64,000 nucleotides of DNA from Balanoglossus misakiensis (taxonomy: Eukaryota > Animalia > Hemichordata), in assembly GCA_040954595.2 (NCBI GenBank), contig CM082596.2:7890468-7954467 (forward strand), read 5' to 3'. Positions within the stretch are counted from its first letter, which is position 1. Each line of letters opens with the position of its first letter. The notes under the pieces are model-generated. The model searched no databases. It was not told the origin of the DNA and saw nothing but the letters and a program-made list of their open reading frames with translations. Position numbers and translations under genes: made by a program. Of this stretch, positions 1 to 64,000 are shown one piece after another.

Positions 1-3000
1 ATGTCCATGTGTCTCGCTTCTTTGGGGCTCTCCTCCTGTTCAAGTAATAGCAGAAAACTCTTTAACTTCTGGCATTGAGGTGTATCAAACATGAAAGAGC
101 TTTGATCAGGCACATGTCTGTAAATACAGCTTCAAGTTCAAGAATCTTTTAAAACTTGAAAGAATGTCGTCAAAATGAGGTATTCAACCAACACCTTTAT
201 TGCATTTATCTGTAGCTGATAATACCCCTATTCCAATATGAAAATTCAATCCCATTGTTCCAAGCACTTCAGGTGTCACAGATCATTTGGATCTCCCAGA
301 TTTCAACACAAGGTATTTCCAGCCCAATGTACGTGGTCGTCAACTTACTGGGGATTATGTCTTACACTATTCCCTGCTCATCATTGATCATACACTATGA
401 TTCACTGTCTTTAATACAGCAACCTTCAGACAGTATAAAGAAACTCCTGTTCGATGGAATACCTCACTCAGGTATATATGGGTGAAGGTTAACATTTGCA
501 GACCTAAGAGATGAGACACTCACCCCTTTCCACACTGATATTCCCACAAACAGAATAAACTGACCATCAGAGCCATCAAAAGATGAAATGCTGCCATCAC
601 TGTCGAAGCCCACTCAAAACCAACAAGGTCGACAAGTGCGCCACCTGTAGTTGGACCTAAAAAATTTCTGAATGACAAAGAACAAATACATCATGATACT
701 TTTTCTCGCAACGTTTTATATTTAACTTTGAATGTTAAATCAGTAATCATGGCCAATCAAACGTTTGTAATTGATTAACCCTTTCACCCCAGTTCCCTCT
801 AAATTTAGAGGTCCAACATTCTTATAGAAAGCAATGCAGTTAGATTGAACCATGGTGGTGAAGGCATTAGGAGCTAATTATGGTGTATTGTAAGGTTAAC
901 ATAAACACTAACAGTGATTAATTAATTAAATCGTAGTTATCTGTAGATTTGGCATTGGTGTTTACCATGAGAAACCTTATCAGACGTTCGAGAATACTTT
1001 GTACTATATGAGCTTACGTTGTGTGGTAAATGCATTTTAAAGTGAAGGGGTCGTCGTTTATAAACATTACAATTCATCCACAAATCCCTGAAATTAGATC
1101 ATTCTTAGACTGAACGAAGCAGCCAACCATAGCGTAGACATGACAGCAACTGAAGATCCTAGTAGGTCGTGGCGACTGCAGTAGGGTTTGTGCTTGTATG
1201 GGAGGACATATTCTCATCAAGGGGGACACCCACGCAGCCCGACGACCCCTTTCCTTTAACTTTGTGGATAAAAACTCACCCTAGTGCCATGAATGCTGTG
1301 AAAATTCCAGAAACCAGGCCGTAGGTGCTGATATCATCTGGCATTCCGTACCACCTGGAATTTATACGTGCACCATTATAGTTGCGACTTGAAACTTTCC
1401 AAATATGTGTTTTATATCTTGCCACTGACACAGTATATCATCAAGTATAACTGTGCTAACAGACGAAACTATGGATTAATTATTATTAATTTTGGATTGT
1501 CGTTGTAACTTACCCTGCTGTTGTCATCAAATCAATGAAGGTTGGAACGAATAAACACCCAAGGGAGATACCAAGTAAAACCAATGAAAATACCACTAAC
1601 CAGAGCTGGCTGCAAAAAAAACAAGTGTCAGTAAATGTAGCTAGAGTAAAATGCATCTGTGGACACACATGCTTAAACAATACCAGAATCACTTTCCTTC
1701 CTTCATCCATTTTGTTGTCTAAAACTGTTAATTAACTAAAAGTGCATTTACCCATCATATATTTGTATGAAATGAATACTGTGGTTCTTGTTCATTTGAT
1801 AACAAACCACATCATAACATTTTGTGAACCAATACCCATCCATTATTATTTTTTGTAAATCATTAAGATTTCAAATAAAAGATGGCTTGCATATCACACT
1901 TAACCCTTTCACCCCCAGTTCCCTCTTTAGAGGTCCAACTTTACCATAGAAAACAATGGGTTTGGACTGAACCATTGTGGTGAAAGGGATAAACAATCAA
2001 ACAAGTAGATATACCTTCTGATATTTAATAATGGTGATGGTCCCAAGTAGAGAAACGAAGCAGCTGAAACAATGCTACCAATTATCATTAATAGCCTGGG
2101 TATGTCCTGGAACGATTATAGGAAAATATTAAAAATATTAGAGTTTAGTTGTGGTTGCACAAACATTTAAGCATTTAATGTTTTTCAATGAATGTAGACC
2201 GTGTAGCGCTGAAAAATGGTGGCTTAAAGTGAAGGAGACATCGCACCGCATTTGTCTGTTTATAAACATTACAATTCATCCACAAATCTCTGCAATTATA
2301 TAATTCTTAGAATGAACGAATCAGCCCACCATAGCGTAGACTGGGCATGACAGCAACTGAAGATCCTAGTAGGTCGTGGCGACTGCAGTGGGGTTTACTC
2401 TGGTATGGGAGGACATATTCTCATCAAGGGGGACACCCACGCGGTGCGACGACCCCTTCCCTTTAAATGTAATATGCAAAAAGGCAGTTGATGTCGGGAC
2501 ATAATAAAAAAAATACTTACAATTTTATTTAGAAGACTGCCCCAGGCTGCAGATGACAGTGTATATGTCATAGCAAGTGCCAGAAAGATTAATCCGGATT
2601 CTGTTGCACCTAAATCAAACTTTAAAATCAGAGACGGAATATTTCCAAATTAATTCTTTAATACTATCAATAGTTTTCCCTTTGTTGTAAACAATTGAAT
2701 TAAGCTTCGGAACAATGCTGCAGTTTGTTTGTGTTACATGTTAGTGTCTTCATTTCGTCCAATAGACACATCACCAAATTTCAATAACAACACATTTCAC
2801 AGATTCTCATTGTACAGTGATATAAATGTAAGACTATGATGCAAGTACTGTAAAACACTTTATTTTCGTGAGTTAAAATTTTCGCGATATCGAGAGAGGC
2901 CACTGTTTCGCGAGTATTAATTTTCGCATTCTCATATTTCATTCACTGCATCGTTATCTTCATAAAAAAAATTACGCGACGTTTTATTTTCACACTATTT

Positions 3001-6000
3001 TGGCTCTCGCGTATTTCGTGAAAAATTTATTGCTCGCGAAAATAAAGTGTTTTACAGTATATAAACGACCAAAAAAAACTGCTGCTTGTACATGACAACT
3101 GTGAGAGCCATTTTCAAAGCAAAGGTGCTGGCATTATAATCACCACACAAAATACCCAAAACCAAATTCAGTCAAATACTGTACATTACCTGCTGAAGAT
3201 GCTTAGCCAATGTTGGCTCATAAAAGCCAACTGCAATTGCACCACTTAAAAGACAAGCTGATGTTACTATGGCTGAGGGGATTGACATTAAATGTGATAA
3301 CGACCCTGAGCGTGGTTTGAAAACTCCTGGAAGTGATGAAACAAACATCAATTCAATGGACAGAACATTTCCTATACTGAGGTTTAATCGAAAAAATGTA
3401 AATTATTAAAAATGCCACAGGTACTGTTGTCACTAAACCAGTACAGGTGACTGTAAAATCCAAAATACATACATAATGTACTTAACAGTAGTTGATGAAT
3501 GCAAGAAGAATTGTAACTGTCCCGATACTTGAAAGCTGATATCAAATTGAACAGTCATGTCTCAATTGCCAGCTCGCATTTTGGTTGGTTGTACTATAAC
3601 TTATATATTACCTTCTTCTTTTGGTAAAATAAAGAAATTTAAAAATGCGACCAACAGCATAATTGCTCCAATGACCATAAATGGTAATGTGTATCCACCT
3701 TCCTGGAAAATGTAAATAAATTGATATTAGCATATTGATGTGTTTATCTGAGGATTAAGGCACATACTGTGATAAGCCTAATAATGCGCAAAATTTAAGT
3801 GCAAGACACAAATCACAAAATTTAATATACGAAATGGCCATTTCACTCGGCCACAACCTCGACTCTAAAGAATGAAATTCGGGCTACTATAACACAATCA
3901 TTTTGTTTAGAAGTTAGGGTATTTGACTTAAACAAGGCAATTAAGGCAAGTCTTGTATTTGTGTTTTTAAATGGCCATACCAGTGTGTGATGTGTTCACA
4001 CTGTAAACATGTACATTTTGGTACTACATTATATAGGGGTAGGTTGGAAAGCTTACCTCGTACAGCAACCCACCCACAGGAGGTCCTATTGTCAGACCGA
4101 GACCTACAAACAATTCTTGTAATGCCTTAAAACACAACAAACAGGATATTGGTTGGAAATATGTCAGGTATCATGTCAATGGCCTCATTATGACATTATT
4201 TCTATGGTTGCCAGCTTCACAGGTTGTTAACGAGTCTGCCTCTGGGCATTTTTAGATATTTTTGAAAGTATACATAGAACTCCTTTTTGTCCTACATAGT
4301 ACTAGTAAATACTATACTTGTCATTAACTGACTCCAGTTGAAATTTAAAGACAATATGACCCAATATTTCAGGGGAAAAAACAAAATAAAATAAAACCTT
4401 TGATCTCTGTCACACAAGGATCACCATGATTGGGAGTGCCAAATATTAGTATTAATGATGATATTCTTATGAAATAATTGCTTTGCAAGGTACCCTCGTG
4501 GAAAATACTGTTAACTTTCATTAGAGTTTAAGCAACATATTTCAGATAATCACTTCAAGTAGTGATGCGAATGGTTCTATAGATTCACTCACAATTACTG
4601 GTGCCAGGTTGTCAGGAAACGTCTTGACAACTATGGCGTAACCTGCCGTGCTTGTCGCTGCCTGTCCAAGGCCCTCTATAGACCTCGATATGAAACAGAA
4701 TGCAATGAACACTCCTCCCTGGTTTTCTGGTATGTTATTCAAAAGCCTTTATAAAACAAGACAAAATACCCACATCACGTCAGTTGCCAATTCCCAATGC
4801 AGCTAATAGACTGATATGAATGTCTATTTAAGCAGTTTACCGGTATAGACGTATGGAGCAGGACAACTAACACTTTCTGACGGGTATAATGACATCACTT
4901 CCTGGTTTCAGTTTACACCAAAATGGCTGTAACATTCTCATACTCAACTGTGATGTAATTGTCCTAAAGCCTGAACGGTCAGTTGTCAAATTCAAACAAT
5001 TGTTGCAGGACAGTACATTTTCTCAATTTATAAAAATGACAGATTCGACAAACTTTTCATAGAAAAGTACTTACAAGCATGACTTTGAAATCGTGGATTT
5101 GTATGACGTTATGCTGATATACAAAGTGCAATATGACTCTATCAGTTGGTCGCTTTTTGCTGATTTGTTGTCAATTTTTGTTCACTTACCCAAAGATAAT
5201 CCCACAGCCTCCCAATAAGGAACACCCTACTATAAACATGAGCTTTGCACCGATATGTGGGAGCTGAAAGGTGTAAAAACAATAGCAGTGTTCAAATGTA
5301 CGTAGGTGAAAAGCATAACATAAATATTATAAAAGGGTTTGGTAACCCAGGTTACTAACCAGCAGCCATTTTATGCGCAATTGCAAAATGCTCAGATGGT
5401 AAAATGTCTAGATGTATAACCATCTTGATGTCTCTAACTGTAATTGCCCATACATTCACCAACATCACTGCAGTTTGTTTATTTTGAAAGCATATATGAT
5501 ATATTGTACTTTTTGAAATGACATGTACGATTTGAAATTGGGGTAATAATCTACCGTTTACTATATTTTACATCAACAGTACATATCCGTTCAATGTTGT
5601 TACACCCACCATCATGTTGTTCATCAAGAAATATATGAAACAAATGAGAATGTATGATGTACAACCTTCATCAAGAGTAGCTTGTATGAGTCAAGTTCAT
5701 ATGATTATTGATTATATGACATATATTCTTGAACTTAGTAATCTTCAAATCATTACATGTAATTTACTGTAAAACGGGTTATTTTTGCGACAGGAAATTT
5801 TTCGCGATATCAAAATAGGCAACTGTTACGCGAAGATTAATTTTCACGTTCTCGTATGTCACTAACCGCATCGTTATATCCGAACAACATTTTCCGAAAA
5901 ACATTTGACGCGTTTTTTGGCTCTCATTTATTTCGCGAAAATGTATTGCTTGTGAAAATAACCCATTTTATAGTAGTAACACTTACATATTTTCCAAGTA

Positions 6001-6626
6001 ATGGCGACGATACAAACTGCGCAAGTGCAAAACAACTGAAAACCAGCCCAACTATCGTACTGGAGGCACCCCTTCTAGTGGCCTTTGGCGAAGAATGACA
6101 AAAAAATAATGATTATATACTGTGATATACAAACTAGTAGAATGTGATCACACCATTTCCATTCAAAGGCAACTCATTACTTGAATGAACTTGCCTAGAG
6201 CTTCTGAGATCATTTGGTTGTATATTTTGAATACTATTATTTTGAGTCATTGAGTAATATACTGGTATAAAAGACTCAAAACTTTAGTGAATTGGAAAAA
6301 GTTTCATATTGTTTCTATTGTTCTACACATTGACACATTGATGTGATAGTTTGAAAAATAAATTGCCAATAACTCTTTTTCTGTTTCATCAGTATAGATT
6401 CAGTTAATATGTCTCGGAAGTGGACGTTTTAAATTTCAATCCTTGCACTTACCTCAATAGGGAAGAATGGGCCAATAATACTGTAACATGTGAAGCCTGC
6501 GAGATTTCCAAGCGAAACACTGAGTAGTGTGAGTTTTTTTCTTATTGTAAAACCATCGGCCTTGGTGTCGGAATTTTCCTTGCTTTTGAGATTGGCTAAA
6601 TTGTCCTCTTGGGTGATAATTGCCAT
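1..6626 (-). CDS. SLC18B1: MFS-type transporter SLC18B1-like (vesicular polyamine transporter family), copy A; 3' end runs off the window
   Basis: Hand-assembled GT-AG exons (minus): 6453-6626, 5987-6082, 5190-5263, 4593-4746, 4057-4125, 3612-3702, 3190-3326, 2521-2619, 2015-2106, 1514-1609, 1280-1354, 524-667, <1-35. Phases are consistent and internal exon lengths equal those of copy B. Motifs CYSIIGPFFPIE, GLGLTIGPPVGG, GFYEPTL, YLGPSP, GMPDDISTYGLVSG and GFEWAST resemble SLC18B1. Confidence 0.9.
776..866. mobile_element. Short non-autonomous inverted-repeat element (family B), right end degenerate
   Basis: TAACCCTTTCACC...GGTGGTGAAGG; homologous to 1901-1991. Confidence 0.6.
1037..1259. 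mobile_element. MITE family C with TTAA ends (Kolobok/piggyBac-like)
   Basis: TTAAAGTGAAGGGGTCGTCG...CGACGACCCCTTTCCTTTAA; a near-identical copy lies at 2225-2466. Confidence 0.7.
1901..1991. mobile_element. Short non-autonomous inverted-repeat element (family B)
   Basis: TAACCCTTTCACC...GGTGAAAGGGATA terminal inverted repeat; second copy at 776-866. Confidence 0.65.
2225..2466. mobile_element. MITE family C with TTAA ends
   Basis: Shares its internal sequence (gacagcaactgaagatcctagtaggtcgtggcgactgcag...) and ends with 1037-1259. Confidence 0.7.
2846..3059. mobile_element. MITE family A (TA-ended, long TIR)
   Basis: TACTGTAAAACACTTTATTTTCG...CGAAAATAAAGTGTTTTACAGTA; related copies at 5765, 62226, 62532 and 63521. 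Confidence 0.85.
5765..5975. mobile_element. MITE family A, divergent subfamily
   Basis: TACTGTAAAACGGGTTATTTT...AAAATAACCCATTTTATAGTA; internal sequence is most similar to 62226-62404. Confidence 0.75.
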
Positions 6627-8304
6627 GGTGAAGTTACATCATTTGGTACAATTAACTATTTAGATGTCCTCTGCTTTTTGTGTTCTTCTAGCAATCTGAA
6701 CGTTCGCTTAGCAAGTCAGTAGTGGCTTGTTGGCAGATGCACGCGCATATAAACTGTTCACCAGTACTCTCAAGACTCCCATATGTTAGTTATTAATACA
6801 TGTATTATCTGTAAAAGTGGAAAAGAACAAAAATCTCAGCCTGATAAGACCTAGCTAGCATTATAATCTAAGTCATTGATTGAGAAGTAAGGGGACAATC
6901 TCATTCTTCAAAGTGTTGCCTGGCTGCCATACATACACCCATTGCGAATCTCGCAGATGTGCTATGGTCACCGTATGCTGATGTTTGGAGGAGAATGCAG
7001 AAAAGCATTCTTTTCAAACCAGTTTCTTTACAGGTGGGGGTGCTTGTGGAGCAGTGATTTAAACCATCACTCACACTGGCAGGACGTTTTCCTTCATTCA
7101 CAAGCAAGCCTTTGCACCAGTATGCATTCAGGCGGAACACTGCCGCCTAACATGTAATTGTGCGGAGGCCGTGTGCTTATTTCTCGAATGGAAGCTTACA
7201 TAATACCCAGGCTTAATGCCCGCATAATTCCATTGAGTAAAACCAGCAGTAAAACACAAGCAGATTTGTCAATTCAGTGGACAACAATGCCACGCTTGAT
7301 TTCTGAAAAACTGAATGGAAGTCAAATTACGCCATCTTCACTGGCAAATTTTGCAAGCCAAGTGTAAAGTGTATACACCAGACAACTACTTTAGCTTGAT
7401 ATCACTGCTGTTGAAATTCAGCCGGAGAATTAGGTTTGCTGCAAGTTTTCCAGCATCCAAACTGTTTTTGATTTTAAAGTCATAACTGTAAAGTCAAACA
7501 CAAATCTCAGGAACATGAAAGGTGTAAATGTATTCGTCCAATTCTGTCAGTGCGTGTCACACATTTCTGAGGCAATTTTCCACGCAAGACGCAAAAACAG
7601 TTCATTTCAAAGCCACAGTTATACTTAATGCAAGTTTATAACACTCACCGACCAATTACGTGGATCCTGCAACTATGTCTTCCGGTGTGTTTGTTGAGTA
7701 TGAGTATATGTCCCGAGTACACATCGCACCAACTAGTCGAATTGAAGAAATACAGACAGTGGCACATACCATTTTAGATGGGTGATTGTGCTCCTGAAAG
7801 GTGTGCGTGGGCACCACCTCTATAGAATGAAAGTGGATCAAACCATTCATGCCCACCAATCTTTTTCATCCGAACCATCTTCTCACTATTTGGAAACGCA
7901 GACATCCCTTTTTTCAGGGCAATGAATGGCACAGTGGAAAAGTTCTGGGAGAATTAAAGAACTAGACTGCCCTGTTGTTTTCTACGTTTCGTTTCTAATA
8001 TGGTGATTTTCCAGCCTATGCAGCGTAAAAGTTTGCTTCACGATGACTTCATAGTGGGCCTGATATGGCTGTGATTTTTCTGTCTTTCCCACTTTTATAG
8101 ATAATATTAATAACTATCATATGAGAGTAAACTATATATATACCGGTATATGTGTGTATATGTATCAGGCTGCACACATCTGCCAACTAACCACTATAGT
8201 TAAGACTGACTTACCAAGAGAATGTTCAGATCGCTAAAAGGACACAAACACAAAGGCCACGGGACATCTAAATAGTTAATTTTACCAAATGGTGTAATTC
8301 CACA

Positions 8305-11300
8305 ATGACAATTACCCAAGAAGACCAACATGTCAATCCCCAAAGCAAGGAGAAACTGGACACCCCAGCCAATGGTTTTACAATAAGACAGAAGCTAACG
8401 CTATGTAGCATGATGCTCGCTGATCTCACAGGCTTCACATATTATAGCATTTTGGCGCCGTTCTTCCCTATTGAGGTAAGTATAAGGATTTTACATACAG
8501 TATTTGGAGTCATTGGTCAATATTCTATATATACAGAAGACATATTGATGAAAGATATCTTTCATCAATATGTCTTGGGTATATATAGAAATATAAATAC
8601 AAAAACTCAACTTGATGTTCACATTCCTAAACATTTGTGCCTGTTATTGTTAATATAATGCCCAATGACTCAAAACGACAGCATTTCCATGAAAGTATCA
8701 AATGTCGTTTCACGATCTCGACAATCGCTGCACAATATATTTAGGAGACAAGGTTGGATTTAGCAGAGGCAACATCATTCCATAAATGGATAATCTTTCA
8801 CAAGAAACAGTGTGAAGTAGATGTGTAATGCAACATGTACTTCTTAAACAATTTCACAGTGTGTTCATAATCTATCCATTCTTCTGATTTAATTTTTTTC
8901 TTTGTCAATAAGGCCACCAAATGGGGTGCCTCCGGTACAGTTGTGGGGCTGATTTTTGGTTGTTTCTCACTTGCGCAATTTGCATCATCAGCATTATTTG
9001 GAAAATTAGTAAGTGTCACCATTATATACTGGTACATAATGATTTGAAATTTATTGTAAGCTCAAGACAGTTACACCTAGACATTCACCATCTGAAAATT
9101 CCATAATGATTTGAAATTTACTGTAAGCTCAAGACAATATATATGAAGACGGTTACGCCAGACATTCACCATCTGAAAATTTCAAATTTTGGCTAATGTC
9201 TGGTGGTTAAAATTGAGGGGGTAACTAATCCTTTATGTTCATGTTGTGCATTTCACCTGCATACGGGTACATTATATTTGAAAATTTTGTACACTCCTAC
9301 TGTTTTTTCATCTCTCAGCTGCCACATATTGGTACAAAACAGATGTTTCTAGTAGGAAGCTCTGTGTGTGGATGCTGTGCGGTTATCTTTGGGTAAGGGT
9401 GCAAAAATTAAACAAGTTGACAAAAATTAAGCAAAAGTCATAAGGGAATAACTCATATAGTCATTGCATTATGTATCAAGTTGACACATAAATCCATAAT
9501 TTCAAAGCCATGCTGGTTAGTACTTTCCAATTTTTCACAGGAAATGTTGATCCTCATTTCACCTTACTGTTGGAAATACCAACTTGTCGCACATCACATA
9601 ATAAATTTCATTTTTCTAATGAGAAATGTCAATTAAAAACTCAACGTTTATGAAAAAGTGGTGACGGCAGGCTTGCAGCTAACCAAGATGAAATTCCAGT
9701 ATTTCAATTTGAAATTAGGCTACTCATTGATTTTCTAGAATGCAAAACGTGTTTTTTCTACGATTAAATAAACTAATTTTTCCTTTTCCTTGTCTCTGTA
9801 CCACACGATGATACAAAAAGAATAAGGGGGTTTATAGATAGCACTTTGCAGTCAAACGTTGTATTCATTTTATTCACTGGCCTCGTACATTTGGAAATAG
9901 AAACTAGAAAACAGCATTTTCTATTTCCAATTCGTAGATATGAATAACATATGTAGAACAGCTTGGCAAGGTTGCAATAATTCTGATATTTTCAAAGGAA
10001 GCATGGAAACCTGAGCTCAATGAAAAATGTTCTTGAATTTATTCAATAAATGAATTTGACATTATTTAATGAATAACAAATATATTGCATACCAGTCTAA
10101 TAGTCGCGATAGTATATTGCCACCAGAGGAAAGGTTGTGACATTGGTATTTTTGTCTTGTTTTCACGAAGGCTGCTGAATAACATACCAGAAAACCTGGG
10201 AGGAGTGTTCATTGCATTCTGTTTCATAGTGCGGACTCTACAAGGCGTTAGTGATGCAGCATCAGCCACGGCAACAGTTGCCATAGTCGCCGAGACATTT
10301 CCAGACAACGTGTCCACAATATTTGTGAGTGGTCTTAACACAATTATTTGAACACAATTATTGTCATCACTACCTGAAGTGATGTAACTAATTTTAAACA
10401 TTGTAGAGTGAACATTTCAATATGCTGAGCTGGCGTTAGGGTAACTTGCGAATCACATATCTTCAGAATACAGTCATCGTTCGCGCTTACCATCATACCA
10501 AATCTTGTCTGTTAGCAAAATTCAAACAATTATTCTCTTTCTGTCTATGGGATATCGGATGATATTGGCTCAAATATGATTGAATTGTAGTAAAATCATT
10601 TAATAACATGTGTGGTGCATTAATTAATAGTGAGCCAGAATGTTGAATTTGGGTTTTCATATTAGACACAAGGGTTATACTCATACTTTCAAAATTGTAA
10701 GTTAACAATCATCCATGCTGACACCTATTTGCTTCAAATGACCTGCCTCTGTTAAGATGTTAAACATATCATGTGAAATGGTTCATGATACCCATACAGA
10801 ACAGACACATTTCCAACCAAATATCCCATTTGTTATGTTTACAGGGAGTACTTGAATTGTTTATTGGTCTAGGTCTGATGATAGGACCTCCTTTGGGTGG
10901 GTACCTGTACCAGGTAGGTCATATCCGATACATTGGGTACAGGATTATGCATCCATGTTCAGATACAGAGTGGTTGAACTGATTAAATTCAGAATAAATA
11001 CAATAGCATTGTGTAATTTGTGGTTTGCATTTTGTCACATTTTCTTTTATTTTGGTTATCATGGTTTATTCATTTTAATTGTTTAGTTCTTTATTTATAA
11101 ACATGAAGCAAATTAAACCGGTAAATTAAGCACAATAGAATTATTTTTACAAGGGCATATGCATAGTTAAATTGAGCTTAATAGAACTATTTTTATAACG
11201 GCGTATGCATAAAAAGGATTAAATTTGTGCAATGTACCCGCTACTCATAAAACTTTCACTTAAAGATAAAAAAAATTTGAATTATATACATATCATTAAA

Positions 11301-14300
11301 CTAAAATTACACTCAAGATCTGCCATACAATATCAATTCACCAAGCTATTAATTGAATTCTATTTTCCAGGTTGGTGGATATTCTTTACCATTTGTAGTC
11401 ACGGGAGCATGTATGCTGTTGGTCGCATTTTTAAATTTCTTTATTCTACCTAAAGATGAAGGTAATACACAGAACAGTTTAATATAGTACAACCACGCAA
11501 AATGCTGGCATAGTACTTTTTGCATAATGCTGGTATAGACTTTGCACTGTGACCTCCTACATGTAAACCCTGTTAGTACCAGGCATAAAGAGTAGTATGT
11601 GTTCAACCGTGCCATTTTTTCACAGTGCGGCTAAAAACTCTCAAAAAATTCCCTGCCAGCATTTGGGGGCAAACAAATGACAACAAAGCACAACAAAATT
11701 AATGTCGATGAAATCCTGGCAATGTATGAAAAGACTACCAGCACATATTGCCTTTTGTCGCTGTCATCTTACACAATACTCAGTTACTGTAAAGTAATAT
11801 GTATAGTAAATTACATAAATTTATCTGGAATTTATCTGTTTATTGAATTGCTGTTTATTTCATCATTTCCAGATGTTTTCAGACCACACTCGGGGTCCAT
11901 AATACGTTTTCTGTCTATACCCTCGGTCATAGTAACGTCTGCTTGTCTTCTAAGTGCTGGTTTTTCCATCACCTTTATTCTACCAATATTGGCAAAGCAT
12001 CTCCAGCAGGTAATGTCCACACTATTTGAGTAAATGTCTTGCTTTTGGTATTTTATAGTGTGCTGCATCTTAGTTTTGAAAATGGATTTAGTTTTGAAAA
12101 TGTAGTTAAGTTTTCTCCATCAGCAGTTTGCATACTTGTTTCGCAGTATTAATAATAAGAAACTAATTTTAATATTCCATCTCTTAATTTTAAAGTTTGA
12201 TTTAGATTCAACAGAAGTTGGGTTAGTCTTTCTAACAGTTCCCGCGTCATATGCACTGTTCTCGTTGGTCTGGGGCAGCCTAACAGATAAATTTGTAAGT
12301 ACATGACTTGTATATATACTTCTTGATTATGTCCTGGCATCACCAAATTGGCAAAAGCTGTGTTTGATAATGATGTCACTTCTTTCAAAGTATTCAATGA
12401 CAAGGATGTAACATCTGAAGCAAAGAACAAACATAGCTAGCTATGCACATATGCCCAGCATGGCGTGCAGTGACAGACACACCTATTGCAAAATGGCATC
12501 ATCCACATCGAATTGGGTGGAAGTCAAGCCCAACACCTTTTTCCGATGATTCAGTTATCGCAATAATGGAAATTCTGCCAATTTCCCCCAATTTTTGTTT
12601 AAAATCTTGCAAGTTATACATGACGAAAATGTTTTTTCCTGAAAAAGTGACCTCAAAGCTAGCTCATATTATGTAGAAATCAACTGGACTAAACTACTCC
12701 TTTAAAAGCATAAATAAAATCTAATATTTTTCTGTACTTTTTCCAGAATATACCCAAGCTGTTAATGATTATCGGTAACATTGATTTATGCATATCCTTT
12801 CTTTACTTGGGACCATCGCCATTCTTTAATATTTCAAGGTATATGTCTTCCTGTTCTGTTGGTACATGTATTGTGATTGAAGCACTGCGTTATGGCATTG
12901 ACTGTATACAATATTTATAACCAGAATCTCTGGTTTTGCACATGCGCATAAGACGATCATTGGCCTTTGTAGTAGCATCAGGTTGTACGTGTTTTGCATT
13001 AAAGTAAGGTCTGCCTTAGTTATATTGGGCATGAACAACTGTGATTTACGATCTAATATGTATTACGTTATAAAGGATAGGCTAAACTTACATACTGCAA
13101 GTTATCGAAATCTCATGACAATACAGTTGGGAAAAAACAAATATTTTTGTTTACATTCAGTTTTTGACACATAATTTTAAATATGACAATATACATTGAT
13201 TTCTTTTCAGCCAGATGTGGATGGTGATATTTTCATCGGTTCTAATGGGTATGTCCATAAGTAGTTTTGCTGTTCCAACTTTCTACGATTTTATCACAAC
13301 AGCAAGGTAAGTGAGAGAGATATTCCATAATTTACTTTTGGTACTTCTACTTCATTTCAATGGTATATGCTACAAACGAGGCAGACATTGGCAAATGATA
13401 GATACATAAATGATTGAAACACTTTCCTTTGTATAATAGCGTCATAGTTAACAGAATGTGTCATGTTCACATGATGGGTTTGATAAAAATCTGTATTGAA
13501 GTCCATAGTTATCGTGTTTGAGTATTGCTTCACTTCAGCTTCAAGTTCAGCCTTCTGATATGTTTCTTGATAGTGTGTTTGCATCATTGGCAAGGCATAA
13601 TATGTTGGAAATACAAAAATGTAGTTCTGGTCATACAGATAGTGCATTCACTCATCTTTTCCAGATGGAACGGAATGCCGGATGATATCAGCACCTACGG
13701 CGTCATTTCCGGAATTTTCACAGCACTCACTGGACTAGGGTAAGATTATCACACCTGGTATCTATAATCATTTCTTGCTTTGTGTACGTAGAAAATTTAC
13801 AACATACATGTGTTTCTGTTCAACAACCGCCACCATTCGCAAAATTTTTATTTTTAGCATGTCTACATGTACATTTGATACATTATTCTAATCGTACTTG
13901 TGGACACACACCACAAATGATTAATTGGCCATGCATGATTAGTGCATTGTCAATTGATAAAAAATTGTACCACGTCGATTTCGTTTGTTTCATACTCAGC
14001 AATTGTTTAGGCCCAATTACAGGGGGCGCACTTGTTGACCTTGTTGGTTTTGAGTGGGCGTCTACAGTGATGGCAGCATTTCATCTTTTGATGGCTCTGA
14101 TGGTCAGCTTATTCTGTTTGTGGGAATATCAGTGTGGAAAGGGGTGAGTGTCTCATTTCTTTAGGTCTGCAAATGCTAACCACCACCCACATATACATGT
14201 ACCTGAGTGAGGTATTCCATCGAACAGGAATTTCTTTGTACTGTCTGTACGTTGCTGTATTAAAAACAGTGAATCATGGTGTATGATCAATGATGAGCAG

Positions 14301-14739
14301 GGAATAGTGTAAGACATAATCCCCAGTAAGTTGACGACCAAGTACATTGGGCTGGAAATGCCTTGTGTTGAAATCTGGGAGATCTGGATGATTTGTGACA
14401 CCTGAAGTCGATGGATTGAATTTTCATATTGGAATAGGGGTATTATCAGCTACAGATAAATGCAATAAAGGTATTGGTTGAATACCTCATTTTGACGAAA
14501 TTCCTCCAAGTTTTAGCAGATACTTGATCTTGAAGCTGTATTTACAGACATGTGCCTGACCATAGCTCTTTCATGTTTGGTAAACCTCAATGCCAGAATA
14601 TAAAAGAGTTTTCTGCTATTACTTGAACAGGAGGAGAGTCCCAAAGAAGCGAGACACATGGACATCTCTTAATCATGATGCTAATGAAGGAACGCCATTA
14701 GCTATGTCAAGTCCATTTTCCAAAGAAGTTTCTCCGTAA
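8305..14739 (+). CDS. SLC18B1: MFS-type transporter SLC18B1-like, copy B (13 coding exons, 468 aa)
   Basis: Exons 8305-8475, 8913-9008, 9319-9392, 10171-10324, 10845-10913, 11371-11461, 11873-12009, 12196-12294, 12747-12838, 13211-13306, 13665-13739, 14000-14143, 14631-14739. All introns are GT-AG. The 1407-nt frame is open and ends ...SPFSKEVSP*. Paralog of copy A. Confidence 0.9.
9035..9183. repeat. Imperfect tandem duplication in intron 2 of copy B
   Basis: cataatgatttgaaattta(t/c)tgtaagctcaagaca...gacattcaccatctgaaaatt occurs twice. Confidence 0.8.
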
Positions 14740-15072
14740 CACAATTAATGTTCATGCAAGTGATGATATATACCATGGAGATTGGTGGGGAAAGGAATTA
14801 AAACATGACGTCTGATGGAACCTGTTGGCTAGTTTAAAATACGACTGCTGGACTTGACGTCAAGTTACATGTAAATGACAATATTTTCAATTTTACTGAT
14901 CGTACAAAAATTTAAGTTTATCCTCTCACTTTGGAAGATTCATAAGCATGATAAAAGTACACAAATATCGTGGTACATGCACATGCGTATTTAGAATCTT
15001 CACAAACTCCTGTGTGGCAAGGCGAAAATGTAACTCGGAGCAATGTTGTCTTTCGTGTTGGTTGGGTCGTAC

Positions 15073-15309
15073 AAATCGAAACTGGACCACATGTGCTTTA
15101 TTTCTAAAGACCGCCCTCTTTCGTCCAAATCGAGGATCGTGCCAGTTCGCAGAAATGAGTTGTTCATATATGAAGGGGAATTCCCTCGTCTACTTCCATT
15201 TTCCTGAATCGCTGCCTGTTTTAAGGTGTTGCTGTGAACGGATTGTAACTGGGCGAAGAGATTGGTGTACATGTACTTCGCAGGCTCCCTAAACAGGTAT
15301 TTCTATTTC
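15073..15309 (+). promoter_or_regulatory. Candidate immune-inducible promoter motifs (kB site, IRF/ISRE-like cores) upstream of the HEPN-NHL gene
   Basis: GGGGAATTCCC at 15175-15185; AAATCGAAACT at 15073-15083; GAAATAGAAA on the minus strand at 15300-15309. Motif matches only. Confidence 0.45.
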
Positions 15310-15353
15310 ACCGTGTAAATCTCTGCAAAGCGGGCCGCTCACGAAGAGCAGAA

Positions 15354-17834
15354 ATGGCTTCGAACTTTGACCTCACGAAAGAGCTGGAAACAACCGACGA
15401 AAGGACGAACTATGCTCGCCTATGTCGTCTCCTCATCGAAGGCGGTACCAAGGCGTTGCGTGAGCTATTTAACAGAGTCCATCCCCCCGCCCAGCTGGCC
15501 ACAAATCTGGCAGACGCGAATCTGCAGCGCACCCTGAAATCTTTGCTGTCGCGCAAGATTGTCACGCAGAAACAGTACCGCATGGTGTATCCGACGCCGC
15601 TGGGGGCGGTAGACTCGTCCAACTTCGACATCACCTTGCTGATGATATTACTGCGGAATATCTGCAATCTGAAGCAACCGCCAACCGGGTGGGACAACCT
15701 GCCGAGGCCAACGGATACGAGCACGGCCGCGGATGTATCCCGCATCAAGTTCTACCGAAACAAACTCTGCCACGGCCAGAGCGCTGGTGTGAGTGACGCC
15801 CACTTCAACGGCTTCTGGGATGACGTCAGCGAGGCGCTGGTGCGACTCGGTGCCAGGAGATGTGATGTGGACAGGCTGAAAACAGACGCCATGGATAGCG
15901 ATTTAGAGCGCCGATACACGGATGAGGTCTTGGAATGGGCAAGCGCTGATGCCGAAGCCATAGACCTGTTCAGGAACATTCTGAAGGCAGTGACGGCCCC
16001 GGACGATGAGAAACTCTTCTGCGAGGATCACAACGCGCATGCCAATTTGCATTGTGGGTGGTGTAATGAGTTCATCTGCTCGGCGTGTTCCATCGTCAAG
16101 CATCAGTCAGATCGGTGCATGGTGACCGACATCAGGGATGTAGCGCGGGGGCTGCGCAAGCGCATCGGCCTCAAACTACCGGTACTTGAAGAGAAAATTG
16201 CAGAGATTCAGCACGGTCTTGAGGAAGCGGAGCGAGTTTCTCGGTCTCTGGAAGCAGATTTCGAGGAGAAGAGCCAAGCCAAGGAAGAAGTTGGCGGGGA
16301 TGAAACAGACGAAACTGCCGTTGCTGCAAAATTGAACGATCAGTACGAGGAAATAACGAAAGACGTCAAGGAGGAAACTGAGCTTTTGGAACAGAGCGCA
16401 AAAGATGCCGATCATATATTACGCTACTTCAAAAGCCTCCGGCACGTTGAAAATGATGATAAACTGATGACCGAATATAGGATGGCAGAAGCGCAGATTA
16501 AAAAAGTCGCCCAGATTAAGACATCGTTCGCAGTTTGCTACAAATCAGATCCCGGCATACGCTATCTCTACCGCGCCGTCTTCCCCGATGCTTCATCCAT
16601 CAAGCCAACCAGGCAACCGCACGAGCTGAGAACAAACGACGACGTGGCATTCGACGTCTGCGTCAGGAACCACAAGAGAAATCCCGTCCCCGGCGACTGT
16701 GACGAGCTGGAGTGTTACGCCAGGGATGGCGAGGGTCGGGCCATCGGCGTTGTCGTGGAGACGACGTTGCCAGGAGACGACAGCACCCACCGACTGACGT
16801 TCAGAGTTGAAAAGTGGGGCGAGTACGAGGTGGGGGCGAAACTGCTCAACCAGCACATCGGTGGATCACCGCACAGGTTGACAGTTCCCCGGCCGTTTAA
16901 GTTCACCCGCGTCAAGTACAAGGGAGACCCCCCGATGCCGTTTCAAAGAACGGGTCTTTTCGGTCCCGCTCCGATGATTCCCGTCCAACCTACCCTCCCC
17001 GAGCTGATGGAACTTTTGAATGGACCCTATAGCTTTGTGGCCATTAATACTGTCCAGGGAGGGATTGTCGTCGTTGACGCTTCAAGTCCGCCCGAGCTGC
17101 ATCTGTTCAGCCAGAGCCTCGTTCACGAGAAGACCGTCACCATATCTAAAAGGTGCAAAATGTTCTGTATCAAACCGACTTGTGTCGCGGTTTCTCCGCA
17201 CAACACGTGCATCATCGGGAACGAGTATACTCCACTCTGCAAAGAACACCCTGTCGTGGAGTTCGACCTCAACGGCCGGCAGGTCCAGGCAATCAGTTCT
17301 GGAAAGTTGAGCTCAGCAAACGGCGCCGCTTTCAACTACACCATGGGAGTATTATACGTGACCGAGGGGAAGGAACACCGGCTCCACATGTTTCAGTGTG
17401 ACAGCGGCCGGTTCTCGTACATCAAGGCCGTCGGTGGCCGCGGCCGAGGACCCGGTCAGTTCGAGAGCCCGACATCGGTGGCCACCAACGGCGTCGGTAA
17501 CGTCATAGTGTCGGACACGGGCAACGGCAGGGTTCAGGTGTTGAGCGCCGAGGGCGGGTTCCTGCTGCAGTTTGGCGGCGGTCACGGCCGAGAGTTGGGG
17601 AAGACGTTGGAACCGTTAGCAGTGGCCACGGACGGCGACGACAGCGTCTACGTCTGCGAGGGGGACAGGGTGCAGAAATTCAGCCAATCAGGGGAGTTCC
17701 TCAGCTGCCCGCTCCTGCGCAGAGATAACTTCCAATCGCCGCAAACCATCGCTGTTACCAAGGAGACGCCGTTTAAAATACTGGTGACAGACAGGGAGAC
17801 ATTCTGCCTGAAGTGCTATGAGTACGAAACATAG
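15354..17834 (+). CDS. Intronless RING-less TRIM-NHL-like protein with an N-terminal DZIP3-like HEPN domain (HEPN, B-box, coiled coil, filamin/Ig, NHL repeats), 826 aa
   Basis: Single long GC-rich ORF. HEPN_DZIP3-like signatures NYARLCRLLI, FDITLLMILLRNICNL, PPTGWDNLP and RIKFYRNKLCH. B-box CEDH..HCGWCNEFICSACSIVKH. Glu/Lys-rich coiled coil. Filamin-like ..GEYEVGAKLLNQHIGGSPHRLTV. NHL repeat GGRGRGPGQFESPTSVATNGVGNVIVSDTGNGRVQV. Confidence 0.9.
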   Translation: MASNFDLTKELETTDERTNYARLCRLLIEGGTKALRELFNRVHPPAQLATNLADANLQRTLKSLLSRKIVTQKQYRMVYPTPLGAVDSSNFDITLLMILLRNICNLKQPPTGWDNLPRPTDTSTAADVSRIKFYRNKLCHGQSAGVSDAHFNGFWDDVSEALVRLGARRCDVDRLKTDAMDSDLERRYTDEVLEWASADAEAIDLFRNILKAVTAPDDEKLFCEDHNAHANLHCGWCNEFICSACSIVKHQSDRCMVTDIRDVARGLRKRIGLKLPVLEEKIAEIQHGLEEAERVSRSLEADFEEKSQAKEEVGGDETDETAVAAKLNDQYEEITKDVKEETELLEQSAKDADHILRYFKSLRHVENDDKLMTEYRMAEAQIKKVAQIKTSFAVCYKSDPGIRYLYRAVFPDASSIKPTRQPHELRTNDDVAFDVCVRNHKRNPVPGDCDELECYARDGEGRAIGVVVETTLPGDDSTHRLTFRVEKWGEYEVGAKLLNQHIGGSPHRLTVPRPFKFTRVKYKGDPPMPFQRTGLFGPAPMIPVQPTLPELMELLNGPYSFVAINTVQGGIVVVDASSPPELHLFSQSLVHEKTVTISKRCKMFCIKPTCVAVSPHNTCIIGNEYTPLCKEHPVVEFDLNGRQVQAISSGKLSSANGAAFNYTMGVLYVTEGKEHRLHMFQCDSGRFSYIKAVGGRGRGPGQFESPTSVATNGVGNVIVSDTGNGRVQVLSAEGGFLLQFGGGHGRELGKTLEPLAVATDGDDSVYVCEGDRVQKFSQSGEFLSCPLLRRDNFQSPQTIAVTKETPFKILVTDRETFCLKCYEYET

Positions 17835-19070
17835 TTGAAAAACAACCAAAATTCGTACACACGGTATTGAGGATATGGAAATTATGTTTCGATTGAATCA
17901 AAGTGATCGAGAAGCCGTTTTTTTATTATATGGAAGAAGTCCTTTGGTATACAAAGCTTATATGTAACCAGTGGAACATGATTGACAGTGTGCCTTTGTA
18001 ACCCCCCCCCCCCCCGAACTCGTGAATACAAGAAACCTCTCTCCCATTTAAGCGCCCTCTACATTTTCTAATCAATCTATCTTCACCGCGAAATTGTGTA
18101 GATAATCGTAAACTTTCTTAAAGAAACGCAGTGTTGAAATCCGCTTAATATTTGAGGAATTAATTCACAACAGCCCTGTGATCTTACCTTTACCGCGGTT
18201 GTCTGTAATTCCAGAATGCTTTTATGAAGAAATCGTTGGTTTTCTGGAAGAAATAATTGTACGTGCTTTCTTGAAATATCGGGACTATACTCATTTTTTG
18301 TGTCTAACATTTAGTTTTACGCTCATGCATTCATGTCTACATCTGATGTTTTATAAAGTTGCCTCGCCGTGGTTAAGGTCTAGAGATGCGTAATCAGTAA
18401 AGGCACGGTTATCAGAAACGTGTTGTCAGAAAGACATTCTTTTGCACCCGTGCACGTCAATAGGACGCATCACACCACACTAGATCACAACACAAAACAT
18501 CACAACACAATACGCACATCAAAGCACACTGTAACAATGCTATCTGTTGGGTTATGATGCGTGCAGCCCCACATCCGTGGACGTCGCTCGCGGCAAGGCT
18601 CCGTCACAGCCCGGCGATTAACTACATTCTGCATGTGCCAGTGTGTTACTGTGAGCAAAATGATGTACTGTGGCATTTTAAAACGGTTTGTAGGTTGCCA
18701 AACAGGCTATCACTTGACATCTGTCTGCGATGTGAAGGAAAATCAATTGTTGAAGGCGTCGGTCGGCAGTCTGCGCATGGGTGTGGTGCTCATTTAATAC
18801 CCAGAGTCCACTGCAAACAATGGTTGCTTTGTGGCAATCAAGTCTACAAAGTCTCTAAGAAGTAAAAGAGCGCCCCGCGTCTCAGAAATCGGTGTAATTT
18901 GTGATTCTCGACATAATAAAACATAAAACAAGATATTATTTCTCGTTATGAGTGGGTAGCGGCATATAGTTATGCTTATGGTCATTTGTGATATGTCCGT
19001 GTGAGTGGTGTCATCCCAATCTCACTGGATACACAACTACCTTTGATTGAGCAAGAGCAGTTCAACTTGA

Positions 19071-19267
19071 TTAAAAATATACGATCACCTATGGAATAAG
19101 TTATAGCTACAGTTTACAATGGCAAATTGAGATCTAGCCAATCACAGATTTTCAGTGGGTGGCACACGCGAAAAAAGAGCGCCACTGTATGTTCTTTAGA
19201 ACACCCAAATACGCCATTTCTGACATTTATGGGCGTATGTAAATTGAAGGTGACTGTATACCTTTAA
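19071..19267. mobile_element. MITE family D (TTAA-AGG...CCT-TTAA ends, Kolobok-like)
   Basis: Shares its core (gatctagccaatcacagattttcagtgggtggcac) and TIR with 49799-49980 and 58702-58902. An extra right-end copy follows at about 19290-19329. Confidence 0.75.
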
Positions 19268-21277
19268 GATGTACCATTTTGCGGCCATGTATGGACATAT
19301 GTACATTGAAGGTGACCGTGTACCTTTAACCTAATCCTGTCGTGCGAGATATATGTTAATTGTATAAAGTCTGTCGTTAGGCAAAGTCCTTCGCCTTTTC
19401 TGTAGGCGTACATGTCTAATACAACGATAGGGTCGTCATGACTGGTATACACTGAAATTACGTCACCACCACCATGGGTTGCGTCACGTGTTGGTCGAAA
19501 GTGCCTTCAAAATAACACAAAATGTTTGAAATACATTTATACTGTAATATTTGGATTTTCATAAACTAAATGTTCAAATAGATAATGAAGAAATCAAATT
19601 TTGTTTTGTTCTGTTTTGTGTTCTAGTCATTAGACCTGTCTACTAGGCACCGCAGGCGAAAGTTAGCTGGTCGGAACTCACGGAACTGAATGGTAAGAAC
19701 TCGCTTTGATATTTTTGATAATTTTTTCGGATGTCCAGAAAAATTATCATCGGAAGAAATTGACTCATTTAATTTCCATTACACTGTAATGGAAATGAAA
19801 TGAGTCAAGTTTGAAAAACAGAATCTTTGAAAAATTCTGTTTTTCAAACTTACTATTGTATGTGACGTACGGCCAATATAGTGCTGTAAGGCACGGGCTT
19901 TCGAAGAAATTGCTTTCATTTTGTGAATGAAGTCGGCGGGCGATAGAAAACTACATCGACAGTACACTTGTTAAACAAGTTCATAGAACTACAGAACATT
20001 GTATTCTAATGAACGTTTCAAAAGAAAATACAATATTGGGTGCGTGGGCGCCGCGTTAGATGTTTGCCAAACTTTATTGGTTGGTTTGCGCGCATGCGCC
20101 CTCACTAGTAACCAGCGCCTTCTCCCGTCGACGATTCATGACGTCACTTCTCTGCAGCGGGATTACCAACAGCCCCAGGGGTTGGGGTCAAGACGACATT
20201 GATACGTGGTCCGGTCGCCGGTCAAATATTGGAGCTGCGTTGAATACCCCGAGTCTTTTTTACACATGACAACATATTCAATGACCGTAGTGTAGGCGAC
20301 AATGCCCTTCAACGCACTATTAGCACCATTGTGAAATTATATCAGTATACCAACGGTTAGTGTGTAGGCGCATAGGCCTACTGCAACTATCAAAAGGAAG
20401 TATTTAAATTTAAAGTAACATGCTTGCGCTAGTATGATTGATATGTGTGTTTAATTAATCTCCATAAATCAAGACATAGCCGTGGATGTATGTCAAAATG
20501 AGTAGCCGCCGCGTAGAAGCTCTCGAAATTGTGTTACCCTGTGCGCACGAAAGCGGATAATAAGCTTTTTTCTTCGCCTTGCCGGACTGTGTTACTATGT
20601 CGTCGAAGTTCACAGGCACTGTGTTGTACGTTGGAAAAGTGCAAATTTATGCACACAGAGAAAAATGCCGGCGGTCAGGTATACGTGGTCGGCTCTTTTT
20701 TACGATTATAAAAATCGAAGACAGGGTTGTCTTTTATATTTCGACCTGGGAGAAATCCCACGAAAGCTGCTCAGAGCTCGCCCGGGTCTTGGGAAGAAAT
20801 ATCACCGGGGGTCTTGGCCAATTTACGATGGGGAGAATCTTTTATAAATTTGTCTTGTGAAATTATGGGCGCATAGTTATGCTGCGTGGAGCCGCTGTTC
20901 ATCGCAACAATGAATAAGCGACCCGGATGACCCCTGCATTGTGGGTGTATAACAATACACGCCGCGCAGGCATACCTGAGCCGCATCCCACAATGCACCG
21001 CGTATTGCCATGTGAATGGCCAATGTAAATACAGCATGCCGGGACACGCTCGGCTCTGGCTCCTTGTCCCGATGACAAATCTCTGTTTATCGATCACCAA
21101 CCCAGTCAAACCGAACGCTGATTAAAATCAGTGGCGTCGCGCACTGAAGTTCTCGCAGAAGTCCAACGCGCTGGGCGCCTCCTTTAGCAGATTTTTCCCC
21201 TCCTTCATCGCCGCATCAACCGAGAAGAAGATTACGCTCCAGTATGTAGACTACCAGACACGGTGATCGTTGAAGAA

Positions 21278-24200
21278 ATGAGGTACGTATTTCCAGAAAA
21301 AAAATATTCACCATTCATCCCCCCCCTAAAAAGACTGCGCACCAAATGGAAATATTTGTACCCCCGTGGCGCAGGAACTGCATGTCAGTATACTTCTTAA
21401 ACACCACCGCTGCAGATAAGCCAGGAATTTGCTACTGATAATAGTTATACGTGTGTTAACTTGAACTTCCAGTTTATATCGCGGGGACTTTTTTCCCGCG
21501 CCGTTTTCCCTTCTGGCTTCGTTCAATAAGCCATGCTGTGCAACCTAGAATTTTATTAGTTTTAAACAGCAATGAGCTGTAGGTATTTCCAACGTCATTG
21601 AAACAACACCAGGAACTGTCAAGAGAGAAAATCGATTTCCTATCGGTCAAAGTTCAAGATTTTTTTTTACATTTCGTCAATTATTTTCGCCCTCTGAATA
21701 CGTCCTACCACAGTCCCTACTGATTTATCGCGGCAAGTACCTTATCGAATGTAATCTTGTCGAAGACAATACCAGGCGATTTTGACTTGACAATTGATTT
21801 GTGTAACAATCGCTTTGTTGACCATGCAATGCCTCTATTCTGTGCCTTCGAGAATCGTCCGCTGTTGTTCCGTGTTGTGAAACTGGTCCGGGGAAGACAT
21901 ACACCCCGCGCCACACCTCAATCTTTTATTAATTGGAACGATTTAAAGCCTCATAAACTTTATTGCGGCCCGCGAAAGACTTCTCACACGTCTCAACAGA
22001 CACACATTGTCCGTGTGTTTGTTGTATTTTTTTGCCCTCTTTAATCTTTGAATTGGGGTTTCCTTTATCTGACGACCTTGATCTTGACCGTTATTTATAA
22101 CTTTGGTGATAACACCAGCACAGTATTGATAATTTTTCCAATTAACCCACCAGTACCTTCGGTTGGGTTCGGGCTCGTGACCTCCTTCGGGGTCACTCGG
22201 TCAGAAGAAATTTAAGAGTCAAGATGGCGGATGTGTGACTTGGTTTCATTTGAAAGTTCTTTGGCATTTAACTTCTGATTCGACTCTCATGACGAATTTT
22301 GACAGCAGGAATGACCAATTTCGAAGTGAAATAGCCGTTAAGTATCTGAAATAGACTCATCCAATACCCTAGGCCTCACTTTCTCAAATAAAAGCAGACG
22401 ACCGAATCGTTCAGTGTTTCATGATTTCGTATCCGCCATCTTGCTTCACTATTTTTTTGAGTAAATGTTGTAATTACTAGTATTTTCTTTGAGTCGACGA
22501 CTGCGTGCTACATTATTTCAGATTCCTCAACTAACAAGACAATAACTTCGAGGGGATATCGCCTGTGAAAATTTTATTGTTAGCAACTATGAGTAGACAA
22601 TGAAAAAATCAATCATTCAAATTGTCCAGACACTTGGCTCGCTTGTATATGTACAGGGACATTGTCATAAAAAGCGAGCAACAGTCTCACACAGGCATCA
22701 AATTAAAACAAATTAAAGTCAATTCAGTTCACAACAAAATTTAGGAAACTGTCCAGTTTGGCAAGCAAATGATTTCCAAGCTGTAGGGCTAGCCCACTTG
22801 CATGGAGGTAGGCATACATGCGACGTCTGCGTCTCTCTATAAGCCTTAGTGATGGTAATATCTATATACACACAGAGCAAAATACGTAAGAAGGCGCAGA
22901 GTTAGAAACGCAAACACCAAAGATACACACTCACACACACAGGCACATACACATAGACAACGACACTCAGATTTAGACGCACGAAAAATGCACACAGCCA
23001 TGGACACGCAGTTACACAGTGAAAAACGCACACGGAAAATCAGTTCATTTCGTGCACACTGTTGACACATGTCGACTTGTAACTGCGCCATGGCCATTGC
23101 ATTCTTCTGACACCTGTTGATTCTAATCGAAAGATCTCGGTCTTAACCCTTCCACCCACACAAAATAGCGGTACAATACGCAACACAATGATCGCAGCTG
23201 CCACATGACAGAAACCAGCCTAAAAACTGGCAGCGATACAAGAAATACGAACCGAGCAGACTACAAATTTGAATGACGCGCCTTTCCCCGATGAACTTTT
23301 GGCTTTTTCAACAACGCAATATACTTGACAGCTGCTTACATTAGCTGTTAAAGCAGGCCACTCCAGTCACAGAAGTGAAAGTGATGGTTGGGTCGAGACT
23401 TGACCTGGATACCTGAACTGGAATTATTACTCAGATCAGATCCAAGTCACGTGATTTGCTCGCCTATTCTGATACATGTGTATCATCACTGTTGAAATTT
23501 TGCTGTCTTGATTCTGGTTTGAGACTTTGTGTTTTAGGATTTTATTTAACCCCTGAATACCCAAGGTGATTGTTTAGGTCGTTTACTAGATGAAATGGCT
23601 TGTTTCAGTCGGTTTATGGTCGTTTGGCTCGTTTTGGCCCGTTTTGGGTCGTTTCAACATTTATCATATGCCTCGACCTGCTTCTGTGAACACGCGGAAC
23701 CACTCTTCTGCTCTGTCAAGTCACACTCACTCCACACACGAAGGAGAGACGACGGTCAGATGCGTGTAATTTGATTACTTACTGTTGAAAGTTTACCAAC
23801 AAGCTCAACTATTACTCAACACAAACCGCTATGCAGACGGCCCTACGTCACATTGATAAACACGTGGCCGCACAAAATTCCCCGATAGACGGGTTGACGT
23901 CTATTTGTGAAGCCGTTATGTAAACACGCTTCCCTCGGAAGGAATGCTAAACTTATAGTTAAATCCCGCGACCCGGTTCACATAAACACAAGAAGTTAAT
24001 TATAGTTTCAGAAGGTGCATGCATTTCTGAGTATTCCCACAGCGCCATTCAGCTATCGTTTGGATACAGTGCAACTTGAAATATCGTGGGAGATCAAAGG
24101 TGCCGCTCACAGGTGTGCGAGCCGAAAACCCGGCGTCAAATTCATGCACTCCAGTCTTACACTATTTGCTTGCTGTATCTCGCATGGGTCATCGTCGGTT

Positions 24201-27200
24201 TCCCGAATGATGAATTTATTAATTCTTTCACACATAGAAACCAATTTTAAAGATTAATATGCATGAAGTTGTATGCAATGGGTGAAGGTCTGGTCCACCC
24301 ATCTGTCCACCGTCGGAATGCCTAATGCGCCCGTCGCCGACACCGTGTGATTGCAGACAAATTAGGTCCCCAGCGAGAGCAAATCACTCGGGTCACACGG
24401 GGGGGGGGGGGGGACGTATCGACGCGGTCCAGTCGAGATGTGGCACGGGTATTCAAAGCTACACGAAGCTGGGCTTTCTTTCTTGTACGTCATGTACTGT
24501 GCAATGGTGAATGCATGTCCATTCTGTTTGCGCATACTTCAAGGTGCACCCTTGCTGCTCGGCAAATGGGGTCACAGATTTGAAAGCTGAATCTGGACGA
24601 ACCATTATAGTGTTACGTTGACACGAGGCGTGTTCTCAACGCAACCTAGTAGGCCCTACAAAAAACAATTCAGAGACCTCATTATCGGGTTTCCATTGCG
24701 GCGACAACCCCTCAGATGACGAGAGCAGCGCTCAGGGTTTGCAAAGAAATCTATTTTTAGACCCGTAATCCGGGTTTATCAGGAGTGCGCTTTCGCGGAC
24801 CGTTGGTTCCTTTGCAAACAGCTAAATACCTCCATGTAAATTGGAGAAACAATATCTGGAGTCATTGTTGGTTTAATTGTCCCAGTTTCGCCTGTTGTGG
24901 CATTTCGGCTAGAGGCAGCTCTGTTATTAAGCCAGTTCAGTCGTGAATGAATGCAAGCGAAAAATCCAGGTAGGCCTATGCACAATCTATTTCCATTTAC
25001 TGTGGATTTCTGCTGTGAAAGAAATACGCATATTTTAAATATACCTGTAGGCACACATATTTATTTTAGTGAAGGCATGAACAGCAAATCCCACTTTGAT
25101 GAATTAGTAGCCTTCTCGTTTTTCTGTTTGAAATATTTCCATATACATATTTACCATCGACCAACTCTGTATTTTATCACAATTCCTCAGTGCAGGCCGC
25201 GCCCTGGCGCCATAGAAAGACCATCTCTATGACTGGCGATATTTTTTTGCGCTCCTTTGAATTCTTGAATGTATAACAGACCCCAATTCGTGTTCTTTTA
25301 TTATAACACAGGCAGAGCAGGCAGGAAAAATTGTGATGGTGACTCACGATATTGTGTTGAGTCTCAGACAACTACTACCCCGCATGCCAGTATAGCTTTG
25401 TTGACTTGAAGGGTCACGTGATGTTAAGGGGGGGGGGTCTGACCGGCCTAGGATGAGCAATCTCATTTGATCGTACTTTCGAAATCTGTCACTTAAAAAG
25501 TTACAGCAAAGAAGTAGATTACATGCAGCAAAGTCCGAGTCGTCCATTTTTCAGTGCACCATAGAAATTCAGATGGTACAGAGGACACCGAATAGTCGAG
25601 GCAATTCAGCCGTGGCTTTAAGCTTGTGTCGGAGCTTCGTGAACAGTTTCATGTCATCAGACATCAATTTGAATCGTCACACGTTTTCTTGATTCAGTTT
25701 CATCCGGAGAAATTGCTTGCGAATTTTATTTAAAGGTGCGTTTCAACATTAGACATTCAGAACCACCTCAAGTTGTTGATTGCTTCGTTGATTATTGAAG
25801 AACTTAGTACCGTAGAAACTCTCGCGTTCTGCTAAAAATATATCACACCTTTTACTCTCTGTAGGGCATTCACATTTGCCAGGATACCAGATACGAAATT
25901 TATCATGAACTTTTCTTCACTGCCAACTTCGTTTATTGTTTGCCATGTTAATACATAATGTTTGCAGTAATTTCAAAATATTAGTGGTCAGTATCGGCAT
26001 TTTAACAGCCACGTTGGCATTAACCAATTGGGACTTGCTAAACTACAAGACCAGTGAATTCCCCGGATGTAACAACGTCAAGATCATCTCCCGTGAGAAC
26101 GTGCAAAAACTTTGTAGACAGTTCAGTTGCATCGTCAATGAATACTGGACACGGGTCCTACTGCAAACACTCATAAAGATTGGGTCGATTGATATCCTTA
26201 TACTTGAAGTGCGCGTCGCCTCCTACTAAATCCCACATCACTCATTAAGATTCAATGAAAGAATTTCGGGATCATAATTAGTGCCTACTCTTCGCTGACT
26301 CGCAACAACGGGGCAGTGCAGTACAATGACCGTATAGTCTTTTATCTGTAGCACAAAGGGCGTTTGCGCGCATGCGTGAACAAAGCACAGGCATTGTCTC
26401 GCCGGGCCAGAATTTATACGCAGTAAACATGCAATGCAAGTCTTCATCCTACCATAAAAGTAAACCCACAATTAATTTGTCTACTGTAGGTTTTTTATAT
26501 TTTTCAAACTCAACAAAGCCCGACTTGATCAATGATACCCCCTCCGGGTAGAATCGGACAAATGATCTTTGACGGATGGGTTTGTCTTCGCCGGGTGAAC
26601 TGTAGCGTGACCCCGGGGCGTCAACTGCCGGCGCAGCGCTGCTGGGACACCGTCCCTGGGATGTGTTGCTGCGTATGTGGTATGTTGATTGCTTGCAAGT
26701 GACGTACGAAAATTCAACAAAAAGGGCAAATAGTGCATTTTGGTGTTTGACTTTTCTTACGAAAACAGTCAAAGGAGTGCGTCATTGTTGTTCAAGTGTC
26801 CGACACTTGATGTTTATTTGAAAATAACCCTTAAAACATTAACCAGGAAAGAACAATGTTCTTATCGATTGAAAAGTAAATTAAGGCCTAAAATTGACCA
26901 AAAGAAGACGTTGGTGTTGCGTTGTTAGCTTTAGGGTAAAATAAAAAAATCACCATATTTACTTAGAGCACTGTGTGGCCCCTATCGTTATGTTGGTCAG
27001 ATCGCATGGCGCGCTTATGGTCACCTCACCCAATTTTGAGATAAACTTCGTTGTATATTTTGCCCATAGATCAAGCATTGATGAAAAATGCTGACTCAGC
27101 AGTTTTTCCCCTATTATTTTGGCTAAATTTTCGGTCTTGTATTTCAAAAACAGGCACCGTGATCCCCTATATTTTATTATCATGGATTTTTATGTACGAA

Positions 27201-30200
27201 ATGGACGTACAGAGGAGGATAAACACATTCACGTTTGAAAGAAATGACAATACTTTTAATTTTACTGATAGTACATAACATCATCATCACCGCTGACAAA
27301 ATGTCGTATGGCGACTGCCACCCCCCCCCCTTTAATGCAACAGTATGCACTGAAGGACAACCACTGACTCTCGGTGACTTCACTCCAATGCACAATGACC
27401 GCTTACATGTATCGTTATTACAGTGAGACTGTTTTTTGAGCGATTTGTGTTGGGACAGCCTTGGTTCTTGCGTGTGTGTACATGGGCGTGAGTGTACTTT
27501 GCGCATGCAAGGCCGCGGTGTACAATGGGAAGTTCCTTGGGCGCGGTCACTGATCGAGTTCACCTAAATACCAGCCGTCAGGTAACCGGGTAACGTCTGC
27601 AGTCGGTCTCTGAAATGCCGCCTCTTTGTTATTTGGGGGGGGGGGGGTACAATGGGGCCTGCCTATACCCTCTTGTCAGTGTCACCGTTATCGTGTGTTT
27701 TCTGGGGTCATTTCTGAAGCTTGTTTGCTTAAGCCCATTGATCACTGCAGATTTACACCACTTTTTTGCTGCTTTCGACATTGTGATTATGCTGTCCGCC
27801 TAGAGGCAACACTGCTGAGCACGAATTTGACTATGATCATCAAAATCTTGATATATTTTTTTTGAGTATTTTCCCCGATTTTACAGACGTTTTAGAGGAA
27901 AGCTATTTACAAAGAGGTCTTAAATCGAAGTATCGCATCTTTGCGTCAGTACCACCATCAAAATCGTGCCCCATCCTCACGTACCAATAGCAGCGCAAAT
28001 ATGCAGATATCGTACGCCAGGGTTATCAGAATCCAACGGGAACCTCACAGTAATTTAAACACGCTTTGCGTCGAAGGTCAAGTTCTCTCACGCCTACTTC
28101 GTCGTATCTGAGATACCCTTGCCGTAGCCAAATACAAGTACATGTACCCTGGCCTGTGAATTTTGACGCATGCTGACCTCGTTGGGTATGATGCATATCT
28201 AAACACATCGTACATTTCTGACAATAAACCATTTTTTATCGACAAAACGAACGTTGATATCATCGTTTATACGTTACATTCAACAGGTGGTTCCGAAAAT
28301 TAATGTCACGGTCTTATCAGTTTCTACAGTTTCATCCATGATTGTCTTAAAATGACATTTTTCGGTCGTTATCTTTATTACTTTCGAATCATCGTGTCCG
28401 CTGTTGTTTACATTCGTTTGTTGTCAACACGAAGTGCGCACGCACGACTCCTGTTTGGGTCTTGCAGCACGTGCACAAGTACACGACTACTTCTTCCCGC
28501 GCAACCCCGACGAATACACATTGGAAGGACTGGGCCCTAAATGGCGTTGTGTATACTTCGGTTTTGTCAGGTTTTCTCGTGTTTGTTCTGTCTATCCCAT
28601 TAATTTTCGCAATTTGCGCAAATTGATCGCTGTTATCAATTATCCCGCTGCAATAAACCGATTAATTTCTTCAATGTACAGATCGCGTGGGCCTTGAACC
28701 AATTTACAGCACGGGACGCGCGGTGGCCATAAATTTTCAAGGAGAGATTCGAGGGCTGTTCAAAACTTTGATTTTGACCCCAATCTCTCGTAAAAACTGT
28801 GAATGTTCACGCACAGTGGAACGATTAAGAGGTTATCTAATCGAAATACAACTGGCAAACAGCCTTGCCCAGATCAAGTATTTGCCCTTTTGGCCAGCAA
28901 AATGTGGCAGCCTATCGAATCGATAGTCACGTGATCAGACGGCGCGAACAATAGGCCACAAAATTAAACATGGTTGTATTGGCGGGTTGCTTCCCAGAGC
29001 GACCGTTCAGAGCCCAAACCCCCAGTCGTTCAGTCGTGTTTTGTTTGTTCAGGTTTCAAATCACTGAGACCGCACCACCAAAACCAAAAAGGAAGATAAA
29101 TAGTTGACGGAGGGGACGAACCATCTAATATTGGGGGGAGGGCGCTACTACAGATATGTAACATCAATTTAATTTGCTAATCATGCCACCCGCTTAATAG
29201 ATAAATTCAAAAGGGGGAAATTGTTCTCTGTCGATTTCCTTCAAGTTTGCCGCCAATGAGGACAAACTCGATTCGAACAACCCTCCCCCGAAAGTCTAGC
29301 TAGCCCTTAAAGGTGGACCTTACCCACCAAAGCTATTGCCAGTCCACCCCAACACATATTTCATGGTTTGTCCCTTCAACTAACTTCTATAGTGATATAC
29401 ATTACTAATATCAGCATCAATACTTCTGAGGTACATGTACCTTTAAAGTTGTATCGTAGTTTGATATCTACATAAGCGTGTCTTCCCTATAGTTGCTGTC
29501 TATGGGTCAATACTAAATGCATACGATCTGAAATACCACGACAGAAATAGCCTAGAAGCCTCTTATCGCAAAATCTCAATGATTAAACCCATAATGGCGT
29601 GCAAAAATCCGGATCAATAAAATAAAAGTCACGCCACACACACAAAAAAATATTTTCGGTGGCCTTTGGTATTCCAGGGTCATCGCACTCTAAAAAACAA
29701 TGACAAAACAATAACCCTGTATGTGATAATTAACAATTGGTTTTGTTCGTGTTAAACTGTCGGTCGCCACTTCACTGTCCTCACACTGCCAATCAGCAGG
29801 CAGGGCTAATGATTTAACAACCAGTATATCTATGTGTTCATAGTAGAAGTCAACAACGGGTAATACATGTACAGCTTTTGGGGCACACGGTTTCATAATT
29901 GTATTGATATTGCAAAAATGTTTTCCTGTTTGAAGAAGTTATGACGTCATATGAGATCGCCAACAGCGTGAGCCTTCTCGCCACGAACCCCCCGCCCGAT
30001 GCTCTTACATAAATTTGACAGTGGATATATCTTAAGTCAAATAATGTATACACGGTTCAAGAGTTGTAACTGCTATGCTGCTATCAGATCCAATTCAATT
30101 CAACACTTCGTGTTTTGTGATCTGTATCTGTCGATATTCAACTAAACACACCTTCTCTATCAGCTTGATCTGAAATCAAATGGAATAACTTTGATCAATA

Positions 30201-33200
30201 TGCCAATGGAAAAACAAAAGGTAGATGTGAACCTAGCAAAAGTCTATAGTAAAACTAATGCGAGAACCAGGGATTGGAAATTGTCCCTTTTACGTAATCG
30301 GTCGGCGCTGGAACCGAACATTGCCGAGTAGGTGTATCAGTGTCCAATCGGATTAAAATCAGATGTGCAGTTAGGTTGCGTTTTGGTTGTTCTGTTCTCT
30401 CGGCTTTGGCTGTTCTGTTTTCTGTCTTGACTGTTCTCGGGTGTACAGACAGCCAAGAATCAGCAAAGGCAAAAACGGCGCCCTTCTGTACATTTGATTT
30501 TAATCAGATTTGTATACGCCACACGTATCATCCGTACGGCCGAGGGACGGTAAAGATTGCAGCATTGGTATACACAGAAGCATTTGATTTTTGAATTCCG
30601 AATTTTAAGATTTTGAAGAAGTCTCGGTGGTCATAGAAGCGACTGTCTGATCTGCAACACACGGTCTTTGGTCAGTTAGTGTATAGAACTGATTGTTATT
30701 TATCAGAGCTCCGAAGAAACGTGTTTGTATGATCAACGCAATAGTGTTACATATACTTATAACTGTTATTGTAATACTAACAATAAATTCAAATTCTGAT
30801 ATCTATTAGATTTCGTAGTGAGTAGAAAGACGTGAATAAATCATAAGAAAGCAAATCACAGTAGCGTTACAGTGATATCGCCATTGGCATTGTCGTATCT
30901 TATAACTTTAATATCACTCTTCAGAAGAAATCTCTTCTAATAAGACTACTTTGACCTTTCGGAGATCTCGCATATTACGAGATAACGGAGATAATCCCCG
31001 TCACGGTGAAATAGATATCTTATCAGTACACCGATATCACAATGCAGTACAATGTATCGTGGCATGTCTGAACACTACGCAAATTTATTGTGAAACGTAT
31101 CTCTCCCCCCCCCCCAACGTAATCAGCGTGATAAATTCATCTTTATCTTCAAAGAGACGTGTTTGCAACTTATCTCAGTGGATAGAGATTTACGTCTGTC
31201 TGCTGGGGACTGCTAGAGGCGATGTGTTTGTTTTCAAACCACTCGAAACGGGCGTGTCCCGCATAGAACAGTCAAACACGTGAATAAATATCTGAATTCT
31301 GCGCTTTGGGGGAATACCCCACCACGTCACCTCAAAAAAAGAATTCTACGCGAATTTTACGCCTAACTCGAGTTGTTTGTTTGTTTACCGCTTGTGGGCG
31401 AACATCGATATACTTGCGTCATTATTATAATAAATTATTCGTTTGATTGGTTTAGTAAGTCCCTCACCCCGATGCCAGACATGCAGATTAAAATGAATTA
31501 ATTGTGAAGTCGGTATTTGTCTGTGGGTGTACCCATTTTCCAGTGATACTACCGTACATAAAAAAGATCAAACATTACAGCTTAGTCTATTATAATTAAA
31601 TTCGTTTGATTTTTTCCATATTATTGATAGCTATTTACTTAGAACAGACAAACATGTAACAACTCGCCTTGTTCTAACGGTATGGCATTAGCATGCAGAA
31701 AAATTGGCAAATATGGCCGGTCGTTCACATTGATGATAGACGGTTCAGGTGATTTCGGTTGCTGAAAGCACTGACACGGCCTAATGACTTATTGATTTCT
31801 AATTCAGTTTCTGGTCGAAGCCTGCGACTCGCCGCCCAATAATTAAGCATAGCAGAAAAAAATTGAATGTTCGATAGCTTTTCTTTGCTGCCTATGAAAC
31901 GCTGATATTGTTCACAACATTGTTGATAGATTAGGGACAATACATGTGTGACGCGCAGGTACGACACACACACGCACTCGAACTCTGGCGTGGTATTGCT
32001 ACCAGTGTCTTTAAAAATCTGACCCGGGCTGTCAGTTTTATTAGCTTGATATTGCAATTACCTGCCCGGGTCATGACCCCATCAATCAGCCGTGGACCTT
32101 CAACGCGAACGGTCTACTGAGAGCACACGCCCGTTTTCAGCCCCACTTCCGCGGGAGAACTTGCCCGGCCTTTAATACTTCCAGGGTAAGTACGTCGCGT
32201 CGTATCGCGATTCCCCTCGGTGATAAATTGGTTATCAGTGTACTACGTACGTTCCTAATTCACCAGTCAATTTTCCCCTGCACACATTGTACTGCCAGCA
32301 ACATCTTGTATCTTTGACGCGGTGAGACTAGTACTGAAATCAAAATGATTTTATGAAATTTAAATTTTATTGGGCTGCGCTCACTTCATGACTTTGCTCG
32401 GGGGGTGAACTGATATTCGGCACGTGAACCAGAGGGCGGGGTGCAGCTCATATTCCACTCGCTTAGCATCGTTGGCATGTCTTATATTAATCTATGTATA
32501 TTAGGTCATATACACGTCCAAACCCCGTCGGTCATGTTGCTCTAGAAGTTTTTTTTGAAGTGCGTAGCTTTTGATAATCAGACCAGATCAAGCTCAAATA
32601 CCCCTGGGCGTGGGGGCTTTGGAGATAGGCGAGTGTGAGATCGTTCACGTGATGATTTTTCCCATGGGATGATATTTAAGGTAGCTCGCCTGTAGATGCG
32701 ACAAAGTTAGCTGAATATACCAAATGCCAAGTTTGCTTGTCGGATACAAAAATATAACCTGTTTGTTGATGTAACTCTAGGCTACATCAACGGTGTCTTA
32801 ACGGTGAATCTTGTATTCTCCAGATTTATTTAAATTTATTGACTGACTGACTGACTTGCGTGCTCATTCATTCATTCATTCGTTCGTTCGTTCGTTCATC
32901 CGTCCTTCGTTCATCATCTAACTGCTATATGCCCACGGAAATTTTTATGCTAATTTCTAATGGAGAAACGCTTATGAAAGTATATATTTCGATCCCGTAT
33001 AGTCCTACTGTGGGCCATCTCATCGCAACTAGTATCCTCAAACTAAACGTGCAAATCAAACCGTTTGCCACCAGTACCTTGAATGGCGTCTCCAGTTCAA
33101 AACAGTGGCGCGACACATTTGGTCGCAAACAATATTTTTGACTCCATGCACGGGGGTTCAGAGGTCATCCCTCGCGCCCCGTCATTGTCTTGTCGTCTGA

Positions 33201-36200
33201 AGTAGCCACATATTTGACATTGAGATTTTCAGTCGCCCATAAGAACAAATAAAAGCTGTCTTTTAGGGGGTGTGTCCTCGATAGTAAGGGCACAACACGC
33301 TCAAGGCCGGTCGTGGACGGCGTGCGTGGATCAGAAACAATAGCCGTTGTTTTCTCAAAAGAACAGGAAACGTCTTTGTTATGTAAAGCATTTTGCAAAT
33401 ACTGCCAGCCGGCTGTGTTGAACGACCACACATTCGTGATGTTCGGACAAGTTTTGGTTCTTCTTATTCAATTCGCGCCGTTATGATCTCTCACCGCGAC
33501 TGGGTCGTTTGCCGCTTTTGGGATCCTCCACCTATGAGAGACCTCGATTCCGCTCTGTCTGACATGTAAGTTGTAACTTGTAGTTTTATTCTGTCGGTGT
33601 TTGGGTAAGTTTTTTTTTGTTTTGGTTGTCGAACAAGTCTGTCGGGTTTTGGGCGTACGTGATGGTCATTGAATGAGGCGTCTTTCAGACAACCCGTCAA
33701 GGTGTTCGATCTGCTGCTTCGGTCCGAACCCGGTAAATCTGTAAATCATCGCTAAATTATCACCCTTCCATTTTGCTTTTCTTCGATCAAAGTCCCTAAA
33801 CTAAGACCTGATGTAGAATGATGCACATTTTTATAGTTTTAACAGACTATTCGTGATTGTGGAGTGAAAATTGTGTTTTTTTTTACGTATAACCCAGCAG
33901 TTTCGAGACAGTTTTGTTGCATACCTGCGCGGTATACGGATCAGCCGATAGGGTCAAAGGTTGACAGGCGGGATTTTAGTGCCCACGCCTTCAAATCTGA
34001 TCAAGAAGCTCTCCACACATAAAACGGATAAGATATGACCACAGTCCCTCAGTGTGTAAGGACCGTGGTATATAACACAGGCGTAGGCTTGCACTGAGGT
34101 GAAATGAGACGCGCAGAGACGTGTCCGCGAAATAGTCTGGTACCAGCGTAGGCAACAGCGTAAAAGTGTCGGTCGCACATTATGCATCACCAATACTTCT
34201 ATGGTTCTGATCGTACAGTGTAGTACAGTATTGCACCGAAACGAACACTGCTATTTATATTTGACGACGAGCAGGATCGTCGGATCGAGATAACAATCAG
34301 TAAGTAGAATACTATAGTAGTAATGTATGATATGCAGCACTAGTGTAGAGGATGCGATGTACAGTTATTACGAAATGAGGTTGAACCCCAAATCGGGCGT
34401 TAACGGTTTTATCGTACAGAGCCTACATGTATATGTCGGGATGCTAACGGTTTTCTTTATCAATGTATTTGCGTGTTGTAAATGTGTTAGGTGTGTAATA
34501 TCTCATACGTTTCAATTTCAACAAGTTAAGGGGCAAAAATCACACAGGGAGCTAAGATATTCTAGGAGAATGAGATTCGCAAACTTTAATAACGGTAAAT
34601 GCCGACGTAGGCATAGCATGATACGCGCAAATATGTGATGTGCGTTGATTTACAAACTTCTAATAATACACGCATTTGTGTTTTCCTCTATCCTGCAGCT
34701 GTTTAGACTAGTAATAGTAGCTATCCTCGAGATTGTTGCCCAACCCAATTCTCTTGATTGCTTTTATGATACAGAAATATTCGCCACCTGTCCTTGGCAT
34801 GAAATGTAATAATGATCAAAACACCCCATAAAAATAATGTAAACACGATGACATTTCCTGGTGGCTCAAAGGACATTAGCGTGTGCTTAGTCTCATTGTC
34901 CGAGGAGCAGAGACAACCACACCGTCTGTTGGTCGTTCACCATCATGTATCCGGCTACACGCTAACACCTGTACCCGGAAAATGTTAGCTATGTCACAGT
35001 CTCTGAAGAAAGGGAGTGTGTGGAGTGACTGAGGATATATCAATGCAAATATATAGGGCATCTGGAACACCGTTGTTCATAATTGAAGTTTTTAAACTTG
35101 TCTGTCCCACAAGCCACACCACACAGTGAATCGAAAATGGATATCTCTAGTCTGCACTTTAATTCTCTGGCAGGGAAAGGTTGGTTCTGACGACGAGATA
35201 GAAAACAAAAGAGATGTATTTTTGGTCTTTCGCAGGAGGTGGGCCACTACTTTCTCTCGCGAGAGGGACCTACACTAAACACGAGTGGGCCCGCCCACAC
35301 ACCTAATCCCTAAATCCTCTTAAATGTATATTGTGAAAGTTCAATGACATTCCTGTCCAAGTTCTAAGTGGCAGCAGCCATGCGTTGAGCCCTCACCCAT
35401 CCATTGCTATGGCGCTCTTAATGAGCCGCGTCTGAGTCTTGTGTTTACTGAGCAAGGATGACGTCCGTGTGACGTCAAAGGTTAATTGGCTTAGCACGAA
35501 AAATCAACCCGACAGTTATTAAGAGACAAATGCGGCTACGAACAAAGGGGGAAGGGGTACTTAGCGGGCTTTCTCGCAGTCCGCTATTTGTCGCCCGTGA
35601 GGAAAACGTCTAATCCCTCAAAAGTTACTTCAGTTTAAATTTACAATAGCAAATTGCATGAAACTTGCGTTACGTCAACATTTTCTTTTCCCCTTTTTTC
35701 AGCCAACCCAGCGTTACTAGACAAGGGAGTCTACCCGATCTCCGGGAAACTTCGGACTTTGTGGCCGACCATGAAACGAAGGAAATGTTGGATCTTCGAG
35801 ACGAGATGCTGAATTTACATTTCAAGCCGAGTTACAACTCACCAAGGAGTGCCTGGTCGGCTGGTACTAGTCGGGAAGAGTTGGATAGATACAGGTTACA
35901 GGTAGGACATTCCAACTCTTTTTAGTACAGTGCTAATTTAGTGTAGGCTGTCATGCAATCTGATTAAAATCGGCTTTAGGCGGCGTCTTTGCCTTAGATC
36001 AAGTTGTTTTGGGACGAGACGCACCACTCGAATACGATGCACGGAGACCGGTTATTCTCCAATGAATGTTGCCCTCAACCTATGACATTTTCCCCCCTTT
36101 TGTTTTTATTACCAATAACCTATGATTGGCGCATTTTCCGAGAATGCATGAATTTGAAGCCCTACAAATTCAGTTTTTTCTTTGATTTTAGCAAGCGAAA

Positions 36201-36582
36201 ATGCGTGACTTGTGGTTTGTGAAAATGACTCCTATTGGCTAACCAACCCCCCAAGTGACGTGATATAAGCAAAAATCACCCTTTTGGTGACCTTCATATT
36301 TGTCTTATTGTTTTTTCACAGACACCTCAAACACCGAACGTTCAAGCCGTGAAACCACAAACGCCGTTGACGAACGGAGAAGTCAATCACAATGACGTCA
36401 CAAAAACGCCCAAACCGCCAGAGAGCCCTAAAAATGGACTCAGAGTCATAGGACGAACATTGCCCATGCCGCCGACTAAACCACCACTCAACAACATCCA
36501 GGCGCGCCATCTGGTCTCAAAATCCCCGAAGGCGCCGTCGCCAGGGTTACAAGGCCGGTCGGGCGTAGTGAACGGACGTTAA
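21278..36582 (+). CDS. Uncharacterised small, probably disordered Pro/Ser/Thr-rich protein (about 154 aa); first coding exon tentative
   Basis: Two well-defined exons: 35703-35901 (ttttttcag|c caa ccc...tta cag|gtagg) and 36322-36582 (ttttttcacag|aca cct...taa), joined in phase 0. The phase-2 acceptor at 35703 fits ATG AG|gtacgt at 21278-21282, giving MSQPSVTRQGSLPDLRETSDF... No recognisable domain. Confidence 0.5.
22220..22443. mobile_element. Putative MITE bounded by CAAGATGGCGGAT / ATCCGCCATCTTG inverted repeats
   Basis: 13-bp perfect inverted repeat; only one copy seen in this window. Confidence 0.4.
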
Positions 36583-39069
36583 TGTTATGTTCTGTGTCCC
36601 GCCCTTTTTTTCTCAGCGACAGATATTTGTAATGCGACTGTAATATTGTACTAGATTTGCTAGTACCTAACTACAACTCTTTTGTTTGACCGCTGCACGT
36701 GCCAGTTTTACACCGAACTACATGTACACTCCCGCGCATATTCAGTGGAGGAAAGAATTTGACAGCTTTGCTCGCATACAGCACCACACCACCGATTTGA
36801 AAGGTGAACAAAAATAAAATGGCCGCTGGGCTCCCGACGTCGACACGGGACCATAATGCGTTTTCAACACACAACGAAGGAAGACCGTTCTCTCGTGGCA
36901 GACGATAAACACATCCGTCGCGGCCGGATTGGCGCTGTATTGCGAGTAGATAAAACACAAACACGTCAACGAATGCTTTAATCTGTGATCAATTCAGAAA
37001 CACCCGAAACCATTTTACAGGTTTTTCACACCGTTAATATTTTTGTAAATAGATACACTGTGTCCACAGATCGATTTCAGATTTCAAGTAGTGTAGATTA
37101 GTCCGTGTTTCACGTAGATAGGCTAGACTTACTACCTTGTTTTTGTGGAAAACTTTCAACGTCCATTTTTTTAGATTAGTAAACGACCTCGACTTCGATG
37201 TCGAATCGTCGGCCCGCAAGCATCACCGTCCAAGTATTATTAAAACGACTTCCAATAGTTTTTTTGCCGATATATAACGTTGAACGCTGAACAGCCTCTA
37301 ACCAGCCAAAATTGTCTGATAAATGATAGCGTAATTGTTCCAGTGACCCGGAAGCGCGCGAGCCTATAACTTGTAGACTTGAATTGTACACGTACATGGA
37401 CAAACCAAATTGTTCGTAAATATATGAGTCTTACGCATGCGTGTACCACCAATGCAGAAAAAAAAATCATCTCTATAAAGACAAAATCATTCAAGTTTTC
37501 CATGACACTCGACTTTATGTAAAGGTATAATATGAATATTCATGAGCCACGTAACCCAATAAGCACAAGGCCCGACCTGTAATGATGAATACATTAGATT
37601 GCGGATTTTGAGCATTCCAACGTCAGGAGTTTCACGACAAAGAAATTGAGTTTTGTTTGAATCGAACACTCAAAACATTCTCGTAGATGTAGTTTCTAAC
37701 CAATATTTTGCATATAGTAGGGCACCTCTGCATCGTTTCTAAAGCCAAAAAGCACGCGCGGTGCGCGATGCATTTCTGAAGTAAAATTATAAAAAAAACC
37801 TCCGTGTAGAATAAATGTACGGCAGATGATAATTTAAGAAGGAAAAGTGACATTTTTCGTGTTTCAAGCCTCAATTCATTTACTATAGCTCTTTTGGAAG
37901 TTATTTGAATTTTGAATTTCCTGTATTTGTTGTTTTAAGTAGGATTTAGCATAGTTTAAGCCTGTGTTAGTGCCGTGTGTATCTCCTTGTGGTTGCTATA
38001 CCAACGCAATACGGGTACTAAAGATGGTGGTAGCGAGTGCAGTTAAGAGTGTTTTGTATTATAACCATAGAGACGATGATAGCTTTGCTTTGAGCAGCGT
38101 TGGACTTTCTAGATCTGTATGCATGTTCGATTTGTCGTCACATGTGGAGGATAAAAATCATCTTTATACTCGATGCGTGTGTTGTCTTTGTCTTTGGCGC
38201 CTGAAATTAACTCGAAATAACGCTGCTGTGCTAGACGATTACTTTTGCCAATCTTTTTCAACCGGGCCGGGAGTTTTCTTCTCTGTACCAACAACCCTGC
38301 GTTTAAATTGCTACAGCAAATGTCGAGTGAGTTATAACAGCCGCTCAGAAATTAGAATGTTGGGACATTGGTTTTACCTTATACAGTCTAGTTTGACACG
38401 TGGTACGTAATACCGACTGGGGCGATCACTGGTGCACGTACGGCGCCCATGGAAAGTTCTGTCTTTTGGTCTATATTCGCCTGCGGGCGCTCTAACAGTT
38501 TGGCTATGTCAGCCGAAAATGACTCTGACACCTATTCACCCCGTGTACGTATTCCATCTATTTTAATATGCAAACAAAACGTATATATTCAACTTAATTA
38601 AGAGAATTATTGTTACATCCCATATAACATAGTGTGTCAAAACATATCGGCCCTTAATAGCTCCAGGGTGTATGGTCAAAGTTAGAAAATTGCCACACAC
38701 TCAGATAAAGGTGGTTTGATTTCAGAAGAAAAGCTGTTTTATTTATCATTTTGCAACAAGAAAATTATGTTAAGTGTCAACTTTCATTGGTCATTTCTAA
38801 ATCCTGTGCTGTATAACATATACTGTAGATACATGGTTAAAAGTAAATAACATTCCACACGTCATTAGAAAAAGACGGCCTGTCGGTAAATATGGTGACT
38901 ACATAGGCCTATTATAAAGTACTACAATTCACTCTGTGTTCGATCGCATATTAGTACCGCATATATTTGCATAATATTTTTTGGTCCTTGCATATTGGGT
39001 TAAGTCGATTATTTGAGATCATGAGGCAGAATGCTAATTAAAGTTTCGAAAAGTCATTGAAATTTATAC

Positions 39070-39190
39070 CATACTAATTATTTTATGTTGGTCAAAGGTC
39101 AACTAGCATTCGGTCAGTGCCATTTTTTCATACCAATTATTTTATGTTGGTCAAAGGTCAACTAGCATTCGGTCAGTGCCATTTTTTCAT
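39070..39190. repeat. 59-bp-period tandem duplication spanning the stop codon of the protease gene
   Basis: catac(t/c)aattattttatgttggtcaaaggtcaactagcattcggtcagtgccattttttcat occurs twice. Confidence 0.9.
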
Positions 39191-42100
39191 TGATCCACGA
39201 TGTGAATTCAGGCACCAAGACGTAGACGTTTGGGGAGTTAGCCTCGCCGCATCCACCATATGTCCACGATGTGACTCCCCACAGCGTCCAGATGCCATTC
39301 TGGCTGCAAACCAAAGGTCCACCACTGTCACCAGGGCAGGTATCTGGCCGTCCTTTAATGTATCCAGCGCAAAGCATCTTATCGGTGACAGCACCATTAT
39401 AGATGGTTGGACTATTACAGACACTTGAATCTAATAGTGGAGCCGGTGTCTCTTGTAATATTGCTGGAAACTCAGATCCTACAAAAGAATATAATATGAT
39501 ATGATATGATATGATATGATATGATATGATATGATATGATATGATATGATATGATATGATATGATATGATATGATATGATATGATTGCTAATGAGTATAT
39601 ATCTATACTGTAGAGTGTAATATGGTTCGGGTCTTTAATTATTAACTATAAATATGCATAAACATAAGTAAATAACATATTCATCAACGAAATTCATAAT
39701 TTACAATGTGCACACACACGGTACCATACCTGTACGTCCCCACCCAGAGGTCCAGCATTCATGACCAACAGCAAACTGATCACTTCCTGTTGGCAGACAT
39801 GCTGCCGATACATACGAGTTGAATTTTAAGGCGGCTCCGCACTTTCGTCTGATCTTAATCAAGGCAATATCGTTTTCAGCCGTAGTAATATTAAATTCAC
39901 TATGTGTGTGAAGACATTCAATGTCGAATTCTTGTTCTGTTCCTTCATCCACTGTATTGTCGCGGTCACCAGCTCTCACTGTGTAGTCGTCTTTGCCATA
40001 CCTTTCGGCCGGAGAAAATGAGAACCAAATTAATCTGTGTATGCTTTTGTAAAATAGGATGACAATGTTATCAATGTGCGATATAATTATTTCCAAGTAA
40101 TTTACTATTTGCACTGTTATTCACACTGACAACAACTCATTTACGAAATGACCAACTGGTGGCCACATACTTTCTCGTCGTACGGCCAGGAAGAAAAAAT
40201 AAATTGTTCATCGGAATCGCCGCTTCTACTTTGGCTGATTTGGAATTTTTTTTGGATCTCGGCAAATATTCTACTTCCGCGTTACAAAATTCTTAGTACT
40301 GCAGCTGGTGGCCAGAATATGTTGTGCAAACACCAACTGTAAATGTAATGGCCTATGTTATTGTTGGGAAATATAGTATTGAATTCAGTTACAAGTACAT
40401 GTATCAGTGTTTTTGTCTGAGATATTTCTGGTAAAGAGGGAAACAATTATCTCGCCGTGTCTGCATCTGTGCAAATATGCCAGAGAACCGCATTTTCTTT
40501 CAGCCTAAAAAAAATAAAAATAAAAATATTCGCTCGCGGCTCCTGGAATCAGGTCCAAAAAATCCGATGAACAAGATTTTTTTTCCCTCTCTAGCCTAAC
40601 GCATTATGCCAGCGATTGCAATTAGCCAAAGGGACATACATGTACATACAAGACAGACAGACTGGTACTCACTGATACATAGACACTGGTACATCAGCCC
40701 CCATTCGTAAACGCGAAAACTAATAAAATGCAGGTTTAAAACCACTCGAAATCTTTCCGTTCTTGTCCCGTTTAGTCATCCATGCAGTGTCACCAGTTGT
40801 TTTGTTTTACCATTTTGATTTTAAAACAAAACTGCCATTTGAGCAAAATATTTTAGACATCTTTTGAAGTCTGTCCTACCTGTTAAAACAATGGGCAGCA
40901 GTGACCACGTAGTCTTCACTGATGATAGTTCCACCACAGTTGTGTCGAATTCCGGACACTGGTAGTACCTTCAACCTGAGTGCAATCTGCCATGGCCATT
41001 CCCCAGATTCGGCATCCGTTCCGCCGATAATACGCATTGATGGTCCATTTCTAAATTGACTACCCCTTACGCCACAAACGCTGGACTCTAGAATAGACAG
41101 ACTTACTTGAATGGGCCCGTTGTGGAGTCACTAAAAATGTGTGCAAAGCGGCAAACTACTGGGAAAAGTGTCGACTTGACAATTTTGACGATCACACCTA
41201 TGTGAACTTTGTGGTTTTCATATCCATATCTTGTTTACTGATCGTCGTCATTATCACCATATATACCGTCATCGACGTCGTCGTCGTCATACTAAGTCAT
41301 AATTTATTTATTTTTCTCTGTGACCCTTGTCACCGCACATTGGTCTTTCTATTGTTCGTTATAAACTATACCCATAGTGCTTAGTAGCCACATTGCCAGC
41401 CCAACTCCTAATTGCAACTCCCATACCTGCATATGTTCTGTCAGGAGCGACTTGCAGCTTCCCTGTCTTAACTGCGTCCATGATAACATCGACGTCGGTC
41501 TTATCCTGATTAGATGGATTCTCTGCCAGACACCTCCCTACTCCATTGTTATAGAGGTTCATCAGTCTCTCTGGTAGGGGGTGTACTACCGATCTCTCGT
41601 GTGCATCGCCGAAAGCTTTTGCTGTCTTGGCGTCGTATTCTTTGGTCACTCGATACATGGCCAGGGCGTGTTGAAATGCGTCCCCAGGTCCATTGTAAAG
41701 CTCTGACATATACAATCATGAAACAAGTCATTTCTATAAAGTCAGTCGTGTTTGATGATACTAGGCTTGGCAACTAGCTGACTGTCGTTATTATAAGATT
41801 ACATTCTACCCTTCTGTAGAATTACAACAACAACAGCTAATGGTATATTTTCACCAATGATTATAGCGATCGTACAAAGTGCAGTTGCCATTGCAAAGCA
41901 ACGGCCCACAAAACCCTAAAGGGATAAATATGATTAAAACCAACGATATACTTGTATTTTGCCTTCAATTGATTTTGAAAGAAAAACAATGCCTCACGTC
42001 ATCCATCTTACCTCCAGGGTCAAACCTTGCTTTCGCGTCAGCTCTTGCATTTTCAACGATTTCTTCGATTTGGTCAACCTCCCCAATTATGGCCATCATC

Positions 42101-42323
42101 GTTTCACTTATACCATTTGCGTCGAATTTCAACCTACTATAAGCTTCCGTTACCGATAGTTTTGAAGGTAGTGGTGTGGGACCTTATTGAAAAAAATATT
42201 TATATCAGAAATAAATGAGTCATACTGTATGTATGTAGCCTATGTATGTATGTATGTATGTAGCCTATGTATCTATGTATGTATGTATGTACATGTATGT
42301 ATGTATGTATGTATGTATGTATG

Positions 42324-42362
<39 letters not shown>

Positions 42363-44204
42363 ATGTATGTATGTATGTATGTATGTATGTATGTATGTAT
42401 GTATGTATGTATGTATGTATGTATGTATGTATGTATGTATGTATGTATGTATGTATGTATGTATGTATGTATGTACATCTATGTTAAAACAATTCGTTGC
42501 TTCAAATAAAATTAACCCTACTCACATCTGTAGTCAATACATTGAGAACATGAGCAGTGATCCGGAGTATTGTCACACCAGCCATAATTTGAACAACAAG
42601 GAGAGTTGCCATCAGGGTTACACTCTGCTGGGCTGCCATCAGGAAGGGGATTTTCTGGTCCACACCGATCATCAGCTCGCCATTTTTTACCTAATTTATA
42701 TTCAAAATGTATGCAAAGAAATACACACAATTGTTGTAAATGTGAATAAAAGATTACTTGCTTGAAATTAACAATATAAATTACCGTCTTTTTAGCTATT
42801 TCTGACGATTTTTTTTTTATTTACAAACATGATAATACAGAGAAGTTGTTAGAGCGAGTATTAACATTATTATTATTATTACTACAAGTTTATTCTATGG
42901 TTTAAAGAATTATATAAAAGTTATCGATCGCTGCTTCTCTGAAGCATTTTTCACAAAGACGAGAATAAAACAGCGATCTGTCTGTCTGTGTGTGTGTGTT
43001 TGTGTGTGTAATATATACAAATGTAAATGTTCTAACCGTTTGGTAGTCTGGTTCCCTGCCCCAATCCCTATAGCGTAGCGCAGCCAGCGGTGGGATTGGT
43101 GCAGGGAACCAGACTAGCTGAAATAGGTGATAACGCATACATTGGGAATTGCCTTAAAACAAATAGCGCCCTCACCAGGACAGATTTCATATTTAAATTA
43201 GGATCACGTTTACTGAAAAGGGTAAACATGATATTTGAAAAAAAAAAAACACTTTATAACACGAACAAGAAAATCGTGACACAGGTAACTATAATAATAA
43301 CGTCTCACATCTATCATTGTCCCTCTTCTTTCTGATCAAATTCTGAAGCGCTGTTTCCCGGTGAAGCACAGTTCCGTCTGATCCTCTGTCCGATGTGGCA
43401 CCCCTCTGTAAACAAGGAAGTGAAAAATATTCAAAAGGAGGTTACGGGGTAACATTTAACAATTAAAAGTTCTACAATTAAAAGTTCTATCCATATGAAA
43501 AGCAACAACAATCAAGATTGCATTACAATCTGAGAGTTATGTGTACACAAGACTCGTATAAATGATGAGTTGAATATTGAACTTGATTTTACGTTACTGG
43601 CCATAAAATATTTCGTCGAATGTCTAATCTGTCTACAAACCAAGTTGGGGTTTGTTCAGTTGAAATTTTACGTTACTGGCCATAAAATATTTCGTCGAAT
43701 GTCTAATCTGTCTACAAACCAAGTTGGGGTTTGTTCAGTTGACCTGTATTTAAGTATGCTTTATGTCAAACGACATACATTTTCATATCAAACCATAGTC
43801 ATCAAAATGCCACGGTCAAAAAGAGCCGATTTTGCCTCTTCAAACTGACAACTGTGCCATGGCCGCTCAACTCGTGCATGTGAAGTTGCAGTAGGCCTAC
43901 ATGTTTGTATATATTTTTACTATCATATCGGATCAGTCTCTTAGAGTGAATAATTATGGAAAAATATTAGTATTATTATTTACCAAAAGACAAAGTAGTT
44001 TCCAAAGAATGAAAGCGAATGGTACAGAAAAAGATATTCCTTTAAAACTAATGAAATAGAAAAAAAAAGCTATCAAACCAGGTACGTATTCCAACGGGAC
44101 ACTTTTCCGATTTTCTTATTTCCTGTTCGACCATGTTGACTGCATTGAGTTAGCGTTGCCACTGACAACGTCAGCGCAACAATCACCGGCACCCAGAAGC
44201 GCAT
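39162..44204 (-). CDS. Secreted multidomain protein: signal peptide, propeptide (RKKR), chitin-binding type-1-like module, DUF6973/min-Wnt-like domain, trypsin-fold S1A protease (543 aa)
   Basis: Exons (minus) 44079-44204, 43309-43405, 42526-42690, 42012-42182, 41427-41702, 40880-41087, 39730-40001, 39162-39478; 1632 nt in frame. Motifs: [17 protein letters not shown]; [38 protein letters not shown]; [26 protein letters not shown]; activation site R|IIGG; catalytic triad TAAHC, NDIAL, GDSGGP. Confidence 0.88.
39496..39585. repeat. (ATATG)n microsatellite
   Basis: Read directly; lies just upstream of the acceptor of the last protease exon. Confidence 0.95.
42227..42475. repeat. Compound (TATG)n/(TG)n microsatellite
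   Basis: Read directly. Confidence 0.95.
43045..43117. mobile_element. Short fold-back element TAGTCTGGTTCCCTGC...GCAGGGAACCAGACTA
   Basis: About 25-bp near-perfect inverted arms within an intron. Confidence 0.6.
43587..43742. repeat. 79-bp-period tandem duplication
   Basis: ttttacgttactggccataaaatatttcgtcgaatgtctaatctgtctacaaaccaagttggggtttgttcagttga occurs twice. Confidence 0.9.
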
Positions 44205-45153
44205 TTCTTCAACTTTTTCTTCTACCGTGCAAACGTTGGTTTTGAGAATCGCTGACTTGGTATTTGTCTCGTCTCCACCAAGCAGACAGATATATACTTG
44301 CAGAGAGATTGGTGCCTTCTAGAAAACAGCGGTCGAACAGAACAGCGTCGTCCAGTCGACGTATTTGTTCTTTTTTTCTATTGTGTAGACCATGAGTGTC
44401 ACCTGAGACGAATATACTTTGTAAGGTATACTAGTCCCAGGTGTCACTGACCCCTTTCTCTGCAAACGTCTGAGCACGAACCAAGGTGACTCACAAGCAA
44501 AGTTAACAGGGGGTTTCACATTGCTACAAGAACATGGGTAAGATGACATTTATAGTATATAGAACCTCTCCCAAGATATTGAAGTGAATTCCAGTAACTA
44601 TAAAATCAACGCAGCTGCATTCATACTACGTTTATTCACATAATTAAATCTTGAATATACATACTAGTATAAGACATATGTAGTACAAATCTCGCCGAAG
44701 CAGATAATTATACAGATCCAAGTCGACCATTGTCTTGTTTACGCGGCGTTTTGGCAGAATACAAAAAAGACACTCAATAGTATAATATTTAAAAAACAAA
44801 ATGAACGTTTACATAAATTCAAACCATCTTTAGAAACTTGAATTAAAGAAACAGCAAACCATTGTTGTAGTAAATCGAATCAATTTAACTAGTTATAGAG
44901 TTGCTAATCTTACATCATAGAACAATAACCTACTCTGAAAATCTGAAATGGGAAAGTCGCAATTTGTTCGCAGATAACAAGGCTACTCTTTGCGGTTATA
45001 CAATCATATTTAGTGAGATATTCAAAACTTACTACTATTATGATCTAAGTCTTTGTAACATTGACATTTCTATTGAAATGCAGTAGCGGAAACAAAACTT
45101 CAGACAAATGCTTCTGCCGGGCCCGGCGGACATTCATCGGACATACCCAAAAA

Positions 45154-47814
45154 CTAATCGAATTCAAACAACCTGTTATCTTTACATTCATACTTATGGC
45201 CCCAGTCCATGAAGTAACATTGCCCACCGCAGGTTGTCCCATTCCATATGTCAACGTGACCGGTTGCACCGCTGAAAGAGCACTCCTCAAATACGATTAT
45301 TCCTTTCTTGTTCTGAGAGAGAAAGAGAGAGGGCAGACAGACAGAGGGAGAGAGATGACCGCGTATTAATTACATGTAGGCCTAGTTATTGATGATCATA
45401 TCCTACACCATAATGGGTGTGACGTTATTCACATCACTTTACCTGTAGCAATACCTATGGTAGCGCGTGGATAATTTAAACCCAGCTAGAGTATCTGACT
45501 GCCAGGCAGACCCTCTAGCTAGGTTAGCTACAACCTCCGGAGAATGTGAAATGACCTGTACCGAAAGTAGAATTTCTGTCAAAACCAGCAGAGCATACTT
45601 ACCAGGAAGTTAGATTTTGTTTCTCCAGTCACAGTAGCTCCACCTCGTTTTTCTTCTAAGTAAGACCGTACCACCCTGACCCGCAAAATGTATCGCTCAC
45701 CGTCATCGTTCGTACACTTAGCCCAATCGTGCTTAGCCGGGTCAAAATAAATTCTGTGTCCTGCAAATGCACATGTTTACTTGTTTCAGAGATTGGTTGT
45801 TGTATTTGGGCGGGGTGGGGGAACAATTATGAAAACAGTCCAATGTCACGTGTACATGCATAATATTTTTAAAGTCAGAGAAGATATTTTTGGTGTCCGC
45901 CTGTTTTGGATAGGAAAGAACAGAACAATCTCAAACCCCAAAATCACACTCCACTTTATTCAAGTTTTGTTACGTTCTCAATTTTGAATATGTTCCACGG
46001 TGTGTTTATTTCACGGTTGCTCAGAACAGCAGTGGTGACGTCATTTCAGGGAGTTTCACGTCTGAGGGATTATTGAACTTTGATCATGTGATGTGGGGGG
46101 GGGGGGGTTGTACTCAGACTTACCAGAAGTGATGAGCGCCAGACTCACTCTTATGGCGCAGGCATTTGAACCTTCGTACTTTTTTGGCAGCTTGCAATGT
46201 TGGATTAAAGTTGGTGTAGTTGTTGAGTTATATTGATGGTACCGAGGATAATTGGACCACAGATCTGCGAAACTGGGCCACTTTTCTGCAAAATAATGAA
46301 AATATAGCAATTTAGATTTCGTACATTTTCAAAATCTTGGTTATGAACTACGCTGTTTCTGAGCAGTGAATCGAGGTGACCAGAAGCAAGCGAATGAGTA
46401 CAAGCAGGTTCAATTTACGAAACAGATTGCCGCAAATACTCCGAAGCACGCAGGTCGTGGAGATTTAGCCCGACCCACTTTCCCGCAATTAGCAACTCAG
46501 GTTGAACGCTTACTTTGTGTGTTTGTACGTCGTCTTGTCAACTCTCTATTGGGGAGAGAGCTGACCGTACAAAAGAGCGCAAACCGATCTAGAGTTGGGC
46601 TTCAGAATCAATTATAACACACCATGCAGCAAACCGTGATTCGTCAATACGCCGTCACGTGACCTTAGTCATTTCGAACTGTTCCCTAAGGCATCAGTTC
46701 GATCGGTTTCTGCCCGGTACTGTTGCCTGGATGTGGTGTGTGTCGTGTTTGGTGTGTTATAAAACACATGATGACTGACATATTCGGGCAACAGTGTATT
46801 TTTGATGACCTCGGGACTGCCAGTCACACCAAAACAGTCCGTTTTCCCTCGGGTTATGCCCTCGGGAAAACAAGACTGTTTTAGTTGTGACTAGCAGCGC
46901 CCTCAGTCATCAAAATACACTGTTGCCCTCGTTGTCAGTCATCATGTGTATAATATACGTACCAGCGTAGGACCTATCTGGGGCGACCTGCAACTTCCCT
47001 GTCTCCACTGCGTCCATGATAACATCGACGTCGGTCTTATCCTGATTAGATGGATTCTCTGCCAGACACCTCCCTACCCGATGATTGTATAGATCCATTA
47101 GGCGTTCTTCCAAAGGGTTTACGTACTGTCTCTCGTAGGCATCACCAACAGCTTTCGCTGTCATGGCGTTGTATTCCTTCGTCACTCGATACATGGCCAG
47201 GGCAACTCGAAATGCGTCCCCAGGTCCATTGTGGAGCTCTGTTCGATATTTACAAGAAAAATCATGTGCTATTTGAAATGCATGTGTATTATAAATGGTG
47301 TGTTTTAAAGGGACAAAGTCTGTCTCTGGCTGCCCCCTTTTTCCATTAATTCTGTTCGATAGTTCGCTGTATCTTCAATGTCTGGTCATTATATGAGTAA
47401 CTTTAATATTGATTTGGAGTAAGTATATTTAATATATGGTTTTCGACATAAAAAGAGAGACCTTACGCCTTTAACTTCACAAATCAAAGTCAGCTATCTT
47501 GTTCTAATGGTGTTTATTTGCAGTGCACTTATAGCCTTTCTAAGATGTAGACAATCACAGGAACTGAATTGTCACTTTTTTAACAATTGAAACGTTTTAA
47601 TTATTTTGAAAAAAAAAATGTCCAGTTTTCCCTACCTGTGCTGCCAAACCTTGCCTTTGCATCAGCAGTACTGTTGTTATTGATTTCATGCATAGTGGTA
47701 TTTGTCCAATAGAATAAAATGCTCAACAAAGTTAGTGATATACCTCGATGGTTGAATTTAAACCTATCATACGCTTTCATTTCCGTCAGATTTGATGGGA
47801 GAGGATTTGAGCCT

Positions 47815-47906
<92 letters not shown>

Positions 47907-47929
47907 AAGATAGATAGATAGATAGATAA

Positions 47930-48002
<73 letters not shown>

Positions 48003-48017
48003 CCGATATATAGACAA

Positions 48018-48060
<43 letters not shown>

Positions 48061-49261
48061 CATAGAGAGAGAGAGAGAGAGAGAGAGAGATGTTAACATT
48101 GAATCGCAAACCAAAACAAGCGTATACTCAAGTCACGCTACTTGCATGTATCTGCAGCTGAGTTGAACTTGTATTGATACCCATACATCGAGTGTTTTAA
48201 AACAACAGTGCCTCATCTCCCTTACGATATCCCAGGACAGCTTTTGTGTACAAATTTAAAAAAATATTGACGGTATAAAGGATAACTGATAAACTTTACA
48301 GTAAATTATCCTACCACAGCCTTTGTCTCTGTTATTTCCGATCAAATGCTGAAGCGCTGATCCCCTAGCCCTGCGAACCACATTTGCACTGTCCGGCTCC
48401 GCGCCCCTCTGTAAACAAGGAAGTTGACAAATCCCGGAAGGGGTGGGGGGGGGGTGTTCATGCATTTGGTATATTTTCAGTTCCAGGGATTACGAGGTTA
48501 TTTTTCAAATTAAATAACAGTATCCCGATTACTAATATATATCAACAGGGCCACCGCCAAATCCCCCAAAAGTTAGTTCCACCCTAGGTGGCGCAACAGT
48601 AAAAGTACATAGATCAAAACTGAATACTATGTACGTGATAGATAGTGAAATATAGTCACTTTGGAACAGTATTTTTGAAACAGTTGCGACGATTCGATCC
48701 GACTATAACGGAACTTGATCACGCAATGGTGTTAATTATTCAGCGTTGATGTCTCAGCAACAGCCGGAATAATATGCAACTATTTCAAAAATACTGTTCC
48801 AAAGTGACTACTATTTCACTATCTACTTTGATTCTTGGAACCATGAACAATATATTTTCCACGTGTACGTGATGTATGTGCGGTCATGTATTCAACCCGT
48901 ACACATACATGTACAGAGTGTATTTTGTATATGTTTTTCACTTTTATCATTTTGAATAAGCCAGGCAGGGTGAATAATTAAACAATAGGGACTACGGTTA
49001 AATTTATGAGGCAGTTGTTGTTTTTTGTTACCAAAAAGAATTCATCGCATTTCCTGGTTCATGGTACAGAAAAAAAAAGAAATTCCTCTAAAACTAATGA
49101 AATATAAAAAGTGATCAAACCAGGTACGTCTTCCAACGGGACACTTTTTCGATTTTCCTATTTGCTGTTAGATCACTACTCAGTCCATTTGTTTGTTGAG
49201 TTGTTGGTGTTGCCACTGACAACGTCAGCAAAACTATCAACGGTACCCAGCAGAAGCGCAT
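45154..49261 (-). CDS. dae4: Secreted multidomain protein: signal peptide, propeptide (RRAR), DUF6973/min-Wnt-like domain, Tae4-family (NlpC/P60) peptidoglycan amidase; domesticated amidase effector (dae4-like), 388 aa
   Basis: Exons (minus) 49121-49261, 48315-48408, 47636-47812, 46963-47238, 46124-46285, 45603-45760, 45154-45312; 1167 nt in frame. Tae4-like signatures [23 protein letters not shown] (Cys codon 46158-46160), [11 protein letters not shown] and [22 protein letters not shown] (His codon 45256-45258). Confidence 0.85.
46757..46953. mobile_element. Fold-back (palindromic) MITE-like element of about 200 bp
   Basis: Arms catgatgactgac..gggcaacagtgtattttt gatgac..gtcaca..aaaacagtc..gttttcc pair with ggaaaac..gactgtttt..tgtgac..gtcatcaaaatacactgttgccc..gtcagtcatcatg. 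Confidence 0.7.
47815..48088. repeat. Compound (GATA)n/(GACA)n/(GA)n microsatellite
   Basis: Read directly. Confidence 0.95.
48639..48825. mobile_element. MITE-like element with about 50-bp inverted arms
   Basis: tagatagtgaaata.tagtcactttggaacagtatttttgaaa.agttgc pairs with gcaactatttcaaaaatactgttccaaagtgactactatttcactatcta. Confidence 0.7.
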
Positions 49262-49798
49262 TTCTTCAACTTTTTGTTCTGTTTCAACTGGTATATCTGT
49301 GACTTGGTCAGTATTGTCTTGCCTCCACAAAACAGGTCGATATTTGCAAAGACTGGTCTCTGTAATCGAAGAGACTGATATAGAGTTGCCTTCCAGAAAA
49401 CAACTGTCGAACAGGACTACGTCAACCTCTGGTGTTAGTTCTTTATGTTGTCTATTGTGCAGACTCGTTTTTTTTAAAAACGTCTGCGCACGTAGGCCTA
49501 CCAAGTGACTCACAGGTCATAATACAGGGGGTGCCACATTGATTCGGGAACATGCGTAAATATGAATTTACCTATTGTAACTACGTCATTGTGTGGCCGC
49601 GATGTTTTGATTACGTCACTGTAACGTTGTCTTCATTTTTCTTTTCAGTCGTCAAAGTTGAGATTATCCACTTCTGGTGCGTGAAAATAATATGACTGGC
49701 ATCGTCACAGAAAAAAAGTCATGCGGCAACATACCGAAAATAATACGGTGTGCCATTTTGAGTTATGCTCCGCGTTAATTTTTCGCAAACAAAATTAA

Positions 49799-49980
49799 TT
49801 AAAGGTATACGGTCACCTATACAAATTTAGCCACAGTTACCATGGTAAATCGAGATCTAACCAATCACAGATTTTCAGTGGGTGGCACACGCGAAAATAA
49901 AGCGTTCTTTAGAACACTCAAATACGCCATTTCAACTATATATGGCGATATGTAAATTGGAGGTGACCGTATACCTTTAA
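49799..49980. mobile_element. MITE family D, intact copy
   Basis: TTAAAGGTATACGGTCACCT...AGGTGACCGTATACCTTTAA, a perfect 20-bp inverted repeat. Confidence 0.85.
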
Positions 49981-52435
49981 AGTGGCAATCCTGTATAAGT
50001 TTACAATATTTGCAGCATACCAGGAATGCTGCGATTACCACCCGTGTGTGTGTCTGTTGCCCTGGTCTGTTGCCGGCCGTCCACGTTCGCCGAACACAAA
50101 ACTGCCATTGCTTTAGCGCCACCTAACGTCAGGAAGTTGCAGACCTGTTCTTTCTTATGACCATACGCATGTGCGCAAAACTTATAATGGGTGGCGCTTT
50201 TTCAATAAGTTTAGGGGACCAGCCGTGGTTGTTATCACACGCCAGTTCAATCAGTTATCAGTTTAGTTGTCAGTACAATAACAGTTCATTCTTCCGTATG
50301 GATGTCATTCAAACCACAGGTCGCCAACTGAGCAATATTTTTATGCCCAAATATGAGACTGGCGTACGGTGCAATATCATCGTCGGAATGAAAAGTGAAA
50401 TCGATCCGATGTGTTTAGTTTTTTTTAAAGTTCAATTGAGGTGAATTACACGTTATATATTGGGGAGAACGAAGCGCTTGTGTATTGCGACCTGTGGTGC
50501 TTCATAAATATGTAATACATGTACCGCTTATTATGCCAACAGGTGGTATTTCACGCGTTGCAGGTTACCCGCAAGTGTGATTCCGCCTTTTACGCTCTAA
50601 AATAAAGTCAATTGGTGTTAATGAAGACAAACATATTGTCAACTTATAAAAAGTTTACTAATAGGGGGTCCCCATCACTCCTCGTTAGAACTATATGATA
50701 CTTGGCGCCATTTTGAGACGACAACATTTGTGAGACAAAATACCGTCGATATCATAGACAGTAGAGAGGAATGACCTCTGTCTGTGAAGGTATGCGTCCT
50801 TGCTGTGGTTCTATGGAACTGTTGCACATTGTGTCGAGCATTCTTTTGTGAGCTTACTTTGCTGTAAATGATTCTCCACGCCACCCACAGCTAGACACAG
50901 ACATTTTCTGTGTGTGTGAGCTTGGACACAGAAAACATTTAGCTAGCCAGTGAGAATTTTTTGTCACCTGGAGCAACCGACGTTTTCCCTGGTTGTTTTT
51001 GTCCGTATATCGCGATATTTTCTATTCACAGGTGGTTGTGGGCCTGCTTTCTTACATTTTCTGTATCTCCCCTATGGTAGAATTCGGCTCTCAGCTTTAC
51101 AATTTTACTGAACATACGACGAACAATGCCAAGGATAGGCCTATGCCTACTTTTCAGATAAAATCCATGTTTGTAGGTTATCAACCAATCACGTTCAGTT
51201 AGACTGCATAACGGAACTTCCGTTTTTGATAGTGTATTTGTCGGCGATTAGAGGTTATTCGTACCATCGATCACAAAATAAGTGTGTCACTACTACTTGT
51301 GGTTCACCGTCAGTTCACACGCGTGCAATTGTGTCGCCGGTTTGAGTTGGTGTGGTCGACAAACAAGATAGTGCATCACGCCGTCACCATGGTGAAATGT
51401 GTTTACCCACGCACCTTAGCCTAACATGTACACGTGGCCATCCATATGTATGTTGCGTGCATGTAAAACAATGTAAAATCAGAGAGACTTGACCAGGGAG
51501 GGAGGGAAAGGGGGAGAGGGGAGCGAGGGGTGAGAGAGAGTGGGAGAGGGAGGGGGGAGGGAGAGCGAGATGGAAATTACTGTATGTCAAGGCGATTTGC
51601 CGCGCGTAATAAATGAAGTCAGTCATTCGATCGATCGATCAATCAATCAATCAATTCTATAATAGCGGCTAACCCCTTAGGTTATGTCTAATGAATAACA
51701 AAACTCCTTAACACCGCAGCCCTCCCCCCCCCCCCCCCGTAATTTCTTACAAAGCCCTGAACTGGCACGGATTGACCCGCGCGACCCGTGGCGCACATGA
51801 CTTTGCGTAATCGACAGACATGACAAGAAGGTATTGTTTCCCCGAACATGTGCAGCTATCAGAGGTCACCTTGTCGTTCTTAGTTGCGTTACGTAATCAT
51901 GCTTGTTCAATCAAGCATGGCGGTAGGCAAGGTGGGCCTGCCTCCATGAATGAAATGACTAGACATGACATGTCTGGTGAAAATTCTACATCGTGCCGCC
52001 GCGCGTCTGTCACGGGCACCCGAGACGACAGTCGTTTAATATCGTGCGCACAGTTTTTTCTTCTTCCGCTAGTGCGGGCGCTACACATTTGTGCCTGAGT
52101 GAACTACTTTGTGTTTCGCTATTGAAAAGTAGGTTACAGAACGCTATGTGTACGAGCGTACACACAGGGGTCACAGCCCTGTTGTCCTTTTTTCTCATTA
52201 TGTGGTCCCCGCCCATGTTTGTATCGCTTCAAGCTATTCGTTACTGTCGAACAGGCCGCAGAGGTTCGCCCTTATCGAGATATTTGTGAAAATTTCACAT
52301 ATTTCGACCATCTGTGTGTGCGCATTACCCAGATTGTAGGAAATGTCCCAAATTATATAGCCTAATAAATGCCATCGCGAGCTCCCTGTTTCAGACTTCA
52401 GCCAACACGACGAGTTGTCGCCATGGAGCCCGGCC

Positions 52436-52545
52436 CACGTAAACCAATCAGGCGCATCGTTATAAATAGCAATGTCGTCGTTATTAGGTCAACGTGCTTG
52501 TATGCAAATAGCTTTGTAACGAAGGCAGTAGACTAGTAGGCCAAT
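52436..52545 (+). promoter_or_regulatory. Candidate core promoter of the nuclear receptor gene
   Basis: CCAAT at 52444, TATAAA at 52461, AT-flanked AGGTCA at 52486, ATGCAAAT at 52502 and a second CCAAT at 52541, about 350-450 bp upstream of the ATG at 52885. Confidence 0.45.
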
Positions 52546-52884
52546 GTCACCGAAAGGTCGCTGCGCCGCGTCCTCCGATTTTCGCAGTTTCGGCATCTGA
52601 AGTGCAGGTTCACAACTCCAAAGTATCCGGTGGCTGGATATCAGCTAGGCGAAAAAGTTATCACCCGCTCCAAACTAAACACTGACCGACTTTCTCTGCA
52701 TTCCCAAACACCGCCGCTCATAGACGAGCGGTGTCCTTGTGCGTTAGTTCATCGAGTCGACCCACATAACAGAACCCGACTGCACGGCTCAACAGTAAAT
52801 ATTTCCCGATTAGCGCGACCCGCTCACCTAGACGGTTTTCCTTTATTTCTCGTTTAAAAGAAGACCGTATTTCTTCAAACAGCG

Positions 52885-54711
<1,827 letters not shown>

Positions 54712-57700
54712 TAGTTTTGCGTTTGTTATAAACTATTTGTAATAAGTGTGTGTTTAATACATGTGATGCGTATCCTATGTTGGCAGTGAAATTTTCCTCG
54801 TATGGAAATTTTGCTTGCATCTCAAGTACTGTAGATGTATTCACTGCAGTGCATGTGATTAACAGAGCATTGTGTTGAAATGCCCTTGACCCAACACCAT
54901 TCACACGTTTTTTGAGATATATCTGTATTTCAACCTGCTGAAACTTGTGGCAGACACCCTAAAATGAGCCAGTCAAGTTTAAAGCTAAAAATTGAACAAA
55001 TATTTGATATTTACAATTAAAAAAAAATTGATACAAGTTGAAATTTAGCTGTCAAAAAAGTGTCATATCACATATGTCAGATGTATGAACTACAGTGCAT
55101 AAAAGTGTGATTTTCAAGATTGCCAATTTGCTGATTTCAGTGAAATTGAACGTCAACAGGGAAGTCTGCCACTTTTTAGAATTGGATATGTATGTATGCA
55201 TGCGTGTAAAGATGACAATTGGCATGCTTATGTGATATTCAAACCATCTGAAGAATATGATAGATTGGGTTCAGAATCTGCGATGAATCATTACAAATTT
55301 TATTGCCATAAGCGTTTCTGTTATCAATCAGGCTGTATCACATCGCCCGATTTGATCGCGAATATTGCGAATTGCGCCGCGAATATTACATATTGCGCCT
55401 CTGAATGTACAGAATTTTGCGTGAATATTTTTCCCACTGCCAGAAAGAATTTTTTGCATGTGATGCGAGACCCAGGTAAGTCAAGTGGAGTAGCGGTCTG
55501 TGTCGGGAAGATGAAAAAATGGTGAATGCTGTACAAGCCGGTGCCAACCTTTGGCTTCGTCTTCCTTTCTTGCCTCAAGTGCCTTCAATCAGGAGCTCGG
55601 TGAAGCTTTTGTGTCTCCAAAACACCGGAGTATTAAATGGACCAGCTGAGAGTGTTAAGTTTCCAATTCCTTTAAAGAGACCCACCACAGTTAACATTTT
55701 TCCCCCCTCTCTCGATGCCCGAGTTAAATTGTGCATGGTACGCGGTCTTGTATGTAAATTGTGTATACCCAGACTTGTGTTTGTATTTGAGACTGGCAGA
55801 CTATTTGTTTGGGGAATTGGGTAGCAGGAAATGCGAAAATGTTTCCCTTGGCCTGGATTGTTGGAGGGGATTACCAAGCTTTATCCGAGGGGCTGTCGGT
55901 CGGTCGGTGCACAAGTGAACGGGAAAATGTATTAATGCTGTCTGGGACTTGAGGTTGCCGGGTTAATCTTAGCTTTAGGGACGAAGTAGCCGGGTGTGTT
56001 CAGTCAGACGTAACCTGATCTATTAAAAAATAGTGCCAGGAATTGAGTCATGTTTGTCCCAAGCCTTGTGATTGGTTCGTGAAGGAGTTAGGTACGAATG
56101 TATTTGGGTCTCAGCAAATGAGAGACTGGATTTTATGATAGGCTGAGAGTGTGTCGTTCAGGAGGAGAACATAGATGAGTTTCAAACTGGTATTTGTCAT
56201 GAATTTATAGTAAAAATGAAGAAATGAGCCCCTAAAATTCAACAGTGACAACTGAAAATTTGTGATGTGATTTAAAAGAACGAGAAAATCATAGTCAGCA
56301 AAGTATAGATGATTGTGAAATTGATGTTTTTAATGTACCTGAAAATGGCAATTTGATCTGTTTTTGGAACAGTAGTACTGGGCGGTATTTAATAACAGAA
56401 GACACTTCTGTGATACTTAATTTCTGTGGATTTTAACGTTAGTCTGTGCACTCACTTTTGTGTGATAGTTGCGGGGTGGTTTTTTTTTGCAACAGACTGT
56501 TGCGTTGCCAGCTGAGTACTCCCACATGAGACGATCCTGTCCAGTAACTGTACCATCTACTTTCGTCATTCGACTATGAGCCTGTGTTAGAATGAAAAGT
56601 GAGACACCCACGCATAACCTGCATTGCTGTTCAACAAAAAGTTGCATGAGAAAAACACACACTGTACATTGTGCACCGTCCCTTGGTAAATGTCACGGGT
56701 TCAAAAGCATTTCAATCAAGCTGTTCTGTTCGCATTTTATTCTCCAGGTTAATGCCCACTATCCGCCAGGGTAATGCCCACAGTGGAATGCTTAAAGGGC
56801 AACATGTTTTTTCCCCCAGGATTAAACACGTCTACAAACAGATATCTCTTCAGTACCTGTCTTTCTGTCTCATAATTACTGCCTGTCTCTCGTTCGTGTT
56901 TTCTCTATTTGTATACAAAGACACACAAATTAGTTTTTTATACATCATATACATTTTATACATCATTATGGGCTGCTAAATTTGGAATAACCATCGTGTT
57001 CTTATTATTATTGGAACAACCCGTTTTTTTTATAGCAGGGATCAGTGTTTCATCCCGACTGTTGCATTGTGGGTTTTGGACAGGTTGGCAAGCCACACCC
57101 TACATGTAAAAGGGTAACAGCCTGGACATGTTAAGATGTCTATTTTAAAAGAAGACGTTTTTTGATGGCTGGTCACATTTTTGATCAAGACAATTTCTCT
57201 AATATGTGCTAGTGTGCGAAAAACCAAATTACCGGTACTTAATAAAAGTGAATAATTTGGCAATTAAACCTCGCTATTTTATTAGATTTCCAAATTCCTT
57301 TAAAAAATTCACTGAAAGATTTATGTTTACGTATGGTTGGTTCCACACCAGGAGAAGTGGCTGCAAGATGGTTTAATGGTTGTGTGTTTGTGTGTGCAAA
57401 TATACAAACTCTACCAGGAAACGTGGGACATTTTAAATAAGTAATATACTATTCAATCAAATTAAATGGCGAAGTCAAAGATCAGCCTCCAAGAAGGAAG
57501 TTGATTTATAACTAGGAACGTGCGAACAGGACATCTAAAAAATTTACCCCTCTCTCAGAATTTCCAAGCGATCATGTCTGGTAGTAGTGTCCCAGATCCT
57601 CATTCTGAGATAAATTAGCGATCATTTAAACTGTAATGAAGTGTATTGTGTGTGTTTGGCATATTTTTCTGTTCACTGGCTAACTTGGCCAGGTTTATGG

Positions 57701-58701
57701 AGCATGACGGCAAAGTGAAAATAAAACCAGCATAGACTTCATGGACTTAGGGCCTGACAGGTAATGACTGTTGGAAATATGCAAGCCAATTATTCTGAGC
57801 CAGTTATGCGCAAAGCTGCAGTACAAGTTAGCGATATCACACATTGTGCGACTAAAGTCTGACATACCTCAACTGCAGACAAAAACTGGAGGTGTTACCG
57901 ATATTTTGAATGGATACTTTTAAAAGAAATTCCCTACATAGCCTATGTTGAATGGTTCAAAAAATAAAATATTAATTTATTATTATAAGGTGTGGCCTTT
58001 GCTCAGTATTCAAATGTAATCCAGTCATTGTCTTACATTACCAGAATTAAATAAAAAATATTTGCAGTTTAAAAAATTACAAAAATCTACCCATATCTAA
58101 TCATGAACAAGAGTTAGTTTCAGTCTTGAAACTGAGGTTATAAAGAGCTATTTGAGTAAAAAAGTTTCTTTTGTCATTATGTTTTATTAGCATAGGTTTG
58201 AAAAAAAAAATCAATTATTTTTCAAGGTTTCCAAACTCTTTAAATGATGTCAACTTTTAAAAAAGAAATTGTCAATGAAGGATCTTGTAACCTTTTAACA
58301 GGATCAGATTTCTAGACACTGTTCAAGTTATTTATTGCTGTGTGTTATTTTAAACTGATGAGTAATACCTGTGATGGTTACATTTATATACATGTTGGGG
58401 TTTAGGGTGTGGAATATTTACTTGGATCCAGAGCTGTGATTTTCTAAACAAGAACCCCGGCTCAGGGCCACAGCGTACAGACTCTGTATTGTGATGTCAT
58501 TCTAATGAAACTTGGCTGTCCACTTCCTTGGGAATCAGGAATGGAAAATCTATTGAAATATCGCGAGAAAAAACACACGGACTTAATATATCAAGTTTCA
58601 TTTGCCAGCAAACGTTTATGGCTTCCTCTTTGATACCATCTTGTGAATAATAAACTAAAGTAAAGTTGTTACCCAAATTGCATATTTGCCGGCCTCTTGT
58701 A

Positions 58702-58902
58702 TTAAAGGTACACAGTCACCTCTAATTTACATACATACATGTATGTCCATAAATGGCAAAATTGTGTATCTGTGTATTCTAAAGAACATATGGTGGCGCT
58801 TTTTTTTTTTACTAGTGCCACCCACTGAAAATCTGTGATTGGCTAGATCTCAGTTTGCCATGATAACTGTAGCTTAATTTCTACAGGTGACTATACTTTT
58901 AA
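58702..58902. mobile_element. MITE family D, opposite orientation
   Basis: TTAAAGGTACACAGTCACCT...AGGTGACTATACTTTTAA; core is the reverse complement of the 49799 copy. Confidence 0.8.
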
Positions 58903-61900
58903 CGGGATGGAGGATTGAAAACAAATCATTGTGGTTGACAGAATTCAAACAGAATGTAGCAAAAATAATTGCTGTGATATTTTCAAATCATTTTTGTCAT
59001 ATCTCTAAAAATCTTTACATTTTTGGTTGAATTTTGCTGCCGTTGAAATAATACAGGAAGCCAAGGATGAAAATGAAAGATTCTCAGTCGATGTGGGGCA
59101 TGACTTGGCAGTAAATAGCAGTGTTCTTGTTGTCTCGGCTCGTTCTGTATTCTCAGGCTCCTCCTAAATTCCTGACGCCAAGGTACTTGCCCCGGCCGCG
59201 CACAGGTAGTAACGTTGATGAATGAAGGGCGGGGTGTGCGCAACCTTTCAACAAAAGCGATTTGTTCTTCAAGTAGGTGACGGTGACAGGAGACAAAAAA
59301 TCCCCCCTGTCAGGAGCGCTGCATAGACCACAAAAGTGTTGTTTTGGATCAGGGAAGACGTTGTGAGCTGCCCGCATGCATTAAGTACTACGCTTTTTCT
59401 TGTAACAAAGAAATAGTTTTCTGCTGACGTCATTGTTGTCGGCGCTGACCCCGATAATAAAAGTAGCCACACTCAGACTCTGCTTGCATGCGTGGTTCTG
59501 TGAAACATGACCCGGGCAAAACTGACTCAAAACAAACCATTTTATTTATGTGAGCCACTGGTGCTATTGTACTTCCGACATTTTTTTCGACTCAGAAAGT
59601 TACAGAATACAAGACAATATTAGGTTTGACAACTTGTTTATGTGCTTCTTCGTAACCGAGAATTATCTTCATGACATATTTACAGCGAAAAAAATCCGAA
59701 TCGCGAACAGTAAAAAGAATAAAACTTTAATTTCCTGCCGCATTAAAAACGCTGTCAGTGATTGGTCACCGCCATGGCACTAAAAGCTCTCCTGCTTTTC
59801 TAGGTCAGTGCGGTGACCCGAAACTTGACCTGTATCGCGAGCAAACAAGCCTAAACACTTGGCATCCCAGTGGCACAGGTAATGGATACTTGTTATTAGC
59901 GGTCAACCCTGGACAAGGTCATTGACACACTTTCGTTTTCAGTAATAGTCTCTACTCTGATTCCACCTAGTAATGTTCAGTATATAGTAAAATCACTGCA
60001 GTGTTTTATTCAGGATGGCTTCAACAGAGGCTGAGGATATATGTCCCCCTTTGCCAGAATATTTGGTAGAGGGGCATTCCGCTCTGGCAAGGGGGACTGG
60101 AATATCTCCAGCAGACATCATTTTAAGGGGCACTGGTCCCCCAATGACAGATTGCCAGGGGGTGTCAACAAGGGGGTGAATTCCCACTTCCCCCCATCCA
60201 GATGAAACAATGTCACTGTATTCTTTTTGGAACAAGAATCTAATTGAAATGCTGTGATTTATTTTATTCCTAAAATACTGGTACATGTAACTTGTACGTT
60301 TTCCAAATATTACGATTTTTGGCTTGGAGGCCCTCCTCTGTGACTTCTGTTGACAAATTTCAGAGCTAAATTGCTGTGTTTGATTAGGTGAATAAAATTT
60401 GCATGACTTGGATTGTTACAGCATTTTGCTACGTCTTTTACTGTTTCGAGAATGTGAGAAAAGATATCAGTACATTTGGCCCCAAGCATCTTAATAGCTA
60501 AACTTGAAAGTCCAGGTCAAGTTGATTGTCCTTTTTGGAGTATATATCAAGAGCTACCGTATGGTAGAAAATATACACATTAATCATCTGTTCATGATTT
60601 GCCATGAGTCTGCAAACAGGGTTGAGGTTATGAGTAATTGATATTATGATAATTGAACATTCAGCATGAATCAGCAAAAAGGGGTCACATATAAGATTAT
60701 TCTTTAACATTTATTTACTGTACAAATTTTATCTCTAATACAGTGATGTGAGCAGAGGCCAATGTACACACAATCAGCAAGTTGTTATTTTTCACTGGTG
60801 TAAAAACCGTTGATGCGAATATGTTTTTTTTTTTGTCTGTAAAGGTTCCTGTGGGTGTTGGCCCTAACTGGGCTGGCTGTCAATCTTGACAGGGCCAGCC
60901 AGTTAATTCCATAGAAACAGTGCGAGAATGACCTTGTCGGAACAGATCATGTCCAGGCCAAATGCTCAAGACAGCAGTGGTAATATTTCTAAATTAAAGT
61001 CAAACAAACTTGAAACCAGAATACTAGTTTTTGGTCGTAAATCTCACCACAGAATGGTACCAGTCTGCTGTTGACAAAATAAATATTTTTTTCCCAAATG
61101 AATTCGGAAAGTATTAAAATGAGTTTTCTTTTGAAGTTTGGTGCGTTTGAAAATCAGAGGTGTTGTCAGAGCCATATAACAAAAGAACAGTGCCAGGGCT
61201 AATGTCTGCTTTATGATGCAAACAATGGACTGCAAAAACGCTCTGTGCTTTTGTTTGGTTGGCATTGGCAGCGAGCTCGGTCTCATTAATTCAGTGCATA
61301 ACTAAAAAGTGTGCATAAGTGTGTTTGATGTGTGACAACACGTTTTCGAAATGTCAAGGGCAACGACCCAGATTCAATGACACAGTTTCAGGGAGGCTGT
61401 TTGTCGACCAGCCGTGCGCAGGCGGTGGTGATTTGCATGAATTTACACAACATCACGCGCACGCATCATGAATGAATTGGATTGATTGAAGTTAATTTTA
61501 GATTGATACACAAATAGAAAATACAGTCCCTTTTGCACAGAAATATCCCATTATAGTGGTATGATTGATAAAATTAAATACTTTTTTATCCAAATAATAG
61601 CCGTTTTTTCCCATATGCCATGCGTTTTTCAAAATAAAATTGAAAAAGAGAAGTTTGTTCTTCAGCAAATTATATTTCTCAGGGATTCAGTTATAAATTG
61701 GTGTGCATGTATATTTAAATCTTACAGGACATCCTGTTCTAAAAAGGTTTGGGAATTTTTATATTTACAGAATGTATAAAAGTCCAATTGCTTTGTTCAT
61801 TTATTCTAGGTGAAGCTTGGGGGCACAAAGAAACCTGGTCTCCCCAAAATGTCAGTAAGGTCATCGTATAAGGTCACATCCCCTGGGTTATGGCTTGCAT

Positions 61901-62225
61901 CCTTGAAATCTATTCAAAATTGAAAGCTCAAGGCTATATTGGGCCACCAGTGCAGCTTGAAAATCTGCAGTTAAATTTTGTTTTATTGAGAGAAAAAAAG
62001 ATTAAGATTTTGAGTCAAAATTTCCAGAAATGGAATATGAGAAGTACATACAGGAATCATAATTAAGAGTATATGTCGGTCAATATAAAAATATTTGCTT
62101 TAACCTTGGCCTGTCATTGGGAGTAGATATCAACCTAATAATTTCAGTATAGACACACAGCTGGACTGGACAGAGACCATGTGGTTGTAGTGACAGGCTT
62201 GTGTACATGTCTTTGCCTTGGTTGC

Positions 62226-62404
62226 ATTTTCACGATATCAAAATAGGCAACTGTTACGCAAGGATTAATTTTCACATTCTTGTATTTCACTAACTGCATC
62301 GTTATCTCTGAATAACATTTTACGCGACTTTTTATTTACACGTTTTTTGGCTCTCGCGTATTTCGTGAAATTTATTGCTTGCAAAAATAACCCGTTTTAC
62401 AGTA
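62226..62404. mobile_element. MITE family A, left-truncated copy
   Basis: gatatcaaaataggcaactgttacgc...AAAATAACCCGTTTTACAGTA; similar to 5765-5975. Confidence 0.75.
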
Positions 62405-62531
62405 ATGATATACGTCCATGACAGAATAGGATATCCGGTAACTGATACGTCAACAGGACTTATCAGGTCAAGTCCTGTCATGGCATACATATACGGAGTG
62501 AACAATTTTACCATTAATCTGCTCAGTTATA

Positions 62532-62727
62532 TACTGTAAAACACTTTATTTTAATTAGTTAAAATTTTCGCGATATCGAGAGAGGCCACTGTTTCGCGAG
62601 TATTAATTTTCGCGTTCTCTTATTTCATTCACTGCATCGTTGTCTTCAAAAAAAATTTACGCGACTTTTTATTTTCACGTTATTTTGGCTCTCGCGTATT
62701 TCGCAAAAAATAAAGTGTTTTACAATA
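62532..62727. mobile_element. MITE family A
   Basis: TACTGTAAAACACTTTATTTT...AAAATAAAGTGTTTTACAATA; nearly identical to 2846-3059. Confidence 0.85.
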
Positions 62728-63520
62728 TTTCATAAAAACTAATAGGGGATAATTTGATACTAGCAGGAGTTCAGCTATGTTGAATGTCTTAGCAAAAGGT
62801 CTGTATACTTGTGAACATATCTGTGTGTCAGACTGTCGTCCAGTTTGTGTGTCAATCAATTGCTTCTACTTATAGAACACACACTAAAAATATGACGTCT
62901 TTGTGAAGATTTTTGTGTGTGTTGCCATTGTTAATCTTTTATACCCAGATTATTTCAATGCGTTATACTGCATTCTATTTTTTGGTGCAATCGATATAAA
63001 AAATCCATAATTTCGCATAAAGGATTCCTATATATGGCTTGCACTACATGTAGTTTCTATAGGTGATATACAGCCTACATGCATTTAGTACAGTACAGCT
63101 GAATGCAGTAAAGTAGCTGTAGAAGAATATGATGTCAATGCTGAATAATATCATGTGGTGATATTAATTTGGGCACTTTTGTTCTCGGTTATATTGGCTA
63201 TGATTGTTAAACAGCAGTTAATGTATGGTATAACTATAAAAAAGAAATTCGTCGAAACACTTACTTTACATTAAAAAATCTTGGGAGCAAGGGAGTTGTT
63301 CAGCAATGAACTTGTCTTCAAAAAGTTATAGGGCATCCCCCCCCCCCTCCCTTGATTAAAAATCACACCAGCATCAAATACTCTCAAAAACTCAGTTTAT
63401 ACACTAAAAACTGTTTAAATCGGATACCATATGGACTGATTGGTTTGCTGGGGTGTCTGGTTTATAGAGCTTCTTTTAATATGTACAGTGTAGTTATGTG
63501 TGCAGAAAGGGACCGGAAAA

Positions 63521-63733
63521 TACTGTAAAACACTTTATTTTCGCGAGCAATTAATTTTCGCCAAATACGCAAGAGCCAAAATAGCGTGAAAATAGAAAAG
63601 TCGCGTAAATTGTTTTTGAGGATAACGATGCAGTGAATGAAATAAGAGAACGCGAAAATTAATACTTGCGAAACAGTGGCCTCTCTCGACATCGCGAAAA
63701 ATTTAACTCGCGAAAATAAAGTGTTTTACAGTA
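63521..63733. mobile_element. MITE family A, opposite orientation
   Basis: TACTGTAAAACACTTTATTTTCGCGAG...CTCGCGAAAATAAAGTGTTTTACAGTA, a perfect TIR. Confidence 0.85.
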
Positions 63734-64000
63734 TGTTCGGTATAGACGTGTTTCAAGATTAGACAGGGTTCGGTTTAGACAGGTTTAATGTACAATCAGA
63801 CTACCATATCCACTTGCAGTGATCGATGAGCTGGAAAAAAACACTGATTTCGACAATGAAGAATTCATCATCTGTGCTGAACTGCACACTGTCATTTGCG
63901 ATATACGTTTTCCTGTGATATACATGTATGTCTGTGATGATGAGAATTTATTGCCGTGTTTTGAGTTTATGGTGGAATCATTGACGTGACTGTGAGTGGG

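What the first reader, a model, noticed from the sequence alone, without database searches (positions are those of the whole stretch)
41427..47238. Complementary degeneration of putative active-site residues in the two min-Wnt-like domains
Seen: the protease-linked copy reads DAFQHA / GDAHE / LMNLYNN, keeping His and His-Glu but with Asn for Asp, as in animal Wnts. The amidase-linked copy reads DAFRVA / GDAYE / LMDLYNH, losing both His residues and keeping Asp. The rest of the exon is highly similar, so the changes concentrate on motif positions. Inference: an enzyme-to-binding-module transition, different lipid specificities, or subfunctionalisation. This would parallel the proposed origin of Wnt from an enzymatic ancestor.
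Basis: partly seen in the sequence, partly recalled or inferred. Interest (0 to 1): 0.7.

Follow-up and report, generated by a model that had tools for sequence, protein, structure and literature searches.

The report
Disarmed Wnt-like domains on worm enzymes
Two neighbouring genes, likely of an acorn worm, each carry a bacterial-type Wnt-like domain that has lost different key pocket residues but is predicted to keep its fold, and is likely now a non-catalytic helper attached to an enzyme with its catalytic residues intact (a cell-wall amidase or a protease), a state common among its acorn-worm relatives.

Summary
The motif changes are real and hit near-invariant positions. The only solved relative found is BteO, a Bacteroides antibacterial effector. 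'Complementary' is not supported: non-overlap has P=0.36, a Ptychodera tandem pair shares its losses, and part of the exon's similarity is a 71-nt conversion-like tract. H→Y is a natural variant (12 of 137 other homologues). The pattern is lineage-wide: only 6 of 15 acorn-worm-clade Min-Wnt genes keep the His/Glu/Asp triad, against 135 of 137 others, and they are fused to amidase, trypsin, lipase or pesticin plus PGRP. Best reading: released catalysis in a retained accessory domain, like PGLYRP2's inactive TelC. Binding is inferred, not shown. Side result: BteO, published as non-enzymatic, is a Min-Wnt.

The parts
45154..49261 (-). Gene A model: 7 exons, 380 aa, signal peptide - pro-region - degenerate Min-Wnt - Tae4/Dae4 amidase
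   Evidence: open frame, all introns GT-AG; exon 1 donor is one of two candidates, no RNA support
47636..47812 (-). Gene A exon 3: N-terminal part (helix 1) of the Min-Wnt domain
   Evidence: tblastn with P. flava P0001
46963..47238 (-). Gene A exon 4: Min-Wnt core, DAFRVA / GDAYE / MDLYNH
   Evidence: Pfam DUF6973 51.3 bits; model tops BteO, Wnt8A, PSS1
47204..47206 (-). H to V codon (BteO H144 equivalent; His in 137/137 and 220/220 others)
47135..47137 (-). H to Y codon (BteO H167 equivalent; Tyr also in 12/137 otherwise intact rows)
47081..47083 (-). N to H codon in the sNxxGR motif
47007..47077 (-). 71-nt tract identical to 41471-41541; likely gene conversion
   Evidence: 22 same-residue codons in a row without a synonymous change, P=0.00035; dS outside the tract 1.0
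45154..46285 (-). Gene A exons 5-7 (46285-46124, 45760-45603, 45312-45154): Tae4/Dae4 amidase with NACAIRVS Cys and GHVDIWNG His
   Evidence: Pfam Tae4 35.1 bits on the last exon; 59-71% identical to P0001 exons; P0001 aligns to solved Tae4, E 8e-16
39162..44204 (-). Gene B model: 8 exons, 535 aa, signal peptide - pro-region ending RKKR - hevein-like - degenerate Min-Wnt - trypsin zymogen
   Evidence: open frame, all introns GT-AG; no RNA support
42526..42690 (-). Gene B exon 3: Cys-rich hevein-like module, phase 1-1
   Evidence: Pfam Chitin_bind_1 E 8e-4, below the cut-off; phases
42012..42182 (-). Gene B exon 4: N-terminal part of the Min-Wnt domain
   Evidence: 46% identical to gene A exon 3, dN/dS 0.70
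41427..41702 (-). Gene B exon 5: Min-Wnt core, DAFQHA / GDAHE / MNLYNN
   Evidence: Pfam DUF6973 53.6 bits; ESM Atlas DUF6973 clusters 0.94
41671..41673 (-). R to Q codon (BteO R143 equivalent), without the Lys that accompanies this loss in 7 of 8 other rows
41557..41559 (-). D to N codon (BteO D191 equivalent; ancestral H4 Asp; Asn in Wnt3a/5a/7a)
39162..41087 (-). Gene B exons 6-8 (41087-40880, 40001-39730, 39478-39162): trypsin with [25 protein letters not shown]
   Evidence: Pfam Trypsin on all three exons; motifs in frame

Best explanation
Both genes are predicted to encode secreted, likely antibacterial proteins in which a Min-Wnt (Lipocone) domain, likely of bacterial origin, has lost residues of its active groove but is predicted to keep its fold, so that it likely serves as a non-catalytic binding or docking module for an attached enzyme whose catalytic residues are intact. 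Shown: the residue changes, their near-invariance elsewhere, their match to BteO's toxicity-essential groove residues, purifying selection on the exon, open frames, and intact catalytic motifs of amidase and trypsin. Inferred: the groove was released from selection (possibly from the W to A/T change shared with the P. flava pair), each copy then lost its own residues after duplication, and the kept E and N still grip a bacterial envelope ligand, most likely a polyprenyl-phosphate carrier or peptidoglycan-linked target. This would bring the Dae4 amidase to the cell wall (gene A) or localise a trypsin zymogen with its hevein-like module (gene B).
For: Triad H/E/D intact in 6 of 15 acorn-worm-clade genes against 135 of 137 other rows (Fisher 2.7e-9, rows not independent). 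In the clade of the window's genes and the P. flava pair, pocket columns change more than equally conserved structural columns (1.25 against 0.31 changes per column, p=0.018), while in the intact clade they hardly change (0.12). Core exon dN/dS 0.17 at dS 0.66. Gene A core model pLDDT 95.8; best of 48,161 chains BteO Z 8.6 (rmsd 3.5, 90 aligned), Wnt8A 7.8, PSS1 6.4. BteO R143A, H144A, H167A, E168A, D187A, D191A abolish toxicity and line one groove (PMC12541434); all 11 interface residue numbers fit the alignment by hand count. E and first N unchanged in the clade. 6 of 7 fused copies break the triad. Precedent: inactive Met-TelC fused to an amidase in PGLYRP2 (PMC12419801); Nematostella Dae4 is antibacterial.
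Against: No binding, activity or expression data; no RNA. Pocket columns do not change faster than the average column (0.80, P=0.14), so decay without a new function fits equally. Fusion does not predict decay: one lipase fusion (P0124) is intact and 3 of 8 stand-alone copies are broken (Fisher p=0.12). H to Y is a natural variant. The model is driven by an alignment of mostly intact relatives and lacks helix 1; Z 8.6 is modest for a helical fold. No Min-Wnt has a shown enzyme activity in the papers read; BteO is published as non-enzymatic.
Confidence: 0.55

Rival explanations
1. The domain is only a structural passenger (folding, secretion or pro-domain scaffold): its groove decays neutrally and binds nothing.
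For: Pocket changes run at about the average rate (1.25 against 0.80, P=0.14); each lineage loses different residues; D to N and H to Y are single transitions; three stand-alone degenerate copies appear to lack a signal peptide (sequences).
Against: E and first N are unchanged in the clade; Asn is 4 of the 6 replacements of the Asp; the domain is kept beside four unrelated kinds of enzyme.
Confidence: 0.2
2. One or both copies remain enzymes with a changed substrate or a lower rate.
For: Gene A keeps R, E, D; gene B keeps H, H-E, N-N; H to Y occurs in 12 otherwise intact rows; Lipocone families differ in active-site residues.
Against: His is 137/137 and 220/220 and Asp 135/137 and 221/221 in others; BteO mutants at these sites are dead; gene B's Arg loss lacks the Lys seen in 7 of 8 comparable rows.
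Confidence: 0.12
3. The groove was a protein-binding site from the start (as published for BteO and OmpA), and the changes are diversifying selection for new targets or escape from bacterial immunity proteins.
For: BteO binds OmpA C-domains and its immunity protein through these residues; the helix-1 exon diverges fast (dN/dS 0.70); changes at the 13 invariant columns have dN/dS 0.28 against 0.14 elsewhere.
Against: No dN/dS above 1 in either Min-Wnt exon; an invariant R-H, H-E, D set looks catalytic, and related Lipocones (TelC, PTDSS, YfiM) are enzymes; the BteO paper never mentions lipid II.
Confidence: 0.09
4. The two copies complement each other (subfunctionalisation or a composite site in a heterodimer), as the finding's title implies.
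For: Their losses do not overlap; the genes are adjacent and share a similar first exon (85% identity).
Against: Non-overlap has P=0.36; the residues line one groove within one chain; the P. flava tandem pair shares H to Y, D to A, N to R.
Confidence: 0.04

Closest known systems
Min-Wnt family (Pfam DUF6973), SAW clade of the Lipocone superfamily (Burroughs, Nicastro, Aravind 2025, PMC12419801)
   Same: Pfam match, helical core, motifs on H2-H4, presence in acorn worms, predicted antibacterial role
   Different: The paper calls the Saccoglossus versions catalytically active and primarily stand-alone; here the triad is broken and the domain is fused to Tae4 or trypsin (0 mentions of either in its main text; its Figure 5 source data 2 could not be read)
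BteO, Bacteroides fragilis T6SS effector (PDB 9UU0, PMC12541434)
   Same: Sequence E 5e-10, top structural match, same R-H, H-E, D groove
   Different: Bacterial, membrane-anchored, groove intact, has an immunity protein; each window copy lacks two of its six essential residues
PGLYRP2 (inactive Met-TelC Lipocone + amidase)
   Same: Secreted, predicted-inactive Lipocone in front of a peptidoglycan amidase
   Different: Other Lipocone family (TelC) and other amidase (Amidase_2 type rather than Tae4); independent origin inferred
Metazoan Wnt
   Same: Same core fold (Z 11.0 for the intact S. kowalevskii model); Asn at the Asp position as in gene B
   Different: Wnts have DARE and long Cys-rich inserts with the lipidated Ser; the window's domains have none, so no Frizzled signalling is implied
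Domesticated amidase effector Dae4 / Tae4
   Same: Cys and His catalytic motifs in gene A; Nematostella Dae4 is antibacterial
   Different: Carries an N-terminal Min-Wnt domain, as does P. flava XP_070570416

Membership tests
DUF6973 / Min-Wnt (by descent) | Pfam DUF6973 score above the curated cut-off | tested here: met
   51.3 and 53.6 bits against 27
DUF6973 / Min-Wnt (by descent) | Lipocone helical core with the fifth helix, without Met-Wnt inserts | tested here: met
   Gene A core model has four helices H2-H5 (helix 1 lies in the previous exon); best matches BteO Z 8.6, Wnt8A 7.8, PSS1 6.4; no insert between H2 and H3
Catalytically intact Min-Wnt effector | His (H2), Glu (H3), Asp (H4) triad | tested here: not met
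   Gene A lacks the His, gene B lacks the Asp; not filed under this class
Catalytically intact Min-Wnt effector | sNxxGR motif on H4 | tested here: not met
   Met in gene B (NNGVGR), broken in gene A (NHRVGR)
Catalytically intact Min-Wnt effector | Cleavage of lipid head groups or toxicity to bacteria | not testable with these tools
   needs assays
Metazoan Wnt | Cys-rich hairpins and lipidated Ser loop between H2 and H3 | tested here: not met
   One Cys in each core exon, no insert
Tae4/Dae4 amidase (gene A) | Tae4 profile match and catalytic Cys and His | tested here: met
   Pfam 35.1 bits against 27; NACAIRVS and GHVDIWNG in frame; same motifs align to solved Tae4 through P0001; their catalytic role is recalled
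Trypsin-type serine protease (gene B) | His/Asp/Ser triad, activation site, S1 Asp | tested here: met
   [25 protein letters not shown] in frame; Pfam Trypsin; motif roles recalled
Hevein chitin-binding domain (gene B exon 3) | Pfam Chitin_bind_1 above the cut-off | tested here: inconclusive
   20 bits against 27.8, E 8e-4
PGLYRP2-like inactive-Lipocone pattern receptor (works-like claim) | Binding of a bacterial envelope ligand by the inactive Lipocone | not testable with these tools
   architecture alike; binding is only proposed even for PGLYRP2

The most novel reading that the evidence does not exclude
Acorn worms have replayed the origin of Wnt: a bacterial Min-Wnt toxin was disarmed several times, repeatedly by the same Asp-to-Asn change that Wnts carry, into a modular lipid-II or carrier-lipid sensor that is exon-shuffled onto amidase, protease, lipase and lysozyme-like enzymes; and BteO, the only tested Min-Wnt, is in fact a carrier-lipid phosphatase rather than a non-enzymatic binder.
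Probability: 0.25. Interest if true: 0.75.

Novelty: new variant of a known kind. Interest (0 to 1): 0.5.

Why it matters
The family offers intact and disarmed versions of the Wnt ancestor side by side in one animal lineage, with a solved, mutagenised bacterial relative. That makes two open claims testable: that Min-Wnts are lipid enzymes, and that loss of the His or Asp leaves a ligand-binding pocket, as proposed for Wnt and PGLYRP2. It also qualifies the published description of acorn-worm Min-Wnts as active and mostly stand-alone, and points to an untested enzymatic reading of BteO. The two-gene 'complementarity' itself is likely ordinary.

Tried and rejected
No whole genome is held for the window, so paralogues in this species were not counted. 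No RNA holder was listed. Earlier-findings look-ups returned nothing. Mapping to YfiM's tested residues failed (hhalign probability 0.1%), so YfiM and VanZ mutants are not used as position-level evidence. The search for TelC's catalytic residue found 0 papers. Foldseek with the exon-only model gave no match at E<=0.001 and did not list BteO among the rows shown; with the P0002 model BteO was first at E 0.016. PDB alignments never covered Wnt helix 2, so Wnt's residue at the first His was not seen. A single origin of all 10 degenerate genes was not rejected (AU p=0.198), nor a clade of the three Tae4-linked genes (p=0.253). Phage tblastn gave 1 weak match. The first exon coordinates tried were off by one base and were corrected. 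Chou et al. 2015 and Burroughs and Aravind 2020 are not held. The one supplement of PMC10210618 had 0 hits. Complex prediction was not run: only core exons without helix 1 could be sent. Pseudogene reading rejected: open frames, GT-AG sites, dN/dS 0.17.
Full report
Setting. The window is intron-rich animal DNA. No genome is held. The closest proteins come from Ptychodera flava, Saccoglossus kowalevskii and Glandiceps talaboti, so it is likely an acorn worm; the species was not sought. Two tandem minus-strand genes hold the finding. Gene A (49261-45154, 7 exons, 380 aa) is signal peptide, pro-region, Min-Wnt, Tae4 amidase. Gene B (44204-39162, 8 exons, 535 aa) is signal peptide, pro-region, hevein-like exon, Min-Wnt, trypsin. 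Both models are open with GT-AG introns; they are my models, without RNA support, and signal peptides were read by eye. The amidase keeps its Cys and His motifs and the trypsin its triad, activation site and S1 Asp (motif roles recalled).

Observation. The motifs are as reported. Using the intact S. kowalevskii protein P0002 (DAFRHALW / GDAHE / MDLYNN) as reference, 13 columns are at least 97% invariant in 221 non-hemichordate domains (gathered with motif-seeded searches, the best 120 of 2898 proteins and 80 of 552 genome loci, so biased). Gene A departs at four (H to V, W to A, H to Y, N to H), gene B at three (R to Q, W to A, D to N). In a less biased set, 137 rows outside the acorn-worm clade from a phmmer search (best 150 of 2575 listed; taxa mostly unnamed), the first His is 137 of 137, Glu 137, Asp 135, Arg 128, second His 121. 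All 12 rows with Tyr for the second His keep R, H, E, D, so gene A's H to Y is weak evidence; loss of the Arg goes with a Lys near the Asp in 7 of 8 rows, and gene B has none. The diagnostic hits are therefore H to V in A and D to N plus R to Q in B. Wnt5a, 7a and 3a have Asn at the Asp position but Arg at the second His.

A common pocket. A profile of 70 homologues finds PDB 9UU0 at E 5e-10. This is BteO (PMC12541434; parts 1-4 of 7 read, supplements not read). Counting along the alignment, all 11 interface residues named in the paper fall in register. R143, H144, H167, E168, D187 and D191, whose Ala mutants abolish toxicity and line the alpha3-alpha6 groove, are the Min-Wnt R, H, H, E, E and D. 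Gene A lacks the H144 and H167 equivalents, gene B the R143 and D191 equivalents. A model of P0002 matches BteO (Z 13.2, rmsd 3.5, 129 aligned), Wnt (11.0) and SAA3 (7.7) among 207 chains. A model of gene A's core exon (pLDDT 95.8) ranks BteO, Wnt8A and PSS1 first among 48,161 chains (Z 8.6, 7.8, 6.4); these Z values are modest for helical folds and the model leans on its alignment. The Lipocone paper (PMC12419801; abstract, sections 5, 7, 31, 33, second part of 38 and passages read) names His, Glu and Asp on H2-H4 as the ancestral active site. The BteO paper has 0 mentions of Wnt, Lipocone or lipid II, and the Lipocone paper 0 of BteO. It reports tests for glycoside hydrolase and amidase activity only, so 'non-enzymatic' leaves a carrier-lipid phosphatase open; YfiM, another Lipocone, has such activity with Ca2+ (bioRxiv 10.64898/2026.09.16.752124; abstract and first part of Results read), though I could not align YfiM to Min-Wnt.

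Concentration and complementarity. Between A and B, 5 of 16 residue differences fall on 13 of 91 invariant columns (P=0.048). A 71-nt identical tract (47077-47007 / 41541-41471) interrupts an exon with dS about 1.0 outside it, which points to gene conversion (P=0.00035 at codon level); without it P=0.11. The helix-1 exon is only 46% identical, dN/dS 0.70, against 0.17 for the core. Non-overlap of the losses has P=0.36. P. flava has a related pair on one contig length with consecutive accessions (P0001, P0210) that share H to Y, D to A and N to R. These four genes form a supported clade (97/94) and all lack the Trp. In it, pocket columns change 1.25 times on average, equally conserved structural columns 0.31 (p=0.018), all other columns 0.80 (P=0.14). 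This is release from constraint, not shown acceleration.

Lineage-wide pattern. The acorn-worm clade holds 17 rows, 15 genes after dropping one allele and one isoform; 11 are named hemichordate proteins, 2 unnamed (P0189, P0221), 2 from the window. Six of 15 keep the triad against 135 of 137 outside. Asn accounts for 4 of 6 replacements of the Asp. Partners are Tae4 (P0001, gene A; a remnant in P0210), trypsin (gene B), lipase (P0124 intact, P0195 broken) and pesticin plus amidase (P0221). Six of 7 fused and 3 of 8 stand-alone copies break the triad (p=0.12). The free tree needs 4 changes of the degenerate label, but one origin is not rejected (AU p=0.198); the individual residue losses in A and B must still postdate their split unless conversion or reversion restored residues.

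Mechanism. Most likely (0.55) the domain lost its ancestral activity, kept its fold, and binds an envelope ligand for an intact enzyme, as proposed for PGLYRP2's inactive TelC. Nematostella Dae4 is antibacterial (bioRxiv 10.1101/2021.05.13.443009, passages read). Binding is inferred. Rivals: passenger scaffold (0.20), altered enzyme (0.12), retargeted protein binder (0.09), complementation (0.04).

Novelty. Acorn-worm Min-Wnts are known, described as active and primarily stand-alone. I found no description of degenerate or Tae4- or trypsin-fused versions, nor of BteO as a Min-Wnt, in searches and text look-ups 77, 102 (judged from listings for the searches). The Lipocone paper's Figure 5 source data 2 was unreadable and may list these architectures; two earlier papers (Chou 2015; Burroughs and Aravind 2020) are not held and only recalled. 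Verdict: real observation, partly right interpretation, a new variant of a known kind; interest 0.5.

Noticed in passing
PDB 9UU0: BteO, published as a non-enzymatic OmpA-binding T6SS effector, is a Min-Wnt Lipocone, and its six toxicity-essential residues are the predicted catalytic set; carrier-lipid hydrolysis is not mentioned in the paper.
   Followed up: partly
P0221: Unnamed 749-aa protein in the acorn-worm clade with pesticin-like lysozyme, degenerate DUF6973 and two Amidase_2 stretches: three antibacterial modules in one chain.
   Followed up: partly
P0124, P0195 (G. talaboti): Min-Wnt fused to a pancreatic-type lipase, one with the triad intact and one with R to Q, H to Y, D to N, the same changes as in the window's genes.
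   Followed up: partly
P0175, P0186, P0198, P0213, P0220, P0232, P0249: A subgroup swaps the positive charge: DAFRH...MD becomes NAFxH-like...KD; 7 of 8 rows that lose the Arg gain this Lys, which hints at phosphate binding (rows may be related).
   Followed up: partly
window 15249-17831 (+): Single 861-codon open frame with HEPN_DZIP3, B-box, filamin and NHL matches: an intronless TRIM-NHL-like gene with a HEPN domain.
   Followed up: no
window 1-14665: Inverted duplication of a multi-exon MFS transporter gene: matching blocks 2009-6841 against 12844-8067 at 71-82%, and 1-671 against 14665-13996 at 91%.
   Followed up: no
window 44019-44223 and 49061-49280: First exons and intron starts of genes B and A are 79% identical, more than the helix-1 exons (63%): patchwork similarity.
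   Followed up: partly
window 42526-42690: Hevein-like exon is phase 1-1 between two phase-1 exons, so it could be skipped in frame and looks exon-shuffled.
   Followed up: no
window 19064-19267, 49792-49980, 58702-58902; 2846-3060, 5765-5975, 62226-63734; 43586-43742: Two families of about 200-bp dispersed repeats, and an exact 78-bp tandem duplication in gene B intron 1.
   Followed up: no
L002 1358-1809 (Acinetobacter plasmid NZ_CP010903.1): The Min-Wnt match spans two annotated short genes although the core stretch translates in one frame.
   Followed up: no
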